From an uncultured Chloroflexia bacterium (GTDB taxonomy: Bacteria; Chloroflexota; Limnocylindria; Limnocylindrales; CSP1-4): a DNA stretch of 64,000 nucleotides. The DNA is taken from positions 1,312,001 through 1,376,000 of the forward strand of contig CAVPPB010000003.1 in the NCBI GenBank assembly GCA_963707215.1, written 5' to 3'. Below the pieces are notes generated by a model. That model was not told the DNA's origin, ran no database searches, and worked only from the letters and a program-made list of their open reading frames with translations. A program made the translations under genes and the position numbers. Positions within the stretch are counted from its first letter, which is position 1. Each line of letters begins with the position of its first letter. Below are positions 1-64,000 of the stretch, piece by piece.

Positions 1-1059
1 GCCGATGAGGTTCGGGTCGGGATCGTCGTTCGGCGAGAAGAGGATGTGGGAGGTCTTCACCTCGTCGCCCGCACCCTGCGGAGCGCGCACGTAGATCTCG
101 CTGACGCGGCGCTGGAGGCTGGGGGTCTCGACGACCTCGGCAACGACCATCGCCTCCATCTTGTCCCGCCGGACGTCGGCCTCCACGGCCCGCCGGTAGT
201 CTGCGAGGGCGATGCCGGCGTCGACGATCTTCTGCTGGTGCTGCGGGTCGACCTCCTCGGCCACGATCTCGCTGACCCGCCCGATGCGGAAGACCCCATC
301 CTCGCCATCGATGACGTCGGTCGGGACATCGACTTCGGCGGCGAAGATCGCCTCGATGAAGGCCGGGTCCAGGGAGCTCTCCTCGCGGACCCAGCGGAGG
401 TCGCCGGCCTGGCTGGCCGACGGGGCCGTGGAGACCTCCTTGGCCACCTCGTCCCAGGCCGCTCCGCCGCGGAGATCGTCGAGCGCCGCCTCGGCGGCAT
501 CCCGGGCCGTCGTGATCTGCTCGGCCGTCGGCTCGCTGGCGCCCTCGTCGACCTCGGGCTCCACCTCGATGACCCAGGCATGCCGCTGCTCCGGGTCCGT
601 CGCTTCGACGAGGAGCTGGGCATCGATGTCGGCGTCGCTCACCACGACACCCTCGCGCTCGCCGAGCTGGCGCTGGAACTCGACGTCGATCAGACGCTCC
701 TGGACGAGGCTCGGGAGCGCCTGGCGCTGCTGCTGCACCAGCCCGATGCCGCTGTCCCGTTCGGCCTCGGTGATCCGGCCCGCCTGGTACTCGTCACGCA
801 GGCGGGATTCGGCCTGGTCGAGTCGCCACGACTCGATGTCGTAGCGGATCCGGTACTCGTCGCGACTGATCCCGACGCCGTTGACCGTCGCGACGGTCCC
901 GAAGCGGTCGGCGACCACGTTGCCGGCCACCGCGACGAGGAGGATGCCGAGGGCGGCCACGATGACGAGGGTGAAGCCGATGTTGAGGTAGAGCGACCGA
1001 CGGCCGCGCTCGTCGCGGCTCGGTCCGCGGCCCTTGGCGGGCCTGGCGCGGAAGGTCAT
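1..1059 (-). CDS. Membrane-anchored peptidyl-prolyl cis-trans isomerase (PrsA/SurA-like, parvulin type); 3' end runs off the window
   Basis: Read manually from ATG 1059: MTFRARPAK...LNIGFTLVIVAALGILLVAVA (TM), VATVNG, AWDEVAKEVSTAPSASQAGDLRW and a second VKTSHILFS parvulin-like motif. No stop before position 1. Confidence 0.8.
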   Translation of the reverse strand, partial: MTFRARPAKGRGPSRDERGRRSLYLNIGFTLVIVAALGILLVAVAGNVVADRFGTVATVNGVGISRDEYRIRYDIESWRLDQAESRLRDEYQAGRITEAERDSGIGLVQQQRQALPSLVQERLIDVEFQRQLGEREGVVVSDADIDAQLLVEATDPEQRHAWVIEVEPEVDEGASEPTAEQITTARDAAEAALDDLRGGAAWDEVAKEVSTAPSASQAGDLRWVREESSLDPAFIEAIFAAEVDVPTDVIDGEDGVFRIGRVSEIVAEEVDPQHQQKIVDAGIALADYRRAVEADVRRDKMEAMVVAEVVETPSLQRRVSEIYVRAPQGAGDEVKTSHILFSPNDDPDPNLIG

Positions 1060-1167
1060 GGGAAGGCTGGACTCCGATGGATGGGGCGATGCGGCCGGCT
1101 GAGGGTGGCCGAGCCCGCGACATGCTACCGCATCGCCCGCCCGCGGCCCCGCCTGAGAGTCCGGCCC

Positions 1168-2475
1168 TCAGGCGGACGGGACTCCCCAGCCGGCCCCGAG
1201 TCGGAGGACCTGGTCGTCGCGCCGGACCCGTCCACGAGAGCTGTCGACGGTGTCGACGACGAGGCGGGCCCGGTCGTAGACGCCCTCCCAGTCGATCGCC
1301 CGATGCGGCGTCACGACGACGACGACGTCCGACTCGGCGAGCAGCTCGTCGAGGTCGCGGCTCTCGAACCTGGTCCCTGCAGCGTCCCGGAACACGGGGA
1401 CGTGGGGGTCGTGGTACTCGACCGTCGCTCCGAGGTCCCGCAGCCCGGCGATGATGTCGGCCGCGGGCGAGTTGCGCGGATCCCGTACGTCGCGCTTGAA
1501 GGCGACCCCCAGGACCCCGATCCGGGCCCCCCGGACTGCGCGGCCGTGGCGGTTCAGGGCGGTCCCGACGAGGGCGACGACATGCCGCGGCATGGCCAGG
1601 TTGATATCTCCGGCCAGCTCGACGAAGCGATCGACGAAATCGAACTCTCGGGCCCGCCAGGACAGGTAGTAGGGATCGACCGGGATGCAGTGCCCTCCGA
1701 CCCCCGGGCCGGGGGTGAAGCGCATGAACCCGAAGGGCTTGGTGGCCGCCGCGTCGACGATCTCCCAGACGTCGAGGTCCATCCGCTCGCAGAGCAGGGC
1801 CAGCTCGTTGACGAGCGCGATGTTGACGTTGCGGAAGACGTTCTCGAGGAGCTTCGCGAGCTCGGCGGCGTCGGGCGATGAGAGCTCCAGGACCCGGTCG
1901 TTGATCCGCCGGAGGAGCGCGGCCGCCCGAGCTGTCGCGGCGGGGGTCAGGCCGCCGACCAGGCGGGGCACGTCCCGCATCGCGGACTCGGGGTCGCCCG
2001 GGTTGACGCGCTCCGGCGCGAAGGCCAGGTCGAAGTCCGTGCCGGCCGCGAGCCCCGACGCCTCCAGGGCCGCCCGGAGCGGGCCGGTCGTCGTCCCCGG
2101 GAACGTCGTCGACTGGAGAACGACCAGCTGACCCGGGCGAAGCTCGGAGCGGATCCGGGCGGCCGCGTCGAGCACCGGGCCGAGGTCGGGGTCCTTGGCG
2201 TCGTTGATGGGGGTCGGGACGCAGATGAAGATGGCATCGGGCCGGGCCAGGTCCGCCTCGTCGGTCGTCGACACCGCGAGCCCGGCCCCGAGGGCGCTCC
2301 GGAGCCGCTCGCTGGTCACGTCGTCGATCGGCGACCGGCCGGCCGCCAGCTCGGCCACCCGTTCCGCGCTGGCGTCGACGCCGACGACGGTGCAGCCCGC
2401 CTCGACGAAGCTCACGGCCAGCGGCAGCCCGACGTAGCCGAGCCCGACGATGGCGATCTCCTGGTCCCGTGTCAC
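1168..2475 (-). CDS. Nucleotide-sugar 6-dehydrogenase (UDP-GlcNAc/ManNAc dehydrogenase family, WbpA/WecC-like)
   Basis: GLGYVG Rossmann motif, CVPTP, PERVNPG, AELAKLLEN, catalytic GVGGHCIPVDP, GVAFK. Confidence 0.92.
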   Translation of the reverse strand: MTRDQEIAIVGLGYVGLPLAVSFVEAGCTVVGVDASAERVAELAAGRSPIDDVTSERLRSALGAGLAVSTTDEADLARPDAIFICVPTPINDAKDPDLGPVLDAAARIRSELRPGQLVVLQSTTFPGTTTGPLRAALEASGLAAGTDFDLAFAPERVNPGDPESAMRDVPRLVGGLTPAATARAAALLRRINDRVLELSSPDAAELAKLLENVFRNVNIALVNELALLCERMDLDVWEIVDAAATKPFGFMRFTPGPGVGGHCIPVDPYYLSWRAREFDFVDRFVELAGDINLAMPRHVVALVGTALNRHGRAVRGARIGVLGVAFKRDVRDPRNSPAADIIAGLRDLGATVEYHDPHVPVFRDAAGTRFESRDLDELLAESDVVVVVTPHRAIDWEGVYDRARLVVDTVDSSRGRVRRDDQVLRLGAGWGVPSA

Positions 2476-3731
2476 CGGTGCGCTCCCTCTCGGTCCCCGG
2501 GACCCGTGCCCGGCCCCGCGGAGGATAGCCCGTCCGCCGCGAGTCGCTCGACGAGGGCGAGGTATCGCTGGGACTCCCGCTCCCAGGCGAGCTCCGCGAC
2601 CAGGGCCTGCGTCCGGGCCACCCGGGCCTCCCTGTCCGCGACGTCGTCGGTCAGGGCGAGGATCGCCTCGGCGAGGTCGTCGGGGTCCCCAGGCCGATAG
2701 GTCCTGATCGTCCCGGGACCGAAGACGCGCTCGACCATCGGCAGGGCGGTCGCGACCACCGGCTTGCCCATCGCGGCGTACTCGAAGAGCTTCGTCGAGA
2801 GGCTGAAGTCCGTGAAGCCGTTCCGACGAGTCGGCGCCAGCCCGATGTCGGCCGCAGCGATCGCCGCTGGCACGGCCTCGATAGGGACCCGCCCGTGGAA
2901 GACCACACGATCGGCGACGCCGAGAGCCCTGGCGGCGCCGGCGAGGTCGGCCTCGCCGTAGTCGCGGCCGTACAGTTCGAGTGTCGGGTCCAGCTCCGGC
3001 CGGGCTGCGACGACGGCGGCGACGGCGGCGATCGCCACGTCGAGCTCGTAGATCGGCGACAGGGCGCCGGCGTACACGAGCCGGAGCCGGCCATCGGCCA
3101 TGAAGGAGCGGCTCGCCGCGATGCCGGGGTCGAAGCGGGACAAGGCCGGGCTGTTCCGGACGACGGTGACCTTCGATGGCGGCGCGCCGAGGACCACGAG
3201 CCGGTCGGCGAGGGCCTCGTTCACGGTCAGCACGGCCGAGGCGACCGCGATCGCAGCGCGTTCCTGGGCGACCAGCAGGGCATGGGCGAGCGGGTTGGAG
3301 GCCCGCGGGAAGCGGATGCGAAAGAACTCCGGCATCGCCTCGTGGAGGTCCAGGACGAGCGGGACGCCGGCAAGGCGGACGGGCAGCGCAGCGAAGGCGA
3401 GGTAGTCGGGCAGCGAGTGGACCTGGACGAGCGCGTAGCGGTGACGACGATGGGCCCGCGCGAGCGCCCAGCCCGCCCGCAGGAAGAAGTCCCCGTACTC
3501 GGTCAGGTAGCGGGGCAGACCGGCGCCCTGGTGTCGCTGGACGTCGAGGCGGATGACGCGGACGCCGTCGAGCCGGTCGACGGCCGGGTCGCCCGGACGA
3601 CGCAGGGCGAAGACGTCGACCGGCCGGCCGGCGGCGACGAGCGCCTCGGCCTCGCGGCGGACCCGGGGATCCTCCTCGTAGTACGAGTGGGCGAGCATGG
3701 CGACGGGCCGTCGCCGGCGGTCCTCGGCCAC
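2472..3731 (-). CDS. Glycosyltransferase family 4
   Basis: C-terminal part of ORF 2472..4790, GTG start at 3731 inferred. DPRVRREAEAL, LDLHE, STKLFEYAAMGKPVV (GT-B/GT4). Confidence 0.88.
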   Translation of the reverse strand: MAEDRRRRPVAMLAHSYYEEDPRVRREAEALVAAGRPVDVFALRRPGDPAVDRLDGVRVIRLDVQRHQGAGLPRYLTEYGDFFLRAGWALARAHRRHRYALVQVHSLPDYLAFAALPVRLAGVPLVLDLHEAMPEFFRIRFPRASNPLAHALLVAQERAAIAVASAVLTVNEALADRLVVLGAPPSKVTVVRNSPALSRFDPGIAASRSFMADGRLRLVYAGALSPIYELDVAIAAVAAVVAARPELDPTLELYGRDYGEADLAGAARALGVADRVVFHGRVPIEAVPAAIAAADIGLAPTRRNGFTDFSLSTKLFEYAAMGKPVVATALPMVERVFGPGTIRTYRPGDPDDLAEAILALTDDVADREARVARTQALVAELAWERESQRYLALVERLAADGLSSAGPGTGPGDREGAHR

Positions 3732-3739
3732 CTCGCTGC

Positions 3740-5041
3740 TCAGCGTCCCCGACCGCGGCCGGCGAGACGCGCCCGGAACCGGCGCAGCGGCCGCTTGACC
3801 GGTTCGGGCAGGAACGTCCGCAGCCGGTCGCCGGGGGTGGGGGCGACCGCTCCGGTCACCGGACCGAGTGACGGCAGTCCGAGCCGGGCACGCAGCTCCT
3901 CCTCGCGGAGCCGGGTCCTGGCAAGCTCGTTCTGGGACCGGGCGAGCTGGGTCTCCAGGCGCTCGATCCGGCGGGCGGGCTCGAGACTGAGCCAGTCGGG
4001 GAACGCGCGGACGGCCACCGGCGGGTGATCGGCCTCGTACGCGGCCACGAGCTGCCTCGCGATGACCGGCGCGTCGTGGATCCCGGCGACGTACGAGCGG
4101 CCACGGGACGCCAGTCCACGACGCAGCTCGCGGTCCGTGAGCAGGGTCGTCATCCGCTCGTCGAACGTGTCCGGATCGAGCGCCCAGACGGGCGCTGCCG
4201 GGAAGGCGTCGAGGGCCTGCGGCCCGACGTTGGCGACGGCGACGCGATTGGCCGCCATCGCCTCGATCGAGACGACCTCGTAGTCGCCGGTCAGGACGTT
4301 GTCGATGACCACGTCGGCATCGGCGATCGCCCGCATCGCCTCGTCGTGCGGGACCCCCTCGAGGAGTCGACGCTCGAAGGGCAGCCCGGCCGCTGCCAGG
4401 CGGTCCAGGCCGGCGAGGATCAGGTCGGTGCCCTTGGTGCCCCGCCTCGAAGGGACGTGGAGGACGACCGGCACGTCGCGCTGGGCGGGCGGTTGCTCCG
4501 GCCACGCCGCGAGATCGATCGCCCTGGGTAGGACCTCGGCCTCCGGGACGAAGTGGCGGTAGTCGACGGAGGTGACGAAAAGCCGATCCGCATAGGTGCG
4601 ACAGACCTCGATGACCTTCTCCGTCCGATCGTCGTCCGCCTCGATGTCGCTGAACCTGTAGTAGCTCCAGGGGTTGACCTGCTCGTGGATCCGGCGGATC
4701 CGGATGTCGGTGCCGTGGAAGGTGAAGAAGACCTTCTTGCCGAGGATGCGGTAGATCGGCAGGTCCCAGAACGGCGGCAGCCCGCCCCACTGGTTCGGGA
4801 ACAGCGTCCGGGCGAAGTGGAAGTGCAGGACATCGAACCGATCGATGGCCTCGAGGAAGGTCCGCCAGAAGACCGTCGGATCGCGGGTCTCCCGATCGAG
4901 TGAGATGGTCCGGTCCACCTCGAAGCCGAACGGGTTCGCGTCGTACTCCCAGACCTCGGCCTCGTGGCCCATGGCCCGCAGGGCCCGGACGACGATCGCC
5001 GGCTGGTCGGCGATGTTCCGGGCGGCGTGGAGGATCCGCAT
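3740..5041 (-). CDS. Glycosyltransferase (GT-B fold) with C-terminal coiled coil
   Basis: MRILH..., FDVLHFHF, FHGTDIR, HVPSRRGTKGT, ADVVIDN, VSIEAMA. Confidence 0.8.
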   Translation of the reverse strand: MRILHAARNIADQPAIVVRALRAMGHEAEVWEYDANPFGFEVDRTISLDRETRDPTVFWRTFLEAIDRFDVLHFHFARTLFPNQWGGLPPFWDLPIYRILGKKVFFTFHGTDIRIRRIHEQVNPWSYYRFSDIEADDDRTEKVIEVCRTYADRLFVTSVDYRHFVPEAEVLPRAIDLAAWPEQPPAQRDVPVVLHVPSRRGTKGTDLILAGLDRLAAAGLPFERRLLEGVPHDEAMRAIADADVVIDNVLTGDYEVVSIEAMAANRVAVANVGPQALDAFPAAPVWALDPDTFDERMTTLLTDRELRRGLASRGRSYVAGIHDAPVIARQLVAAYEADHPPVAVRAFPDWLSLEPARRIERLETQLARSQNELARTRLREEELRARLGLPSLGPVTGAVAPTPGDRLRTFLPEPVKRPLRRFRARLAGRGRGR

Positions 5042-5044
5042 CGT

Positions 5045-6367
5045 TCAGGCTCCCGCTTCCGTCCGACCGCCGCTCCCGATCCGGGTCGCCGTGGCGGCCT
5101 CGAGGTAGGGCGCGATGGCGGCCTGGACCGCCGAGTAGGTGAAGGCGCGACCGGCCGCGAACGTCCGCTCCGCGGCCGCCTTGTACAGGCCCGGGTCGGT
5201 GAGGGCCCGGCGGATGATCGGGCTCGCCTCGTCGAGATCGTCCACGAAGAGCGGGTAGTCCGTCCCCAGAACCTCCTCCTGGGTCGAGGTCCGGGTGAGG
5301 ACGACGGGCAGCCCGACAGCGGCGTAGTCGAGGAGCTTCGTGGAGACGACCAGGTCGTTCATGTGCGATCCGTGGCGATAGTCCCAGAGCGACAGGGCGA
5401 CGCCGCCATGGCCCAGCAGGCGAGCCGTGGCCTCCCGGCTGAGGCCGCCGTGCCAGACGACCCCCGGCGTCGTCCGCAGCCGACGCTCCAGGTCCGGCGC
5501 GTAGGTCGGATCCTCCGGCAGGCGGACGATCTTGTCGCCCGCGACATGGAGCTCCAGGTCGGGCAGCCCCTCGGCTCGGAGCGCCGTCGTCGTATCGATC
5601 ATCCGGTCGACCGGGTAGAAGGGATGGAACTTTCCGGTGTAGAGCAGCCGACGGACGGGCATCGAAGGGTCCGCCCGGGCCGGCGGCTCGTCAGGGATCG
5701 CCGGCGGCAGCAGGATGGTCCGGCCGTGGGCCTCGGGGACGATGGATCCCAGCAGGTCCCGCATCGCCGCTGACTGGACCACGACGTGCCGGGAGAAGCT
5801 CGCGATCCGGGCCATGTCCGCGCGATACGCGGGATCGTCCTGGTCGCGCTCCGGCTCCAGGACGTAGGCGCTCCAGATCCGGTCCCGCAGCGACTCGCGC
5901 TCCGTGGCCCGGAGGCAGAGCTGGAAGGAGCGCAGGATGACGGCGTCGAACGGGCGGTCGCGGTCGAGGCGCTCGATGAGATCGAGGGCCTGGGTGGTCG
6001 TCAGCCCCAGGTTCCGGGCGGCCAGGCGCGGATGGATGTCGACGACGTCGACCCGGTCCATCGCGGCAAGCGGCCCGCTGACGATGGCGCGCCGTTGTGG
6101 CGCGCGAAGCGGGACCGTGACCTGGACCCGAGGGCCGGCGAGGAGCGTCTCGACGACGCTCTGGACCCAGATCGTCGAGCCGTCCACCTGGTTCAGGTTG
6201 GCCGGCGAGTAGAGAAGGACGCGAATGGTCTCGGCCGGCAGGTCGGGCAGGGGTCGGAGGCGGGGCCGGCTGAGCTTTCGCAGGGCCGCGTCGAAGCCGC
6301 TGACGGTGCGGATGCGGCGGGCGACGTGGGCCGCGCCGGCACGAGAAGCCTCGACCCCGGGTGACAT
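5045..6367 (-). CDS. Glycosyltransferase (GT4-like)
   Basis: C-terminal part of ORF 5045..7024. LNQVDGSTIW, LLYTGKF, STKLLDYAAVGLPVV. ATG 6367 lies 7 nt after a TAGAAT box. Confidence 0.8.
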   Translation of the reverse strand: MSPGVEASRAGAAHVARRIRTVSGFDAALRKLSRPRLRPLPDLPAETIRVLLYSPANLNQVDGSTIWVQSVVETLLAGPRVQVTVPLRAPQRRAIVSGPLAAMDRVDVVDIHPRLAARNLGLTTTQALDLIERLDRDRPFDAVILRSFQLCLRATERESLRDRIWSAYVLEPERDQDDPAYRADMARIASFSRHVVVQSAAMRDLLGSIVPEAHGRTILLPPAIPDEPPARADPSMPVRRLLYTGKFHPFYPVDRMIDTTTALRAEGLPDLELHVAGDKIVRLPEDPTYAPDLERRLRTTPGVVWHGGLSREATARLLGHGGVALSLWDYRHGSHMNDLVVSTKLLDYAAVGLPVVLTRTSTQEEVLGTDYPLFVDDLDEASPIIRRALTDPGLYKAAAERTFAAGRAFTYSAVQAAIAPYLEAATATRIGSGGRTEAGA

Positions 6368-6374
6368 CCGGGCC

Positions 6375-6421
6375 ATTCTAGCGGCCACCCGAGGCGGGGC
6401 CGGGCGACCGTCTGCTACGCT
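6375..6421. promoter_or_regulatory. Back-to-back -10 boxes for the divergent GT and wzm genes (probably leaderless)
   Basis: TAGAAT on the minus strand (6375-6380) 7 nt before ATG 6367; TGcTACGCT on the plus strand (6413-6421) 9 nt before ATG 6431. Confidence 0.6.
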
Positions 6422-6430
6422 CCGCCGCGC

Positions 6431-7279
6431 ATGTCCAGCCACTCGCAGGTCCGAACCTACCGGGCCGCCGAGCATCCCAACCCGTTCCAGCTCATCGCCC
6501 AGGGCTTCCGCGAGATCTGGTCGCGGCGCCGCCTGACGCGCTACCTGGTCCAGGCCGACCTCCACCGCCACGGCGCCGACACCATCCTCGGCAACATCTG
6601 GTGGGTGCTCGACCCGCTGCTCCAGATGATCGTCTACGTGATCCTCGTGTCGGTCATCTTCCAGCGCGCCACGGAGGATTACGCGCTCTTCGTCTTCGCG
6701 GCGATCCTGCCCTGGAAGTGGTTCTCGGCCAGCGTCAACGATTCGATCACCTCGGTCACGTCGCGCGAGCGGATCATCAAGCAGGTCAGCTTCCCCAAGA
6801 TCGTCCTGCCCGTCGCGGCGACCTCCAGCGGGATCGTCAGCTTCGCCTTCGGGATGATCCCGATGCTCGGGTTGATGCTCCTCTTCTACAGCGACCGGAT
6901 CAGTCTGTTCCTCCTGGTCATCCCGGCGGTCGCGGTCGTCCAGCTGGTCTTCACCCTGGCCATCGCCATCCTCGTCTCGGCCGTGAACGTGTTCTTCCGC
7001 GACGTCGGTAACGTCGCTCGTCACGGCCTGCGGATCTGGTTCTATCTCTCGCCCGGTCTCTACGGCCTCGACGCGCTGACCGGCAACCCGACCCTCCAGT
7101 CGCTGATGCGGTTGAACCCCTGGGCGACCATGTTCGAGTCCTACCGCGCCCTCATCTACTACGGGACCTGGCCGGACTGGGGCGCCCTGGCCATCCTGCT
7201 GGGCCTGTCCGTCCTCGGGCTTGGTGTCGCGATGGTCTTCTTCAAGCGGGTCGAGCCCGCCTTCGCCAAGGTCCTCTGA
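6431..7279 (+). CDS. ABC-2 polysaccharide/teichoic-acid exporter permease (Wzm/TagG-like)
   Basis: LGNIWWVLDPLLQM, multiple TM helices, FFRDV, WFYLSPGLY, LNPW, FFKRVEPAFAKVL. Confidence 0.92.
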   Translation: MSSHSQVRTYRAAEHPNPFQLIAQGFREIWSRRRLTRYLVQADLHRHGADTILGNIWWVLDPLLQMIVYVILVSVIFQRATEDYALFVFAAILPWKWFSASVNDSITSVTSRERIIKQVSFPKIVLPVAATSSGIVSFAFGMIPMLGLMLLFYSDRISLFLLVIPAVAVVQLVFTLAIAILVSAVNVFFRDVGNVARHGLRIWFYLSPGLYGLDALTGNPTLQSLMRLNPWATMFESYRALIYYGTWPDWGALAILLGLSVLGLGVAMVFFKRVEPAFAKVL

Positions 7280-8103
7280 TGAACGCCGCGACCGACGCCG
7301 ACACTGGGCCCGAGCTCGACTACGCGATCGACGTCCGCGGCCTGGGCATCCGCTACAACCTCCGCCTGACCCGCCGCACGACCGTCCGTGAGTCGTTCAA
7401 GAACGCCCTCCGCCGCTCCGAGGGTCCGACCCACTTCTGGGCCCTCCGGGACGTCACCTTCCGGGTCCCCCACGGCGAGACGCTGGCGGTCATCGGCCCG
7501 AACGGCGCGGGCAAGAGCACCCTCCTCCAGGTCCTCGCCGGGATCCTCCGGCCGAACGAGGGGCAGGTCGACGTGGTCGGCCAGGTGTCGAGCCTGCTGA
7601 CCCTCGGGGCGGGCTTCGATCAGGACCTCTCGGGCTTCGACAACATCCTGCTCGCCGGCGCCTTCCTCGGCATCGAGCACGAGGACATGGAGCGACGGCT
7701 CCCGGGCATCGTCGAGTTCGCCGGCCTGGGTCGCTTCATCGACGCCCCGATCAAGACCTACTCCTCGGGGATGCGGGCCCGGCTCGGCTTCTCGATCGCC
7801 ACGGCGGTCGATCCGGACGTGCTCATCATCGACGAGGTCCTGGCGACCGGCGACGCGGTCTTCCGGGAGAAGAGCAAGCACCGGATCATGGAGCTGACCC
7901 AGGCCGCCAAGGGCATCGTCATCGTGACCCACGACATGAGCTGGGTCCGCGAGTTCTGCAACCGGGCGCTGCTCCTCGACAGGGGCGGGATCGTCGCCAC
8001 CGGCGAGCCGGACGAGGTCGCCACGCTGCACGAGGAGCGCTCGGTCCGGGCCAAGGAGGCCCGCGAGGAGGAGCTCCGACGTCAGCTGGGGGCGGTGATC
8101 TAG
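7279..8103 (+). CDS. ABC polysaccharide exporter ATPase (Wzt/TagH-like, no C-terminal carbohydrate-binding domain)
   Basis: Walker A GPNGAGKST, signature YSSGMRARL, Walker B LIIDE, VTHD. Coupled to the permease by a TGATG overlap. Confidence 0.93.
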   Translation: MNAATDADTGPELDYAIDVRGLGIRYNLRLTRRTTVRESFKNALRRSEGPTHFWALRDVTFRVPHGETLAVIGPNGAGKSTLLQVLAGILRPNEGQVDVVGQVSSLLTLGAGFDQDLSGFDNILLAGAFLGIEHEDMERRLPGIVEFAGLGRFIDAPIKTYSSGMRARLGFSIATAVDPDVLIIDEVLATGDAVFREKSKHRIMELTQAAKGIVIVTHDMSWVREFCNRALLLDRGGIVATGEPDEVATLHEERSVRAKEAREEELRRQLGAVI

Positions 8104-9401
8104 CCGACCCGTTGCGGCGGAACGAGGTCGCGGACGGCCGCCAGGTACGGCCCGATGGCCGTCTCCCAGTTGTAGTGGTCGGCGGCCAGCCAGAGTGCCC
8201 GCGATCGCATCGCCTCGTAGGCGGCGGGCGGCTGGTCGAGGATGGTCGCCAGGGCCCGGGCAAGGTCGGTCGGGTCGGCCGGGTCGGCTGTCGCACCGAT
8301 CCGACCCGACTCGACGATGGTCCGCATCACCTCGAGGTCTCGCCCGACGACGATCGGGGTGCCGGCCGTGAGCGATTCCCAGAACTTGTTCGGGCTCGAG
8401 AGGCGCTGGTTGAGCGAGTCGGCCGGCACGGCGACGATCGACGCGTCGGCCGAGGCCGTCCAGGCCGGGACGTCATCGGGATGGACCGGGGGGAGGGTCA
8501 CGTGGCGACCGACGAAGCGCGGGTCTCGGTCGCGGTCGCGAAGGCGCTCGGCCCAGGCGCCGAAGCCGAGCACGACGAGGGCGGCGTCAGGCAGGCGAAG
8601 CACGGCCTCGGCGGCCTCGTCCAGGCCCCGGCCCGGCCCAAGGCGGCCCAGGAACAGGACGATCCGTCGTTCCGCGGGCAGGCCGACGGCGGCCCGGATC
8701 AGGTCCGGGCGGGGCTCCGGCGGGGCCCAGCGAGGCTGGCAGTTGAGCAGGACGAGGGGAGGTGGCAGGTCCCATCGGCGGGCCAGGTGGGCGGCCAGGG
8801 ATCCGTTCACCGTCACGACGAGGTCGGCCCGTCTCGCCCAGCGTCGTTCGCGAGCCCGGTACCAGGTCAACAGCGGTCCGGGCACCCGCTCGACGTTGTT
8901 CGAGTCGAGGATCGCATCCGTGACGTCGTAGACGACCCGCCCGGTTCGGCCGGCCCGGCGCGCACGCCGGGCCATCTCGATGGCGACCGGCACGGCCAGC
9001 ATCCCGCAGGCGTGGTACAGGTCGGCCGGCGCCAGCTCGGAACCCAGGGCCGCCCACCAGCCACGGGCCTGGGCAGGCCAGCCGATCCCCTTGAGGGCGA
9101 GGTCGCCGAGATCCGCGATCCGGCCGGCGCCGCGGCGGCTCGTCGGCGGACGCTCGGCCGTGAACCGGGCCCACGGGCCGGTCGGTCGATACCGGCGGAG
9201 GCGGACCGGGCCCTCGCTCTCCTCGACCGGCAGATCCGGACGTCCGACCGCGGCGATCTCGACGTCGTAGCCCTCGGAGGCCAGGCTGCGAGCCACGCGC
9301 AACCCGCGCGAGTACGGGGCAGCTGCGTTGCCGACGAGGACCACTGCCCGCGGAGCGGGTCTCGGCAGATGACCAGGACCGGTCGCCCGGGTGGTCACCA
9401 C
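8100..9401 (-). CDS. Glycosyltransferase family 4
   Basis: ADLYHAC, VVYDVTD, LFLGRL, SSPNKFWESLTAGTPIV. Confidence 0.88.
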   Translation of the reverse strand: MVTTRATGPGHLPRPAPRAVVLVGNAAAPYSRGLRVARSLASEGYDVEIAAVGRPDLPVEESEGPVRLRRYRPTGPWARFTAERPPTSRRGAGRIADLGDLALKGIGWPAQARGWWAALGSELAPADLYHACGMLAVPVAIEMARRARRAGRTGRVVYDVTDAILDSNNVERVPGPLLTWYRARERRWARRADLVVTVNGSLAAHLARRWDLPPPLVLLNCQPRWAPPEPRPDLIRAAVGLPAERRIVLFLGRLGPGRGLDEAAEAVLRLPDAALVVLGFGAWAERLRDRDRDPRFVGRHVTLPPVHPDDVPAWTASADASIVAVPADSLNQRLSSPNKFWESLTAGTPIVVGRDLEVMRTIVESGRIGATADPADPTDLARALATILDQPPAAYEAMRSRALWLAADHYNWETAIGPYLAAVRDLVPPQRVG

Positions 9402-10798
9402 GGCCGCCCCGTCAGCCGGCCGTACTCGGTCAGCAGCCCCGCCACCTGGGTCTCCCAGGTGTACCGCTCGTGGGCCACCCGGAGCGCCTCGGCCCGCCGA
9501 GCGGCTCGCTGCTCCGGGCCCTCGTCGAGGATCCGCCGGATGGCTGCCGCGATGGAGACCGGGTCGACCGGATCGCAGAGCTCGCCGGCGCCCTCGACGG
9601 CGATCGCGGCCATCCCCGGCAGGTCCGAGGCGACCGCGGGGACCCCGACGGCGATCGCCTCGAGCAGCTTGTTCGGGGTCGTCAGGCGGTGGTTCAGGGT
9701 CGTCGGCTGGATCGGCATCGCCGCGACGTCGGCCGCGGCCACCCAGTCCAGGAGCTCGGTCGGCGGGACCGCCGGCAACACGAAGGCCCGGCCGACCAGG
9801 TCCGGCTCGCTGACCCGCCGCTCGAGGTCGTCGGCCATCGTCCCGTAGCCCATCAGGACGAGGACCGCGTCCGATAGGAGGGGGACGGCCGCGAGGAGCT
9901 GCTCGATCCCGCGATGGGGCGAGAAGCCCCCGTGATAGAGGACGACGGCGACGTCAGCCGGGAGACCGAGCCGCTCGTGGAAGCGCCTGATCGGCGGATC
10001 CGGCGGGTCGGTCCGGTAGGCGCAGTTCATGACCACCAGCGGGAGGTCGACCGGCCAACGGGCGACCATCACGTCGGCGTACGGACGATTGACCGTGACG
10101 ATCCGGTCGGCGCGCCGCGCCCAGCCCCGCTCGAGGCGGCCCAGGATCGAGCGGACCGGGCCGGGCAGGCGGGCGAGGTTGGCTGCGTCGAGGTAGATGT
10201 CCCGGGCGTCATAGACGACGCGCGCCCCACGTCGCTTCGCGAGGTCCAGGGCTACCGGGATGCCCATGTAGGCCATCCCGTGGTAGAGATCGGCGCCCGG
10301 GTCCACCGTGCGGCTGGCACGCTGCTGAGCGCGGACGGTCAGCCCGATCGCCGCCATGCGCCGGGCGGATCCGATCACCCGGCGGAATCGCCAGGTGGCC
10401 GAGGCGCCGTCGGCCGGGCGGGGCTCTTGGGTCGGGGCGTCCCCCCCGGAGCCCGCGGTGGTGTTCGGACGGCGTCGTCGGGCCCTGTACCGCTCGAGCC
10501 GCTCGACGACGGCTCCGGGCAGCGGCAGGCCCGCCAGCGCCGACACGGGGACCCTCCGGATCCGATAGCCGGCCGGATGCTGCTCGTCGGCGGGGAGGTC
10601 GGGAGCGAGACGGGCGACGACGGTGACCTCGTGGCCACGGGCCGCGATCGACGAGGCGATGCGGTACGTCCGGGAATCGTGCTCGGCCGTGGTCGGCAGC
10701 ACCAAGGCCAGGCGCTGGCGGACCGGAGCGCCGTCGGCCTGCGCGGCTGCGGCCGGCGCGTCGCTCGTGTCCACGACCCCCACGCGGGTGGCGGTCAC
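9395..10798 (-). CDS. Glycosyltransferase family 4
   Basis: C-terminal part of ORF 9395..12106; GTG 10798 overlaps the upstream stop. DSRTYRIA, VVYDARD, YHGGF, TTPNKLLEAIAVGVP. Confidence 0.88.
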   Translation of the reverse strand: MTATRVGVVDTSDAPAAAAQADGAPVRQRLALVLPTTAEHDSRTYRIASSIAARGHEVTVVARLAPDLPADEQHPAGYRIRRVPVSALAGLPLPGAVVERLERYRARRRRPNTTAGSGGDAPTQEPRPADGASATWRFRRVIGSARRMAAIGLTVRAQQRASRTVDPGADLYHGMAYMGIPVALDLAKRRGARVVYDARDIYLDAANLARLPGPVRSILGRLERGWARRADRIVTVNRPYADVMVARWPVDLPLVVMNCAYRTDPPDPPIRRFHERLGLPADVAVVLYHGGFSPHRGIEQLLAAVPLLSDAVLVLMGYGTMADDLERRVSEPDLVGRAFVLPAVPPTELLDWVAAADVAAMPIQPTTLNHRLTTPNKLLEAIAVGVPAVASDLPGMAAIAVEGAGELCDPVDPVSIAAAIRRILDEGPEQRAARRAEALRVAHERYTWETQVAGLLTEYGRLTGRPW

Positions 10799-12084
10799 GC
10801 GGCCGGGCCCTCCCGCTCGAGGTCCGCGTACAGGGCGACGAGCCCGGCGACCTCGGCTTCCCAGTTCCAGCGCTCGCGTGCCGCCCGGCGGCAGCGCGCT
10901 CGCAGGTCCTCGCTCGCCTCGGCGGGCAGATCGAGCAGCGAGCGGATCGCGGCCGCGATGGCCGCCGGGTCGGTCGGGTCGCAGACCACCCCGAGCGGCC
11001 CATCCGGATCGTCGAGCAGCACGCCCCGGATGCCCGGGAAGTCGCTCGCCACCACCGGGATGCCCGCGGCGAGCGATTCGAAGAGCTTGTTGGGCGTCGA
11101 GAGGACGTAGTTGAGGGAGTCGGGCTGGAGCGCCAGCGCCTCGACATCCGCCGAGGCGACCCAGTCCACGACGTCCTCGGGCGGTACCGGGTCGAGGACG
11201 TGGACCCGCCCGCCGGCCCGTCGATCGGCGGCCCGCTCGACGAGGAGCTCCCGCAGCGGGCCGAAACCCAGGAAGGCCACGTGCACACCGGCAAGCTCCG
11301 GGCGCAGGGCGGCGTCGGCGAGCTGCTCCAGGCCCCGGTGAGCCCGGAAACCACCGTGGTGGAGGACGATCCGGTCGGCGGGTGGGATGTCGAGCGCCTC
11401 CCGGAGCCGATCGGACGGCACCGGGGCATCGGGCCGCCGCGGAGGGCAGTTGTGGACCACGACGACGCGGCCGATGCCGAGGCCGGGCCCCAGGCGCTCG
11501 GCAAGGGCCTGGTTGACCGTGACCAGAGCCACGGCCTCGGCTGCCCAGCGGCGTTCCTGGGCATCGATCCGGGCGATCGCCCAGGCCGGCCGGCCGACGA
11601 AGCTGCCCGAGCCGAGGAAGAGCTCGTGACTGTCGTACACGACCCGCCCGCCGTTCCGTCGGGCAGCCTCGACCGCAGCCGGGAGGCCGGTCAGGTCGTG
11701 GCCGTGGTAGACATCGGCCGGTGGGGCCGCTCGCGCAGCGGTCCGGGCCCAACCGAGGTTGCCCAGCCACCAGGCGGCCAGCCAGTCGAGCGTGTCGAGG
11801 CGTGCCGGGCCGTGGACGGCCGGTCGTGGCCGGATCCGCCGGGCGACCCATGCGGCCAGCCGCCATGGGGCCCGGATCCAGCGCCACCAGCGTCGGTAGC
11901 GGGGCAGGCGGACGCGGATGATCTCCAGGTCGTCGCGCTGGGTGCGCTCGAGGGCCCGGGGTGAGCCCGGATCGAGCGTTCCGACGATGGTCAGCCGATG
12001 GCCGGCGTCGCGGAGACTGGCTGCCTCCTTGAGGACCCGGGCGTCTGCCGACAGGTCGTTGCGGACGAACATGACGACCTTCAC
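10795..12084 (-). CDS. Glycosyltransferase family 4
   Basis: DARVLKEA, YHGHDL, VVYDSHE, STPNKLFESLAAGIPVVASD. Confidence 0.9.
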   Translation of the reverse strand: MKVVMFVRNDLSADARVLKEAASLRDAGHRLTIVGTLDPGSPRALERTQRDDLEIIRVRLPRYRRWWRWIRAPWRLAAWVARRIRPRPAVHGPARLDTLDWLAAWWLGNLGWARTAARAAPPADVYHGHDLTGLPAAVEAARRNGGRVVYDSHELFLGSGSFVGRPAWAIARIDAQERRWAAEAVALVTVNQALAERLGPGLGIGRVVVVHNCPPRRPDAPVPSDRLREALDIPPADRIVLHHGGFRAHRGLEQLADAALRPELAGVHVAFLGFGPLRELLVERAADRRAGGRVHVLDPVPPEDVVDWVASADVEALALQPDSLNYVLSTPNKLFESLAAGIPVVASDFPGIRGVLLDDPDGPLGVVCDPTDPAAIAAAIRSLLDLPAEASEDLRARCRRAARERWNWEAEVAGLVALYADLEREGPAA

Positions 12085-12124
12085 CGGTCGTGCGGTCCCT
12101 CGTCATCCGGACGGTCGGTCGCCC

Positions 12125-13252
12125 TCACCGCCCGCTCTCCAGCGCCGCGGCGATCAGCTCGTCCGCGCCGACCCGTGGCACGACGACCCCCCGGGCCCGG
12201 GCCGCGGCCAGCTCGTCGGATCGGCCGGCCGGAGCCAGGCGGTCGAGCGCCTCGACGGCCCGGACCCGGTCGAGGCCCACCAGGACCATCCGGCCGCCCG
12301 ATCCGGCGACGGCCTCGACCCACTCGGTGGCATCGCGCAGGATCAGGCAGGGGACGCCCAGCCAGGCCGCCTCGCGCTGGACGCCGCCGGAGTCGGTGAG
12401 GACCGCGGCCGCGTGGAGCTGCAGGGCCAAGGCCGTCCGATATCCCACCGGCCGGACGACGCGCACGTCCCGGGACAGCTCGATCCCCGCGGTCGCCAGC
12501 GAGGCGGCCGTCCCGGGGTGGAGCGGCAGGACGACCGGCCGGTCGTCGCGGGCGACGGCCCCCAGGAGATCGGTCCAGCCGCGAAGCGCCTCCGCGGAAC
12601 GGTTCGCCGCCCGGTGGACCGTCGCCAGGAGGTAGCCGCCGGGACGGAGCTCGAGCCCGGGCGCCTCTGCTCGGAGTCGACCCTCGATGGGCTCGAGGAC
12701 GGCCGGGTCACGGACCTCCATCGCGGTCCGGGCAGCGAGGTCCTGGAGGACGTCGCCCACGAGGTGGACGCCGTCGACGATGCCCTCGGCAGCGAGGTTC
12801 GCCACGGCCGCCGGCGTCGGCGCGAAGCACCACCTCGAGAGATGATCCGCGACGACCCGGTTGACTTCCTCCGGCATCGATCGATCGAAGCTCCGAAGGC
12901 CGGCCTCGACGTGGGCGACCGTCAGGCCGAGCTTCGCTGCTACGAGCGCCCCCGCGAGGGTCGAGTTGGTGTCCCCGTAGACGAGGACGGCGTCGGGTCG
13001 CTCGGACTCGAGGATGGGTTCGAGCGCCGCCATCATCCGCCCGGTCTGCTCCGCCTGGCCGCCACCGCCGATCCCGAGGCTGTGGTCGGGTCGGGGCAAG
13101 CCGAGCTCGTCGAAGAAGTCGCCGGCCATGGCGTCGTCCCAGTGCTGGCCGGTGTCGACGAAGACCTCGTCATGGCGCTCGCGGAGCGCCGGCAGGAGAG
13201 CAGCCGCCTTGATGAGCTGCGGCCGGGTCCCGACGACCGAGACGAGGCGCAC
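12125..13252 (-). CDS. wecB: UDP-N-acetylglucosamine 2-epimerase, non-hydrolysing (WecB/WbpI family)
   Basis: VVGTRPQLIK, TGQH, YGDTNSTLAGAL, HVEAGLRS, MPEEVNR, TDSGGVQREA. GTG start at 13252 inferred. Confidence 0.92.
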   Translation of the reverse strand: MRLVSVVGTRPQLIKAAALLPALRERHDEVFVDTGQHWDDAMAGDFFDELGLPRPDHSLGIGGGGQAEQTGRMMAALEPILESERPDAVLVYGDTNSTLAGALVAAKLGLTVAHVEAGLRSFDRSMPEEVNRVVADHLSRWCFAPTPAAVANLAAEGIVDGVHLVGDVLQDLAARTAMEVRDPAVLEPIEGRLRAEAPGLELRPGGYLLATVHRAANRSAEALRGWTDLLGAVARDDRPVVLPLHPGTAASLATAGIELSRDVRVVRPVGYRTALALQLHAAAVLTDSGGVQREAAWLGVPCLILRDATEWVEAVAGSGGRMVLVGLDRVRAVEALDRLAPAGRSDELAAARARGVVVPRVGADELIAAALESGR

Positions 13253-13257
13253 GCCGG

Positions 13258-14700
13258 TCAGCCGCGGGTCGCGGCCCCGGCCAGGCCCCGACCCACCCCG
13301 GGCACGCCGACGCCCAGGTAGGTCACCCGATCGGGCAGGGCCAGGTCGCGGAGGCTGTTGCGACCGTCGTAGACGAGCTCGAGACCGGGGAAGCGCTCGA
13401 CGTCGAGCCTCCGCCAGGTCGGGTCGGCCGTCTGGGTGACGATCGCCCGCGCGACGGACTGCTCGCCCCACCGGTACGGGTCGGCCCCCAGGGCGGCGAC
13501 CTCCTCGTCGGAGAGGAGTGGGTCGGCAGCCGAGACGACGGCCCCGCGGACGCGGAGCTGCTCGATCAGCGGGAGCGCCCTCGAGTAGGCCAGCTCCTTG
13601 ACGCCGTCGCGATAGGTCAGCCCGAGGACGAGGACCGGGGCACCCTCGAGGCCGCCGAGCGTCTCCTGGATCGCCCGCACGGCCTGCCCGACCTGGCCGT
13701 CGTTGACCCGGCGGGACAGCTCCACGAGCTCCATCTCCGGGGCCCTCGACAGCAGGAAGTGCGGGTAGACGGGGATGCAGTGACCGCCGACGCCGATGCC
13801 CGGCTGGTGGATGTGGCTGTACGGCTGACTGTTGGCCGCGGCGATCACCTCGCCGATGTCCACCCCGACCCGGGCCGCGTAGCGGGCGAACTCGTTGGCC
13901 AGGGCGATGTTGACGTCACGGTAGGTCGTGTCGGCGAGCTTGCTGAACTCGGCGGCCTCCGCCGACGACATCCGGACGACCTCGGCATCGAGCACCGAGG
14001 CGTAGAACGCCGTCGCCCGGTCCCCGGACACGGGCCCGATGCCCCCCACGAGCTTGGGATACATGGCGAGGTTTCGGAGGGCCGAGCCGGAGTAGAGGCG
14101 TTCCGGGGAGAACGCGACGAAGAGGTCCGCGTCGCCGGACAGCCCGGACGCGTCCTCGAGCCGCGGCAGGTAGCGGCCCCGCGTGTCGCCGACCGGGAGG
14201 GTCGTCTCGAAGACGACCAGCGAACCGGCATGGACCCCCGGCCCGATCGCCTCGACGGCAGCGTCCATGAACCGATAGTCCGGCTGCTGCTCATCGTCCA
14301 GCATGACGGGGACGATGAGGACGACGACGTCCGCGGCCAGGGCCGCCGAGGCTCCGTCGGTCGTCGCCGAGAGAAGGCCGGCGCCGTGCGCCTCGGCCAC
14401 CATGTCGGCGAGACCGGGCTCTTCCGTGACGTGCGAGACCCCCGCGTTGATCGCGTCGACGACGGCCTGCTGGACATCCACCGCGATGACCCGCCAGCCG
14501 TGCGACGCGAACTGGGCGCAGAGCGGCAGGCCCATCTTGCCGGCGCCCACCACGGCGACGGTCCCGGCGGTCCCGGGCGCACCGGCCCACGTCTCGACCC
14601 GCCGGGCTGGCTCGTGCTCGCACGGGGCCAGCGCCGACTCGATCGAGCCGCCGAGGAGACTCGGCCCGGTGGCGGACGGGCGATCGACGATCCTGGTCAT
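13258..14700 (-). CDS. Nucleotide-sugar dehydrogenase (second paralog)
   Basis: GAGKMG, FETTLPVG, SPER, AEFSKLA, GVGGHCIPVYP. Confidence 0.9.
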   Translation of the reverse strand: MTRIVDRPSATGPSLLGGSIESALAPCEHEPARRVETWAGAPGTAGTVAVVGAGKMGLPLCAQFASHGWRVIAVDVQQAVVDAINAGVSHVTEEPGLADMVAEAHGAGLLSATTDGASAALAADVVVLIVPVMLDDEQQPDYRFMDAAVEAIGPGVHAGSLVVFETTLPVGDTRGRYLPRLEDASGLSGDADLFVAFSPERLYSGSALRNLAMYPKLVGGIGPVSGDRATAFYASVLDAEVVRMSSAEAAEFSKLADTTYRDVNIALANEFARYAARVGVDIGEVIAAANSQPYSHIHQPGIGVGGHCIPVYPHFLLSRAPEMELVELSRRVNDGQVGQAVRAIQETLGGLEGAPVLVLGLTYRDGVKELAYSRALPLIEQLRVRGAVVSAADPLLSDEEVAALGADPYRWGEQSVARAIVTQTADPTWRRLDVERFPGLELVYDGRNSLRDLALPDRVTYLGVGVPGVGRGLAGAATRG

Positions 14701-15749
14701 CGGATGCCAAGCCTCGTGGACAGGTCGGAGAGGTCGACGGGCCGCCGATCGCTGGCCGCAGTCAGGAGGGCGCCGGCGGTCGCCAGGGCCCAGAGGCCGT
14801 CCTCGGCGTCGACCACGGGCCGGCCGCCCTCGCGGACGACCGCGACGAAGGCGTCGAGCTCGGCCGCCAGGGGCTCGTGGGCGGTGACCGGCAGCTCGGC
14901 GACCTCGTTCTCGAAGGTGGGTGCGTAGCCGCGGATGAGGGTCGGGTGCGACACGTCGGCGGCCCGGGTGAAGGTCAGCCGCTGGGTGAGGTAGTCGAGC
15001 TCGAACATCCCCTCCTCGCCGGTCACGACGAGCTGGCGACGCTTCGCGGGGGTGAGCCAGTTGACGTCGAGTGTGCCGGTCGCACCGCCGGGGAAGTGGA
15101 GCAAGCCGAAGAGCAGGTCCTCGTGGTCGGCATGGACCCGCTGGGCGGTCTCGGCATACACGCGATCGGCGCGCTCCCCGACGACCCAGGAGAGGATGTC
15201 GACGTCATGGGTCGCCAGGTCGATCGTGACCCCCACGTCCCGGATCCGGGCGGGGAAGGGACCGGCCCGGCGGCTGGCGATCGCGTAGACCGTCGAGAGC
15301 CAGCCGTCCTCGATCAGCCGGCCCAGCTCCAGGACCGCCGGGTTGAAGCGCTCCACGTGACCGACCTGGACGGGAACGCCGGTCCGGCGGGAGGCGGCGA
15401 CGATCTCGAGGCCCTCGTCGACCGACGCCGCAAGCGGCTTCTCGACGAGGACCGCGACGCCACGCTCGATCGCCGTCATGGCGAGCGCGTGGTGGGCGGT
15501 CGTCGGCGCGGCGATCACGAGAGCGTCGAGCTCGGCCTCGGCCAGCATCGCGAGCGGTTCGGCGAACCCGGCGGCGCCCGTCCGCTGGATCGCCTCGTCG
15601 AGGGCAGCCGGGACCGGGTCGGCGACGGCCGCCAGCGTCGCATCGTCGCGGCCGCCGATCACCCGGAGGTGGTTCCGGCCCATCGACCCGAGCCCGGCCA
15701 GGCCGAAGCGCAGGCGGCGCTCGCCGGCCGGCGACCAGGCTGTCGTCAT
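14697..15749 (-). CDS. Gfo/Idh/MocA oxidoreductase (WbpB/WlbA-like 3-dehydrogenase)
   Basis: GLGSMG, LVEKP, GHVERFNP, DLATHDVD; adjacent to an aminotransferase and an acetyltransferase. Confidence 0.88.
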   Translation of the reverse strand: MTTAWSPAGERRLRFGLAGLGSMGRNHLRVIGGRDDATLAAVADPVPAALDEAIQRTGAAGFAEPLAMLAEAELDALVIAAPTTAHHALAMTAIERGVAVLVEKPLAASVDEGLEIVAASRRTGVPVQVGHVERFNPAVLELGRLIEDGWLSTVYAIASRRAGPFPARIRDVGVTIDLATHDVDILSWVVGERADRVYAETAQRVHADHEDLLFGLLHFPGGATGTLDVNWLTPAKRRQLVVTGEEGMFELDYLTQRLTFTRAADVSHPTLIRGYAPTFENEVAELPVTAHEPLAAELDAFVAVVREGGRPVVDAEDGLWALATAGALLTAASDRRPVDLSDLSTRLGIR

Positions 15750-16855
15750 CGGGCGACCGCCTCCGTGGCCTCGGCGCGGCGCAGGACGGCGTCGTGGACC
15801 GCGGCGATCACCTGCTCGACCTCGTCATCGGTCAGGCCGGGGAACATCGGCAGGGAGAGCGACCGGTCGGCGGCCCGGTCGGTCACCGGCAGGTCCGCCT
15901 CGATGCCCCGCTCCAGGACGTAGGCCTGGCGATGGACCGGGATCGGGTAGTAGATGCCGACCCCGATCCCCGCCTCCCGCAGGTCGCCGACGATGGCGTC
16001 CCGCGCGGGGCCAACGTCGAGGGTGTACTGGTGGTAGACGTGGGTCCGGTCGGCCGGGGTGACCGGCGTCCGGATCGGGAGGTCGGCGAAGCCGGCGTCG
16101 TAGGCCGCGGCGATGGCCTGCCGGCGAGTCGTGTTGCGCTCGAGCTTGTCGAGCTGGACGAGGCCGATCGCGGCGGCGATGTCGGTCAGCCGGAAGTTGT
16201 AGCCCAGGATGTCGTGGTGGTAGCGCTCCCGCATCCCCTGGTTGCGGTAGAGGCGGATCCAGTCGGCCAGCCGCTCGTCGTCGGTGGTGATGAGGCCGCC
16301 CTCGCCGGTCGTCAGGTTCTTGGTGCCGTAGAGGCTGAAGGCAGCGTGCCCGAACGAGCCGGCCCGAGCGCCCCGGAAGGTCGCCCCGTGGGCCTGGCAG
16401 GCGTCCTCGACGACCGCCACGCCGTGACGATCGGCGATGGCCCTGATCATGTCCATGTCGGCGACCAGCCCGAACAGGTGGACCGGGCAGATGGCCCGGG
16501 TCCGAGGCGTGATCGCACCCTCGATCCGGGCCGCGTCGATGAGGTAGGTGTCCGGTTCGATGTCGACGAAGACCGGGGTGGCGCCGGTCGAGAGGATGGC
16601 GCTCACCGTCGCGTTGAACGTGTGGCCGACGGTGATGACCTCGTCGCCCGGGCCCAGGCCCAGCCCGGCGTAGATGCACATCAGGGCGACCGTGCCGTTG
16701 CTGACGGCGACCGCCTCGTTCGTCCCGACGAACTCGGCCCACCTGCGCTCGAGGTCGGCGACGCGGGAGCCCTGGGCGATCATGCCGCTGCGAAGGACCT
16801 TGCTGACGGCGTCGATCTCCTCCTGGCCGATGTCGGGACGGACCTGCGGGATCAT
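15746..16855 (-). CDS. DegT/DnrJ/EryC1/StrS sugar aminotransferase (WbpE-like)
   Basis: SNGTVAL, VHLFG, EDACQAHG, PLP lysine in SLYGTKNLTTGEGG, GYNFRL. Confidence 0.93.
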   Translation of the reverse strand: MIPQVRPDIGQEEIDAVSKVLRSGMIAQGSRVADLERRWAEFVGTNEAVAVSNGTVALMCIYAGLGLGPGDEVITVGHTFNATVSAILSTGATPVFVDIEPDTYLIDAARIEGAITPRTRAICPVHLFGLVADMDMIRAIADRHGVAVVEDACQAHGATFRGARAGSFGHAAFSLYGTKNLTTGEGGLITTDDERLADWIRLYRNQGMRERYHHDILGYNFRLTDIAAAIGLVQLDKLERNTTRRQAIAAAYDAGFADLPIRTPVTPADRTHVYHQYTLDVGPARDAIVGDLREAGIGVGIYYPIPVHRQAYVLERGIEADLPVTDRAADRSLSLPMFPGLTDDEVEQVIAAVHDAVLRRAEATEAVAR

Positions 16856-17514
16856 GCGGGAGCACCTCTGGGTGGGACGAGCGGTCGCTCGACGAGCAGC
16901 TCGTCGTCGGGATCGTAGACGTAGACGCGTCCGCAGGACGGACAGGCGAGGTCGTCATCGTGGTCCGGCTCAGCCGGAGCCGGGGCGTCGCCGGAACGGA
17001 GGCGAGCACCGCAGGCACAGACCCAGCCGAGCCGGCGAGCCGGGTTGCCGACGACCAGGGCATGGTCGGGAACGGCACGGGTGACGACCGCACCGGCCCC
17101 GACCGTCGCGAAGCGACCGACGTCGATGCCGGCCACGACGACCGCGCCGGCCCCGATGGAGCAGCCGTGGCGGAGGACGATCGGGCTGACCGCCCAGTCG
17201 TCGGCCCGGGCGAGCTCGCCGGTGGCGGTGATGGCCCGCGGGAAGCGGTCGTTCGTCAGGATCGCATTGGGCCCGATGAAGACCCCATCCTCGACGGTCA
17301 CGCCGTGGTAGACGAGGGCGGCGTTCTGGATCTTGACCCGGTCGCCGATGGCGACGCCCTCGTCGATGAAGGCGTCGCGTCCGACGACGCACTCGGCACC
17401 GATGCGGGCCCCGGTCCGGATCTGCGCCCGATGCCAGACCGAGGTCCGAGGGCCCACCGCCACGTCAGCCTCGACGTCGGCCGTGGGGTGGACGCGCGCG
17501 GTCGGGTCGATCAC
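16852..17514 (-). CDS. Hexapeptide-repeat N-acetyltransferase (WbpD/WlbB-like)
   Basis: VHPTA, IGDRVKIQN, FIGPNAILTND, IGAGAVV, GNPAR, C-terminal CxC...CxxC. Start uncertain (17514 or 17601). Confidence 0.9.
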   Translation of the reverse strand: MIDPTARVHPTADVEADVAVGPRTSVWHRAQIRTGARIGAECVVGRDAFIDEGVAIGDRVKIQNAALVYHGVTVEDGVFIGPNAILTNDRFPRAITATGELARADDWAVSPIVLRHGCSIGAGAVVVAGIDVGRFATVGAGAVVTRAVPDHALVVGNPARRLGWVCACGARLRSGDAPAPAEPDHDDDLACPSCGRVYVYDPDDELLVERPLVPPRGAPA

Positions 17515-17825
17515 GGGGACGATGGGCTCCTGTCCTGGCTCGGGCTCGGTCGCACGGGGATCGGGTCGGTCGGGGGGACCGTGCCGCGCGCAGACGACCA
17601 AGCCCGGAGTATAGCCGAGGCCCGTCGACTGACCGGCGGCGGGAGGCGGCGGGCGGAGCCGGGGCGGGATCCACTTGGGCAGCCGCGGTATCCTGCCGCT
17701 CGTGCCGGCATCGGAGCGCCGGCCATCGATGGGAGGACCGGACGCTGCGTGATCGTCGGGGCGCCACTGAGCTGCTGGGTGCCCCCTGCCGGGACGTCCG
17801 ACTCGGGCGCCTGAGCCTCATCACG

Positions 17826-18965
17826 ATGTTGATCGCGTCGACGCTTGCCGCCTGCGGTAGCGCGTCCTCCACACCTGGGGGATCGGCGTCGCCCGACCCG
17901 GTGGCCGTCCTGCCGAGCCCGAGCCCGTCGCCGAGCCCGTCACCGAGTCCATCCCCCTCGCCCAGCCCATCACCGACACCCGAGCCGACGCCGGTCCTGG
18001 TCCCGGCACCGCTCACCGGTCGACCGGTCGCCCCCGAACTCACGCTGCGGCGGCCGATCGCGGTGATGGTCGACGACCTGCGGCCCGCCCGGCCGCAGTC
18101 CGGGTTCACCGACGCCTCGGTCGTCTGGCACGCCCCCGCCGAGGGAGGGATCCCTCGCTACATGATGGTCTTCGCCGAAGGCGATCCTCCGGCGGTCGGG
18201 CCGGTCCGCAGCTCCCGCGAGTACTACGTCGGCTGGGCGGCCGAATGGAACGCCCTGTATGTCCACGTCGGCGGGTCGCCCCAGTCGCTCCGGACGCTAC
18301 GGGAGAAGGGCAACGGCCAGCTCGTCTGGAACGCCGACGAGTTCCGCTGGGGCAAGTACTTCCGCCGGATCAAGGAGCGCTACGCCCCGCACAACGTCTA
18401 TACCGACGCGAAGCGCCTCCGCGCGCTCCTGGAGGCCGTCGGCGCCGGCGACCTGGACACGCCGCCGACGCCCGCGTGGTCGTTCGAGCCCGATCCCCCG
18501 GTCGCCGAGCGGCCCGAGGGCGGACGCATCGTCGTCCCCTACCCCTACAACGAGATCGTCTACACGTACGACCGGCGCACCAACACCTACCCACGAGCGG
18601 TCACCGGTGAGAAGGCCCAGGTCGACGCCACGACGAAGGTCCGCGTCGCCCCGAAGAGCGTCATCGTGATGTTCATGCGCTTCGGGCGACTGGACGACGG
18701 ACATCCCGAGAAGCGCCGCCTGGAGGCGGACTTCATCGGCACCGGCGAGGCGCTGATCGCGACCGGCGGGCGGACGATCGCGGGGACCTGGGAGAAGGCC
18801 TCGGCCACCGCGCCGACCCGCTTCCTCGATGCCGACGGCGAGCCGGTGACCCTGACGGTCGGCCAGACGTTCATCCAGGTGGTCACGACCGGGACCAAGG
18901 TGACCGTGAAGGACGGCCGCGTGCCGCCGCCGCCCAAGGACCCGGCAGCTTCGACGCTGCTCTAG
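17826..18965 (+). CDS. DUF3048 (YerB-like) lipoprotein
   Basis: Lipobox LAAC, Pro/Ser linker, PLTG, RPIAVMVDD, ARPQSG, EGGIPRY, GPVRSSR, APHNVY. Confidence 0.85.
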   Translation: MLIASTLAACGSASSTPGGSASPDPVAVLPSPSPSPSPSPSPSPSPSPSPTPEPTPVLVPAPLTGRPVAPELTLRRPIAVMVDDLRPARPQSGFTDASVVWHAPAEGGIPRYMMVFAEGDPPAVGPVRSSREYYVGWAAEWNALYVHVGGSPQSLRTLREKGNGQLVWNADEFRWGKYFRRIKERYAPHNVYTDAKRLRALLEAVGAGDLDTPPTPAWSFEPDPPVAERPEGGRIVVPYPYNEIVYTYDRRTNTYPRAVTGEKAQVDATTKVRVAPKSVIVMFMRFGRLDDGHPEKRRLEADFIGTGEALIATGGRTIAGTWEKASATAPTRFLDADGEPVTLTVGQTFIQVVTTGTKVTVKDGRVPPPPKDPAASTLL

Positions 18966-19768
18966 GCTCCGGCCGACCCCGACCCGCCGCTCTCGTCGCC
19001 ACGCCGGCCCGTCCGACGCAGCCTGCCCAGGACCTCCTCGGCTCGCAGTTGGACGACGACGACGAGGGCCTCGGCGACGATCCGCCGGCTCATCTTGGAG
19101 GCGCCGACCCGACGGTCGCGGAAGACGATCGGGACCTCGCGGACCGCGGCCCCGGACCGGCTCGCCCGGTAGGTCATCTCGATCTGGAACACGTAGCCAC
19201 CAGCGTGAATCCCCTCGAACGGGATCGCCGCCAGCGTCGCTGCCCGCCAGGCCTTGAACCCGCCGGTCAGGTCGTGGGGCGAGAGGCCCAGGACGAGCCG
19301 GGCGAAGGTGCTGCCACCACGCGAGATCAACCGTCTGCCGAGGCCCCAGTCTTCGACGGCCCCGCCTCGCACGTAGCGCGACCCGATGACAAGGTCGGCC
19401 CCACCCATCTCGATCGGCTGGAGCAGGGTCGGCAGCGCAGCCGGGTCGTGCGACCAGTCGGCGTCCATCTGGACGACCCGTTCCGCGCCCCCACCGATCG
19501 CCACCCCGAAGCCGTCGAGGTAGGCGCGTCCCAGCCCCTTCTTGCCGGGTCGGTGATGGACCCGGATCCGGGGGTCCGCAGCGGCCAGCTCCTCGGCGAG
19601 TCGGCCGGTCCCGTCCGGCGATGCGTCGTCGACGACGAGCAACGTCGCTCCCGGGAGGACCTCGAGGATCCGGGCCGAGATGCCCGGCAGGTTGTCGGCC
19701 TCGTCGTACGTGGGCAGGACGACCCAGGTGCCGGCCCCGGCGACCGGCGTGGTCGATGCAGCACTCAT
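18962..19768 (-). CDS. Polyprenol-monophosphomannose synthase (GT2, Ppm1/DPM1-like)
   Basis: VLPTYDE, VDDASPDGT, GLGRAY, QMDADWSHDP, DLTGGFK, GYVFQIE, GASKMS. Confidence 0.92.
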   Translation of the reverse strand: MSAASTTPVAGAGTWVVLPTYDEADNLPGISARILEVLPGATLLVVDDASPDGTGRLAEELAAADPRIRVHHRPGKKGLGRAYLDGFGVAIGGGAERVVQMDADWSHDPAALPTLLQPIEMGGADLVIGSRYVRGGAVEDWGLGRRLISRGGSTFARLVLGLSPHDLTGGFKAWRAATLAAIPFEGIHAGGYVFQIEMTYRASRSGAAVREVPIVFRDRRVGASKMSRRIVAEALVVVVQLRAEEVLGRLRRTGRRGDESGGSGSAGA

Positions 19769-19884
19769 GGGATGGCAGTGTACGGCCGCGATCCGGCATG
19801 ACGGCCGGGCGACCCAGCCCGAGGGCCCGGCTACGTCTCGCCGGCCTGATCCGGGCCGATGGGCCTGCGGCCGTCAGCGGTCCG

Positions 19885-22800
19885 CTAGCGCCCGCCCGCC
19901 GCCGACCGGGCCGCGCTGGCCACGGCATCCGACACGACACCGGTGCCGCCGAGGACGACGATCCGGGACGGCTTGAGGCGAGCGAGCTCGGTCGCGGTCG
20001 CCGCGGGCAGCGAGGTCGCCGAGGTCAGCAGGACGGGTCCCCCGGCACGGGCGGCGGCGACCGAGCCGGCCAGCGCGTCGGGGTAGTCCGTGCCGACCGC
20101 GAGGTAGGCGACCGGCACCCCGGGGGCGAAGCTGGCCGCGCTGACGGCCGCGGCGGTGGCGTAGCGGTCGGGACCGGCGAGCCGGCTGACGGTCTTCGTG
20201 GTGGCGTAGGCCCGGGCCGCGCTGGCCACGGCATCCGACACGACACCGGTGCCGCCGAGGACGACGATCCGGGACGGCTTGAGGCGAGCGAGCTCGGTCG
20301 CGGTCGCCGCGGGCAGCGAGGTCGCCGAGGTCAGCAGGACCGGTCCCCCGGCACGGGCGGCGGCGACCGAGCCGGCCAGCGCGTCGGGGTAGTCCGTGCC
20401 GACCGCGAGGTAGGCGACCGGCACCCCGGGGGCGAAGCTGGCCGCGCTGACGGCCGCGGCGGTGGCGTAGCGGTCGGGACCGGCGAGCCGGCTGACGGTC
20501 TTCGTGGTGGCGTAGGCCCGGGCCGCGCTGGCCACGGCATCCGACACGACACCGGTGCCGCCGAGGACGACGATCCGGGACGGCTTGAGGCGAGCGAGCT
20601 CGGTCGCGGTCGCCGCGGGCAGCGAGGTCGCCGAGGTCAGCAGGACCGGTCCCCCGGCACGGGCGGCGGCGACCGAGCCGGCCAGCGCGTCGGGGTAGTC
20701 CGTGCCGACCGCGAGGTAGGCGACCGGCACCCCGGGGGCGAAGCTGGCCGCGCTGACGGCCGCGGCGGTGGCGTAGCGGTCGGGACCGGCGAGTCGGCTG
20801 ACCGGCAAGCGGTCCACCCTGACCGAGTACCGGGCGATCGTGTCTGCCGTGACCGGGACCGGCGAGGGAGCCGCGTAGGTCACGCTTCCGGCCGTGCCGA
20901 CGAGCTGCAGGACGTACGTCCCATCCGGCAGCGGGCCGGCAGCGGTCCGTGCGTCCCAGGCCATCGCCTGGCGGCCGGCCGCCCGCCCGGACAGGGACAG
21001 GGTCCCCGCCAGTGACCCGTCGGGTCGATGGACCCGAAGGGTCAGCGAATCGAGGCCGACGGCATTGGTCCAGGCCAGGGTGACAGTGTCGCCGACGCCG
21101 TCACCGTTCGGCGAGACCGTCGGTGGCGAGGCGGGTGCGGCGGCGGCCGCCGCGCTGCTCCCGATCGACAGGCCATGGATGCCGGCCTTGACCACGGTCA
21201 CGTTCGGCGGCTGGCGCGGCACCAGGTAGGTCGATCCGTTCCCCGAGGCCGCCACCCAGAACCCGTCCTCGACTGCGGTCACCGGGGCCCACTCGCGCAG
21301 CGGCCCGCGGACGCGGTACCAGGTGTAGCCATCTGCCGTCGCCGGGCCACCGGTCAGCAGCAGGGTGTCGCCGGCCGACAGGGTGCCCAGCTGGGTCGCA
21401 CTCGTGTCCGGGCCCGCGCGCATGCGGAGACCGGTCGTCGTGACGCGCCCGAAGGCGCCGACGGCCAGCGATGCCGGCGTGCCCCCGCTCGAGGTCACGT
21501 CCCAGGCCGAGAGGTTGCCTTTGACGTCGCGGGCTCGTGCCCGGAAGGCGAACCGGCCGCCCTCGGCACCGAGGTAGACACCGCCGCCGGACGAGGTGCC
21601 GGTGAGCCAGGTCTGCCAGGCGCCGCCGTTGGTGGCGACCTGCACGTCGTACGAGGCGATGGCGTTGTCGTCGTAGGCGCTCCATGTCACGCGGAAGCCC
21701 TCGGACGACTGGCTGGTCGGCAGGACGTCGATGCCGACCACCGGGGGCGTCGTGTCGTCGACGAACTTCTGGCGCAGGAGGCGATAGAGCTCGGGGCGGG
21801 TGCCGTCGTACCCGAGCGCCCACATCCCGACGCCGCGAAGCCCTCGTCGGTTGACCAGGTCGTACTTGGCTCCCAGGGCCTGGACGTCGTCGACGTACAG
21901 CTGGCGCCAGCAGCTGCCCGTGCACGAGTCCGTGTGATAGAGGGTCCAGGCGACCTGCTCGAGAGCGTCGTAGCGGCGTCCATTGGCCGCCAGGTAGTCC
22001 ATGGCCGAGCCATATACGACAGCGCTCGAGTAGCCATATGTCGATCCGGAGATGTTGCGGGCGTTCAGCGCGCTGGAGTCGGTCGACCAGGCCCGTCCGT
22101 AGTAGGGCACCCCGAGGATGAGCTTGCTGGCCGGCACCCTTGCCAGGTAGGCGTCGAGGGTGTCGGCGATGTCGTACCTCGGTCCGGCCAGTGGCGCGAT
22201 CGAGCCGACCGGCGACGAGCCGGACCCTCGGTAGTCGTAGCCCATGATGAAGATCGCGTCGGCGCCCCCCGGCGCGGTCGCCGCCTCGAGCGGATAGTTC
22301 CCGATGTAGCCGGTCGTGTCGAAGGTCAGCTGGTAGCCGGGAGTGATGGCATCGAGCTCGCGGCGGACCTCCCGGACGAAGGTCGCGAACTCGTCGGCGT
22401 AGCCGGACACGATCGGCTCGAAGTCGAGGTTGATGCCGTCGGCCCCTCGGTCGCGGACGGCTGCCGCGGCCTGGCGGGCGAGATTGAGGCGCGCGCTCGG
22501 GTCGCCGAGCAGGGCCGCCTGGGTGTTGCGCTGAGAATCCGTCCACGCGAAGACCGAGACCGTCAGGACGACCCGCGAGCCGGCCCGGTGGGCAGCGTTG
22601 ATGATCGAGGTCATCTTCGAACTGGTCCAGCCGGTCCAGCCGGTCGAGGTGCCCTTGATCAGGTCGCCGGCCCTGGTGGCGCCGACGCTGAAGTAGGCGA
22701 TCGTCGAGAGGACGTCGTAGTCGAGCGTCGTCGACGCATCGCTGACCTCCCAGTACGGCAGGAATCCGAAGACCTCGCGCCGAAGGCCCGCGAGAGCGGT

Positions 22801-23328
22801 CGGAACCAGGGCCTCCCCGTCGTGCGGGACCAGGAACGAGGCGCCCTCAGCGTCGACGATCCCGGCCGGGTCGACGATCGACTCATCAGGGGCGAACGTC
22901 CCGGGGACCTGGCTCGGGTCGGCCGACGGGGCCGGCGAGGCGTCCGACGGTCCCTCAGCCGCAGGGTCGCCCGACACGTCGGTCGGGCCACCCAGGGGAG
23001 ACCAGCGCGCTCCCTGCGGCGTGGCCGCCATCTCGATGCCCGATGCCCGACCTGCTGGCAGGGCCCGGGCCGGCAGGCCGCCGATGAGCGTGCGGTCGCC
23101 GCTTCGCGGCTGGAAGCCGACGGTCACCCGGTCACCCGGAACGAAGGTGATCGGATCGTCGGCGTGGGCGAGCCATTCCTCGTAGTGGACCGACGGGGCC
23201 ACCGGTCGATCGACGGCTGTCGGGTCTGCGGCCCGGGCGACCCCCGTCGGCAGCGAGCCGAGCGCCACCAGCAGCCCGACGACGAGGAGGACGAGCGAGC
23301 GAGCGAGCGGGCGGGCGGGCGTCGACAA
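19885..23328 (-). CDS. Secreted GH18 glycoside hydrolase with FN3/Ig-like, SH3-like and FlgD-Ig domains and three CWB2 repeats
   Basis: Signal peptide (...GVARA-AD), VFGFLPYW, DGINLDFE, IMGYDY, LILGVPYYG, GVGMWALGYD, LRMRAGP (SH3), SPNGDG (FlgD-Ig), three RLAGPDRYATAAAVS...DAL...PVLL units. Confidence 0.88.
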   Translation of the reverse strand: MSTPARPLARSLVLLVVGLLVALGSLPTGVARAADPTAVDRPVAPSVHYEEWLAHADDPITFVPGDRVTVGFQPRSGDRTLIGGLPARALPAGRASGIEMAATPQGARWSPLGGPTDVSGDPAAEGPSDASPAPSADPSQVPGTFAPDESIVDPAGIVDAEGASFLVPHDGEALVPTALAGLRREVFGFLPYWEVSDASTTLDYDVLSTIAYFSVGATRAGDLIKGTSTGWTGWTSSKMTSIINAAHRAGSRVVLTVSVFAWTDSQRNTQAALLGDPSARLNLARQAAAAVRDRGADGINLDFEPIVSGYADEFATFVREVRRELDAITPGYQLTFDTTGYIGNYPLEAATAPGGADAIFIMGYDYRGSGSSPVGSIAPLAGPRYDIADTLDAYLARVPASKLILGVPYYGRAWSTDSSALNARNISGSTYGYSSAVVYGSAMDYLAANGRRYDALEQVAWTLYHTDSCTGSCWRQLYVDDVQALGAKYDLVNRRGLRGVGMWALGYDGTRPELYRLLRQKFVDDTTPPVVGIDVLPTSQSSEGFRVTWSAYDDNAIASYDVQVATNGGAWQTWLTGTSSGGGVYLGAEGGRFAFRARARDVKGNLSAWDVTSSGGTPASLAVGAFGRVTTTGLRMRAGPDTSATQLGTLSAGDTLLLTGGPATADGYTWYRVRGPLREWAPVTAVEDGFWVAASGNGSTYLVPRQPPNVTVVKAGIHGLSIGSSAAAAAAPASPPTVSPNGDGVGDTVTLAWTNAVGLDSLTLRVHRPDGSLAGTLSLSGRAAGRQAMAWDARTAAGPLPDGTYVLQLVGTAGSVTYAAPSPVPVTADTIARYSVRVDRLPVSRLAGPDRYATAAAVSAASFAPGVPVAYLAVGTDYPDALAGSVAAARAGGPVLLTSATSLPAATATELARLKPSRIVVLGGTGVVSDAVASAARAYATTKTVSRLAGPDRYATAAAVSAASFAPGVPVAYLAVGTDYPDALAGSVAAARAGGPVLLTSATSLPAATATELARLKPSRIVVLGGTGVVSDAVASAARAYATTKTVSRLAGPDRYATAAAVSAASFAPGVPVAYLAVGTDYPDALAGSVAAARAGGPVLLTSATSLPAATATELARLKPSRIVVLGGTGVVSDAVASAARSAAGGR
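19907..20801. repeat. Three near-identical 306-bp tandem repeats encoding CWB2 units
   Basis: CACGGCATCC recurs at 19921, 20227 and 20533; only about two single-base differences were seen among copies. Confidence 0.95.
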
Positions 23329-23621
23329 GCGATGGTCCTCCGGGGGCAGGCGCCGTGGGCGGCGGAGACGGCGTCGAAGGGTCCCGACCCGGGGCCGTCG
23401 ACCGCAGGAGGGAGTGTCGACCCTGGGCGTCGTCGGGCCTATCGGTCGATGGTCATGCTAGCGGCCCGTACGAGATGGTGCGGTGGAGTACCGGGCGGTC
23501 GGCGGACGAAGGGTGGGGAGCGGACCACTCCGGTGGCGTCAGAGGTCGTCGGGGATCGTCAACCTGCAGCCGGGCCTGCGAGCGCGACCGGGCGCCAGGT
23601 CAGGCAGCGATCCGCTGGCGG

Positions 23622-25905
23622 CTACGGGACCTCGTACCGCGCGAGGGCCGCCTTGACCGCGTCGGTCACGACGCCGGTCCCGCCGAGGACGACGATCCGA
23701 GCGGGCTTGAGGCGGCCGAGCTCGGTCGCGGTGGCGGTCGGGATGGTGTCCCTCGTGACGAGCAGGACCGGGGCCCCGGCGCTGCCGGCGGCGGCGCTGC
23801 CGGCGAGGGCGTCGGGGAAGTTCGCCCCGGTGGCCACGTAGGCGACGGCGACCCCCGGGCCGAAGGAGGCCGCGCTGATCGCCGCGGCGGTCGCGTAGCG
23901 GTCGGCCCCGGCGAGGCGGCTGACCGAGCCGGCGGTGTACCGCGCGAGGGCCGCCTTGACCGCGTCGGTCACGACGGCGGTCGCCGCCGAGGACGACGAT
24001 CCGAGCGGGCTTGAGGCGGCCGAGCTCGGTCGCGGTGGCGGTCGGGATGGTGTCCCTCGTGACGAGCAGGACCGGGGCCCCGGCGCTGCCGGCGGCGGCG
24101 CTGCCGGCGAGGGCGTCGGGGAAGTTCGCCCCGGTGGCCACGTAGGCGACGGCGACCCCCGGGCCGAAGGAGGCCGCGCTGATCGCCGCGGCGGTCGCGT
24201 AGCGGTCGGCCCCGGCGAGGCGGCTGACCGAGCCGGCGGTGTACCGCGCGAGGGCCGCCTTGACCGCGTCGGTCACGACGCCGGCGCCGCCGAGGACGAC
24301 GATCCGAGCGGGCTTGAGGCGGCCGAGCTCGGTCGCGGTGGCGGTCGGGATGGTGTCCCTCGTGACGAGCAGGACCGGGGCCCCGGCGCTGCCGGCGGCG
24401 GCGCTGCCGGCGAGGGCATCGGGGAAGTTCGCCCCGGTGGCCACGTAGGCGACGGCGACCCCCGGGCCGAAGGAGGCCGCGCTGATCGCCGCGGCGGTCG
24501 CGTAGCGGTCGGCCCCGGCGAGGCGGCGATCCGTCCGACTGTCGACGATGACCGCCCCGGTGCGATCGAGCGGCTCGTTGCCCCAGTCGTCGACGGCCGT
24601 CACGACCCACCGATAGACACCATCGGGGACCTTGGAGCCGCCCTTGGTCCCGTCCCAGGCGAGGGTCGCGGACGTGCCGGACCCCTTCGCTGCGACGATG
24701 GTGGACCCGGACGCATCGACGACCTTCGCCGTCCAGGCGACGTCCTCCGAGAACCGCCCCTCGATCCGGAGCGTGTCCGTCGTGCCGTCGCCATTCGGGG
24801 TGATGACGATCGTCTCGGGAACACCCCAGAGCTGCGGCCCGAGGCTGTCCCGGGGGACGAGGTCGGTGGTGATCATGTGACCGGCGACCGACCCATCGAG
24901 CGTCTCCACCTCGAGGATCCGGGCCCCTTCGGCGACCGCGCCGGCATCGTCGTTGACCCGCAGGCGGGTGCCGGCGGCCAGGGTCGCGGTCGGCTCGGCG
25001 GCGACATCGGCAGAGTCGTACACCGGTGCCCCGTCGACATCGACCGAGGCCGCCCCGGGCACGACGAAGTCCGACGGGTCCGATCCGGTCTCGGCGAACG
25101 CGCCCCCGGTCACGTCGGTCGTGGTCAGGCCGGGCTGGCCGACCAGCGAGCGGTAGAACCCCTTCGTCGGGCTGTCCGGGTCCGACCAGGACACGAACCC
25201 AGAGCTTCGCGCCGACGACCAGCTCGCCGCGTTGCCGTTGGCGGCCGGGTGACCCTTCCAGGCCGCCTCCACCGTCTGGCGGGTCGTGAAGAGGGCCCGG
25301 AACCACCAGCCGGCACCGTAGTGGGCGTCGGCGATGACCGCGCGCGCGCCCGCCTTCAGGAACCCGGCGGCGTAGTTGTCGATCCGCTGTCGTGCCACGG
25401 AGACCGACGGCTCGGCGTGGCCCGGCTCCGAGTTGCCCGAGGCGTAGCAGAGGTGGTTCAGGATGACCAGCGCGTTGGGTGCGAGGTCGATCTCCTTGGC
25501 GATGTACGACTCGCCGTAGTAGGTGTTGTTGTAGTCGCCCTGGCCGGCCGCCTTGTTCAGGCCGAAGCCGTTCTGCTTGAGAGGGTTGAGCGTGCTGCTG
25601 TACGGGCTCGGGAAGCCGTTGCCATGCCCCAGGTACAGGACGACCGAGGCCCCCTGGAGGGCGGACCGAACGGCGCCCCACGTCGCGTTCGGGCTGTAGA
25701 CACGGACGACGTTCGAGGAGTACTTGACGGCCTCCGCATAGGCCTCGTCGGCCCGTGAGCGATACGCCGAGGTCGAGCTGTGGGTGGCGCCGACGATGAT
25801 GACGATCTTCGGGTCGATGGGCTCGGCGGCGTTCGTCGTCGGGACCGAGGGCATGACGAGGCCAGCGACGATGAGACCAAGGGCGATCAGGAGGGACCGG
25901 CGCAA
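23622..25905 (-). CDS. Secreted protein with a clan-CD (gingipain/caspase-like) domain, FlgD-Ig and three CWB2 repeats; one apparent frameshift near 23980
   Basis: TTG 25905 after GGAG, signal peptide RRSLLIALGLIVAGLV, VLYLGHG and ILNHLCY motifs, ITPNGDG, RLAGADRYATAAAIS repeats. ORFs 23539..26031 and 23622..23972 join across one extra base. Confidence 0.8.
23634..24527. repeat. Three near-identical 303-bp tandem repeats encoding CWB2 units
   Basis: GTACCGCGCGAGGGCC at 23634, 23937 and 24241 (periods 303 and 304; the middle copy carries one extra base). Confidence 0.93.
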
Positions 25906-26164
25906 GAGGGACTCCAGGTGGTCGATCCGCTCGCATCGAAACGGCGGCTCGACTGGGCAGGCGATGACGATGCAGCGAGCGTGCGTCGCGCGACCCGGCC
26001 CCTCAATCGCGGGATGGTCCGGGCCCGGCATAGGCCCACCGTCCCGGAGACGGGCGTTGCGGGCGGGTCGGGGGACGTGCAGGTGCGTCGGGCGGGTCGG
26101 GGATCGCGATCCGCGGTGCGGCCCGGCACCCCGGCTCCGCCCCGCTCACGCGGCTGCCCGGGGC

Positions 26165-26752
26165 TCAGCCTCGGAGACGCTGCACCAATGTCGCCAGGGA
26201 TGGGCTATCGCGGTCCCGGTCCGACAGGATCGGGCGACCGTCGGCGGTCACCCTCACCGCGGGCCAGGGCACGGCGGCCAGCGGGTCGTCCCAGGCGAAC
26301 CCCAGCTCATCCGTCCCGTCGTACTCGCCCGTGACGAGGTAGAGCAGGGTCAGGGGCTCCAGGGCCAGGAAGCCGTGGGCGACACCGACGGGGATCGATA
26401 GCCATCCGTCGCGCGACAGCTCCATCGTGTCGACGACGGGCCTGGCGGCGTCGTGGAGCATCGGTCGGACGTCGACGAGGGCCACGAAGGCTCGACCGTC
26501 GAGGACGACCCAGTGGTCCAGCTGACGCCCGTGGACGTGCAGCCCGCGCAACACGCCCGGCGCCGAGGTGGAGACGTTCGCCTGGACGAACCGGGGGTCA
26601 GGCCCCGCGGCCTCCGGATCCAGCCGGCCGTACCAGCTGTCCCGCCAGACCTCGCGGAAGGTGCCTCGATCGTCCCCATGGGGCCGAAGACGACCGACCC
26701 GGACACCGGCGATCCGGGCGTCGCCGGAGGAGGATCCGGCCGGTGCCGTCAT
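26165..26752 (-). CDS. rmlC: dTDP-4-dehydrorhamnose 3,5-epimerase
   Basis: HGDDRGTFRE, FVQANVS, GVLRGLH, IPVGVAHGF, WDDP, LSDRD. ATG 26752 overlaps the rmlD stop. Confidence 0.92.
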   Translation of the reverse strand: MTAPAGSSSGDARIAGVRVGRLRPHGDDRGTFREVWRDSWYGRLDPEAAGPDPRFVQANVSTSAPGVLRGLHVHGRQLDHWVVLDGRAFVALVDVRPMLHDAARPVVDTMELSRDGWLSIPVGVAHGFLALEPLTLLYLVTGEYDGTDELGFAWDDPLAAVPWPAVRVTADGRPILSDRDRDSPSLATLVQRLRG

Positions 26753-27699
26753 CGCCCGGCCGCCTGAGCCGACCGGCGCCAGGCGAGATCGTCGGCCAAC
26801 GCCTCCGGCCATGGGCGCATCGGCTCGCCGGACGGCAGCGGCGTAGGCTCCAGGACGGCCCACATCGGTGGCGTCGAGGCGCGGTGCCAGGCGGCGGCGG
26901 GGATCTCCTGGATCGGCACGCCGGGAGCGAGCGCATCGAGGACGGCCCGGGCCCAGCCGGCTCGCGAGACGACGCCGGCATTCACGCAGTGGTGGATCCC
27001 CCCGAATCGCGGGGCTCCGATCAACTCGACGATGGCTTCGGCGAGGTCGGCGCTCCGGGTCGGCTGGCCGTACTCGTCGCCGACCACCCGGAGCGGCTCG
27101 CCCGCGGCTTGCGCTCGCCCGGCTGCAGCGACGATGCGGGCCGGGAAGTCGTCCCCCGGGGGACCGTACAGCCAGGCCGTCCGGACGATCGCCAGCTGCG
27201 GGTCGGAGGCGACCCGGTCGACCGGCACGAACGGGCCGGGACGGGTCCCGGTGAACGTCTCGTAGGCGTCGGTCGCGGCCCGCTCCCCGGCCAGCTTGCT
27301 CCGGCCGTACGGATTCGGCGGATCCGGCGGGTCTCCCGCCCCGTACGAGCGACCATCGGTGCGGGTCCCCGGGAAGACCTCGTTGGTGGAGACGACGACG
27401 AGATCGATCCCCTGCGCAGCGCAGGCCCGGGCAAGCGCACCGACCGCCGCGCCGTTGCGAGCCAGGGCGAGCTCGGGCTCCCTGGCGCAGGCGTCGACGT
27501 CGGTCCACGCGGCGGCGTGGACGACGACCTCGGGTCGATCCTCCACCAGGAGGGGGCCGAACCCATCGGGACGGTCGAGATCGAACGCGCGCCGGTCCCA
27601 GCCGAGCGGCCCCGAAGGACCGGTGAAGGGTGCCTCCTCGAGCGCCTCGATGAGCGCCCTGCCGAGGCGGCCGGACGACCCGGTGACGGCGACCCGCAC
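26749..27699 (-). CDS. rmlD: dTDP-4-dehydrorhamnose reductase
   Basis: VTGSSGRLG, HAAAWTDVDAC, STNEVF, YGRSKLAGE, RTAWLYG, GQPT. Confidence 0.92.
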   Translation of the reverse strand: MRVAVTGSSGRLGRALIEALEEAPFTGPSGPLGWDRRAFDLDRPDGFGPLLVEDRPEVVVHAAAWTDVDACAREPELALARNGAAVGALARACAAQGIDLVVVSTNEVFPGTRTDGRSYGAGDPPDPPNPYGRSKLAGERAATDAYETFTGTRPGPFVPVDRVASDPQLAIVRTAWLYGPPGDDFPARIVAAAGRAQAAGEPLRVVGDEYGQPTRSADLAEAIVELIGAPRFGGIHHCVNAGVVSRAGWARAVLDALAPGVPIQEIPAAAWHRASTPPMWAVLEPTPLPSGEPMRPWPEALADDLAWRRSAQAAGR

Positions 27700-28832
27700 T
27701 ACGGCTCCGGCGTGGCCGTGGAGGCCGCGAGGCGCTCGCGGTACTGGCGATCGACGTAGTCGGCCCAGTCCTCGCCACGAGCCCGACGCCACCAGACCTC
27801 GTTGGCCCCGTACCAGTCGACGGTGGCATCGAGGCCCTCCTCGAAGGCGAGGCTCGGGGCCCAGCCGAGGGCTCGGAGCTTCGAGCCGTCCATGGCGTAG
27901 CGCCGATCGTGGCCAGGTCGATCGGGCACCGACCGGACCAGCGACCACGGCTTGCCCAGCCGGGCGAGGAGGCGGGCGACGACCTCGCGGTTGGTGCGCT
28001 CCGTCGCACCGGGCACGTTGTAGGCCTCGCCTGCCGTTCCGTACCGGAGCACGTGCTCGACCGCGGCGGCATGGTCCTCGACGTGGAGCCAGTCGCGGAT
28101 CTGGCGGCCGTCCCCATACATCGGGAGAGACCGGTCCTCGAGGGCCTCGGTGATGAAGAGGGGGATGAGCTTCTCGGGATGCTGATATGGCCCGTAGGTG
28201 TTGGAGCCGCGGGTCACAACGACGTCGAGCCCATAGGTCACCTGATAGCTTCGGGCCAGCAGCTCGCCGGCCGCCTTGGCGGCCGCATAGGGCGACCTCG
28301 GCGCCATGGGGTCGCCCTCTACGGATCGGCCCTCTTCGACCGAACCGTAGACCTCGTCGGTGGAGACCTGGAGCAGCCGTGGGGACCCGAGCACCCGACC
28401 GGTCGCGTCGACCCGCTCGCCGTCGCGGGCTCGGTCGGTCTCGCGGCGAACGGCCTCGAGGAGTACGTGGACCCCGATGACGCCGGTCCGCAGGAAGGCC
28501 TCCGGGTCCAGGATCGAGCGGTCGACGTGCGATTCAGCCGCGAAGTTGACCACCGCGTCCGCTGCCGCGACCAGCGGCCCGACCACGTCGGGATCGGCGA
28601 TGTCGCCGCGGACGAAGGTCAGCCGGGCCGCCTGCTCCGGCTCGCCATGGACCAGGTCGAGGTTGGCGAGGTTGCCCGCGTAGGTCAGCTTGTCCAGGAC
28701 GGTGATCCGCGTTCCATCACCTCGAGCCAGGATGCGCCGGACGAAGCACGAGCCGATGAAGCCGGCGCCCCCGGTGACCAGGAGGTGGCTGGGGCCGGCC
28801 CCAGCCGCCGACGGGTCGGGCTGCTGGGTCAC
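27699..28832 (-). CDS. rmlB: dTDP-glucose 4,6-dehydratase
   Basis: VTGGAGFIGS, DKLTYAGN, FAAESHVDRSI, STDEVYG, YAAAK, DRPGHDRRY. Confidence 0.95.
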   Translation of the reverse strand: MTQQPDPSAAGAGPSHLLVTGGAGFIGSCFVRRILARGDGTRITVLDKLTYAGNLANLDLVHGEPEQAARLTFVRGDIADPDVVGPLVAAADAVVNFAAESHVDRSILDPEAFLRTGVIGVHVLLEAVRRETDRARDGERVDATGRVLGSPRLLQVSTDEVYGSVEEGRSVEGDPMAPRSPYAAAKAAGELLARSYQVTYGLDVVVTRGSNTYGPYQHPEKLIPLFITEALEDRSLPMYGDGRQIRDWLHVEDHAAAVEHVLRYGTAGEAYNVPGATERTNREVVARLLARLGKPWSLVRSVPDRPGHDRRYAMDGSKLRALGWAPSLAFEEGLDATVDWYGANEVWWRRARGEDWADYVDRQYRERLAASTATPEP

Positions 28833-29647
28833 TGGGGGCCGTCCCCGGATCCGGGAGGGGCCCACTCCGAACCCGTCTCCTCGGCCCGCTCGCCGGGCCG
28901 GCCGGGTGGCGGGGCCAGCCGGCCGGCCTCGTCGTCGACGGCGGCCAGCTCGGCTGACCGCAGGAGCGAGGGGACGGTGCCCGCATCGGCCCAGGCACCC
29001 TCATAGACGCGAGCGAAGAGCCCGCCGCCGGGCACGTAGTGGTTGAGCAGGTCCGTGATCTCGAGCTCGCCGCGTCCAGACGGGACCAGGTGCTCGATGA
29101 CGTCGAAGGCGTCCGGGCGGAGGAAGTAGACACCGATCGGGATGAGATCGCTCTTCGGCCGCTCGGGCTTCTCCTCGAAGCCGAGGATCGTGCCGTCCGG
29201 GGCGAGGTCGGCGACCCCGAAGCGCTCCGGATCGGACACCCGGTAGAGGAGGGTCCCGGCACCCCAGGGGCCAGCCTCGAACTCGCGGGCCACATCGACG
29301 AGATCGGGGCCCCGGAGGATGTTGTCCCCGAGGACCACGCAGAAGGCCTGGTCGCCGACGAAGTCGCGGGCGAGGCCGATGGCATGGGCGATACCCAGCG
29401 CGCCGCGCTGGTACCGATAGGTCAGGTCGAGACCGAAGTGCCGACCGTCGCCGAGGAGCTCCACGATGTCGCCGACGCTCTTGCCGCCCACCACCACGAG
29501 CACCTCGCGGATCCCCATCCCGGCCAGGGTCTGGAGCGGGTGATAGATCATCGGCCGGTCATAGATCGGCAGGAGGTGCTTGTTGGTCACGATCGTCAGG
29601 GGGAACAGCCGGGTCGCAGTCCCCCCGGCGAGTACGAGGCCACGCAT
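28829..29647 (-). CDS. rmlA: Glucose-1-phosphate thymidylyltransferase
   Basis: LAGGTATRLFPLT, NKHLLPIYDRPMI, LGDN, EEKP, SGRGELEITD, WADAGT. Confidence 0.93.
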   Translation of the reverse strand: MRGLVLAGGTATRLFPLTIVTNKHLLPIYDRPMIYHPLQTLAGMGIREVLVVVGGKSVGDIVELLGDGRHFGLDLTYRYQRGALGIAHAIGLARDFVGDQAFCVVLGDNILRGPDLVDVAREFEAGPWGAGTLLYRVSDPERFGVADLAPDGTILGFEEKPERPKSDLIPIGVYFLRPDAFDVIEHLVPSGRGELEITDLLNHYVPGGGLFARVYEGAWADAGTVPSLLRSAELAAVDDEAGRLAPPPGRPGERAEETGSEWAPPGSGDGPQ

Positions 29648-29685
29648 GGACCGGAGAGTAGCAGGCAGACCCCGGCCAGCGGCGC

Positions 29686-30639
29686 TCAGGGCACCGGGAC
29701 GATCGGGTCCGAGCTCGGTGACGGCTCCTGGCCGTCGGTGGGGCTCGCGTCGGGACCGGGCGTGGCACCGGGCAGATCCTCGGGCAGCGGCAGCGTCCCG
29801 TCGTAGTCGGTGATGACGAGGACGTAGACGAGCCGGTCTGGATCGATGACCGGCTCGAGGTAGACGGTCTGGACCACCGCGTTGGCGTCCTGCTTCACGT
29901 CGACGACCTGGCCGAGGAGCAGGCCCCGGGGATAGGGTGACCTGACCCCTCCGGCGAGCTCGATCCCGGCGGTGAGGACCTCCTCGCCCACCAGCACGTC
30001 GACCGTCGCATCGACGTTGCGCATGACGAGGACGCCGCCGAGCTGACCGACCACCTCGCCGGTGGCCCCGGAGGACGGAAGCTCGCCGACGACCGTGGAG
30101 CCACCGTCGTTGATGAGCTGGACCGTCGCGAAGTTGGGGCCGATCGCGATGATGCGACCGGCCAGGGCGCCGCCTGCGGCGATGACGACGTCCCCGAGGG
30201 CCAGGTCGTCGTCCGTCCCGCGGTCGAGCGTGGCGACCCGCCGGAACTCAGAGGACTCGCGGGCGACGATCCGGGCGGCGACCGTCTCGTGCTCGAGGCC
30301 GGAGCGGAGCTGGAGAAGAGCCGTCAGCTCGTCGTTCTCGCGCTGGGTGGCCTCGAGCCGGGTGTTGAGCGACCGCAGCCGGTCGTTCTCGGAACGGAGG
30401 GTCTCGTTGTCCTGGCGGAGCCGGTCGATCTCGGTGATGGCCTCGACGGCCGATGCGGCCTGGGCGGCGATCCCGTCGACAGCCGACTGGACGGGCCGGA
30501 AGGCAAAGCCGACGCCGCGCTGCAGCTCGACGACGAGCCAGTTCGACGAGAGCGCCATCAGGCCGAGCGTCGTCGCCAGGAGGACCAGGAAGACGGTGGC
30601 GCGGCGGCGGGTCGAGCGGGAGGAAAGGAGAGCGCTCAT
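29686..30639 (-). CDS. mreC: Rod shape-determining protein MreC
   Basis: N-terminal TM, coiled coil (LRQDNETLRSENDRL...RENDELTALL), LDRG, YPRGLLLGQV; directly downstream of mreB. Confidence 0.9.
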   Translation of the reverse strand: MSALLSSRSTRRRATVFLVLLATTLGLMALSSNWLVVELQRGVGFAFRPVQSAVDGIAAQAASAVEAITEIDRLRQDNETLRSENDRLRSLNTRLEATQRENDELTALLQLRSGLEHETVAARIVARESSEFRRVATLDRGTDDDLALGDVVIAAGGALAGRIIAIGPNFATVQLINDGGSTVVGELPSSGATGEVVGQLGGVLVMRNVDATVDVLVGEEVLTAGIELAGGVRSPYPRGLLLGQVVDVKQDANAVVQTVYLEPVIDPDRLVYVLVITDYDGTLPLPEDLPGATPGPDASPTDGQEPSPSSDPIVPVP

Positions 30640-30676
30640 CGGCGTGACGACGTCCGACCCATGGGACCCGTGACGC

Positions 30677-31738
30677 CTATCGCGGTGGCCGCGAGTACGT
30701 CTCGGCGACCAGGACCCGGGCCATGTTCGGATTGCGCGACATCTCCTGGAGGACCAGGCCGGTGCCACGGGCGACGCAGGTCAGCGGATCGTCGGCGACG
30801 TGGACCGGCATCTGGGTAGCCTCGGCGGTCCGTCGGTCAAGGCCGGCGAGCAGCGCCCCGCCGCCGGCCAGGACGATGCCCTGGTCCATGATGTCCGCCA
30901 CCAGCTCGGGCGGGGTCTCCTCGATGGTGTCCTTGATCGTGTCCACGATCTGAACGACCGATGGCTCGATCGCCTCGCGGATCTGGTCCGCCCCCACCTC
31001 GACCGAGCGAGGAAGGCCGGTCAGCAGGTCGCGGCCCCGCAGGGTGACCCGCTGGCTGTCCCACTCGCCGGGATAGGCCGACCCGATGGCGATCTTGATG
31101 TCCTCGGCGGTCCGCTCGCCGAGGAACAGGTTGTACTCACGGCGGGCGAAGCCGACGATGTCCTGGTCCATCTCGTCGCCGCCGATGCGGATCGAGCGGC
31201 TGACGACGATGCCGCCGAGGCTCAGGACGGCGACCTCGGTCGTCCCGCCGCCGATGTCCACGATGAGCGACCCTGACGGCTCGCTGACCGGCAGGCCGGC
31301 GCCGATCGCTGCCGCCATCGGCTCCTCGATGAGCCGGGCCCAGCGGGCGCCCGCGTTGAGGGCCGCGTCCCGGACGGCGCGCTTCTCGACCTCGGTGACG
31401 CCGGACGGGATGCCCAGCAGCATCCGGGGTCGTGGGATCAGGCCGATCCGGTCATGGACCCGCTGCACGAAGTACTTGATCATCTGCTCGGTCACATCGA
31501 AATCCGAGATGACCCCATCGCGGAGCGGTCGGACGGCGATGATCGAGGCGGGGGTCCGACCGACCATCCGCTTGGCCTCGGCGCCGATGGCCAGGACCTT
31601 CTTCGACTTGGCCTCGATGGCGACGACGCTGGGCTCGCTGATCACGATGCCGCGGTCGCGAACGTGGACGAGCGTGTTGGCCGTGCCGAGGTCGATCCCG
31701 ATGTCACGGGAGAAGAGGCCGAGGAAGGCGTCGAGCAT
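30677..31738 (-). CDS. mreB: Rod shape-determining protein MreB
   Basis: IGIDLGTANT, EPSVVA, RPLRDGVI, TEVEKRA, DIGGGTTE, LAGGGALL. Confidence 0.97.
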   Translation of the reverse strand: MLDAFLGLFSRDIGIDLGTANTLVHVRDRGIVISEPSVVAIEAKSKKVLAIGAEAKRMVGRTPASIIAVRPLRDGVISDFDVTEQMIKYFVQRVHDRIGLIPRPRMLLGIPSGVTEVEKRAVRDAALNAGARWARLIEEPMAAAIGAGLPVSEPSGSLIVDIGGGTTEVAVLSLGGIVVSRSIRIGGDEMDQDIVGFARREYNLFLGERTAEDIKIAIGSAYPGEWDSQRVTLRGRDLLTGLPRSVEVGADQIREAIEPSVVQIVDTIKDTIEETPPELVADIMDQGIVLAGGGALLAGLDRRTAEATQMPVHVADDPLTCVARGTGLVLQEMSRNPNMARVLVAETYSRPPR

Positions 31739-32031
31739 GGGGCGGGATGGTCCTTCGTGATCGAGGCGTCCCGCGGACGGCGACGGGGGTCGCGCGGATC
31801 GCTCGGGGGAAGCGTCGGGAGAGCCCGCAGAGTATAGCCGCTACCTGCCCGATCCCCGTCGGCGGCCGCACGGGATCGGCGTCGCTCGTGCGGTCCGGAC
31901 CCGGTCGGCCGGGAGCCGCAGGCCACTATGATGGTCCGACACGCGTCGGCCGCGGTCGTCCGGCTGCTTCGGCCCCACCGACGTCCGGACGGTCCCTGCC
32001 ATCCCGAAGCGGCCGTATCGAGGCCAGAGCC

Positions 32032-33357
32032 ATGGGTCGACTCCGCCTGATCATCCCGTTCGCGCTCGGCGCCGGGGCCGGCGCCGCCGTCGCCATGCGG
32101 CTCCGCCAGCCGCCACGGCGGAACGTCTTCCCGCCCGGGCCGGAAGCCGTCGCCCCGGAGGCCGCCCGTGCCCTGGCCGGGCGCTATGCCGCCATCGAGG
32201 TCGGCCGGGCCGACCTGGCCATCGAGTACGCGACGGCGACGATCGAGCGGCCGGAGCTGCTCGTCGACGGGCCGGCGTTCTTCCCCCGGATGCTCGACGA
32301 CTTCCGCTCGGCCACGAGCTCGATCCACGGCAACATCTACGGGTTCCGGCCGGGCGCCATCGGGGACGAGTTCGCCGATGTCCTGATCGATGCAGCTCGC
32401 CGGGGTGTCGAGGTCCGCCTCACCACCGACGAGGTCCAGAGCGGGCCCAATCTCATCTACCGCAAGTTCTGGGCCCCGATGGTCGAGGCCGGCGTACAGG
32501 TGACGTCGAACCAGGGGCTCTTCCTGGACCTCGACGGGCTGGTGGGTGGCGAGCTGCGTCTCGATCCCCGTTTCGACGACTTCGGACACTTCCTCCACGA
32601 GAAGGCGTTCGTCGTGGACGGACGGGTCGGCTGGGTCGGCGGCATGGGCATCGAGGACCACTTCAACGACGGCGAGTTCAGCGACGTGATGCTGCGCTTC
32701 GAGGGCGCGGCCGTCGGCCAGCTCCAGACGATCATCCTGGGGACCTTCCGCCACCAGGGCGGGCCGCTACCGACGGATCCGGCCGGCCTCGAGCGATGGT
32801 TCCCGACCCCGGCCGAGCCGTCGTCTGACGCGGTCCGGGCGACGCTCGTCCGGAACGTCCCCGGCGAGGGCTTCCACCAGAACAGCCAGGCCCACCTGCT
32901 CCTCATGACGGAGGCCCGCGAGCGTCTCGACGTCATCAACCCGTACGTCACCGAGCACCCGGTCATCGAGGCCCTCATCGCCGCCGCCCAGCGCGGTGTC
33001 AAGGTGCGCCTGATCATCCCCGGCAAGCCGACCCCCGTCTTCATGGCCATGGCCCTGGAGAACAACTACGACCGGCTGAACGAGGCCGGGGTCAGCGTGC
33101 TGAAGCATCCGGTCATGTGCCATACGAAGGTCACCCTCGCCGACGACCGGGTCCTGCTGGGCAGCTGCAACCTCGATGCCCGCAGCCTGTGGATGAACTA
33201 CGAGCTCGGGATCTTCATCGAGGACGCAGCCTTCGCAGAGCAGGTCGGACGCGAGCTGTTCGACGTGGAGTCGGCCAGGTCGACGCCGGTCGAGCCGGCC
33301 CAGGGGTCGGCAGCGATCGTCAACGCGATCGTCGACCGGTTCTGGAAGCTGCTCTAG
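32032..33357 (+). CDS. Phospholipase D superfamily protein (cardiolipin synthase-like)
   Basis: Two HKD motifs (HEKAFVVD, HTKVTLAD), GSCNLDARS, NYE; N-terminal hydrophobic anchor from ATG 32032. Confidence 0.88.
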   Translation: MGRLRLIIPFALGAGAGAAVAMRLRQPPRRNVFPPGPEAVAPEAARALAGRYAAIEVGRADLAIEYATATIERPELLVDGPAFFPRMLDDFRSATSSIHGNIYGFRPGAIGDEFADVLIDAARRGVEVRLTTDEVQSGPNLIYRKFWAPMVEAGVQVTSNQGLFLDLDGLVGGELRLDPRFDDFGHFLHEKAFVVDGRVGWVGGMGIEDHFNDGEFSDVMLRFEGAAVGQLQTIILGTFRHQGGPLPTDPAGLERWFPTPAEPSSDAVRATLVRNVPGEGFHQNSQAHLLLMTEARERLDVINPYVTEHPVIEALIAAAQRGVKVRLIIPGKPTPVFMAMALENNYDRLNEAGVSVLKHPVMCHTKVTLADDRVLLGSCNLDARSLWMNYELGIFIEDAAFAEQVGRELFDVESARSTPVEPAQGSAAIVNAIVDRFWKLL

Positions 33358-34088
33358 CTGCCCCGGGATGCGGCCGCGGGTCGGTCGAAGGCGATCCCGC
33401 GGTCGCGGAGCGACACCCAGGCGTCGTGGCCGACCACCAGGTGGTCGAGGACTTCGACGTCGAGCAGCCGCCCGGCGGACAGGGCCTCGACGGTCAGGTG
33501 GAGGTCGTCGGGGCTCGGCGTAGGATCGCCGCTCGGGTGGTTGTGCACCAGGATCACCGCGGCCGCATCGAGGCGGACCGCGTCCCGAAAGAGCTCGCCG
33601 ATCCTGACGAGCGAGGTGCTGATGTTGCCGACGTAGACGGTCGTCACGCGGAGCACGACGTTCCTGGTGTTGAGGAGGACGACCCGCAGCTCCTCGCGGG
33701 CCAGATGGCCCATCTGGAGCACCAGGCGATCGGCGATGTCGGCCGGCGTTCGGACCGTCCAGCGGCCGGCCGGCCAGTCCGCCAAGAGACGTCGGCCGAG
33801 CTCGAAGGAGGCCACCAGCTGACCAGCCCGGACCGGCCCGACGCCGGACAGTCCGGCCAGCTCCAGCTCGCTCGCCCGGGCGAGCCCTGCCAGCCCGTCG
33901 TGGCGGACGAGCGCCTCGTGGGCGATATCAACGGCGCTCCGGCCGCGCGCGCCGGATCCCCAGACCAGGGCGACGAGCTCTGCCGCCGAGAGCCCGGCGA
34001 CGCCGCGGAGCGCCAGCCGTTCGCGGGGTCGCTCATCGGCCGGGAGCTCCCGGATGCGTCGCGCGATCGGCTGGTTCGAGCTGACCAT
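33354..34088 (-). CDS. radC: RadC family JAB-domain protein
   Basis: ERPRERL, LSAAEL, HhH segment, VHNHPSGDPTPSPDD, VLDHLVVG. Confidence 0.93.
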   Translation of the reverse strand: MVSSNQPIARRIRELPADERPRERLALRGVAGLSAAELVALVWGSGARGRSAVDIAHEALVRHDGLAGLARASELELAGLSGVGPVRAGQLVASFELGRRLLADWPAGRWTVRTPADIADRLVLQMGHLAREELRVVLLNTRNVVLRVTTVYVGNISTSLVRIGELFRDAVRLDAAAVILVHNHPSGDPTPSPDDLHLTVEALSAGRLLDVEVLDHLVVGHDAWVSLRDRGIAFDRPAAASRGS

Positions 34089-34283
34089 CGGACCTCCGTT
34101 GGGATGTCCCCGGACCCCGGACGACGGAGCCCGCCGATCTCCCCGCCATCCGGGACCCGAGGACATCGCGCAGGCTACGGGCGGGGGCTTGCCGGTGACT
34201 CATCCCGGCCTCCACCATGCCTGCACGGCGGGAGCCGGGCCTGGTGGCGACGGGCCGGCGACCCGTCACGAGAGGAGGTCGGG

Positions 34284-34604
34284 ATGATCGCTCGCACCTG
34301 GCGGGGATGGACGAGGGCCGACGACGCCGATGCCTACGCCGACTACGTGGCAGCGACCGGGCTGGTCGCCTACCGGGCGACGCCGGGGAACCGGGGAGCG
34401 TGGGTCCTGACGCGGGTCGATGGCGATCAGGCGGAGATCCTGGCGGTGTCGCTGTGGGACGACCTCGAGGCCATCCGGTCCTTCGCCGGCGAGAGTCTCG
34501 ACCGGGCGGTCTTCTACCCGGAAGACGACCGCTTCCTGGTCGCCCGCGAGACGACCGCCCGCCACTGGGCGGTGCGGTCAGCCGACGAGGCGGCGGAGGC
34601 CTAG
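34284..34604 (+). CDS. Antibiotic biosynthesis monooxygenase-like (dimeric alpha/beta barrel) protein
   Basis: GAGGAGG RBS then MIARTWRG...TPGNRGA...SLWDDLEAIRSFAG...AVFYPEDDRFLV. Confidence 0.8.
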   Translation: MIARTWRGWTRADDADAYADYVAATGLVAYRATPGNRGAWVLTRVDGDQAEILAVSLWDDLEAIRSFAGESLDRAVFYPEDDRFLVARETTARHWAVRSADEAAEA

Positions 34605-35670
34605 CCGGAGCTGCCAGCCGCGCCCAGCGCAAGGAGACCGGCAGGGCGTTGTAGGCCGCGTGCAGGCCGATCGCCGCGTACAGGGAGTCCCGGCGGACGA
34701 AGACCCAGCCGAGGGCGAGTCCGACCGGGACCCGGATCAGGAACGCGACGAGGGCCATCTGGATGCCCTCCTCGAATGACGCACCGCCGAGGGTCAGGAT
34801 GTGGACCGCGGCGAAGAAGATGCCGCCCCGGACGATCGCTCGGGTCGGCCCGATGTCGCGAAGCCAGGCCGTGGTGGCGAAGCCCCGGAAGAACACCTCC
34901 TCGGCGATCGGCGCGACGAGCGCGGCCGCGACCACGTTGAGGACGGCCCCGGGGAGGTCCGGCGCACTGGGCAGCGGGCTCTCCGGAAGGGCCAGGAAGA
35001 GACTGAGGACCAGCGCCAGGACTCCCGTCAACAGGACGAGCGGCACACCGAGGACGGCCCCGTAGAGCACGTGGCCGAGATCGGCACGCGTCGGCCGATG
35101 GAGCCCCATCTCGCGCCAGGTCAGGGCCCCGAAGTCGACGACGAGGAGTCGGATCAGGACCACGTAGACCACCGCGGTCAGCAGCAGGCCGAGGAGCCCG
35201 GCTGCCGGCGACATCAGGTCGACACCAACGAGCCCGAGGGGGATCACCAGGAGCAGCTGGAGGACGAAGGTGACCGGGATGACGGCGGCGAACACCAGGA
35301 ACGGCGAGGGGCCCCGGTAGGCGCCGCGAGCGGCTGCCCGCCGCTCCATGGCCTGTGAGCCGGCGCCGGCGACGAGGCCGACGGCGAGCAGGCCGAGCCC
35401 GATCGAGCTCAGGACGATCGAGCTGGACCCACCACCCGACATCAGCCCGACCCCGAGGAACCCCGCCCCAACGATGAAGGCGATCCAGCCCAGCCAGAAG
35501 AGGCCGGGGGCCGCCCGCCCCTCGATGGTGAAGGTCTCGGCCCCTGGGCGGCTCGGGGGTCGCTCGGTCGCCTCCACGTCACCCGTGTCGACCGGTCCGG
35601 GGTCGGACTCGGGCGGCTCCGACCGCGTGAGCGCACCCGGTTCGGGATCGCCCGATCCGGTCGTCGTCAA
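34601..35670 (-). CDS. CPBP (CAAX/Abi) family intramembrane glutamic endopeptidase; probable 1-nt indel near 34635
   Basis: APIAEEVFFRG, FFAAVH, AIGLHAAYN and many TM helices. TTG start overlaps the upstream stop. Restoring one base gives ...PVLLALGAAGSSG and a stop at 34601. Confidence 0.85.
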
Positions 35671-36308
35671 CGCTCGGGGACTGGGTCCGTCGGACTGACC
35701 TGGCCCCCGCCTCGCGGCGCCCGACTCCGGGACATCGCCGGCCTCGGCGACGTCGGGCGGGCCGCCGGTCGCTCGCGACCGCGTGCCGGCTCCGTTGGCA
35801 CCGGCATCGCCGCGGGCTCGACCGCTGGGCGACGCTCGAAATCCTTGCCGCACCAGGCGCACAGCGACCAGTCGAGCCCGACCAGCTTGCTGCAGTTGGG
35901 GCAGACCCGGTTGAGACGCGTCCGGCAGGTCGGGCAGATGATCCACTCGTCGTGGACCCGGCGCTGGCAGGTGGGACAGGTATGGATGGCCTCGACCTCA
36001 GCGAGGAGCGCCTCCTCGGCCAGACGCCGCTCGCTCACCTCGCCGATCCGCTCGGACGGCCGTACGAGACGGTAGATGATGACCGCGAGGGGGAAGAAGA
36101 TCGGGGTGAAGACGATGACAAGGGCCGCCGCGAGATAGGGCAGGAACGGGTTGTCGGATCGCCCGTGCATGTCCTTGAAGGCCCAGAAGGCGGCCGCGAG
36201 CCAGAGCACGACGAGGTACACGGCGAGGGCCCGCAGCCCGAGCTGGATGATCGGGCTGTCGATGAACTCGCCGATGGCGTCCGTGATGCCGTCGATCTCG
36301 AAGGGCAT
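35667..36308 (-). CDS. Membrane protein with double zinc ribbon
   Basis: Two TM helices followed by CPTC...CPTC...CPNC...CAWC. Confidence 0.85.
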   Translation of the reverse strand: MPFEIDGITDAIGEFIDSPIIQLGLRALAVYLVVLWLAAAFWAFKDMHGRSDNPFLPYLAAALVIVFTPIFFPLAVIIYRLVRPSERIGEVSERRLAEEALLAEVEAIHTCPTCQRRVHDEWIICPTCRTRLNRVCPNCSKLVGLDWSLCAWCGKDFERRPAVEPAAMPVPTEPARGRERPAARPTSPRPAMSRSRAPRGGGQVSPTDPVPER

Positions 36309-36434
36309 GTGGCGGGTCGACGCCTCCGGTCCGATGGTCTGTGACGTCGGCCGCCCGACGTCCGCGGCAGTGTAGCAGCCACGAGCCGCCCATCCTGCGG
36401 GACCGACGAGCAGCTTGCCCGGTGCGTGACGCGG

Positions 36435-37439
36435 TCAGTGCACCCGGGTCGGTCGCCGACCGCCGGTCCGGAGGACCTCCGCGGTCCAGAGTGCCGATCG
36501 CCAAGCGGAAGCCAGACCGGCCAGGGCAAGACCGGCGAACCAGACGATCACGAGGACGGTCGGCACCAGGATGACGCCCGGGCCAGGTTCGCCGAGCACG
36601 GCCCGCCGGGCGGCGTCCCAGGTCCACGAGGAGAGCAGGAGCGGTGGGACGATGAGCAGGATCGAGCCTCCCGTCGCCAGGATCGCCGTGGCGACCAAGC
36701 CGATCGGCGCCGAGACGATCGAGCGCCCCGCGCCCACGAACGACCCGAGGACGCCACGTCCGCCGAGCACGACCCAGCGGACCGCGAGCGCCCCGACAGC
36801 TTCGCTGACGAGCCAGGCCAGCCCCAGCAGGATCAGCGCGTCGGGAACCGCCTCGACGACCCGCAGCACGAGTGGAGCGGTGACGTCCCCCGGCGTGGTG
36901 ACCTCGCGGTAGACGGCGACGACGACGCGGATCAGCGCCCAGCCGAGCGCGGGGGCGAGCGGCAGGAGGGCGATCGACCGGACGACGAACACCCGCCACA
37001 CCTGGCCCCAGGCCGCGCGGCCCGGCGCCCGGTCGTCGAGCCGCCCGAGGCGCCCTCCCAGGATCGAGCCGAACCAGCGCACGAGCACCACATCCGCGGA
37101 TGCCCCGACCAGGCCGCCGACGAGGAACCAGACCAGCAGGGTCGCCGCGACCGACGCGATCAACGGTACGACCGTCGGGTTGGCTCCGGCGAGCGCGAGC
37201 AGGATGATCACCGGGCCGAGGGCCGTCGTCAGGCCCGTCACCGTCGGAAGGACGACGATCGGCAGCACGAAGGCGACCAGGCCGCCGCGGACCAGGAAGC
37301 CGGCCAGGGCCACGGGCCAGGCTGCCGGGCGGAACAGGGCGACCTCCGTCGCGTCCGAGGCGGCCGCGACCCAGCCTCGGCTGTCAGGCCGCTCGGCCGC
37401 CGGGGCGTCGCCGGCGGCGGCCGGCGCCGCGCCGGCCAT
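36435..37439 (-). CDS. Hypothetical multi-pass membrane protein
   Basis: Hydrophobic C-terminal part of ORF 36435..39236; ATG 37439 lies 2 nt after the UPF0182 stop. Confidence 0.7.
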   Translation of the reverse strand: MAGAAPAAAGDAPAAERPDSRGWVAAASDATEVALFRPAAWPVALAGFLVRGGLVAFVLPIVVLPTVTGLTTALGPVIILLALAGANPTVVPLIASVAATLLVWFLVGGLVGASADVVLVRWFGSILGGRLGRLDDRAPGRAAWGQVWRVFVVRSIALLPLAPALGWALIRVVVAVYREVTTPGDVTAPLVLRVVEAVPDALILLGLAWLVSEAVGALAVRWVVLGGRGVLGSFVGAGRSIVSAPIGLVATAILATGGSILLIVPPLLLSSWTWDAARRAVLGEPGPGVILVPTVLVIVWFAGLALAGLASAWRSALWTAEVLRTGGRRPTRVH

Positions 37440-37441
37440 GG

Positions 37442-40400
37442 TCAGGGGACCGGCGAGGGACTGGGGCTGACCTGCGGCGGCGGCGTCCCGACGAGCGTCG
37501 CCAGCTCCGCCAGGGCGGCCTCCACCAGATCCATCTCCGCCCCGTAGGTAGCGAAGTCGCCGGCGCGAAGCGCCTGCTGGGCCAGCTCGAAGTGGAAGTT
37601 GGCGTAGTCGACGAGAGCCTGGACGTCGCCACTGGGGAGGCTCGGTCCCGGGGTCGGGCTGACGCCTGGCGACGGCGACGGCCCGGGGGTCGGCGTGGGC
37701 CCGGGGGTCGGCGTCGGGGTGACCCCCGCGTCGGCCTCGAGCAGCAGGTCGAGCGCCTCGCGCAGCGAGTCCGCCCAGACCACCGAGGTCGGCGAGGCGA
37801 CGACGATGCGCTGGAACTCGGGGAACGACGAGCCGGTGGACTGGAGGTAGACGGGCTGCAGGTAGACGACCGAATCCTGGACCGGGACCACGAGCAGGTT
37901 GCCGCGGATGACCGTGCTGCCGGCCTGGCTCCAGAGGGTGATCTGGGAGCTGATGATCGGGTCCTGGTCGATGAGCGCCTCGACCTGGGCCGGCCCGAAG
38001 ACCGTCGTGTTCGACGGGAACTGGTAGAAGCGGACCTGGCCGTAGACCTCGGGGTCGTTGCGGGCCGCCACCCAGGAGATCATGTTCGGCCGGCCACGGG
38101 GGACCATGGGCTGGAGGAGCAGGAACTCGGCATCCTCCTCCCCGGGCATCCGCATGATCACGTAGTAGGCCTCGCTCGGAAGCGACTGCTCGCTCGTCGT
38201 CCCCGTCGGCACGGTCCAGAGGTCGTCGTTCTGGAAGAACGTCAGCGGGTTGGTGACGTGGTAGCGGCCGAACACGCGGGCCTGGACGTTGAACTGCTCC
38301 TCCGGGTAGCGGAGGTGGCCGGCGAGGTCGTCGGGCAGCTGGTCGAGCGGCCGGAAGAGCTCGGGGAAGATGCCCTGGTAGGCGCGGATCAGCGCGTCGT
38401 CCGGATCGGCCACGTAGAAGGTGGTCGTGCCGTCGTAGGCGTCCATGACGACCTTGACGCTGTTGCGGATGTAGTTGAACGGATCGCCCCCGAGGTTGGT
38501 CTGCTCCAGCTCCGAGGTCGGGAAGAAGTACTCGGCGTTCGGGAAGCGGTCGGTCACCGTGTAGGCGTCCTGGATGAAGACCAGCCCGCCGTCCGGCTTG
38601 GCGACGAGGTAGGGGTCGCGGTCGTAGCGCAGGAACGGCGCGATCCGCGGCAGGCGGTCGGCGATCGAGCGGTGGAAGAGCAGCTGGCTCTCGCTGGTGA
38701 CCTGGTCCGAGATGAGCAGGTTCAGGTCCCGGAAGCGGAGGGCGAACAGGAGGCGGGTCAGCGTCGAGTCGATCGGGATGCCGCTCGAGCCCGTCCAGCG
38801 GTACTCGGCGCCCTGCTCGGTCCCCTCGCCCTCGCTGCCGGTGCCCGACGGGAAGTCGAACTCGGGCTGGCGGGCGCCCACGATGATGTAGTCGCTGGTC
38901 AGTTCGCCGAAGTAGATCCGCGGTTGGGTGATCTCGGGCGCGCCATCGGAGGACACCGGCGGCAGGTCGCGGATCCAGAGTCGCGGCTGACCCTGGCCCA
39001 CGACCTCGTTGACCGGGACCATGACGGCCCCGATGCCGTGGGTGTAGATGATCCGGGTGTTGAGCCAGTTCTGGGTGATCCGCGAGCCGGCCAGGTCGAG
39101 CTCTCGGGCTGACAGCATGACCTGCCGGCGCTCGTCCTCGATGTCGTAGCGGTCGGTGTCGACGTCCAGGAAGTCGTAGTACTGGCGGACCGTCTGGAGC
39201 TGATCGATCGTCGTCCGCAGGGGACGGTAGTCCCACAGCCGGGCGTTGCCGAAGGTGGCCGCCTCGCCCTCGATGTCGGCAGCGCTGAGCGGCTGGTCGC
39301 CGCTGTAGTCCTGGCGCTCCCAGTCGACGAGCCCGTACGACAGCCGCGTCATCGCGATGTTGTAGCGGATGTACGGCTCTTCGTTGGCATAGGGGTTGGG
39401 CGTGACGACGAAGCGCTGGATGATCTCCGGGTAGACCGCCCCGAGCACGATCGAGGCGCCGAACCAGATGACGAGGGCGCCGCCGAGCGGCCAGATCATC
39501 CGGGTGAAGGCCCCGCCGACCAGGAGGGCCGCAGCCAGGGCCGCGATGATGGTCAGCGCGTCGAAGGCGAAGAAGCGGGCGGCCTGGTCAGCGTAGCCGA
39601 TGCCGGTCGCCACGCCGTTGGCGCTATACACGAGCTCGAACTTGTCGAGCTGGTAGCCGAACGCCACCGATACCAGGTACAGCCCGCCGAGGACGGCCAG
39701 GTGGACCCGGACCGGGGTCGGGAAGCTGAAGCCGCCGGCCCGCAGGGCGGCCACGACGTAGCGGCCGCCGGCCACGAGCAGGGCCCCGATGATCACGCCG
39801 TTGGCGATCGACTGGATGAGCCGGAAGAACGGCAGCTCGAACAGGAAGAAGCCGATGTCCCGGCCGAAGACCGGGTCGGTCACCGGATCGCCGCTGGGCG
39901 CGAAGGGGACCCGATTGACCCACAGGAGGATCGTCTCCCAGGCTCCGGAAACGGCAGCGGCCAGGGTGAGCGCCAGGAACACGGTCAGCCCGACCAGCGC
40001 CACGGTGGCGATCGGCGTCAGGTCCGGGAGCTCCTCCGGGCCGACCGAGACCGGTCGGGCGCGGCTCGGCCCCCCGGCGCCCGGGCCGCTGAACGGGTCG
40101 GACCAACCCGATCGCCGCCCATCGGCGTCCCGTGAGGCCTCGGCCAGACGGTCGACGAACGACCGCAGGCTCGGCCCGCCGGGCTGGGGTGGCGGGGCCA
40201 GGCGGCCTGCCAGCCAGAGGTTCGAGAGCAGGATCAGCAGGCCGCCGATGAAGATGCCGAGGAAGAGCCAGAACTCGGTCACGATCCGGGTCCAGAAGAC
40301 GGAGTCGTAGCCGACGGAACCGAACCAGATGGCGTCCGTCCACAGGTCGACCGCGAAGCCGAGCAGCGGGACGGCGACCAGGATGACGACGCCGATGGCG

Positions 40401-40771
40401 ATCGGGATGAGCGCCCTGCGGACATCGGGGCCGCGCCCCTCGGGATCGCGCGGCCGGCGCGGCCGGCGCGTCCGGGGCGGTCGGTCGCCGGGGCCTCCAC
40501 CCGATGCCGGACGGATCGGCTGGGGTTCCTCCGGCTCCGGCTCGCCGACTCGCTCGGCCTCCGGGCTGTCGCCCTCGGATGCATCGTGGAACCCGGTGCT
40601 GACGGGCTCGTCGACCCGCTCGGCCTCCGGGCTGTCGTCCTCGGATGCATCGTGGAACCCAGTGCTGACGGGCTCGTCGTCGGTATCGGGGGCAGCGTCC
40701 GGCTCCCGCCCCTCGGCCTCGGCCTGGCGGCGGCGGAGCTCGTCCATGAAGTCGTCGAACATGTCTCGCAT
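37442..40771 (-). CDS. UPF0182 family membrane protein
   Basis: WTDAIWFGSVGY, DPVFGRDIGFFLFELPF, NARLWD, LQTVRQYYDF, YTHG, NYIRNSVK, HLRYPE, GNLLVVP, Pro/Thr tail. Confidence 0.93.
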   Translation of the reverse strand: MRDMFDDFMDELRRRQAEAEGREPDAAPDTDDEPVSTGFHDASEDDSPEAERVDEPVSTGFHDASEGDSPEAERVGEPEPEEPQPIRPASGGGPGDRPPRTRRPRRPRDPEGRGPDVRRALIPIAIGVVILVAVPLLGFAVDLWTDAIWFGSVGYDSVFWTRIVTEFWLFLGIFIGGLLILLSNLWLAGRLAPPPQPGGPSLRSFVDRLAEASRDADGRRSGWSDPFSGPGAGGPSRARPVSVGPEELPDLTPIATVALVGLTVFLALTLAAAVSGAWETILLWVNRVPFAPSGDPVTDPVFGRDIGFFLFELPFFRLIQSIANGVIIGALLVAGGRYVVAALRAGGFSFPTPVRVHLAVLGGLYLVSVAFGYQLDKFELVYSANGVATGIGYADQAARFFAFDALTIIAALAAALLVGGAFTRMIWPLGGALVIWFGASIVLGAVYPEIIQRFVVTPNPYANEEPYIRYNIAMTRLSYGLVDWERQDYSGDQPLSAADIEGEAATFGNARLWDYRPLRTTIDQLQTVRQYYDFLDVDTDRYDIEDERRQVMLSARELDLAGSRITQNWLNTRIIYTHGIGAVMVPVNEVVGQGQPRLWIRDLPPVSSDGAPEITQPRIYFGELTSDYIIVGARQPEFDFPSGTGSEGEGTEQGAEYRWTGSSGIPIDSTLTRLLFALRFRDLNLLISDQVTSESQLLFHRSIADRLPRIAPFLRYDRDPYLVAKPDGGLVFIQDAYTVTDRFPNAEYFFPTSELEQTNLGGDPFNYIRNSVKVVMDAYDGTTTFYVADPDDALIRAYQGIFPELFRPLDQLPDDLAGHLRYPEEQFNVQARVFGRYHVTNPLTFFQNDDLWTVPTGTTSEQSLPSEAYYVIMRMPGEEDAEFLLLQPMVPRGRPNMISWVAARNDPEVYGQVRFYQFPSNTTVFGPAQVEALIDQDPIISSQITLWSQAGSTVIRGNLLVVPVQDSVVYLQPVYLQSTGSSFPEFQRIVVASPTSVVWADSLREALDLLLEADAGVTPTPTPGPTPTPGPSPSPGVSPTPGPSLPSGDVQALVDYANFHFELAQQALRAGDFATYGAEMDLVEAALAELATLVGTPPPQVSPSPSPVP
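40546..40679. repeat. Two-copy 66-bp in-frame tandem duplication (DEPVSTGFHDASE[D/G]DSPEAERV)
   Basis: CGCTCGGCCT at 40551 and 40617; peptide duplicated in the translation. Confidence 0.9.
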
Positions 40772-40833
40772 CGCCGGGAAGTCTACCCGGAGGCGGCCGA
40801 TGACCCCTCCGGGGCGCGCCTGGCGAGAGTCGA

Positions 40834-41292
40834 TCAGCCGCGCGCGAGGCTGGCGATGGCCCGCCGGAAGGCATCGAGGACGGTCCCGGCGAGCTGGGTC
40901 TCGCCCATCGCCAGGGCCCGGGCCGCCTCGAAACGCATCGCCGCCCGGACGACTGCCGGGGTGCGCCAGGGCCGGGTCGGGTCGGCCGGCGGTACGACCG
41001 GGGCAAGGCGGATGGCCAGGCGTCCAGCCTCCTCGGCGATGAGCCCGGACAGGGATCCGGCCATGGCGGGGCCCACCCGCGTCAGCGGCGGGTCCGGCGG
41101 TGGACCGGCGGTGGGAGCCAGGTCGGTGAACCGAACGATCCCGGCATCATCGGCGACCCACAGGACGGTCAGCCACCACTCGTCGTCGGTCCGCGTCGGC
41201 CGGGACATGCCGACCCGACGGTCGGGTCGGTCGGAGGAGAGCGGACGGTCCTCGAGGAACGACGGTCCGGGGGCAGGGAGGCGCTGGGTCAT
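40834..41292 (-). CDS. Hypothetical protein
   Basis: 152-aa ORF co-oriented with its neighbours; TATCCT box 6 nt before the ATG. Confidence 0.7.
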   Translation of the reverse strand: MTQRLPAPGPSFLEDRPLSSDRPDRRVGMSRPTRTDDEWWLTVLWVADDAGIVRFTDLAPTAGPPPDPPLTRVGPAMAGSLSGLIAEEAGRLAIRLAPVVPPADPTRPWRTPAVVRAAMRFEAARALAMGETQLAGTVLDAFRRAIASLARG

Positions 41293-41358
41293 GGGGCGAG
41301 GATAGCCATGGCCGCGGGCGCCGGCCCCATCGTCGGGCCCGAATGCGGGTCGGCCGGA

Positions 41359-41925
41359 TCAGCGCTCGGCGGGGGCGTCGTCAGCCGGCGTGTCGGCTTC
41401 GGCCGGCGTGTCGGCTTCGGCCGGCGTGTCGGCTTCGGCGGTCTCGACGAATGGCTCCGGGGCCCCGAGCTCGGGGTCCACGAGAGCGTCGGTCGCCTCG
41501 TCGACCGCGATGGCCGCCCGGATCGCCGCCTGGGCGTCGACCGACTCGCCGCGCTCGGCGGCGGCCAGGGCGTCCTCGATGGCCTGCAGCTCGGCCTCGG
41601 CGGAGAGCTCCGAGATCTCGGCGGCCATCTTGAGGCGGAGCATCTCCCGGCGGACCTCGTCCGACGGCGGCGCCAGCGAGCCGGGCGGTGGGGCCGGTCC
41701 GTCGTCGGGCTGCTCGCCGCTGAGCCAGGCCAGGAGGCGGCTTCGCTGGCGGGCCGGCGCGCGGACGGCGTCGAGGACCGCCATCGCATCCACGGAGGTA
41801 ACGCCGGGGACCTGAGCGTCCTCGTCACCGCCGAGGCTGGCGCCGCAGGCCGGGCAGGCAGGCCCCGAGCCGGCGGGGAGCTCGGTGGAGCACCAGGGAC
41901 AGCGGAAGGTCGCGGCGTCGCCCAT
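41359..41925 (-). CDS. Hypothetical protein with N-terminal zinc ribbon, coiled coil and acidic tail
   Basis: CPWC...CPAC near the N-terminus; ATG 41925 lies 8 nt after TAGAGT; tail (AEADTP)3. Confidence 0.72.
   Translation of the reverse strand: MGDAATFRCPWCSTELPAGSGPACPACGASLGGDEDAQVPGVTSVDAMAVLDAVRAPARQRSRLLAWLSGEQPDDGPAPPPGSLAPPSDEVRREMLRLKMAAEISELSAEAELQAIEDALAAAERGESVDAQAAIRAAIAVDEATDALVDPELGAPEPFVETAEADTPAEADTPAEADTPADDAPAER
41384..41437. repeat. 18-bp tandem repeat x3 (AEADTP)
   Basis: GCCGGCGTGTCGGCTTCG repeated three times. Confidence 0.9.
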
Positions 41926-42021
41926 CGCCGGACACTCTAGCGCGCCGACAACCTCACGGGATAGTCCGATGGTCACGGGTCGGCGATGTGCGGTAGCGGC
42001 CTGCCTCGTGCCCGGCCGCCG

Positions 42022-42858
42022 CTACCTGGCGAAGAACAGCTGCAACTCCAGGACGCCGTCGTCCTCGACCGACACGACGATCGGCGCGCTCGGCATGTCG
42101 ACGCCGAAGTCCGAGAAGACCACCTCGGTCGAACCCACGACCACGACGACGTCGCCCGCGAGGCGGGCCTCGACGGCGAACTCGGCCGGCCGGGTGACGC
42201 CATGGATCGTGAGGTCCCCGACGGCCGTGCCGGACAGCGTCTCGCCCTCGGACGGCTGCGCCCCCAGGTCGAGCGGCTCGGTCAGGACGAACGTGGCGGT
42301 CGGGAAGGTCGACGTCTCAAGGGACCGCTGGATGGCCCCGTCGCGCCGGGTCCGGTCGCTGACGATCCGGGTCAGGTCGGCCTCGATCGTGGCGGTCTCG
42401 ACGGTCGACCCGGAGAACTCCAGCGTGCCGACCACGCCGGGCGTCCGGCCCACGGCGGTCGTCCGCCCGATGCCCTGGCCGAGGACCTCGTCGACCCGGA
42501 AGCCGACCCAGCTGTTCGAGAAGTCGTCGAACGAGCCGACCGACGTGTCGACCGACCAGGACCCGTCGAGGCCGTCTCCGGCGGGGGCGGAGGCGACCGG
42601 CACGGACGGCTCGCTGGACCCATCCGACGACGGCTCCGGGGAGGCCGCAGCGCTGGCAGCAGGGCTCGGCGACGAGACGGCGCCGACCGCATCGTCGATG
42701 TCCACCGCCGACGGCGCGTCGCCGCCGAGGAACAGGAACCAGACGGCGGCACCGGCGACGACGATGCCGGCGATCGCGGCGAGGCCGACGAGCAGCCAGC
42801 GTCGACGGGTCGCCGACGCGTCGCTAGGGGCAGGGGTGGTCGGGGAGCGGTCGGTCAC
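42022..42858 (-). CDS. YceI family lipid/polyisoprenoid-binding protein with membrane anchor
   Basis: N-terminal TM, WSVD, VGFRVDE, AVGRT, RRD, FPTATF, GDLTIHGVT, DFGV. Confidence 0.88.
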   Translation of the reverse strand: MTDRSPTTPAPSDASATRRRWLLVGLAAIAGIVVAGAAVWFLFLGGDAPSAVDIDDAVGAVSSPSPAASAAASPEPSSDGSSEPSVPVASAPAGDGLDGSWSVDTSVGSFDDFSNSWVGFRVDEVLGQGIGRTTAVGRTPGVVGTLEFSGSTVETATIEADLTRIVSDRTRRDGAIQRSLETSTFPTATFVLTEPLDLGAQPSEGETLSGTAVGDLTIHGVTRPAEFAVEARLAGDVVVVVGSTEVVFSDFGVDMPSAPIVVSVEDDGVLELQLFFAR

Positions 42859-43014
42859 GATGGGGCGCCTCCAGTGCCGGGATGGTCGTCGGATGCAGGT
42901 ACGAACGCCGCGGTCCGGCGGATCGCGAGCCGCGAAGCTAGCGGGCCCGGCGGGGAGCGCGCCGTGGATCGGCCCTGAGCGTTCCGCCGTCCCCGGGCGA
43001 CATCGATCCGAGCG

Positions 43015-44793
43015 TCACTCCCACTCGATCGTGGCCGGTGGCTTGCTGCTGATGTCGTAGACGACCCGGTTGACCCCCGGGACCTCGTTGACGATCCGCG
43101 AGCTGATCTTGCCCAGGACGTCGTAGGGCACCTTGGCCCAATCGGCTGTCATCCCGTCTTCCGAGGTCACGGCCCGGATGGCCACGACGTTGGCGTAGGT
43201 CCGGCCGTCGCCCATGACCCCGACGCTGCGGACCGGGGTGAGGATCGCGAAGGACTGCCAGAGGCTTCGGTACAGGCCGGCCGCCTTCACCTCGTCGATC
43301 ACGATCCAGTCGGCCTCGCGGAGCGTGTCGAGCCGCTCGGCGGTGACCTCGCCGATGATCCGGATGGCCAGGCCGGGGCCCGGGAAGGGCTGACGGAGGA
43401 CCATCGCCTCGGGCAGGCGCAGCTCCAATCCGACGGCGCGGACCTCGTCTTTGAACAGGTAGCGGAGCGGCTCGATGAGCTTGAACCGCAGGTCCGCCGG
43501 AAGACCGCCGACATTGTGGTGGGTCTTGATCTTCTGGGCCGTCTTCGTCTCGGGTGCCGTCGATTCGATGACGTCCGGGTAGAGGGTCCCCTGGGTCAGG
43601 AAATCGATCCGCCCCAGCTTCGCAGCCTCTTCTTCGAAGACCCGGATGAACTCGTCGCCGATGATCCGCCGCTTCTGCTCGGGGTCGACGATCCCGGCCA
43701 GACGGGCCAGGAAGCGCTCGCGAGCGTCCACCATGACGAGGCGCATCCCGAGGTTCTGTTCGAAGGTGACCCGGAGCAGCTCCGACTCCTTCTTGCGCAT
43801 CAGGCCGTGGTCGACGTAGATGCAGGTCAACCGGTCGCCGACAGCCTGGTGGACCAGCGTCGCCGCGACGGCCGAGTCCACGCCGCCCGAGAGCGCGCAA
43901 ATGACGCGTCCGTCGGACCCGGTCGCGGCAGCGTGCGCGTCCACCCGCTCGCGGATCTCGGCGACGGTCGTCTCGATGAAGTCGGTGGCGGTCCAGGTCG
44001 GCGGGATGTCGGCGATGCCATTGACGAAGTTGCGGAGCAGCTCCCGGCCCCGCGGGGTGTGGACCACCTCGGGGTGGAACTGGATGCCGTACAACCCGCG
44101 CTCCGGGGCGGCCAGGCCGGCATACGGCGTGGAGTCCGTCTGGGCGGTCGCGTGGAACCCCTCGGGCAGCCGGGTGATCGAATCGCCGTGGCTCATCCAG
44201 ACCGGCTGGTCGCGGTCGAGGCCGGCGAACAGCCCGTCATCGCGGGTGACGGTGACGGTCGCCGGGCCGTACTCGCGCTTGGCGGTCGGCATCACGTCGC
44301 CACCGAGCTCGATGGCCATGAGCTGGGCGCCGTAGCAGATGCCCAGCACCGGCAGGCGGCCGCTCCAGAGCGCCGGGTCCGATCGGGGCGCGCCTTCGTC
44401 GTAGACCGAGTTCGGGCCGCCCGAGAGGATCACCGCCCGCACCCCACGGCGCTCGAGCTCGGCCACCGGGGTGTCGTGGGGCAGCAGCTCCGAGTAGACG
44501 TTGAGCTCGCGGACGCGGCGGGCGATGAGCTGGCTGAACTGGCTGCCGAAGTCCAGGACGGCGACGCTGGCCCGTTCCTCGGCGAGCGGCGCCATGGGCG
44601 GCCGGTCGGCCGTCGAGCGCTCCGGCGGCGGGGCCTTGAGGGCGGTCTCGAGGTAGGCCTCGACCTCCGCGTCGTCGGGCGCCAGGACCCGGTGGCCGGC
44701 GTTGGCCGGCTCACCGTGGACCGTCTTGCCGCGGTCGCCCGGTGGGCCGGCGGGTCGGTCCGCGGACTGCTGTGACTCCTCGGTCTCGGCCAA
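43015..44793 (-). CDS. guaA: GMP synthase (glutamine-hydrolysing)
   Basis: [63 protein letters not shown] 44793 follows AGGAGG. Confidence 0.97.
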
Positions 44794-44861
44794 CGGCCCC
44801 TCCTGGCGTGCGTTCGCACAGAGTCTACCGGCCGAGGAGGCCAAGGGAGACGAGGGCAGGG

Positions 44862-45212
44862 TCAGGCGCCCGCTGGCCGCAAACGGAAGGCGGGACCGCG
44901 CCCCAGCCCCTCCGACGGCGTGCCGTAGCGGAGGATCAGGGCCGTGACCGCCCGCGCGGCCTCGACCGTGTCCAGCGGCTCGGCGACCGCCTCCCAGGTC
45001 CGCTCGCCGACCGTGACGGTGCAATGAGGATGGGCCTCGAGGTTGCGGGCCCAGTCGGCCTTGGGGCCGCCGGCCGCCACGAGCAGGCTTCCGTCGGACT
45101 CCTCGACGAAGCCGACGGCCGCCGGGATCTCCCGGCCGCTGACGCGGCCCCGGGTCACGATCCGGGCGACCTTCCCCCAGCCGACCAGCTGGGTACCGAT
45201 CTCGTCCGTCAG
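44862..45212 (-). CDS. Deazaflavin (F420)-dependent nitroreductase family protein
   Basis: [27 protein letters not shown]. The frame is open back to a CTG overlapping the guaB3 stop; first GTG at 45158. Confidence 0.8.
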
Positions 45213-46387
45213 CGGCCTCGCTGCCAGGACTTGCCCTCGGTGGCGACCGACGGGGCGTAGACCATCTCGACACGCTGCATCTCGGCGATCGTCCGGGCGC
45301 CGAGGGCGGCCATCGACTGGCGCAGCGCCCCGACGAGGTTCTCCGAGCCATCGGTCACCCCGGCCGGCCCGAAGAGGACCCGCTCCAGCGGCCCGCCGGT
45401 CCCGACCTTGATCCGGGTCCCGCGCGGCAGCACCGGCGAGGGCGCGGCCATGCCCCAGTTGGTGCCCTGGCCGGGTGCCTCCTCGGCCCGCGCGAGCGGC
45501 GAGCCGAGCATGACCGCGTCGGCACCGGCGGCGATGGCCTTGGCGATCTCGCCACCGTGGCGCATCCCGCCGTCGGCGACGACGGGGACGTACCGGCCGG
45601 TCTCGGCGAGGTAGACGTCGCGGGCCCCGGCCACGTCGCTCACGGCGCTCACCTGGGGCACCCCGATGCCCAGGACCTCGCGGGTCGTGCAGGCGGCCCC
45701 CGGGCCGACGCCGACGAACACGGCAGCGGCCCCCTGCTCCATCAGGGCGAAGGCGGCCTCGGCGTTGGTCGTGTTGCCGACGGCGACCGGGATGGGCATC
45801 CGGGCGGTGAACTCGGCCAGCTCCAGCGGCTCGTACCCGGAGGCGAGATGGCGGGCGCTCGAGACCTGCGACTGGACGAGGAACAGGTCTGCGCCCTGCT
45901 CGGCGCAGAAGGTGCCCCAGCGGAGGGCGGCTCCGGGGGTCGCTGCGAGGAAGGCTGGCGAGCCGCCGGCGTGGAGCTCCTCGATCCGACGGGTGACGAG
46001 CTCCTCGCGGATCGGCGCCTGGTAGGCGTCGGCCAGGACGTCGTGGACCTCGGCGTCGGGGGCGGAGGCGATCCTGGCCAGCACGGCTGACGGGTCGTCG
46101 TAGCGAGTCTGGACGCCCTCGAGGTTGAGGACCGCCAGGCCACCCAGCCTGGCAAGCTCACCGGCCAGGCGAACGTCCACCGCGGCGTCCATCGCCGCAC
46201 CGATGAAGGGGATGGCCAGCGGGAGGCCACAGAAGGTCTGGGCCAGGTCGACGTCCGAGGGCTCGACCGTGCTGGTGCCGGGCGCCAGCGACACGTCGTC
46301 GAACCCGTAGGTCGGGCGGATGCCATCCACCTTCGAGCGGAAGGTCCGCCGGGCCGCAGCCGTCGCGGCCTGGGACTGGTCGAGCAA
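45209..46387 (-). CDS. guaB3: GuaB3-type IMP dehydrogenase family protein (no CBS domains)
   Basis: [50 protein letters not shown]. Confidence 0.9.
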
Positions 46388-46463
46388 TGCGGGCCCTCCT
46401 CCGCGCTGTGCCGGGATGGGCCGAGTCTACCGCGCGAGGGCGCCCGGCGATTGGCAGCGCGGG

Positions 46464-46964
46464 TCAGCGGACGACGCGCTCGCCGTCGAGCGTCGTCTCG
46501 AGCCAGCGCGCTCGCTCGACGTCCAGCGGGATAGCAGCCACCCGTTCGATCGCCTCGCGGTAGGCCGGCCAGACGGCCAGCCGGACCGCCTCGCCCGGAT
46601 CGGCCCAGCGCGCCGCGTCGTGCTCGTCGGAGATCCGCGGCTCGACCCCCGCGCGGACCCAGGCGGCGAAGACCACCTCGGCCAGGACCGCGTCGACCCC
46701 GGGCCAGTGGAACATGCTCACGAGGTCGAGGTCGTAGAAGGTCGTGACCTCATCGGGCCCGAAGCCCGTCTCCTCGGCCAGCTCGCGGACGGCGGCCGCG
46801 GCCACTCGCTCGCCCGGCTCGATCGAGCCGGTCACGCACTGCCAGAGCCCGGCCAGCTGGCGGCCCGGACCGCGGCGAAGGAGGAGGATCTCGGTCGTCG
46901 AGGGATCGGTCGGATCCGGCACCCGGAAGACCCAGACGGCGACGAGGTCGGGGCGGAGCGGCAT
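46464..46964 (-). CDS. NUDIX hydrolase (NudB/dATP pyrophosphohydrolase-like)
   Basis: LLLRR, WQCVTGSIEPGE...AAVRELAEETG Nudix box, EHDAARW. Confidence 0.9.
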   Translation of the reverse strand: MPLRPDLVAVWVFRVPDPTDPSTTEILLLRRGPGRQLAGLWQCVTGSIEPGERVAAAAVRELAEETGFGPDEVTTFYDLDLVSMFHWPGVDAVLAEVVFAAWVRAGVEPRISDEHDAARWADPGEAVRLAVWPAYREAIERVAAIPLDVERARWLETTLDGERVVR

Positions 46965-47587
46965 CAGTCGCTTGCCGCGGCGACCGCGGGCGGTCCGTTC
47001 GACGATGCCGCCGCCAGCCGGGACTCGATCGCCTCGAGCTGCTCCAGGTGCATGAGGTCGTGGACGCCGGCGAAGAGGAGCCACTCGCCGCAGCGCAGCC
47101 GACCCACCAGCGGATGATCAAGCGGGCACGGGTCGGTCTCGTGGCCGGCCACCGAGCGGGCGGCCCGGGTGACGATCCGCTGGCTCGTCGCGAGGTGGGC
47201 GAGGATCGAGGCCCGGTCGGCATCGGCCCGGCCCGGCACACCGGGGACGACCGTCGGGGCCTCGGCCGGGAAGCGGCCCTGGGCGGCCAGTGAGGCGGCC
47301 ATCGCCAGGCCGGCCCGGGCGTCGGCGTCGTGGCCGAGCGCCTCGGTGACGCTCCAGTCCGCCTCGCCGCCCGGCAGCCCGAACGCCTCGTCCGGCAGCG
47401 CCTCGACGACCTCGGCCAGGGCCTGGGCCACGGCGGCGAGCTGGCCGGCCAAGCCCGGCGCGGTCCCCTCCCCCGCCCGGCGGCGGACCTCGCGCCGGAG
47501 TCCGATCGGTCGACCCTCCTCGAGCGCCCGCCAGCAGGCCACGACGTCCGGGGCCGTCGACTCGAGAGCCGCCATCCGGTCGTTCAT
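46964..47587 (-). CDS. DinB family protein
   Basis: WSVTEALGH, HPLVG, HDLMHLEQL His triad pattern. Confidence 0.82.
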   Translation of the reverse strand: MNDRMAALESTAPDVVACWRALEEGRPIGLRREVRRRAGEGTAPGLAGQLAAVAQALAEVVEALPDEAFGLPGGEADWSVTEALGHDADARAGLAMAASLAAQGRFPAEAPTVVPGVPGRADADRASILAHLATSQRIVTRAARSVAGHETDPCPLDHPLVGRLRCGEWLLFAGVHDLMHLEQLEAIESRLAAASSNGPPAVAAASD

Positions 47588-47593
47588 GGCTCC

Positions 47594-47665
47594 AGCCTAC
47601 GCGAGCCCGTCGGGGCACGTGAGGGCCGGTCGGCATCGGACGGCGGGCGCGGCCCGGGTGATAAT
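47594..47665. promoter_or_regulatory. Divergent -10 boxes for the DinB-family gene and the four-gene operon
   Basis: TAGGCT on the minus strand (47594-47599) 6 nt before ATG 47587; GATAAT on the plus strand (47660-47665) 9 nt before ATG 47675. Confidence 0.55.
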
Positions 47666-47674
47666 CCCGGCACG

Positions 47675-48517
47675 ATGTCGAGCGAGCCGTTCCGCTACCC
47701 GGACCTCATGGGCCGACTTCGCAGCGAGGGGCTCGTGCGGGTCTTCACCCACGGGCGCGGCGGCCCGCTGACCTTCCTGCTCGTGCTGGGGACCGGCATC
47801 CTGGCCGTCCCGCTGTCGGCGCCGTTGCTCGCCGTCGCCTACGCGGCAGCCTGCGCCCTCCTCTACATCCCCATCGTTCGCGGGGCGATGACGGACCCGG
47901 CCATCCAGCGGGAGCTCCTGACCCAGGCGATCGCCGAGCGCTTCCCGGCCGACGACATCGCCACCCCATCACGTCGGTCGGCCGTCGAGTCGTCGGTGGG
48001 GATCCTGGCCGAGATCGCCCTGCGCATCCACGAGGTCGAGCGTGGCGGGCCCACGGCTGCCCGGGCGCGTGCCGCGTTCGCCGATGCCGCCGGCCTGGTG
48101 GACCTCCAGCGCGAGTCGGCCCTCCAGGCGGAATCGCTCGAGCGCGTGCTGGCCATCGTCGAGCGCAACGACCCCGCGGACGCGGCGTCTACCCGAGGGA
48201 AGGCGGACGCGGAGACCGCGTCGCCGGCCCAGCGGCTGCGCCAGCAGAACATCGATGCCGTGCGTGGGGAGGCCACAGCCGCCGACGAGCTCATCGTGAC
48301 CATCGGCCAGCGCCTGGAGACCATCCTCCTCCAGACGTCGCAGATCGACCGGGAGACCATCGACATCGTGCGAACCGACGAAGCTGTCCGCGAATCGGGC
48401 GAGGCCGTGCAGCGCCTCCAGGACGTCGTGGAGTCGCGGCGTCGCGCCGCCGACCGCCTCATCTCGGTGCTCGGCACCGAGGACGAGGCCGGCACCCTCG
48501 ATCGGGTCGGGTCGTGA
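47675..48517 (+). CDS. Hypothetical protein with two TM helices and a long helical/coiled-coil domain (first gene of the four-gene operon)
   Basis: ATG 47675 lies 9 nt after GATAAT. Hydrophobic LTFLLVLGTGILAV and LLAVAYAAACALLYIPIV are followed by E/R/A/Q-rich helices. Confidence 0.8.
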   Translation: MSSEPFRYPDLMGRLRSEGLVRVFTHGRGGPLTFLLVLGTGILAVPLSAPLLAVAYAAACALLYIPIVRGAMTDPAIQRELLTQAIAERFPADDIATPSRRSAVESSVGILAEIALRIHEVERGGPTAARARAAFADAAGLVDLQRESALQAESLERVLAIVERNDPADAASTRGKADAETASPAQRLRQQNIDAVRGEATAADELIVTIGQRLETILLQTSQIDRETIDIVRTDEAVRESGEAVQRLQDVVESRRRAADRLISVLGTEDEAGTLDRVGS

Positions 48518-48545
48518 CGACCCGCTCCAGCGAAAGGACGGACCC

Positions 48546-50345
48546 ATGAACCGGAACCGCTCCCTGTGGATCTGGGGTGCCGCGATCCTGCTGGTCATCT
48601 TCGTCTTCGCCGCCGTGATCGGCCGGCTGGTGGATTCGGCCGACGTCGGCGAGCCCGGGGCGACCGATGGCGCTGCCGCGAGCAGCGGCCCGACGACCCC
48701 GCCGAACGCCGTCGGCATCTCGATCGTCAGCTCAAACACCAAGGAGGCCTGGCTGCACCAGGCCGTCGAGGCCTTCAATGCCGCGGCGCCCGGCGACCCG
48801 GACCTCCAGGTGGACGGCAAGCCGATCTTCGTGACCATCGTCCAGGAGGAGGTCGACGGCAAGGTCGCCGACTACCGCTCGGGCACCATGGTCGCCGACA
48901 CCCTGAGCGGCAAGATCGAGCCGACGATCCTGTCGCCGGGCGAGGAATCCTGGGTCCAGAAGTTCGAGCGCGACTGGGAGAGCGCCAAGGGCGGCGACCC
49001 GGTCTCCGAGGCCCAGCCGCCGATCCTCGTCCGGACCCCGCTCGTCGTCGCCATGTGGCAGTCCCGCGCCGAGGCGCTGGGCTGCTGGCCGACCCCCGGC
49101 CCGGACTGCACCTGGGCCCGCCTCGGCGCCCTGGCCAGCGATCCGGAAGGCTGGGGCTCGGTCGGCGAACCCCAGTGGAAGAAGTTCAAGTTCGGCTACG
49201 GCTACTTCGGCGAGTCCAACTCGGGCACGCTGGCGACCGTGGCCATGTGCATGACCGCCCTGGGCAAGACCGAGGGACTCGTCGTCGCCGACGTCAGCTC
49301 CGACAACGCCTGCGGTGAGTTCATCCACGAGATCGAGAAGGCCAAGGTCCACAGCGGCAAGTCGGACGTCTTCCTGCTCGACCAGATGGAGACCGGCGGG
49401 CCCGAGTACCTCGACGGGGTCGTGACCTACGAGTCGAACGTCATCGCCCGCAACCGGGCGGTCGGCGACCAGCTGCGCGAGCCGCTCGTCTCGTTCTACC
49501 CGCAGGACGGCACCGTCGTCGTCGGGCACCCCTTCGCCATCCTCGACGGCGCTCCCTGGGTCAGCGACGAGCAGGCCCGGGCCGCCCAGGCCTTCGGCGA
49601 CTACCTGCTCTCGGACGAGCAGCAGCGGGCGGTCCTGGAGCTCGGGCTCCGGCCGGCCGACGCCGACACGGCCCTGGGCTCGCCGATCGAGCTCGGCAAC
49701 GGCGCCAACCCCGAGGCGACGCTGCTCGCCTTGACGTTGCCGGACACGCTGACGATCGAGCGCGTCGGCGAGGCCTGGCAGGACGTCCGCAAGCATGCGG
49801 TCATCGCCATCGTCTTCGACAAGTCGGGAAGCATGTCGGGCGGCAAGATCACCGCCGCCGTGAAGGGCGCCCAGGAGTTCGTCCGCAAGATGAGCCCCCA
49901 GGACGAGCTGCTCTGGATCCCCTTCGACGAGCAGGTCTACCCGGGCGTCCGGGGCACCAAGGCGGCGGTCGGCGAGGACCTCATCGGGGACATCGCGGCG
50001 ACCGTCGCCGACGGCGGGACGGCCCTCTACGACGCCATCCTGCTGGCTCGCGACGAGCTCGAGGAGCGTCGGTCGGAGACGGGCGATACGGTACGCTACG
50101 GCATCGTGGTGCTCTCCGACGGACAGGACCAGAACAGCGTCCGGACCCTGTCCGAGCTGGAGTCGGCCCTGGCCACCACCGAGGCGGACCCGACCGGCAT
50201 CCAGATCCACACCATCGGCATCGGCGAGGACGCGGACACGCCGACGCTGAAGAAGATCGCCCAGGCCGCCCACGGGCGGTTCTGGCAGCCGAAGAGCGAG
50301 GCGGACGTGGTCACCGTCTACAAGGACATCGCCGCGTACTTCTAG
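48546..50345 (+). CDS. Membrane-anchored extracellular solute-binding-like protein fused to a C-terminal vWA domain
   Basis: AAAGGA RBS, N-terminal TM, SBP-like motifs (TPLVVAMW, SNSG, YES, YPQDGT...HP, FGDYL), MIDAS DKSGS...GGTALYD...LSDG, IHTIGIG. Confidence 0.9.
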   Translation: MNRNRSLWIWGAAILLVIFVFAAVIGRLVDSADVGEPGATDGAAASSGPTTPPNAVGISIVSSNTKEAWLHQAVEAFNAAAPGDPDLQVDGKPIFVTIVQEEVDGKVADYRSGTMVADTLSGKIEPTILSPGEESWVQKFERDWESAKGGDPVSEAQPPILVRTPLVVAMWQSRAEALGCWPTPGPDCTWARLGALASDPEGWGSVGEPQWKKFKFGYGYFGESNSGTLATVAMCMTALGKTEGLVVADVSSDNACGEFIHEIEKAKVHSGKSDVFLLDQMETGGPEYLDGVVTYESNVIARNRAVGDQLREPLVSFYPQDGTVVVGHPFAILDGAPWVSDEQARAAQAFGDYLLSDEQQRAVLELGLRPADADTALGSPIELGNGANPEATLLALTLPDTLTIERVGEAWQDVRKHAVIAIVFDKSGSMSGGKITAAVKGAQEFVRKMSPQDELLWIPFDEQVYPGVRGTKAAVGEDLIGDIAATVADGGTALYDAILLARDELEERRSETGDTVRYGIVVLSDGQDQNSVRTLSELESALATTEADPTGIQIHTIGIGEDADTPTLKKIAQAAHGRFWQPKSEADVVTVYKDIAAYF

Positions 50346-50360
50346 GACATCGTCCGGCCG

Positions 50361-50380
50361 CCGGGCGGGTCGCCGCCCGG
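50361..50380 (+). other. Intra-operon GC-rich stem-loop
   Basis: CCGGGCGG-GTCG-CCGCCCGG, a perfect 8-bp stem with no U-tract. Confidence 0.45.
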
Positions 50381-50409
50381 ACGTCGGGCGCAGGAGCTGA
50401 GGGACGGGC

Positions 50410-51273
50410 ATGGGACGCTTCTTCGCCGCCATCCGGCGCTGGTTCGACTACTTCTTCCTGCGTCGCAGCGAGGACGTCCGCAACGCCGCCGATCGGCAGT
50501 TCACCGGCTCCGTGGAGGGCATCCAGGCGGCCTACGCGGTCGACCGTGACCGGCTCTCCAAGGACTTCCGCAGCCTCCAGGAGGCGGTCGCCCAGGTCCT
50601 GACGATCGCCGAGGACAAGAAGATCCAGCTCGAGCGGCTCGGCACCGAGGAGGGGCAGCTCCAGCTCCAGCTCAACGGGGCCATCAACGCCGCCGAGAAG
50701 GCCCAGGCCGACGGCGACGCCGACGGCTTCGCCCAGGCCAAGGCCGCCTATGTCCGCTACCAGGCCCGGATGACCCAGATCGACGCCGACCAGGAGCGCC
50801 TGACCACCGAGGTGGGGAACCTCGAGGCGAGCATGAAGACCCACATGTCCCGCCTGACCGCCTTCCAGGCGGAGCTTGACCGGCTGCCCCGCGAGGAGGC
50901 CGAGACGATCGCCGAGTACGTCTCGGCCAAGCAGGTCATCGAGCTCAACAACCGCCTGATGAACGCCTACGACAGCCTCCAGGAAGGGCCGTCGAGCGTC
51001 GTCCGGGCGGAGGTTCGGAAGATGTCCGCCCAGGCCCGGATCACCGAGCAGCTCGCCGGCACCGACGTCAAGCTGCAGGACCAGCAGTACGCTCAGCTGG
51101 GTCGGGAGCTCGCTGGCGAGGATTCGCTCGAGGCCGTGCTGGCCGCCCGGCGAGCCGAGCGGGAGGGGCCGACCGCCGAGGCGGTCGCCGAGCGGGAGGC
51201 ACCCGCGGTCGATGCGGCCCCGCCGGCCGATGCCGCGGACGGACCGCCACCGCCCGAGCGCCCCCGGATCTGA
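50410..51273 (+). CDS. Divergent PspA/IM30 (ESCRT-III superfamily)-like coiled-coil protein
   Basis: Amphipathic N-terminus MGRFFAAIRRWFDYFF, long heptad-rich helical hairpin with turn near AEKAQADGDADGFAQA, short C-terminal helices and a Pro/Ala/acidic tail. Architecture recognised by eye. Confidence 0.72.
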   Translation: MGRFFAAIRRWFDYFFLRRSEDVRNAADRQFTGSVEGIQAAYAVDRDRLSKDFRSLQEAVAQVLTIAEDKKIQLERLGTEEGQLQLQLNGAINAAEKAQADGDADGFAQAKAAYVRYQARMTQIDADQERLTTEVGNLEASMKTHMSRLTAFQAELDRLPREEAETIAEYVSAKQVIELNNRLMNAYDSLQEGPSSVVRAEVRKMSAQARITEQLAGTDVKLQDQQYAQLGRELAGEDSLEAVLAARRAEREGPTAEAVAEREAPAVDAAPPADAADGPPPPERPRI

Positions 51274-51296
51274 CGGCACCCGGACCGACGATCCGC

Positions 51297-53132
51297 GTGG
51301 CCGGCAAGCAGGCAGGCCGAGGCAGCGACGAGCGCCGTCCCGGCTTCATCGAGGAGCTCTCGCGGGCCCACTACGCTCGCCTGGCCCGCTGCATCGTCCT
51401 CAGCGGCAACACCAACGACCTCTTCCCCGTCGGGCCGGCCGATGCTTCGCGCTACGTCAGCCTGGAGGCCGTCCTGGCCGATGCCTTCGGGCGAGCCCGC
51501 TACCCGCGCCGCGGCGGCGAGGTCCCGTTCGTCGTCCTGACGCTCAAGGCCGGCGGCATCGTCTTCGCCAGCGACGCGGACCGGGCGGCCATCGCGGCCA
51601 TCGGCACGGCCGCCGGCGATCGCCATCCCGGGCTGGCACGGGACGTCGCCACGTTCCTGCGCGAGGTCACCAGGGAGCGGGCCGCGTCGCTCGTCACCCT
51701 CACCCTGGTCGCCGAGCTGATGCGGCTCGTCAGCCGGGCTCGCGAGGCCGGCATCCCGGTCCGCCCGGTCGCCGCGATCATCGACCACGCCGAGGCGCTG
51801 CTGCCGGCCGGTGACCTGGCCCGCCTCGCCCCGGTCGACCGCGAGGCCATCACGATCTTCAGCGACCTGCTGCGCGACGACGCGATCTGGGCCGAGGCCG
51901 CGACGGCCGATGCCTACCCCGACGTCGTCCTGCTCATCGCCCCGACCGTCGCCGAGCTCTCGACGCGCATCGCCGAGCTGCCCAAGACGGCCCGGGTCGA
52001 GGTCCCTCGACCCGACGAAGCGCTCCGGCGGTCATTCGTCGACGACCGGTTGGCCGCGCTCGGGCCGGGCGTGGCCGGGCTCGGCGAGGACTACCCGGTG
52101 GAGGGGCTCGTTCGGGACGCCAAGGGCCTGACGCTGCGCGACCTCGACGACCTGCTCACCGCCGCCCAGCGCTCGCCCGAGCAGTTCCGGATCGACCGCG
52201 ACGCAGTCGTCGCCATCGTCAACCGCACCCTCCAGGAGCGGCTCGGCTCGATCATCACGGTGGTCTACCCGGAGCACTCGATGGCCGACGTGGTCGGCTT
52301 CGCTGCCCTGAAGCGGCGCCTCGGCAGGCTCCGCCGCCGCTTCGACGATCCGGAGCGAGCGCCGGCCGGCATCACCGTCGTGGGTCCCAACGGCGCCGGC
52401 AAGACGTTCATCCTGGAGGCCTTCGCCCGGGACACCGACCGCACGGTCATCACCCTCGGCCAGATCCGCTCGGAGTGGTACGGCCGGACCGACGTCTTCG
52501 CCGAGGCCTTCAGCTCGGGCCTGGCAGCCTTCGGCCGGATCCTCGTCGTCGTCGACGAGGCCCACGTCGCGTTCGGCTCGATGCATGACCGCCAGACCCA
52601 CGAGACCGAGGCACGGCTGGCCAGCCACATGATCCGGATGATCGACGACCTGCCGAACCGCAGCCGGATCGTCTGGGCTCTCATCACGACCCGGCCGGAC
52701 CTGCTGGACCCGGACTTCGTTCGCGCCGGCCGCTGTTCCCTGTTCGTCCCCATCTTCGACCCGGAAGGCGACGATGCGTCCGCCTTCGTCGACCTGATGG
52801 CCGGGCGGCTCCTGCGCAGCGGGGTCCGCCTGACCCCGGAGGAGCGCGCCCTCCTCGAGGAGCGGTCGGCCGGCTTCTCGGCCGGCGACTACCGGGAGTT
52901 CGCCGACGACTTCGCCGACGAGCGCGATTTCGACCCTGGCGTCTCGCTGGCTACCTACCTCGACGGCTGGACGCCGAGCTCGGTCGCCCTGGGTGTCCAG
53001 CGCGAGCTCCAGATCCTCCTCGCCGCGCTGCACTGCGACTGGCCGGAACTCCTGCCGGAGCGGCTGCGGGGCCGCTCGAAGGCGGCCATCCAGGAAGGGA
53101 TCGACCGGCTGCGGAGCGTGCTGGCGCCCTGA
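51297..53132 (+). CDS. Classical-clade AAA+ ATPase with a degenerate N-terminal AAA-like domain
   Basis: Walker A GPNGAGKT, pore loop IRSEWYG, Walker B LVVVDE, SRH TTRPDLLDPDFVRAGR, GFSAGD. The N-half has IVLSGNTND and IIDHAE remnants. Confidence 0.9.
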   Translation: MAGKQAGRGSDERRPGFIEELSRAHYARLARCIVLSGNTNDLFPVGPADASRYVSLEAVLADAFGRARYPRRGGEVPFVVLTLKAGGIVFASDADRAAIAAIGTAAGDRHPGLARDVATFLREVTRERAASLVTLTLVAELMRLVSRAREAGIPVRPVAAIIDHAEALLPAGDLARLAPVDREAITIFSDLLRDDAIWAEAATADAYPDVVLLIAPTVAELSTRIAELPKTARVEVPRPDEALRRSFVDDRLAALGPGVAGLGEDYPVEGLVRDAKGLTLRDLDDLLTAAQRSPEQFRIDRDAVVAIVNRTLQERLGSIITVVYPEHSMADVVGFAALKRRLGRLRRRFDDPERAPAGITVVGPNGAGKTFILEAFARDTDRTVITLGQIRSEWYGRTDVFAEAFSSGLAAFGRILVVVDEAHVAFGSMHDRQTHETEARLASHMIRMIDDLPNRSRIVWALITTRPDLLDPDFVRAGRCSLFVPIFDPEGDDASAFVDLMAGRLLRSGVRLTPEERALLEERSAGFSAGDYREFADDFADERDFDPGVSLATYLDGWTPSSVALGVQRELQILLAALHCDWPELLPERLRGRSKAAIQEGIDRLRSVLAP

Positions 53133-53141
53133 CGGGTCGGC

Positions 53142-54449
53142 TCAGCGGTTGCCGGACGCCATCCGCATGGCGTCAGGTCGCCGACGGAGACGCCACATCG
53201 CCACGATGCCGACGAGCGGTCCCAGGGCCAGGGCCGAGAAGGCGACCTGCCAGCCGCCCGCGTCGGCCGGCGCGATCGCCCCGACCGCCAGGATCGTCAC
53301 GGCGGTGAGCACGAAGCCGCTGGCGACCTGGACCTGGAGCGCCGAGCCGGCGGTCCCGGGCGGGGCCAGCTCAGAGACGGCAGCCGAGAACTGGGCCGAG
53401 TCGGCGACGACCGTGACGCCCCAGACCATGGCCAGGGCGACGACGAGCCAGGGCGACGCACCGAAGGACAGTCCGACCAGGAGCGCGCAGGAGCCGCTGA
53501 CCGCCATCGCCACGATGGTGGCCGTCGTCCGGCCGAACCGGTCGGCGAAGAGGCCTGCCCCGACGCAGCCGATCGCCCCGGCGGCCATGACGGCGAACGC
53601 GGCGAGCGACGCCAGGGCCGCGTCGTCGTTCCCGGCCGCCGTCAGCGACGCGGCCAGGAAGAGGGGGATCCAGGTCCACATCGCGAAGAGCTCCCACATG
53701 TGGCCCAGGTAGCCCACGTTGGCGAGGCGCACCGATGGCTGGCGGAACGCCGCTGCCGCGATCCGGATGCTGAAGCGCGGCGCCGACGTGTCGAACGGTC
53801 CCGGCCGACCACCGGCCAGCACCAGCCCGCCGCCCAGGAAGGTGGCGACCGAGGCGAAGGCCACCACCGCCCGCCAGTCCACGTCGGCGAGCGCGCCCAC
53901 GGCCCGGAAGAGATGCGGCATCGCCGAGCCGACGGTGACGGCGGCGATGAGCACACCGATCGCGAGGCCGCGCTCGCGCCGGAACCAGCCGGCGATCAGC
54001 TTCATCCCGACCGGGTAGACGGCGGCCAGGGCGGCGCCGGTTATCGCCCGGGCCGGGATCCCGGCCAGCGGCCCGTCGGCCAGCACGGCGAAGGCCAGGT
54101 TGGCGACCCCGGCGACGACGGCTCCGGCCGCAAAGAGGCGATCGCCGCGGATGACGTCCGTCGCGCCGCTGACCGCCAGGACGATGGCCCCGGCGGCGAA
54201 GCCGAGCTGGACGGCGACGACGAGCAGGGAGAGCTCGAAGGCCGATGCAGCCCACTCGCGCTCAAGCGACGGGGCCACGGCGGAGGAGCTGAACCAGGGC
54301 GACATCGCCAGGATCGTCCCGGCGGAGAGGACGGCCAGGGCGGCCCAGCGGCCCGGTGGATCGTCCGCAGGCACCGGACGGGCAGCCGTCTCCGGGGCGG
54401 GCGGAGGCCCGTGGATCGCTCCCGGATCAGCCGTCGGGCGGGACGCCAT
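53142..54449 (-). CDS. MFS transporter
   Basis: About 12 hydrophobic segments, VYPVGMK, GYLGHMWELFAMW, ADRFGR, ADSAQFSA. Confidence 0.9.
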   Translation of the reverse strand: MASRPTADPGAIHGPPPAPETAARPVPADDPPGRWAALAVLSAGTILAMSPWFSSSAVAPSLEREWAASAFELSLLVVAVQLGFAAGAIVLAVSGATDVIRGDRLFAAGAVVAGVANLAFAVLADGPLAGIPARAITGAALAAVYPVGMKLIAGWFRRERGLAIGVLIAAVTVGSAMPHLFRAVGALADVDWRAVVAFASVATFLGGGLVLAGGRPGPFDTSAPRFSIRIAAAAFRQPSVRLANVGYLGHMWELFAMWTWIPLFLAASLTAAGNDDAALASLAAFAVMAAGAIGCVGAGLFADRFGRTTATIVAMAVSGSCALLVGLSFGASPWLVVALAMVWGVTVVADSAQFSAAVSELAPPGTAGSALQVQVASGFVLTAVTILAVGAIAPADAGGWQVAFSALALGPLVGIVAMWRLRRRPDAMRMASGNR

Positions 54450-54858
54450 CGCGCCCCATCGTATAGACGAGGCACTCTCCACGCAGGACCTCGGTCCCGT
54501 CGGTCCGTCGGGCGACGCAGCGGAGGCGGGTGATCGGCTTGTCGGTGCGGGCCTCGATGACCTCCGCTTCGGCCGTGACCGTGTCGCCGACATGGACCGG
54601 CGCCGGGTAGTCCCACTCCTGGTGGAGGAACACGCTGCCGGGTCCGGGCAGCTCCATCGCCACCAGCGCATTGAACAGGCCGGTGGTCAGGCCGCCCTGG
54701 ACGACGAGTCGGCCGACCCGGGTCTCGGCCGCGAAGGCCTCGTCGAAGTGGAGCGGATCCCGGTCGCCCGTCATGCGGGCGAACGCCTCGACCTCCTCGG
54801 CGCTGAAGGTCCTGGTCCAGGTCGCCGCAGCCCCCACCGGCGGCGGGGTCCAGGTCAC
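54427..54858 (-). CDS. MaoC family (hotdog-fold) dehydratase
   Basis: FARMTGDRDPLHFD, VVQGGL, LPGPG, PVHVGDTV. Confidence 0.9.
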   Translation of the reverse strand: MTWTPPPVGAAATWTRTFSAEEVEAFARMTGDRDPLHFDEAFAAETRVGRLVVQGGLTTGLFNALVAMELPGPGSVFLHQEWDYPAPVHVGDTVTAEAEVIEARTDKPITRLRCVARRTDGTEVLRGECLVYTMGRDGVPPDG

Positions 54859-54864
54859 CGTGGC

Positions 54865-55194
54865 CTACAGCCGCTCGAAGCGCTCGACCGGCATGACGAA
54901 CACCGTCGCCCCGCCGACCTCGACCTCGAGCGGGTAGGGCATGAAGAACTCGCCCGGCTCCATGATCGGCGGCATCGGGTTGACGACCTCGGTCCGCGAC
55001 CGGCAGGTCTCCCGGATGATCCCCATGACCTGCTCGACCTGGTCCTCCTCGACGCCGACCATGATCGTCGCGTTCGTCTGCTTGAGGAACCCACCGGCCG
55101 AGTGGAGCCGGGTCGCGCGCAGCTCCTGCCCCAGGAGCGCGTCCACGAGCGGGCCGGCGTCTTCGTGATGGACGATGGCGACGACGAGCTTCAC
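54865..55194 (-). CDS. darA: Cyclic-di-AMP receptor, PII-like (DarA/PstA)
   Basis: MKLVVAIVHHED, ATRLHSAGGFLKQTNAT, VEVGGATVFVMPVERF. GTG 55194 lies 7 nt after TATACT. Confidence 0.9.
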   Translation of the reverse strand: MKLVVAIVHHEDAGPLVDALLGQELRATRLHSAGGFLKQTNATIMVGVEEDQVEQVMGIIRETCRSRTEVVNPMPPIMEPGEFFMPYPLEVEVGGATVFVMPVERFERL

Positions 55195-55331
55195 GGCGGC
55201 GAGTATAGGCCGCTCGTCGACCCCGATGATGCGTCCGGCTGGTGCGCCTGGCGGGACACGACCCCCTTCCGGACCGCGGGGGCCGACGCCTACCATCGGC
55301 TGGTCCGGCTGCCCCACCCGAGGAGGATCCC

Positions 55332-56359
55332 GTGTCGACCGACCCGTCCGCCGACCAACCCAGCGCCATCCGCGTCCTCGCCGACGCCGCCGCCTCGCTC
55401 GCCCGAGGGACCGATCTCGACGCAGCCATCGGCGGGCTGATCGCCGGCGCCGCCGATTCGACGGGGGCCGCCCTGGCGGCGCTCTTCGTCCAGGACCCTG
55501 AGGTCGGCGGTCTCCAGCTGGTGGCGGCCCACGGGTTCGCGTCGGACGCGCTGGCCGATCTCGAGGCCGAGGTGACCGGTGACGCCGACCACCCGATCGC
55601 GGTCGCGGCGCGCGACGCGCGGCCCAACGTCGGACGAGCGGGTCCCGGCCCGGACGGGGCCGGGACGACCGCGGCGGACCTGCCGCTGGTGGTCGCCCGG
55701 GACGGCATCGACCTGCCGCTGGGCGTCCTCTCGCTCGGCTGGTCCGGTGAGCGGACGATCGACGACGACGAGCGGGCGCTCCTCTCGGCGACCGCCGACC
55801 TCATCGCCCTGTCGCTGGACCGGGTGCGCCTGACAACGCTGGTGCACGAGCGCTCCGAGTGGTTCGAGCGGCTCGCCCAGACCGACGCCCTGACCGGGCT
55901 GGCCAACAGCCGGCTCCGTCGACCGGGTCCTCGAGCTCGAGGTCGCCCGGGCGGGGCGTCAGGGCAGCGAGCTCTCGGTGATCGTCTTCGACGTCGACGA
56001 TTTCGGCAGCTTCAACGAGCGGGCCGGCCGCGAGGCCGGCGACGACGCGCTCCGCCAGGTCGCGGCCGCGCTCGACGGGCTCGGTCCGCCTGGTCGACAC
56101 CGTCGCCCGGATCGGCGCCGACGAGTTCGTGGTCGTCGCCCCGGGATCTGCCGGCGAGATCGTCGCGCGGCGGCTCATCGATGCCGTTGCGGCGTTCGAC
56201 GAGTCCGGCGACGGGGTGACCGTCTCGGCGGCCGTTGCCCGGTTCCCGGCCGACGGCACGAGTGCCGAGGGGCTGCTCCAGGAGGCCCGCAGCGCGCTGG
56301 CCGGGGCGAAGGCCGACGGCAGCGGCCTCCTCGTGAGGCTCTCGGGCGGCGACGGCTAG
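55332..56359 (+). CDS. GAF + degenerate GGDEF domain protein; two apparent frameshifts (near 55915 and 56080)
   Basis: GTG after GAGGAGG, GAF segment, TDALTGLAN, FDVDDF, GDDALR, RLVD...RIGADEF, TVSA, spread across three frames. Confidence 0.82.
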
Positions 56360-57041
56360 ACCGGCCGGTCCCGCAGCCTGGCCGCAAGGGCGGGCAGCCG
56401 TTCGAGCGCGTCGAGGATCGCCGCGAACACCAGGTCCGGGTCGGCGGCCGCATCCACGACCGCGAAGCGGTCCGGCTCGTTCTCGGCCATCCGGAGGTAG
56501 CCGTCGCGAACGCGCCGATGGAACTCGACCTCGAAGCCGGCCTCGAAGCGGTTCCGCTCGCTGGCTGACTTGCGGGCGAGGCCGATCTCGACGGGGATGT
56601 CCAGGAGGATCGTCAGGTCGGGCGACGAGGCCGCCGGTCGCGAAGCGCTGGATGGCCCGCAGTTCATCCACGTCCAGCCCCCGGCCGAAGCCCTGGTAGG
56701 CCAGCGTGGAGTCGGCGTGGCGGGCGTCGATGACGAGAGCTCCACCGGCGACGCCCGGTCGGACGACCTCGTCGACCAGCTGGGCGCCGCGAGGCGCTGA
56801 ACAGCAGCGCATCGGCCCGAGGGGCGATGCGCTCGTTCGTCGAGGCAGCTCCAAGCAGGATCTCGCGGATCCGCTCCCCGGCCCAGGTGCCGCCCGGCTC
56901 GCGGACCAGGCTGACGGGCACGCCATGGGACCGGGCGAGAGCGGCCAGCCGCTCCGCCTGGAGCGTCTTGCCGGATCCGTCGCCGCCCTCGATGGTCACG
57001 AACCAGCCGGGGCCGGAGGTCGTCGGGTGTTCGTCGGTCAC
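56356..57041 (-). CDS. tmk: Thymidylate kinase; two apparent frameshifts (near 56787 and 56624)
   Basis: FVTIEGGDGSGKT, REPGGT, LLFSA-RAQLV, DSTLAYQGFGRG, PDLTILLDI, RFE, across three frames. Confidence 0.9.
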
Positions 57042-57047
57042 GGCCGG

Positions 57048-57142
57048 AGTGTATCGGCGCCGACGCCGGCGGGGCGTCCGATCGGGACCCGGCGCAGGAG
57101 CGCGCGACACGCCGACGAGGCAGCCGTGTCCGGTGCTACCCT
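57048..57142. promoter_or_regulatory. Divergent -10 boxes for tmk and tldD
   Basis: TACACT on the minus strand (57048-57053) 6 nt before GTG 57041; TGcTACCCT on the plus strand (57134-57142) 7 nt before ATG 57150. Confidence 0.6.
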
Positions 57143-57149
57143 CGGCGCG

Positions 57150-58601
57150 ATGCGGGACCTCACCGACCGAGCGCTCGACACCGCTACGGCGCAGGGCGCG
57201 ACGTATGCCGACGCACGGATCGTCCGCCGTCTCGAGGAGTCGATTCCAGGTCAAGTCCGGCCGGGTCGAGGGCGTCTCCTCGGGTGAGACGGAAGGCATC
57301 GGCATCCGGGTCATCGTCGACGGCGCCTGGGGCTTCGCCAGCACCTATCGCCTGGAGCCCCGCGAGATCGAGCGGACGGCCGCCGAGGCGGTCCGGATCG
57401 CCCGGGCCACGGCAACGGCCCTGCCGCCGCCCCGTGGTCCTCGACGATCGCCCACCGGCCCAGGGCAGGTACGAGACCCCGGTCGAGGTCGACCCGTTCA
57501 CCGTCCCGCTGGAGACGAAGATCGCCGACCTCGTCGCGGCGGACGAAGCCATGCGGCGGGTCAAGGGCCTCGCCTTCACCGAGTCGCTCTACGGCGCCCA
57601 GCGCGAGTGGAAGACGTTCGCGGCCAGCGACGGCTCCTATGCCGAGCAGGTCATCACCCACGTCGGCGCCGGGATCGAGGCGAACGCCGCCAGCGGCGAC
57701 GAGCAGCAGCGGCGGACCTACCCCGATGCCGGCGGCGGCTGGCAGGGCGCGGGCTACGAGTACATCCGGAGCCTCGACCTGGCCGGGCGGGCCGAGCCGC
57801 TGGCCGAGGAGGCAGTCGCCCTGCTGACCGCGCCGCAGTGCCCGTCCGGGCGGTTCACCGTCATCCTCGATCCGTCGCAGCTCTACCTCCAGATCCACGA
57901 GAGCTGCGGCCATCCCAGCGAGCTCGACCGGGTCTTCGGGACCGAGGCCAGCTACGCGGGCACGAGCTTCCTGACGACCGACAAGCTCGAGGCGGGCTTC
58001 CGCTACGGATCGGACCTCGTCGACATCGTCGCCGACGCGACGGCGCCGGGCGGGATGGGGACCTTCGGCTGGGACGATGAAGGGGTCGCGGCCCAGGCGG
58101 TGCCGCTCGTCAAGGAGGGCATCTTCGTCGGCTACCTCTCCAGCCGCGAGACCGCTCCGGTCATCAGCCGCCCGTCGGGCGGGGCGATGCGGGCCGACGG
58201 CTGGAACCGCATCCCGCTCATCCGGATGACGAACGTCAACCTGCTGCCCAAGCCGGGCATGAGCCTCGAGGAGATCGTCGCCGACACGGACGACGGGCTC
58301 TACCTCTCGTCGAACCGGTCCTGGTCGATCGACGACCGGCGGCTCAACTTCCAGTTCGCCACCGAGGTCGCCTACGAGATCAAGGGCGGCAAGCTGGGCC
58401 GGCTCTACCGGAACCCGACCTACACCGGGATCACCTACGAGTTCTGGCGATCCTGTGACGCCGTCGGCGACGAGCGCAGCTACCGGATGCTGGGCACGCC
58501 CAACTGCGGCAAGGGCGAGCCGCCGCCAGACCGGCCACGTGGGCCACGCCGTCTCGGGCGCCCGCTTCCGGGACGTCCAGGTCGGGGTCGGCAAGTGGTG
58601 A
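57150..58601 (+). CDS. tldD: TldD family metalloprotease; apparent frameshifts near 57245, 57425 and 58525
   Basis: YADAR, GIGIRV..DGAWGFA, HESCGH zinc motif, DDEG, PLIRMTN, CGKG. Confidence 0.88.
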
Positions 58602-59965
58602 CCGAGGGCAGCGCGGCGCGCGACCCGCGGAGCGCCCTGACCCTGGCGGCGACCGCCATCGGGCATGCGCAGCGGGGCGGAGCGACGGAGGCCGAGGCGC
58701 TCGTCATCGCCGAGGACTCGGCCCTGACCCGGTTCGCCAACAACGAGATCCACCAGAACGTCGCCGAGACGAACGTCCGGATCCAGCTGCGCTTCGTCGC
58801 CGGCAAGCGGATCGGGGTCGCCTCGACCGGGCGCACCGACGACCACGCCGTCCGTGCCCTCGCCGAGACGGCCGGGGCGATCGCCCGCGCCTCGGCCGTG
58901 CTGGAGGATTGGGGCGGCCTGCCGGCCGCGAGCCGGATCGCCGACGTGCCCTACGCCTTCTGCGCCGGCACCGCCAATGCCTCGCCGGAGCTGCGGGCCG
59001 AGAGCGCTCGGGCGGTCATCGGCGCCGCCGACGAGGTCGGCGTGACGGCCTACGGCTCGTTCTCGACCGGCGTCGAGACGGTCGCCGTCGCCAATACCGC
59101 CGGGATCCGCGCCGCCGCGTCCCGGACGACGACCGCACCTGGTGACCGTCTCGATGGGTCCCGACGGCGGCACCGGCTACGCGGAAGGGGCCGGTGTGAG
59201 CGTCGGCTCCATCGACGCCGAGGCCCTCGGTCGCGAAGCGGCCGGCAAGGCCCGCGCCAGCGCGAACCCGGTCTCGATCGAGCCCGGCGACTACCCGGTC
59301 GTGCTCGAGGAATACGCGGTCGTCGACATCCTCGACATGCTCGGCTTCCTCGGCTTCAGCGCCCTGGCGGTCCAGGAGCAGCGCTCCTTCTTCGAGCCGG
59401 GACGGCGGATCGGCAGCGACCTGGTCACCATCCGCGACGATGGCACCGATCCGGCGACGCTGCCGATGGCCTTCGACTACGAGGGGGTCGGGAAGCGGCC
59501 GATCACCCTGGTCGAGCAGGGCCTCTGCCGCGAGCTCGTCTACGACGCCCAGACTGCGGCGCGCGAGGGACGCAAGTCCACCGGCCACGGCCTGCCGGCG
59601 CCGAATCCCTGGGGTCCCTTCCCGATCAACCTCGTCCTCGAGAACGGCCACGCCTCCGCGCGAGGAACTCATCGGCGGGCTGGAGCGCGGGTCTCCTCGT
59701 GACCCGCTTCCACTACACGAACCCGGTCCACCCGAAGCTCGCGATCGTGACCGGGATGACCCGGGACGGGACGTTCCTCGTCGAGGACGGTCGGATCGTC
59801 GGCCCGGTCCGCAACCTCCGCTACACGCAGCGCTACCTCGACGCCCTGGCGGGCATCGAGGCGATCAGCAGCGAGCCGCGGACCTTGATGGGCTTCCTCG
59901 GCGGCGTCTCGACGCCGGCCGTGCGGATCTCGAACTGGACCTTCACCGGGGCCACGGAGCACTAG
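58598..59965 (+). CDS. TldE/PmbA family protein; apparent frameshifts near 59135, 59650 and 59691
   Basis: LTRFANNEIHQN, EPGDYPVVLE, FDYEG, TGH, LLVTRFHY, TGMTRDG, PVRNLR. GTG overlaps the tldD stop. Confidence 0.85.
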   Translation: MTEGSAARDPRSALTLAATAIGHAQRGGATEAEALVIAEDSALTRFANNEIHQNVAETNVRIQLRFVAGKRIGVASTGRTDDHAVRALAETAGAIARASAVLEDWGGLPAASRIADVPYAFCAGTANASPELRAESARAVIGAADEVGVTAYGSFSTGVETVAVANTAGIRAAASRTTTAPGDRLDGSRRRHRLRGRGRCERRLHRRRGPRSRSGRQGPRQREPGLDRARRLPGRARGIRGRRHPRHARLPRLQRPGGPGAALLLRAGTADRQRPGHHPRRWHRSGDAADGLRLRGGREAADHPGRAGPLPRARLRRPDCGARGTQVHRPRPAGAESLGSLPDQPRPRERPRLRARNSSAGWSAGLLVTRFHYTNPVHPKLAIVTGMTRDGTFLVEDGRIVGPVRNLRYTQRYLDALAGIEAISSEPRTLMGFLGGVSTPAVRISNWTFTGATEH

Positions 59966-60032
59966 GGGGCAGGTGCCGTGGTCATCGCTCGAGCCGGCTC
60001 GCGGCACCGGCACCAGCCGGGCGCCTGAGCCC

Positions 60033-60320
60033 ATGGGCCACGACCCCGGATCCGGCGGCGACGAGCTGCCGATCCACGTCACCCGCGACGGCCGGATCTT
60101 CGTGCACGTCGGCACGCGGTTCGTGGAGGCATCCCTCGACGAGGTCGACCGGACGCTGGAGCGCCTCGCGGCTGACCGGGGCTCGGTCGCCTACAGCCGC
60201 GATGACCCGGACGACGAGCCGGCCGGCGTTGCGCTCGATGTCGTGGGCCTGGTGGCCGACCACCGGCTGCCGGTGCGGCTCATCGCCGACACGCCGGACG
60301 AGCTGCTCGACGAGGCCTGA
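60033..60320 (+). CDS. Small acidic hypothetical protein, weakly resembling an ExbD/TolR soluble domain
   Basis: ORF fills the gap between tldE and a convergent gene; IHVTRDGRIFV...SLDEVDRTLERL pattern. Confidence 0.55.
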   Translation: MGHDPGSGGDELPIHVTRDGRIFVHVGTRFVEASLDEVDRTLERLAADRGSVAYSRDDPDDEPAGVALDVVGLVADHRLPVRLIADTPDELLDEA

Positions 60321-60321
60321 C

Positions 60322-61887
60322 CTACTCCGGGCCCAGGTCGTAGCCCATCCGGCGCGGCAGGCGGACCAGCTCACGCAGCAGCCGAGGCGATGATCGCCCG
60401 AGATCGTCGCGCTGCTCCTTGGCGACGATCGCCTCGCGGATGACCCGGGCCCCCATGAACCGGAACGGCTCGGGCGGGAAGCGCCGGGACCGATGCTCGA
60501 CCAGGGGCAGCCGGGCGACCGGGTCGTCGAGGCGGTCGAGGGCCAGCGCCGCCAGGATGCGGCCGCCCAGGTGCGACGGGCCGACGCCCGTCCCGCTGTA
60601 GCCGTGGCCATAGTGGACGGTGCCGGGCTCGAGCGTCCCGAAGGCCGGCAGGTGGTCCGGGGCGATGTCGATCGGCCCGCCCCAGGCGTCCACGAGGGCC
60701 ACATCGGCCAGCTGCGGGTAGAGGCGCCGGAAGCCGCGGGCCGCCAGCCGGACCGAGGCGAGGTCGCGGGTCACCCAGTCTCCCAGCCGTCCGCCGTAGC
60801 CGGCCCGACCACCGCCCCCGCCGAAGGCGATCCGGCCGTCGGCCGTGGCCTGCCAGTAGTGGTTGGTGAAGCGGGCGTCGCTGATGGCGTGGCCGCCCGT
60901 GTAGCCGATCTCGGCCAGGCGGTCGGGGATCGGCTCGGTCAGCACGATGTAGCTGCTCCAGGTCACGAGGCGCGAGCCGAACCGACGCCAGGACGCGGCC
61001 CAGGCGTTGAGCGCGAGGACGACCTGGTCGGCGGTCAGGGTGCCGGACTCGGCGGTCGCCACGGGCTCGGTCCCGCCGGTCGCCACGGGCTCGGTCCCGC
61101 CGGTCGCCACGGCCTCCGTCTCGAGCGTCACCGGCTGGCCCGGCCTCCCGGGCCGCATCCGCCGGAGCCTCGTCCCCTCGTGGATCGTCACGCCCCGCTC
61201 CAGCAGGACCCGCCGCAGCCCGCGCGCCAGGCGCGCCGGCTGGATGTTGGCATCGCCCGGGACGAGATACCCCGCCCGAAGTCGGGGACTGCCGCCGAGC
61301 CGCCGCATCTCGTCCGCGCTGACGGGGCGGAAGCGGTCGGCGAAGCCGAGTCGCCCGGTCAGCTCGGCGCTGCCGTCGAAGCCCCCGTCCTGGGCCCGCG
61401 ACGTCGACGCGAGCAGGGAGCCGACCGGACGCAGCCAGGCGTCGACCCCGTGGCGCTCGCACCATGCCGCGACCTCGCCCGGGGCCCGCTCGCACTCGAG
61501 GGCCGCCGCGACGCCGTCGTCCCTGCCGAAGTGGTGGACGAGGGCCGGCAGCGAGTCCCACCAGCCGGTCAGGAAGCCGCCGTTCCGGCCGCTGGCGCCG
61601 CCACCGACGATGTCCTGGTCGATGATCGTGACCCGGATGCCGGGCGCCTGCTCGATGAGCTGCCAGGCGGTCCAGAGCCCCGTGAAGCCACCGCCGACGA
61701 TCGCGACGTCGGTGCTCGCCGACCCGCGCAGCGGTGGACATGGAGCCCCGGGGTCGGCGGCGAGCGCCTCCCGGAGCCACCACGCCCGGTGCGTTCCGAC
61801 GATCGGCGCCAGCCGCTCCATGTCGGCCGCCAGGACGGCCCCGAGACTGCGGGAACGCTGCTTGGTCGGCGAGTCGAGTCTGGGCAT
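60322..61887 (-). CDS. FAD-dependent oxidoreductase (DadA/PuuB gamma-glutamylputrescine oxidase-like)
   Basis: DVAIVGGGFTGLW, GASGRNGG, QPARLARGL, WGGPID, GYSGTGVG; divergent from agmatinase. Start uncertain. Confidence 0.88.
   Translation of the reverse strand: MPRLDSPTKQRSRSLGAVLAADMERLAPIVGTHRAWWLREALAADPGAPCPPLRGSASTDVAIVGGGFTGLWTAWQLIEQAPGIRVTIIDQDIVGGGASGRNGGFLTGWWDSLPALVHHFGRDDGVAAALECERAPGEVAAWCERHGVDAWLRPVGSLLASTSRAQDGGFDGSAELTGRLGFADRFRPVSADEMRRLGGSPRLRAGYLVPGDANIQPARLARGLRRVLLERGVTIHEGTRLRRMRPGRPGQPVTLETEAVATGGTEPVATGGTEPVATAESGTLTADQVVLALNAWAASWRRFGSRLVTWSSYIVLTEPIPDRLAEIGYTGGHAISDARFTNHYWQATADGRIAFGGGGGRAGYGGRLGDWVTRDLASVRLAARGFRRLYPQLADVALVDAWGGPIDIAPDHLPAFGTLEPGTVHYGHGYSGTGVGPSHLGGRILAALALDRLDDPVARLPLVEHRSRRFPPEPFRFMGARVIREAIVAKEQRDDLGRSSPRLLRELVRLPRRMGYDLGPE
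61052..61112. repeat. 24-bp in-frame tandem repeat, about 2.5 copies (VATGGTEP)
   Basis: CGGTCGCCACGGGCTCGGTCCCGC repeated; translation AVATGGTEPVATGGTEPVATA. Confidence 0.88.
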
Positions 61888-62053
61888 ACTCGCATTGAAG
61901 CGCGTCGGGGAGGGGGCCGGTGCGGTCGGCGCGCAGACAGGGCCGATCTCGGCGCGCAGACCGGGCCGATCGGGGCCCGCGGGCCGAGCCGGTCGCAGCT
62001 TGCCACGCCGGCGCGGCCTCACACGCGGCCGCGGCTTGACACAGGAGTGACGG

Positions 62054-63088
62054 ATGAGCCCACCCGACGACTTCCGGATCGAGCGGAGCGAGCTCCGCGC
62101 CGACGATGAGTACGCCGAGATCCCCGACTGGTACCTGCCCTCGTACGTCGGAGCGACCACCTTCCAGAAGCTCCCCTCCTGCCCGGACGACGAGAGCCTC
62201 GCCGCCGCGAACGCCGAGGTGGCGATCGTCGGCGCGCCGGTCGACGACGGCGCCTCGAACCGGGCCGGCGCCCGCTTCGGGCCACGGGCCATCCGCTCGG
62301 CGACGTACCACTCCGGGGAGCTGTGGTCGATCCAGCTGGAGACCTCGGTCTTCGACCGGATCCGCTGTGTCGACGCCGGCGACGCCCCGGTCGTCCCGTC
62401 GCGCCTGGAGCGGTCGCTCCGCGTCGTCCACGAGAAGGTCCACCGGGTCGCCCGGACCGGCGCGATCCCCATCGTCCTGGGTGGCGATCACTCGATCACC
62501 TACCCGTCGGCGGCCGCGGTCGCCCGGGTCCAGCACCCCCGCAAGATCGGCCTCGTCCACTTCGACGCCCACGCCGATACCGGCCTGGAGGTCTACGGCT
62601 CGCTCATCAGCCACGGGACGCCGATGCGGAACCTCATCCAGGAGGGCTGGGTCGAGGGCCGCAACTTCGTCCAGGTCGGCCTGCGCGGCTACTGGCCGGA
62701 GAAGGACACCTTCGACTGGATGCGCGAGCAGGGCCTGCGCTGGCATCGGATGGTCGAGATCGAGGAGCGCGGCGCCGAGGCGGTCATCGACCAGGCCATC
62801 GCCGAGGCGCTCGACGGACCCGACGCGATCTACCTCTCGATCGACATCGACGTCGTCGACCCGGGCAACGCCCCGGGCACCGGCACGCCCGAACCCGGTG
62901 GCCTCTCGCCGCGCGAGCTGCTGCGGGCCGTGCGGCGGATCGTCTCGAGCGTCGAGCTCGTCGGGATGGATGTCGTGGAGGTGAGCCCGCCGTACGACCA
63001 GGCCGACGTGACCGCGGCCCTGGCCCACCGCTGCGTCCTCGAGGCGATCAGCGCCCTGGCCCTCAAGCGACCGGAGCCGACCGGGTAG
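62054..63088 (+). CDS. speB: Agmatinase (ureohydrolase family)
   Basis: CAGGAG RBS, GARFGPRAIR, GGDHS, DAHAD, SHGTP, SIDIDVVDP, PGTGTPEPGG, VEVSPPYD. Confidence 0.88.
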   Translation: MSPPDDFRIERSELRADDEYAEIPDWYLPSYVGATTFQKLPSCPDDESLAAANAEVAIVGAPVDDGASNRAGARFGPRAIRSATYHSGELWSIQLETSVFDRIRCVDAGDAPVVPSRLERSLRVVHEKVHRVARTGAIPIVLGGDHSITYPSAAAVARVQHPRKIGLVHFDAHADTGLEVYGSLISHGTPMRNLIQEGWVEGRNFVQVGLRGYWPEKDTFDWMREQGLRWHRMVEIEERGAEAVIDQAIAEALDGPDAIYLSIDIDVVDPGNAPGTGTPEPGGLSPRELLRAVRRIVSSVELVGMDVVEVSPPYDQADVTAALAHRCVLEAISALALKRPEPTG

Positions 63089-63126
63089 CCGGCGCGCTCG
63101 GGATACCGGGGCGCCCGCGCGGTTCC

Positions 63127-63150
63127 GTAACGGCCCCGTACCGGCAGCGT
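63127..63150 (+). promoter_or_regulatory. Putative ECF-sigma promoter (GTAAC-N16-CGT)
   Basis: GTAAC at 63127-63131 and CGT at 63148-63150, 14 nt before ATG 63165; matches the generic ECF AAC/CGT consensus. Confidence 0.4.
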
Positions 63151-63164
63151 GGCCTGATGGCGCC

Positions 63165-64000
63165 ATGCAACATCGGACACTCGGGCTGCTCATGGCCCCC
63201 GCGCTCCTGGCATTCCTGGCCTCGGCATGTGCCGACACCCCGGCCGAGCCGACGCCGGCACCCAGCGCGCGCGAAGCGCCATCGACCAGCCGTCCGCTCG
63301 TCATCGATGTCGACCTCGATGCGAGCGACCTCCTCGCGGTCGCCATCCTCGTCCGCGACCCGGCCCTCGATGTCCGGGCGCTGACCGTCTCGGCGACGGG
63401 GCTCATCCACTGCGAGCCGGGGCTGCGCGTCGGAAGGGGGCTCCTCGACGCCCTCGGTCGCCCAGACGTCCCGGTCGCCTGCGGCCGCGAGACCGCCGAA
63501 GGCGACGCCCGCCCATTCCCGGACGCATGGAGGGAGGGCGCCGACCGCGCCTGGGGCATGTCGCTTGCCGAGGCGGTGCCGGACTCCGACCCGGGCACGG
63601 CAGCCGAGCTGATCTCCCGGGTCGTCGCCGCCAGCGAGCGGCCGGTCACGGTCTTCGCGGCTGGGCCGCTGACCAACATCGCCGATGCCCTCGCCGCGGA
63701 TCCCGAGCTGGAGCGACGGATCGAGCGACTGCACCTGATGGGCGGGGCCGTCGACGCCCTGGGCAACGTCATCGTGGACGACGTGTCGCAGGCCGATCGG
63801 CTGGAGTGGAACTTCGTGGCCGACCCTGGAGCGGTCGGCGCGGTACTCGCGTCGTCCGTCCCGATCGACCTCGTCCCGCTCGACGCCACCGACGACGTGC
63901 CCGTGCCAGCTGACCTCCTGGCCTGGCTCGAGGAGGACCACACGGCCGCCGGTGCCGATATCGCCTACGAGCTGCTGCTTCGGTTCCCCGGCCGCATCAC
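63165..64000 (+). CDS. Lipoprotein nucleoside hydrolase (IU-NH family); 3' end runs off the window
   Basis: Read manually: MQHRTLGLLMAPALLAFLASAC (lipobox), VIDVDLDASD, AGPLTNIA, LMGGA, EWNFVADP, VPLDAT. Confidence 0.85.
   Translation, partial: MQHRTLGLLMAPALLAFLASACADTPAEPTPAPSAREAPSTSRPLVIDVDLDASDLLAVAILVRDPALDVRALTVSATGLIHCEPGLRVGRGLLDALGRPDVPVACGRETAEGDARPFPDAWREGADRAWGMSLAEAVPDSDPGTAAELISRVVAASERPVTVFAAGPLTNIADALAADPELERRIERLHLMGGAVDALGNVIVDDVSQADRLEWNFVADPGAVGAVLASSVPIDLVPLDATDDVPVPADLLAWLEEDHTAAGADIAYELLLRFPGRI

What the first reader, a model, noticed from the sequence alone, without database searches (positions are those of the whole stretch)
47675..53132. Four-gene operon resembling a bacterial ESCRT-III/Vps4-like membrane-remodelling system with an external SBP-vWA component
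Seen: four tightly spaced co-oriented genes (gaps 28, 64 and 23 nt) with their own -10 box, flanked by oppositely oriented unrelated genes. They encode a 2-TM coiled-coil protein, a membrane-anchored solute-binding+vWA protein, a PspA-like helical protein and a classical-clade AAA+ ATPase. Established: PspA/Vipp1 belong to the ESCRT-III superfamily, and in eukaryotes and archaea ESCRT-III polymers are disassembled by Vps4, a classical-clade AAA+. The canonical bacterial Psp system instead uses PspB/C and the enhancer-binding ATPase PspF. SBP-vWA fusions with a small TM partner are also seen beside TelA-type coiled-coil proteins. Inference: the SBP-vWA senses or binds an external ligand, the TM protein recruits the PspA-like polymer, and the AAA+ recycles it, for membrane repair, vesiculation, uptake or defence. 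PspA-AAA gene pairs may already be noted in comparative surveys, but I know of no characterised system with this four-part composition.
Basis: partly seen in the sequence, partly recalled or inferred. Interest (0 to 1): 0.88.

Follow-up and report, generated by a model that had tools for sequence, protein, structure and literature searches.

The report
PspA-like membrane module with AAA+ ATPase
Four neighbouring genes of a Chloroflexota bacterium encode a divergent relative of the membrane-repair protein PspA, a small membrane partner, an outward-facing ligand-binding protein and a Cdc48-like motor ATPase; it is a rare, untested kind of bacterial membrane-remodelling system whose outline has already been predicted in print.

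Summary
There are four co-oriented genes at 47675-53132 with gaps of 28, 64 and 23 nt, flanked by genes on the opposite strand.

- **Gene 3 (287 aa):** it matches no Pfam family alone. A profile of 84 relatives hits Vipp1/PspA structures (E 1.5e-8), and 14 of 84 relatives match PF04012.
- **Gene 4:** it is not Vps4-like in build. It is a tandem AAA protein like Cdc48/p97/Rix7, with a dead first domain and an intact second one.
- **Gene 2:** an outward-facing SBP+vWA protein with an intact MIDAS motif.
- **Gene 1:** a 2-TM protein of a rare family with no known relatives.

The cassette is kept in order in related genomes, in two different contexts. It is very patchy: the PspA-like gene occurs in 1 of 400 other Chloroflexota genomes.

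In another genome, homologues of genes 1 and 2 follow a canonical pspA with no AAA+. Distant relatives of gene 3 sit with SBP-OmpA, vWA, 2-TM and ABC-transporter genes.

A 2024 survey (PMC11237479) already describes PspA with a two-domain AAA+ (N-terminal copy inactive), TM partners and SBP/ABC genes. Its main text does not mention vWA.

Verdict: a real, uncharacterised variant of a predicted kind. ATPase action on the PspA-like polymer is inferred, not shown.

The parts
47660..47665 (+). GATAAT, a -10-like hexamer 9 nt before the ATG of gene 1; would give a leaderless or near-leaderless mRNA
   Evidence: Read. The consensus scan found no two-hexamer promoter. Weak, sequence only.
47675..48517 (+). 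Gene 1 (P0001, 280 aa): short basic N-terminus, TM hairpin, then about 210 aa of cytoplasmic domain of unknown fold; proposed membrane partner of the PspA-like protein
   Evidence: Start shared by 15 homologues. No Pfam, NCBIfam or PADLOC hit. No PDB hit with the family profile. The family was found in 2 of 400 other Chloroflexota genomes, each time beside a PspA-type gene and a P0002 homologue.
47765..47878 (+). TM hairpin of gene 1 (aa 31-68)
   Evidence: Kyte-Doolittle block at aa 29-72; coordinates.
48546..50345 (+). Gene 2 (P0002, 599 aa): N-terminal TM anchor, then extracytoplasmic SBP and vWA domains
   Evidence: Pfam; hydropathy block at aa 4-35; a Shine-Dalgarno-like AAGGA lies upstream.
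48723..49679 (+). Solute-binding domain (aa 60-378)
   Evidence: SBP_bac_11 E 2.8e-10 and SBP_bac_8 E 8.4e-7.
49803..50303 (+). vWA domain (aa 420-586) with MIDAS residues DxSxS (aa 425-429), T492 and D525
   Evidence: VWA E 5.5e-13. The motif is kept in 7 of 8 compared SBP-vWA proteins.
50410..51273 (+). Gene 3 (P0003, 287 aa): divergent PspA/IM30-family (ESCRT-III superfamily) protein
   Evidence: The profile of 84 relatives hits Vipp1/PspA chains, and the top 8 of 256 PDB matches are Vipp1/PspA, E 1.5e-8 to 2.4e-6, colinear over about 200 residues. 14 of 84 relatives match PF04012. AF2 model: pLDDT 81, helices 2-32, 35-101, 104-190 and 194-252. The top Foldseek hit is Vipp1 6zvr, but weak at E 1.5e-3.
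50413..50466 (+). N-terminal aromatic and basic amphipathic helix (aa 2-19), the likely membrane-binding helix alpha-0
   Evidence: Hydrophobic moment 0.53 and net charge +2. Similar F/W/R-rich heads occur in the family.
51256..51270 (+). Extreme C-terminal motif ERPRI after a disordered linker
   Evidence: 26 of 84 relatives end in [DE]RPx[ILVMF] and 30 of 84 in RPx[ILVMF]. The model is disordered over aa 256-272. Function unknown.
51297..53132 (+). Gene 4 (P0004, 611 aa): tandem AAA protein, D1 degenerate and D2 active, plus a C-terminal helical domain
   Evidence: AF2 pLDDT 86.6, pTM 0.81. Foldseek aligns 580-690 columns with Rix7, VCP/p97, Cdc48, NVL and AFG2, E about 1e-18 to 1e-16. The profile hits VAT/p97 at E about 1e-34 in two stretches.
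51336..52286 (+). D1 (aa 14-330): AAA-fold domain without Walker A (LSGNTNDLF at aa 35-43) and with IIDHAE (aa 161-166) in place of Walker B
   Evidence: G37, N38 and D41 are invariant in 23 sequences. Query 233-320 aligns with the D1 lid of VAT. The whole-chain fold match is to type II AAA proteins. D1 alone has no PDB sequence hit.
52287..52931 (+). D2 (aa 331-545): active classical AAA domain with Walker A GPNGAGKT (52383-52406), pore loop W394-Y395-G396 (52476-52484), Walker B D420/E421 (within 52545-52565) and arginines R476/R479 (52722-52739)
   Evidence: PF00004 E 2.7e-14. The motifs are invariant or nearly so in 23 sequences. Coordinates. The best solved relatives of D2 alone are VAT/p97/Cdc48, then Msp1.
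52932..53129 (+). C-terminal helical extension (aa 546-611) with a conserved W..PS...RELQ.LLAAL.C.W.ELLP stretch
   Evidence: Conservation; helices. No family assignment.

Best explanation
The four genes form one envelope module built around a divergent PspA/IM30 (ESCRT-III superfamily) protein.

Shown:
- Gene 3 is a PspA-family protein with an amphipathic N-terminal helix.
- Gene 1 is a 2-TM protein whose bulk lies in the cytoplasm.
- Gene 2 displays an SBP and a metal-dependent vWA domain outside the cell.
- Gene 4 is a cytoplasmic Cdc48-like tandem AAA protein. Its D1 cannot bind ATP. Its D2 keeps every motif of a substrate-threading unfoldase.
- The cassette is inherited as a unit.
- Genes 1 and 2 are also found behind a canonical pspA elsewhere.

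Inferred:
- Gene 2 reports an outside condition (a solute, a metal-dependent ligand, or contact with the wall) through its TM helix to the TM hairpin of gene 1.
- The cytoplasmic domain of gene 1 recruits or releases the PspA-like protein, which polymerises on the inner face of the membrane to seal or reshape it.
- The ATPase hexamer threads PspA-like subunits through its D2 pore to take the polymer apart and recycle it, as Vps4 does for ESCRT-III.
For: Gene 3 as a PspA-family protein:
- Profile to Vipp1/PspA structures, E 1.5e-8, top 8 hits.
- 14 of 84 relatives match PF04012, best E 1.1e-13.
- Hairpin-type all-helical model, pLDDT 81.
- hhalign to the G140 PspA is colinear over 186 columns, E 2.9e-4.
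- No canonical PF04012 gene was found in this 84.8%-complete genome.

Cassette kept together:
- All four genes are in order and open in L003, L005 and L016/G349 (42-85% identity).
- They are in order, with frame breaks, in L004.
- The cut loci L002 and L006 hold what fits.
- The cassette has two different flanks: MFS/MaoC in the window and L002; purH...metG in L003, L004 and L016; the short L005 flanks show only metG downstream.

Link of genes 1 and 2 to PspA, independent of gene 3:
- G140 C25 carries canonical PspA (PF04012 1.5e-23), then a gene-1 homologue (31% identity, E 4e-19, full length), then a gene-2 homologue (56%).
- G140 C34 carries PspA followed after 12 nt by a polytopic membrane protein ending in SBP+vWA.
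- Distant gene-3 relatives (about 40% identity) lie with SBP-OmpA, a vWA lipoprotein, a 2-TM helical protein and ABC genes.

ATPase:
- Tandem AAA fold.
- Intact Walker A and B, WYG pore loop and arginines; dead D1.
- 12 of the 45 other ATPase-family clusters share the 'longest contig' length of a gene-3-family cluster, down to 46%/54% identity. This is indirect evidence.

Print: the same association and reading appear in PMC11237479, section 18.
Against: - No interaction among the four proteins was shown.
- The AAA+ is dispensable in related modules. G140 has genes 1 and 2 with PspA but no P0004-type D1 in a 99%-complete genome. L012 and L015 show no AAA+ gene downstream of the PspA-like gene; L013 ends at that gene.
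- G379 has an ATPase homologue (53% identity) with a 2OG-oxygenase-like fragment and a Rieske-type gene as neighbours. It has no gene-3-family match in that 80%-complete genome.
- Gene 3 alone fails Pfam's PspA model.
- Its fold match to Vipp1 is no better than to other long coiled coils: 9 of the 46 listed rows are Vipp1.
- Gene 1 has no detectable likeness to PspA/Snf7 or to the 2-TM proteins of the distant loci.
- Most SBP-vWA proteins of the phylum are not beside PspA: 0 of 11 loci examined.
- No promoter, terminator or RNA evidence for one transcript.
Confidence: 0.55

Rival explanations
1. The ATPase does not work on the PspA-like polymer. It extracts or unfolds membrane proteins (gene 1, gene 2 or damaged neighbours), as Msp1/ATAD1, FtsH or Cdc48 do. 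The PspA-like protein only shields the membrane meanwhile.
For: D2 alone also matches Msp1 and the outer mitochondrial TM-helix translocase (E about 1e-10), and its best matches are Cdc48/VAT-type unfoldases rather than Vps4. There is no MIT domain. Gene 1 evolves faster than the rest: 42% identity against 67-70% in G349.
Against: The ATPase has no TM segment. It is found with the divergent PspA-like family on shared contigs (indirect). It is absent where genes 1 and 2 accompany a canonical PspA.
Confidence: 0.17
2. The module is chiefly a solute-sensing or uptake accessory. The SBP binds a nutrient or osmolyte, and the PspA-like protein steadies the membrane around a transporter encoded elsewhere. 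Membrane remodelling is secondary.
For: Distant gene-3 relatives are embedded in ABC-transporter operons with NMT1-type SBPs, a permease and an ABC ATPase. PMC11237479 proposes a link to solute transport. PMC10936438 notes a ProX SBP in archaeal ESCRT loci. A 2026 preprint reports ABC systems next to 15 phage pspA genes.
Against: The window's cassette has no permease or ABC ATPase. Its SBP is fused to a vWA domain and anchored by one TM helix. SBP-vWA relatives in other Chloroflexota sit beside a Ser/Thr kinase with an SBP ectodomain, which points to sensing rather than uptake.
Confidence: 0.15
3. It is an anti-phage or other conflict system, in which a surface receptor-like vWA protein and an AAA+ trigger a membrane response on infection.
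For: Very patchy spread: gene 3 in 1 of 400 other genomes of the phylum and 1 of 23 in the family. The cassette sits in two genomic contexts. PspA was first named for phage stress (established knowledge).
Against: No PADLOC match better than weak coiled-coil or P-loop noise. There is no nuclease, toxin or other effector. No neighbouring defence genes were seen. There were no matches on plasmids or viral contigs.
Confidence: 0.06
4. Gene 3 is only a generic coiled-coil protein and the four genes are neighbours without a common function.
For: Pfam finds nothing in gene 3 itself. Sources label relatives 'chromosome segregation ATPase' as often as 'phage shock protein A'. The fold search returns many unrelated coiled coils.
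Against: The family profile picks Vipp1/PspA as its 8 best PDB hits, three or more orders of magnitude ahead of other coiled coils. The order of the four genes is kept down to 42-70% identity in a different context.
Confidence: 0.04

Closest known systems
PspA with a two-domain AAA+ ATPase (N-terminal copy inactive), TM partner and SBP/ABC genes, predicted by comparative genomics in 'The phage shock protein (PSP) envelope stress response: discovery of novel partners and evolutionary history' (PMC11237479, section 18; passages read)
   Same: A PspA homologue lies beside an ATPase with two AAA+ domains, the first inactive. There is a TM-bearing helical partner. There is a link to solute-binding proteins. 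The reading is ATP-dependent membrane remodelling comparable to Snf7/Vps4. The distant relatives found here (L012, L013) carry the SBP+OmpA and ABC genes that the paper describes.
   Different: The window has an SBP_bac_11+vWA fusion in place of PBPB+OmpA, and no ABC transporter. 'vWA' does not occur in the paper's main text. The TM partner here shows no Snf7/PspA likeness. I could not fetch the paper's example proteins or its supplements, so identity of the families is inferred from the description.
ESCRT-III with Vps4 (archaea and eukaryotes)
   Same: A polymer-forming ESCRT-III-superfamily protein is encoded just upstream of a classical-clade AAA ATPase with an aromatic pore loop. The polymer protein has a disordered tail ending in a short conserved motif.
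   Different: The ATPase has two AAA domains and no MIT domain, and it is closer to Cdc48/VAT than to Vps4 or CdvC. The polymer protein is of the PspA branch, not Snf7. There are no winged-helix ESCRT-II-like genes. [quoted passage not shown]
Cdc48/p97/VAT, Rix7/NVL and AFG2 (type II classical AAA unfoldases)
   Same: The whole chain superposes on D1+D2. D2 keeps Walker A and B, pore loop and arginine fingers.
   Different: There is no N-terminal double-psi barrel domain. D1 lacks Walker A and B. There is an extra conserved C-terminal helical domain.
Canonical Psp and Lia systems (PspFABC of E. coli, LiaIH of B. subtilis, PspA-PspM/Rv2743c of M. tuberculosis)
   Same: A PspA-family effector is encoded with a small integral membrane partner that is thought to hold or release it at the membrane.
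   Different: No PspB, PspC, PspF, LiaI or PspM family match. The Rv2743c likeness was only a language-model lead: rank 20, with 12% of cluster members carrying the family. No transcription factor lies in the cassette. The external SBP-vWA and the AAA unfoldase are extra.
Archaeal 'Halo_adaptin' and 'Meth_adaptin' ESCRT loci (PMC10936438; passages read)
   Same: A weakly PspA-like protein lies upstream of a Vps4-like ATPase that lacks MIT and keeps Cdc48/VAT features. An SBP (ProX) is encoded in some loci.
   Different: Those are archaeal, have one ATPase domain plus a VAT-N domain, and come with winged-helix and adaptin-like proteins that are absent here.

Membership tests
PspA/IM30 (PF04012; ESCRT-III superfamily), for gene 3 | Sequence match to the family model | tested here: inconclusive
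   P0003 alone: no Pfam hit at E<=0.1, and PF04012 finds nothing in the genome. Family level: 14 of 84 relatives match PF04012, best E 1.1e-13, and the profile hits Vipp1/PspA chains at E 1.5e-8. I read this as a divergent member.
PspA/IM30 (PF04012; ESCRT-III superfamily), for gene 3 | Helical hairpin alpha1-alpha2/3 followed by alpha4 and alpha5, all helical | tested here: met
   AF2 model, pLDDT 81: helices 35-101 and 104-190, then 194-252. The alignment to Vipp1 is colinear over residues 31-216 of Vipp1, with a 14-residue gap on the Vipp1 side where this family is longer. The Foldseek top hit is Vipp1, but the E-value is weak.
PspA/IM30 (PF04012; ESCRT-III superfamily), for gene 3 | N-terminal amphipathic membrane-binding helix alpha-0 | tested here: met
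   Residues 2-19 are rich in F/W/R, with hydrophobic moment 0.53 and net charge +2. Similar heads occur in relatives. Sequence level only.
PspA/IM30 (PF04012; ESCRT-III superfamily), for gene 3 | Self-assembly into rings, rods or carpets and membrane remodelling | not testable with these tools
   Needs purified protein, liposomes and EM.
Vps4/CdvC (ESCRT-IV), for gene 4 | N-terminal MIT domain that binds ESCRT-III tails | tested here: not met
   No MIT family in Pfam. The N-terminal 330 residues model as an AAA-fold domain.
Vps4/CdvC (ESCRT-IV), for gene 4 | Single AAA domain; closest kinship to Vps4/meiotic-clade ATPases | tested here: not met
   Two AAA domains. NCBIfam: CDC48 3.6e-11 against CdvC 5.1e-6. 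D2 alone: VAT, p97 and Cdc48 come first, and no Vps4 appears among the 60 best of 110 hits.
Vps4/CdvC (ESCRT-IV), for gene 4 | Active classical AAA motifs with an aromatic pore loop | tested here: met
   GPNGAGKT, DE, W394-Y395-G396 and R476/R479 are conserved in 23 sequences.
Cdc48/p97/VAT, for gene 4 | Tandem D1-D2 AAA rings | tested here: met
   Foldseek aligns 580-690 columns with Rix7, VCP, Cdc48, NVL and AFG2. The profile matches VAT in two stretches.
Cdc48/p97/VAT, for gene 4 | N-terminal double-psi barrel substrate-recognition domain, and a nucleotide-binding D1 | tested here: not met
   The protein starts directly with D1. D1 has LSGNTNDLF and IIDHAE in place of Walker A and B.
PspA + two-AAA+ operon of PMC11237479 | PspA homologue next to an ATPase with two AAA+ domains, the N-terminal copy inactive | tested here: met
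   The description was read.
PspA + two-AAA+ operon of PMC11237479 | Same protein families as the paper's examples (AEY64321.1, OGG56892.1) | not testable with these tools
   The accessions could not be fetched, and Text S2.2 and Table S3 are supplements, which are closed.
PspA + two-AAA+ operon of PMC11237479 | [quoted passage not shown] | tested here: not met
   Absent from the window. Present around distant gene-3 relatives in L012 and L013.
Canonical Psp system (PspF, PspB, PspC) | PspB/PspC membrane partners and a sigma-54 enhancer-binding ATPase, PspF | tested here: not met
   No such families in the four proteins.
MoxR-vWA chaperone pair | MoxR-clade AAA+ with a cytoplasmic vWA partner | tested here: not met
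   The ATPase is classical clade (PF00004). The vWA domain follows a TM anchor and an SBP domain, and so lies outside the cell.

The most novel reading that the evidence does not exclude
Bacteria have their own ESCRT-III-type machine with a dedicated disassembly motor. A PspA-branch polymer is recycled by a Cdc48-derived tandem AAA unfoldase whose dead D1 has become the docking domain. This arose in parallel to, or preserves a stage like, the Cdc48-to-Vps4 transition proposed for archaea. The machine is switched from outside the cell by a metal-dependent vWA/SBP ectodomain through a 2-TM adaptor, so that membrane sealing or vesicle release is aimed at the spot where the envelope is disturbed.
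Probability: 0.3. Interest if true: 0.8.

Novelty: new variant of a known kind. Interest (0 to 1): 0.6.

Why it matters
Recent reviews say that a Vps4-like ATPase appears absent in bacteria, and that how PspA and Vipp1 polymers are taken apart is open (PMC7619361). [quoted passage not shown]

This cassette is a compact, four-gene, experimentally tractable candidate for ATP-driven turnover of a PspA-type polymer. It also has an unusual outside-facing sensor.

Results added here:
- The motor is a D1-dead Cdc48-like tandem AAA protein.
- The 2-TM and SBP-vWA genes also follow a canonical pspA in another genome.
- SBP, vWA and 2-TM parts recur around distant PspA-like relatives.

Together these define a core of PspA, a TM adaptor and an external binder, with the AAA+ as an add-on. 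If the inferred steps hold, this would show how bacteria regulate ESCRT-III-like polymers. It would also bear on the origin of Vps4.

Tried and rejected
**TelA:** no PF05816 or other TelA match in genes 1 or 3.

**Defence:** PADLOC gave only weak coiled-coil or P-loop hits. Plasmid searches with P0003 and P0004 found nothing. Viral-contig scans with P0003 and P0334 found nothing.

**Gene 1 as a TM-anchored Snf7/PspA:** hhalign of A3 against A1 gave probability 0.2%, so this was rejected.

**Gene 1 related to the 2-TM proteins of the distant loci:**
- BLASTP gave E 0.29.
- hhalign gave probability 1.2%, E 0.042, over the last 45 residues only. This is unproven.

**Gene 1 as PspM/Rv2743c:** this was an Atlas lead only. 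No Pfam match in any of 10 family members at E<=1.

**Binding of gene 3 to gene 4:** one complex-prediction job (A2 + A1) gave no verdict, score 0.09 against a mark of 0.32. This is no evidence either way.

**Expression:** The look-up of sequencing runs listed no RNA holder, and read laying was not used.

**Hairpin between genes 2 and 3:** no better than shuffles, z -1.27.

**tblastx comparison of flanks:** uninformative in this G+C-rich DNA. It was replaced by ORF picking and Pfam.

**Tools and material not available:**
- A wide neighbourhood survey outside Chloroflexota could not be made.
- Supplements of PMC11237479 (Text S2.2, Table S3), which may already list these families or the vWA partner, could not be read.

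**Claims of 'not in print':**
- They rest on searches, and on term look-ups.
- 'vWA' and 'von Willebrand' have 0 occurrences in the main texts of PMC11237479 and PMC9239133.
- A 2026 preprint (10.64898/2026.10.24.761521; passages read) does report VWA and TerD genes and ABC systems near pspA in huge phages.

**Unpublished genome:** the count of 63 of 400 includes the unpublished genome G272. No other claim rests on it.

Full report
**What is there.** The window is G+C-rich (about 0.70-0.76 here). It lies in a 3.26-Mb, 84.8%-complete genome. Its nearest public relatives are labelled Candidatus Limnocylindrales, Chloroflexota.

Four + strand genes occupy 47675-53132 with gaps of 28, 64 and 23 nt. 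Genes on the - strand flank them: DinB_2, NUDIX and IMPDH-like upstream, and MFS, MaoC and a c-di-AMP receptor downstream. The start of gene 1 at 47675 is the one shared by 15 homologues.

A two-hexamer promoter scan and a terminator scan found nothing. 'Operon' therefore rests on spacing and conserved order, not on signals or RNA. No RNA run is listed.

**Gene 3 is a divergent PspA.** On its own, P0003 matches no Pfam family at E<=0.1. PF04012 finds nothing anywhere in the genome.

- An exhaustive HMMER search found a small family: 193 cluster representatives at E<=0.001 out of 1.84 billion, and 24 at E<=1e-30.
- A word-indexed search found 130 proteins. Sources call them either 'phage shock protein A' or 'chromosome segregation ATPase'.
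- A profile of 84 of them (A1) picks Vipp1/PspA as its eight best solved relatives. E runs from 1.5e-8 to 2.4e-6, colinear over about 200 residues. The next, unrelated coiled coils start at 1e-4.
- 14 of the 84 members match PF04012 themselves, best E 1.1e-13.
- The AlphaFold model (pLDDT 81) is all helical: 2-32, 35-101, 104-190, 194-252, then a disordered tail.
- Foldseek ranks Vipp1 6zvr first, but weakly (E 1.5e-3). Only 9 of the 46 listed rows are Vipp1, and the rest are generic coiled coils. The case therefore rests on sequence profiles.

The N-terminus is an aromatic and basic amphipathic helix. The family often ends in [DE]RPx[ILVMF], in 26 of 84 members.

**Gene 4 is Cdc48-like, not Vps4-like.** Pfam sees one AAA domain at 360-482.

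- The family (45 other proteins at E<=0.001; 23 aligned) keeps GPNGAGKT, the Walker-B DE, a W-Y-G pore loop and two arginines.
- Its profile matches VAT/p97/Cdc48 at about 1e-34 in two stretches. One stretch runs from the D1 lid into D2.
- The model (pLDDT 86.6, pTM 0.81) superposes over 580-690 columns on Rix7, VCP/p97, Cdc48, NVL and AFG2.
- Residues 14-330 are thus an AAA-fold D1. It has LSGNTNDLF where Walker A should be, and IIDHAE for Walker B. G37, N38 and D41 are invariant.
- D1 alone has no sequence hit in the PDB.
- D2 alone is nearest to VAT/p97/Cdc48, then Msp1. No Vps4 appears among the best 60 hits.
- NCBIfam ranks CDC48 above CdvC. There is no MIT domain.

**Genes 1 and 2.**
- Gene 2 has a TM anchor, SBP_bac_11/8 and a vWA domain. 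Its MIDAS residues are kept in 7 of 8 compared proteins.
- Gene 1 has a TM hairpin (aa 31-68) and a cytoplasmic domain of about 210 aa. It has no family or PDB match.
- It is not detectably PspA-like.
- A language-model lead to Rv2743c/PspM was not borne out by HMMs.

**Conservation.**
- All four genes are in the same order and open in L003, L005 and G349/L016. Identity in G349 is 42%, 67%, 70% and 68%.
- L004 has the same order, with one frame change each in genes 1 and 2.
- The cut loci L002 and L006 hold what fits.
- The window and L002 share one flank. L003, L004 and L016 sit between purH and metG. The shorter L005 shows only metG downstream. The cassette is therefore the unit.

The system is rare among 400 other Chloroflexota genomes:

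| Gene | Genomes with a match | Handles |
|---|---|---|
| Gene 3 | 1 of 400 | G349 |
| ATPase D1 | 2 of 400 | G349, G379 |
| Gene 1 family | 2 of 400 | G349, G140 (both used in the model) |
| SBP-vWA proteins like gene 2 | 63 of 400 (including unpublished G272) | many |

**What the relatives add.** G140 is 99% complete.
- One operon reads canonical PspA (PF04012 1.5e-23), then a gene-1 homologue (31% identity, E 4e-19, full length), then a gene-2 homologue (56%).
- A second locus reads PspA, then after 12 nt a 1480-aa polytopic membrane protein ending in SBP+vWA.
- G140 has no P0004-type D1.

Metagenome relatives of gene 3 (about 40% identity) lie among NMT1-SBP+OmpA, a vWA lipoprotein, an OmpA protein, a 2-TM helical protein, another SBP, an ABC permease and an ABC ATPase. 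No AAA+ is seen there.

Results against a tight coupling:
- G379's ATPase homologue has unrelated neighbours, and that 80%-complete genome has no gene-3-family match. A canonical PspA lies elsewhere in it.
- None of 11 other SBP-vWA loci has a PspA-like or gene-1-like gene within 1.5 kb.
- One checked locus (G111) has a Ser/Thr kinase with an SBP ectodomain as its neighbour instead.

Indirect support for the ATPase-gene 3 pair: 12 of the 45 other ATPase-family clusters share their 'longest contig' length with a gene-3-family cluster.

**Mechanism.** The recurring core is a PspA-type protein, a TM adaptor and an extracytoplasmic SBP/vWA binder. The tandem AAA is an add-on tied to the divergent PspA branch.

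I infer outside-in control of PspA-like polymerisation and ATP-driven recycling through the D2 pore, with the dead D1 or the C-terminal domain as the docking site. None of the contacts is shown. The single complex prediction gave no verdict.

**Literature.**
- PMC11237479 (passages read) already reports PspA with a two-AAA+ protein whose N-terminal copy is inactive. It also reports TM-bearing homologues and longer operons with ABC and PBPB+OmpA genes, and it reads them as Vps4-like remodelling. Its main text never mentions vWA.
- PMC9239133 mentions neither vWA nor an AAA partner (term look-up only).
- PMC7619361 says a Vps4-like ATPase appears absent in bacteria (passages).
- PMC10936438 confines full ESCRT systems to archaea and eukaryotes. 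It derives Vps4 from Cdc48 by loss of one domain, and it notes a ProX SBP in some archaeal loci (passages).
- A 2026 preprint notes VWA, TerD and ABC genes near phage pspA (passages).
- PMC5898192 concerns MoxR-vWA pairs, a different ATPase clade (passages).

**Verdict.** This is a real, conserved and rare cassette. It is a new variant of a kind already predicted in print and never tested at the bench. Membership in the Vps4 family fails, however, and the claim of a system unknown to the literature is too strong.

Noticed in passing
L040 (G111:C1:3686000-3702000), 6946-8733 and 8874-11294, - strand: An SBP_bac_11+vWA protein like gene 2 lies beside an 806-aa zinc-ribbon + Ser/Thr kinase + SBP_bac_11 protein. 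About 12 genomes of one family show the same pair of hits, with an ~800-aa frame next door. Only G111 was checked by Pfam. This suggests that the SBP-vWA family is a general outside sensor that pairs with different inside outputs.
   Followed up: partly
L051 (G140:C34:18000-31000), 8474-9175 and 4019-8461, - strand: A canonical PspA (PF04012 1.9e-43) is followed after 12 nt by a 1480-aa protein. That protein has about 15 hydrophobic segments and an internal repeat, and it ends in SBP+vWA.
   Followed up: partly
L004, 4288-5101 and 5161-6943: The gene-1 and gene-2 homologues each match in two pieces in different frames. They are either decaying genes or assembly indels.
   Followed up: no
window 51256-51270; family A1: An extreme C-terminal [DE]RPx[ILF] motif follows a disordered linker in the PspA-like family (26 of 84 members). 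It is also present in relatives with no AAA+ neighbour (L012, L013, L015), so its partner need not be the ATPase.
   Followed up: partly
L020 (G379:C176), 8703-10517, - strand: A 604-aa homologue of the tandem ATPase (53% identity) stands between a Rieske-type oxygenase gene and a 2OG-oxygenase-like fragment at the contig end. It has no PspA-like neighbour. The neighbour labels come from reading the translations, not from a family search.
   Followed up: partly
window 50351-50390: A G+C-rich hairpin lies between genes 2 and 3 (-36.5 kcal/mol for the 73-nt stretch), but it is no better than shuffled sequence (z -1.27).
   Followed up: yes
window 46464-47587, - strand: The NUDIX and DinB_2 ORFs as listed overlap by about 120 nt (46964-47084). 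One start is probably called too far upstream.
   Followed up: no
window 43015-45351, - strand: The ORF listed as 778 aa carries about 250 low-complexity, arginine- and proline-rich residues before a GMP-synthase-like sequence. The true start is probably internal. The GMP-synthase label comes from reading the translation, not from a family search.
   Followed up: no

Follow-up and report, generated by a model that had tools for sequence, protein, structure and literature searches.

Genomic context of the PspA-like gene

In the window (the whole stretch of 64,000 nucleotides that was analyzed), an operon of four genes encodes a membrane protein, an SBP-vWA protein, a PspA-like protein and a tandem AAA ATPase, as follows:

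47675..48517, + strand: operon gene 1, an ORF for a 280-aa membrane protein with no Pfam or NCBIfam family
nt 47768-47878, + strand: two predicted TM helices of the 280-aa protein, residues 32-68
48546..50345, + strand: 599-aa SBP-vWA protein (Pfam SBP_bac_11 and VWA)
nt 48564-48623, + strand: N-terminal TM anchor of the 599-aa protein
nt 49818-49835, + strand: MIDAS-like DKSGSM in the vWA domain of the 599-aa protein, by motif position
50410..51273, + strand: PspA-like gene, a 287-aa ORF with an ATG start, for a putative divergent PspA/IM30 protein (ESCRT-III superfamily)
51297..53132, + strand: tandem classical AAA ATPase of 611 aa, separated from the PspA-like stop by 23 nt

The PspA-like ORF and its translation were both reproduced as originally predicted, and a Shine-Dalgarno-like GAGGGA was found a few bases 5' of the ATG. 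This ORF is not a chance reading frame, given that 130 proteins matched its product (E <= 0.001; 8000 candidates scored) and that 412 cluster representatives (50% identity) matched the profile of A1, an alignment of 43 sequences of the PspA-like family (E <= 0.001). A scan of 47400-53400 returned 0 promoters and 0 terminators; among public sequencing runs, no RNA run is listed for the operon, and the best DNA runs carry at most 0.26 of its words.

The TM helices of the 280-aa protein, which has 23 relatives at E <= 0.001, are followed by a helical cytoplasmic part of ~210 aa, and this protein is a candidate for the partner of the PspA-like protein at the membrane. The 599-aa protein joins an extracytoplasmic SBP domain (SBP_bac_11, 2.8e-10, residues 60-367) to a vWA domain (VWA, 5.5e-13, residues 420-586).

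Predicted structure of the PspA-like protein

An AlphaFold2 model based on the 43-sequence alignment (mean pLDDT 80.2, with blocks of 92-98 over residues 41-180) contained predicted helices at residues 2-32, 35-101, 104-191, 194-235 and 241-248, while pLDDT fell below 50 at residues 253-270, 272-280 and 283-287. The protein was divided into the following segments:

50413..50505, + strand: helix alpha0, residues 2-32 (AlphaFold2 model, moment, composition, invariant columns)
nt 50485-50511, + strand: invariant F31-T32-x-S34 (AADRQFTGS), directly after alpha0 (invariant alignment columns)
50512..50982, + strand: helical hairpin, helices 35-101 and 104-191 (model pLDDT 92-98; hhalign; match to 4whe)
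nt 50701-50724, + strand: hairpin tip AQADGDAD, residues 98-105 (motif position; helix break at 102-103)
50989..51153, + strand: helices 194-235 and 241-248 (model; aligned with PspA C-terminal helices)
51166..51255, + strand: disordered Pro/Ala/Glu/Asp-rich linker, residues 253-282 (pLDDT < 50; entropy 2-3 bits, low occupancy)
51256..51270, + strand: C-terminal peptide ERPRI, an instance of the conserved family motif [D/E]-R-P-x-[I/L]

This layout agrees with the original prediction of an aromatic/basic N-helix, a hairpin turn in AQADGDAD, further helices and a disordered C-tail. The helix break at residues 102-103 of the model falls within residues 98-105 and thus places the turn where it had been proposed; the further helices and the disordered tail are present in the model, and the N-terminus has a hydrophobic moment of 0.53 (residues 1-18), 7 aromatics in its first 30 residues and a charge of +3. 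In all 43 aligned relatives the N-terminus likewise has 4-8 aromatics, with a net charge between +1 and +8. The highest moment of the protein (0.61) lies at residue 47 and not in alpha0, as is expected of a coiled coil, and the hallmark of alpha0 appears to be its aromatic and basic composition rather than its moment. This aromatic/basic amphipathic helix is presumed to be a membrane anchor, and the hairpin that follows corresponds to PspA alpha1 and alpha2/3(+4). Many relatives bear the JGI label 'chromosome segregation ATPase', which is a coiled-coil artefact, since the PspA-like protein contains no NTPase motif.

Remote homology to the PspA/ESCRT-III superfamily

Neither PF04012 (PspA_IM30) nor PF03357 (Snf7) matched the PspA-like protein in Pfam at E <= 1, and NCBIfam gave no PspA_IM30 or Snf7 match; with the curated PF04012 cut-off of 33.9 bits not reached, the protein lies outside the Pfam family as delimited. 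These results fit the earlier description of a divergent protein that might form a distinct subfamily. The best Pfam match was KIF9 (E = 0.048, 14 bits), and weak, noise-level matches to many coiled-coil families were obtained. TelA, a coiled coil that had been named as the competing identity, was unmatched in Pfam at E <= 1. When the PDB was searched with the sequence and its profile, no PspA, Vipp1 or CHMP chain appeared at E <= 10; the matches were coiled-coil noise, Beclin and factor H binding protein among them.

Profile-profile comparison with hhalign aligned A1 with 11 canonical Chloroflexota PspA over 179 columns (probability 73%, P = 3.1e-5, score 41.6), bringing the two hairpin tips into register, and a relaxed run was co-linear from alpha0 to the C-terminus. 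The 31 control templates (1 reversed and 30 block-shuffled) scored at most 22.6, and none reached 41.6. The hhalign probability was not above 95%. Among the family members scanned against PF04012 (61 of 150 listed, mostly full-length and from the weaker half), 18 matched at E <= 0.01, and 2 of these 61 exceeded the cut-off (51.5 and 51.8 versus 33.9 bits) with A1 matches of ~1e-27. In a quick tree, the PF04012-matching members lay closest to canonical PspA, and the PspA-like protein fell within a clade of 74 rows (SH-aLRT 99) to which every one of the 42 R-P-tailed rows belongs. No conserved E-D-P was present in the family, consistent with the earlier remark that this PspA motif was not recognizable; in the clade of the PspA-like protein its spot is taken by S-E-D-V, where the alignment is low-confidence. 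The genome contained no PF04012 match, no PF03357 match (E <= 0.01) and a single copy of the A1 family, and the PspA-like protein appears to be its only detectable PspA/IM30-ESCRT-III member.

The top Foldseek match of the model was Vipp1 6zvr (E = 1.8e-3, TM 0.57 on target). The PspA hairpin 4whe superposed on the model over 122 residues (Z 12.2, rmsd 2.7), but unrelated hairpins scored equally, with Z values of 13.0 for Tsr-HAMP and 12.6 for the dynein stalk beside 12.2 for PspA, 12.2 for Snf7 and 11.6-11.9 for Vipp1. The structural comparison proposed with the original prediction therefore gave a divided answer: PspA, Vipp1 and CHMP structures are among the best matches, yet they are tied with chemoreceptor, dynein-stalk and PI3K iSH2 hairpins. 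The likeness of the Snf7 and Shrub hairpins to the model is at fold level only.

A generic coiled coil, without evolutionary or functional tie to PspA/ESCRT-III and with a purely compositional resemblance, would account for the unmatched curated HMMs, the ties with many unrelated hairpins in structure searches, the Pfam noise to coiled-coil families and the JGI names. We consider this very improbable, given a profile-profile score roughly double that of the top control among 31 that preserve composition, a co-linear alignment with matched hairpin tips, the 18 of 61 relatives that match PF04012 (2 above its cut-off) and a cassette that agrees with the PspA cassette in the available text of PMC11237479. 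Judged from sequence, remote homology that is co-linear over the helical core points to membership of the PspA/IM30-ESCRT-III superfamily, and the family of the PspA-like protein is supported as a distinct, Pfam-invisible subfamily that is new here. The original view of a divergent PspA/ESCRT-III relative is thus upheld by the controlled profile-profile comparison, the PF04012-matching intermediates and the quick tree.

The adjacent tandem AAA ATPase

The features of the downstream ATPase are as follows:

nt 51399-51425, + strand: LSGNTNDLF at the P-loop place of the degenerate D1, ~residues 14-330 (alignment, model)
within nt 51333-51359, + strand: invariant N-terminal R14-P15-x-F17 (alignment)
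52383-52406, + strand: D2 Walker A, GPNGAGKT
52470-52484, + strand: D2 pore loop, SEWYG
52545-52565, + strand: D2 Walker B, VVVDEAH
52686-52733, + strand: D2 second region of homology

Pfam AAA matched residues 360-482 (2.7e-14), and in the ATPase alignment Walker A, Walker B, the pore-loop glycine and the arginine are invariant in D2, while D1 lacks Walker A and B. The D2 domain is thus active-looking by its motifs, with an aromatic pore loop. PDB profile matches (AFG2, VAT, p97, NSF, Msp1 and spastin) covered D2 only, whereas a Foldseek search with the model (pLDDT 86) retrieved Rix7, p97 D1D2, NVL and Cdc48 over ~600 columns with E down to 8e-18. Comparison of D1 with D2 by hhalign for internal duplication was weak (score 29.5, lid region), and the tandem build was settled by the fold search. 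No MIT or other N domain was present in the model, and NCBIfam scores lay far under the cut-offs (CdvC, 25.6 versus 650 bits; CDC48, 42 versus 803). With two AAA-fold domains and no MIT domain, the ATPase is not Vps4-like in build. With its tandem fold and D2 motifs and with the N domain absent, the ATPase is, on sequence and model, apparently Cdc48-like in build and not an orthologue.

The nature of this motor bears on whether the PspA-like protein might mainly be a regulator or adaptor of the ATPase and not its substrate, the real substrates being other envelope or membrane proteins. Such a role would suit the many envelope proteins in the cassette (SBP, vWA, OmpA-domain, ABC transporter). 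It has precedents in the available text of a 2025 review, according to which PspA of E. coli is a binding partner and inhibitor of the AAA+ protein PspF, and of PMC11237479, where the PspA-AAA+ association is read partly as chaperone-like assembly of membrane complexes. PspF, however, belongs to the NtrC-type enhancer-binding AAA+ proteins and carries a DNA-binding domain, whereas the ATPase here is a classical-clade tandem with an aromatic pore loop and is closest to the unfoldases AFG2, VAT, p97 and Msp1. Unfoldase-type translocases typically grip a flexible tail with a terminal tag, which is what the PspA-like protein offers, and we regard a mainly regulatory role as quite unlikely.

Distribution and variation of the cassette

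A full-length ATPase homologue was found in 30 of 45 related loci from at least 7 phyla, with 31-88% identity over the full length across cassette forms. Less than 4 kb of downstream sequence is available in 12 of the 15 loci without the ATPase, and three (L019, L029 and L031) lack it despite at least 6.9 kb. Sulfidibacter corallicola M133 and Acanthopleuribacter pedis KCTC 12899 are cultured carriers. The recurrent gene order is TM-helical, PspA-like, (SBP, ABC), AAA. A TM+helical gene precedes the PspA-like gene in 36 of the 45 loci, either as the 280-aa type (5 loci) or as another TM+helical gene, S_310 (31 loci), and the tail motif is identical in both forms of the cassette. We built a profile of S_310 (A2) from 23 of the 31 ORFs, dropping 8 with stops, N or over-long frames; hhalign of A2 and the 280-aa profile against each other, PspA and A1 found nothing significant (best score 27.1, within control noise). 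The membrane partners had no Pfam match at E <= 1, no PDB profile match and no Snf7 or PspA likeness; a protein-atlas lead from the TM+helical partner to Rv2743c/PspM is a lead only. Acidobacterial and other relatives (e.g., L010) carry a full set that includes OmpA-domain proteins and an ABC ATPase, and the long cassette of other phyla encodes SBP and vWA separately. The operon described here contains no OmpA and no ABC gene, and this compact four-gene cassette with a fused SBP-vWA protein is new here.

The cassette layout has been catalogued by genome comparison in Ravi et al. (mSystems 2024, PMC11237479), whose available text lists operons of PspA and 'inactive classical AAA + classical AAA' with TM+Snf7, PBPB(+OmpA) and ABC parts. 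As far as that text goes, the shared elements are a PspA-superfamily gene beside a two-domain classical AAA with an inactive N-terminal domain, a membrane-anchored helical protein, a periplasmic solute-binding component and an occurrence in many bacterial phyla. The adjacency of PspA-like and tandem-AAA genes is found here with a 23-nt spacer, a degenerate D1 and an active-looking D2. The present operon differs in that its PspA-like protein is missed by PF04012, in its four-gene form without OmpA/ABC and with SBP and vWA fused, in its gene order relative to an example row of the available supplement, and in a membrane partner without the Snf7 homology of 'TM+Snf7' that would be detectable by Pfam, PDB profile or hhalign. 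Taken together, the PspA-like protein is very probably a divergent PspA/IM30-ESCRT-III protein and a member of this cassette.

The C-terminal tail and its terminal peptide

The tail consists of a Pro/Ala/Glu-rich linker of variable length and poor conservation across the family, followed by a near-invariant R-P-x-[I/L] peptide, a combination that is new here. In the 43 aligned sequences, R284 is conserved at 98%, P285 at 95% and a last residue I at 77%. The ending [D/E]-R-P-x-[I/L] occurs in 32 of 44 locus ORFs and in 138 of 226 full-length family proteins, the loci without it being mostly truncated or frame-broken. Nearly all members of the core subfamily carry the motif, which leaves too little variation for a correlation with the ATPase. 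In the available text of Ravi et al. (2024, PMC11237479), we found nothing about such a conserved peptide at the C-terminus.

We propose the terminal ERPRI as a candidate docking or recognition tag. That the C-tail serves as the handle for the adjacent ATPase, as was originally suggested, is a tentative reading of the sequence that we hold to be quite possible. The conserved gene linkage and a flexible linker that ends in a conserved peptide are compatible with this idea. The peptide could instead dock elsewhere, for example on the cytoplasmic helical domain of the upstream membrane protein, or autoinhibit its own hairpin, with the ATPase engaging the polymer in another way. Linkage to the upstream TM+helical gene (36 of 45 loci) is at least as constant as that to the ATPase, whose model has no separate peptide-binding N domain. 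In eukaryotic ESCRT-III, autoinhibition by C-terminal regions is established and provides a precedent. According to the available text of the 2025 review, C-terminal domains modulate polymer dynamics. Nevertheless, no similarity was detected between the two upstream membrane types, although the tail motif does not differ between the cassette forms; the ATPase, by contrast, is 31-88% identical over its full length across them. Docking elsewhere or autoinhibition therefore seems fairly unlikely, and the ATPase is retained as the preferred candidate partner of the tail.

Comparison with known systems

The PspA-like protein shares with canonical PspA, Vipp1 (IM30) and LiaH the alpha0 helix, the long alpha1-alpha2/3 hairpin with an A-x-x-A-x-x-x-G-like tip, the co-linear later helices and a similar length. 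It differs from canonical PspA in being sub-threshold in Pfam, in a far more aromatic alpha0, in an insert of ~18 residues with an invariant F-T-G-S between alpha0 and alpha1, and in a proline-rich tail that ends in R-P-x-[I/L], with no conserved E-D-P. Its gene is linked to a classical tandem AAA, whereas canonical PspA occurs with PspBC/PspF or LiaI or stands alone.

With archaeal and eukaryotic ESCRT-III/Vps4 the cassette shares a helical-hairpin protein, a flexible C-tail with a short motif and a gene beside a classical-clade AAA. Presumably both would work alike, with the motor taking hold of the tail and dismantling the polymer. Unlike Vps4, the ATPase is a MIT-less D1-D2 tandem whose fold is closest to Rix7, p97 and Cdc48, and the PspA-like protein, unlike ESCRT-III, has no Snf7 HMM match. 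The MIM of ESCRT-III is a helical motif, whereas the motif here is a terminal R-P-x-[I/L] and not helical. Other AAA+ machines also recognize C-terminal tails, such as the HbYX of proteasome activators and ssrA-type degrons. Like the present tail, these have a small number of conserved residues at the very C-terminal end of a flexible stretch, but the sequence differs and the tag role of the PspA-like tail is putative. The nearest archaeal parallel comes from the available text of Makarova et al., which describes haloarchaeal loci where a gene with weak PspA likeness precedes that of a Vps4-like ATPase lacking MIT. For bacteria, the available text of the 2025 review states that a Vps4-like ATPase 'appears absent in bacteria', and full-text literature searches found no experimental work on the cassette.

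Proposed mechanism and implications

We moderately favor a model in which the divergent PspA/IM30-ESCRT-III protein acts in a four-gene module and is remodelled by the tandem AAA ATPase, most likely via its C-tail. The PspA-like protein would attach to the inner side of the cytoplasmic membrane by way of its aromatic/basic alpha0 and would polymerize through the helical hairpin, as PspA and Vipp1 do. The extracytoplasmic SBP-vWA protein and the membrane-anchored helical protein may link the module to the envelope. The ATPase, with its degenerate D1 and presumably active D2, would remodel or disassemble the PspA-like polymer, most likely engaging the flexible C-tail with the [D/E]-R-P-x-[I/L] end as recognition peptide.

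A bolder form of this model, which we put forward as rather doubtful, would be a true bacterial counterpart of ESCRT-III/Vps4 in many phyla. The C-terminal tag would then be the equivalent of the MIM and recruit a Cdc48-like unfoldase that strips subunits from the polymer; the cycle might be triggered extracellularly through the SBP-vWA protein as sensor and the membrane-anchored helical protein as receptor, and the R-P-x-F of the ATPase could compete as a built-in brake.

Surveys that rely on PF04012 undercount the superfamily, since a large branch of it (412 clusters at 50% identity) escapes the curated HMMs. For the proposed gripping of the tail by the motor, the five-residue C-terminal tag on its floppy linker is a concrete element that can be mutated. 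In many phyla the cassette combines a PspA-derived protein with a dedicated motor of the unfoldase type, and thus bears on how PspA/Vipp1 polymers may be disassembled in bacteria.

Genetic context and predicted structure of the PspA-like protein

The PspA-like gene is the third of four plus-strand genes separated by spacers of 28, 64 and 23 nt, and minus-strand genes flank the block.

Features of the four-gene block
47675-48517, plus strand: gene 1, 280 aa, two TM helices plus a cytoplasmic helical region, matching no family
48546-50345, plus strand: gene 2, 599 aa, TM-anchored, with a solute-binding domain (SBP) and a vWA domain carrying a MIDAS-like motif
50410..51273, plus strand: gene 3, PspA-like protein, ATG start, 287 aa
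51256-51270, plus strand: C-terminal tail peptide of gene 3, ending in R-P-x-[I/L]
51297..53132, plus strand: gene 4, AAA ATPase, 611 aa

The translation of gene 3 in the original prediction was read from the DNA exactly as quoted, and a Shine-Dalgarno-like GAGGGA lies just 5' of its ATG. An AlphaFold2 model built on 43 relatives (mean pLDDT 80.2; blocks within residues 41-180 at 92-98) has helices at residues 2-32, 35-101, 104-191, 194-235 and 241-248, and is unstructured from residue 253 onward (pLDDT < 50). The hairpin turn proposed in AQADGDAD (residues 98-105) agrees with the model, in which the helix breaks at 102-103, and the N-helix is aromatic and basic as described (7 aromatics in the first 30 residues, net charge +3). 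This character recurs in 43/43 aligned relatives (4-8 aromatics, charge +1 to +8). The hydrophobic moment of the N-helix (0.53, residues 1-18) is exceeded elsewhere in the protein (0.61 near residue 47), and the striking trait of this helix is composition, not moment. The 64-nt spacer between the SBP-vWA and PspA-like genes contains a GC-only hairpin (50361-50380; 8-bp stem, 4-nt loop), which has no T run and received no terminator call; it may be a chance feature in DNA of 72% G+C.

Remote homology to the PspA/IM30 superfamily

Direct searches, including the proposed comparison with PspA_IM30 and Snf7, recovered neither family from Pfam (E <= 1) and no pertinent model from NCBIfam, and no PspA, Vipp1 or CHMP chain appeared in PDB sequence searches with the protein or its profile. 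TelA, named at the outset as the alternative assignment, was also absent from the Pfam matches at E <= 1. Foldseek placed Vipp1 first (6zvr, E 1.8e-3) with Vipp1 8qbw and 7o3w also in the top ten, and chemoreceptors, SH3BP5 and PI3K iSH2 close behind. VIA-align similarly recovered PspA (4whe, Z 12.2, rmsd 2.7 over 122 residues), Snf7 (5fd9, 12.2), Shrub (12.3) and Vipp1 (11.6-11.9), and unrelated hairpins tied with the ESCRT-III proteins (Tsr-HAMP, 13.0; dynein stalk, 12.6). The modelled fold is compatible with PspA/ESCRT-III but non-discriminating. A generic coiled coil is a rival reading, and an unlikely one.

Three results at the level of sequence profiles settled the assignment. PF04012, our source of canonical PspA, matched in 24/41 Chloroflexota genomes, a tally that counts one unpublished genome (G038) whose sequence was left out of the comparison; 11 of the 12 returned loci were aligned and compared by hhalign with A1, an alignment of 43 relatives picked to span 35-89% identity. 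The two profiles matched over 179 columns (probability 73%, P 3.1e-5, score 41.6), with query 56-255 on PspA 38-219 and the hairpin tips superposed; controls (the reversed template and 30 heptad-block shuffles) scored at most 22.6. Under a relaxed setting, the match was co-linear from alpha0 to the tail, and between alpha0 and alpha1 the PspA-like proteins carried ~18 residues more than canonical PspA, an insert corresponding to the invariant F-T-G-S region. The R-R-S-E-D-V of the window's clade falls under the R-A-E-D-P-E of PspA, where alignment confidence is low.

We then scanned 61 of the 150 family representatives listed against Pfam (hand-picked, mostly full-length, from the weaker half) and found PF04012 matches at E <= 0.01 in 18; two members, P0217 (51.5 bits) and P0219 (51.8 bits), exceeded the PF04012 cut-off, and both match A1 at ~1e-27. 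A quick maximum-likelihood tree of 125 rows (114 family proteins of 235-300 aa, rows outside this range being excluded, and 11 canonical PspA; midpoint-rooted, SH-aLRT support) set canonical PspA on one side (support 100), with the PF04012-matching members in the grades closest to it. The window's protein falls within a 74-row clade (support 99) that contains all 42 R-P-tailed rows and no PF04012 match. From the hhalign score, the PF04012-matching intermediates and the tree, we conclude that the protein very probably lies on a derived branch of the PspA/IM30 superfamily, one invisible to Pfam. The original reading as PspA/ESCRT-III is supported through this remote homology, and the further suggestion of a distinct subfamily finds its counterpart in the separate clade.

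Distribution of the PspA-like family

A word-indexed search (8000 scored candidates) returned 130 proteins at E <= 0.001, and the A1 profile matched 412 cluster representatives of a 50%-identity library at this threshold (270 at E <= 1e-10). None of the 120 relatives listed has a precomputed Pfam domain, and source names are inconsistent ('phage shock protein A', 'chromosome segregation ATPase', one UniRef 'PspA/IM30 family protein'). The second of these, used by JGI for most relatives listed, is an artefact of the coiled coil: an NTPase motif is absent from the proteins.

The source genome (3.26 Mb, 5 contigs, estimated completeness 85%) carries one copy of the family and no match to PF04012 (canonical PspA) or PF03357. 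The one other genome of the genus also has the family; searches of 23 further genera of the same taxonomic family, of 16 genomes from the same order and, at E <= 1e-10, of 150 additional sampled Chloroflexota genomes gave no match. Despite this patchiness, at least seven further phyla have members, a pattern that suggests an accessory, laterally spread module.

The adjacent ATPase and the cassette across loci

The second AAA domain (D2) of the ATPase carries a Walker A (GPNGxGKT) and a Walker B (DEAH) that are both invariant, together with a pore loop of the aromatic-aromatic-Gly type and a second region of homology reading T-x-R-P-D ... R; the family alignment shows neither P-loop nor Walker B in the first (D1). 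The profile matched AFG2/Drg1, VAT, p97, NSF, Msp1, fidgetin-like 1 and spastin over D2 only, and the AlphaFold2 model (pLDDT 86, pTM 0.81) matched N-terminally deleted Rix7, p97 D1D2, NVL and Cdc48 over ~600 columns (E to 8e-18). Together, these matches identify the ATPase, as modelled, as a Cdc48/p97-like tandem classical AAA protein lacking an N domain. It is not an orthologue of Vps4.

Among 45 related loci (Chloroflexota, Acidobacteriota, Fraserbacteria, KSB1, Planctomycetota, Victivallales, Sumerlaeota, a cyanobacterium and Myxococcales), 30 encode a full-length ATPase homologue (31-88% identity). Twelve of the other 15 have < 4 kb of downstream sequence; the ATPase is absent from the remaining three (L019, L029, L031) despite at least 6.9 kb each. 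In a less likely rival explanation, the PspA-like protein would regulate the ATPase in the way that PspA does PspF.

Loci outside the window's clade are usually ordered SBP-OmpA, small vWA (PF00092, 3.3e-10), OmpA-domain, 2TM+helical, PspA-like, NMT1-type SBP, ABC permease and ATPase, and AAA ATPase. Against this long order, the window form is a compact cassette, with SBP and vWA fused and the OmpA and ABC parts missing. In the Sulfidibacter locus L010, a separate gene for a 273-aa vWA protein (L010:3219-4037) is flanked by the SBP-OmpA gene and the OmpA-domain gene; the fusion in the window argues that the SBP and vWA parts cooperate outside the membrane.

The slot upstream of the PspA-like gene is filled by two unrelated-looking 2TM+helical families, the window type (47675-48517; 5 loci) and S_310 (L010:5897-6826; 31 loci). 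Neither matched in Pfam, PDB profile or hhalign searches, and their sole named lead in the protein atlas was a cluster partly annotated Rv2743c (12% and 40% of members, respectively), which is PspM, the membrane partner of mycobacterial PspA. Ravi et al. (PMC11237479) name such a membrane protein 'TM+Snf7'.

A conserved C-terminal peptide on a variable tail

The linker after the last helix varies in length and is poorly conserved (column entropy 2-3 bits), and the end is nearly fixed in the 43 sequences (R284 98%, P285 95%, terminal I 77%, else L). The motif ends 32/44 ORFs from related loci, several of the 12 misses being truncated or frame-broken, and R-[P/A]-x-[I/L/V/M] ends 138/226 full-length family proteins, with variants elsewhere (e.g., E-R-E-K-I). 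A conserved end peptide borne on a flexible linker marks a candidate docking or recognition tag, and the proposed role of the tail as a handle for the adjacent ATPase is a plausible hypothesis. Alternatively, the same tag may dock on the membrane partner or back on its own hairpin.

Near the ATPase N-terminus, an R-P-x-F...L motif (nt 51333-51359; R14, P15, F17 and L21 invariant in 27 sequences) resembles the R-P-x-[I/L] tail end; this likeness could reflect chance or one common binding site. S_310 has a conserved acidic-Tyr end motif after its last helix (alignment A2; Y298 in at least 90% of 23 sequences), which may be a second tagged tail in the cassette.

Proposed mechanism and relation to published systems

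From the observed parts list and homologies, we infer every functional step of the mechanism we consider most likely: alpha0 would anchor the PspA-like protein to the inner membrane face, the hairpin would drive polymerisation, the helical membrane protein, with the extracytoplasmic SBP-vWA protein, would couple the polymer to the envelope, and the tandem AAA protein would recognise the terminal peptide and thread the flexible tail, stripping or remodelling subunits.

Bacterial PspA genes adjoining a two-AAA+-domain protein with an inactive N-terminal domain are described in Ravi et al. 2024 (mSystems, PMC11237479), whose supplement (Text S2.2, Table S3) has rows for OGG56892.1, AEY64321.1 and AKJ06548.1. 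A 2025 review states that a Vps4-like ATPase appears absent in bacteria. In haloarchaea, Makarova et al. report loci where a weakly PspA-like gene precedes a Vps4-like ATPase that has no MIT domain; in methanogens, they report loci that include a ProX solute-binding protein. Full-text searches of the openly accessible literature found no experimental work on the bacterial PspA/tandem-AAA pairing. Systems of this kind have already been published on the basis of genome comparison; what the window adds is a Pfam-invisible subfamily, a conserved terminal tag and a compact, fused form of the cassette.
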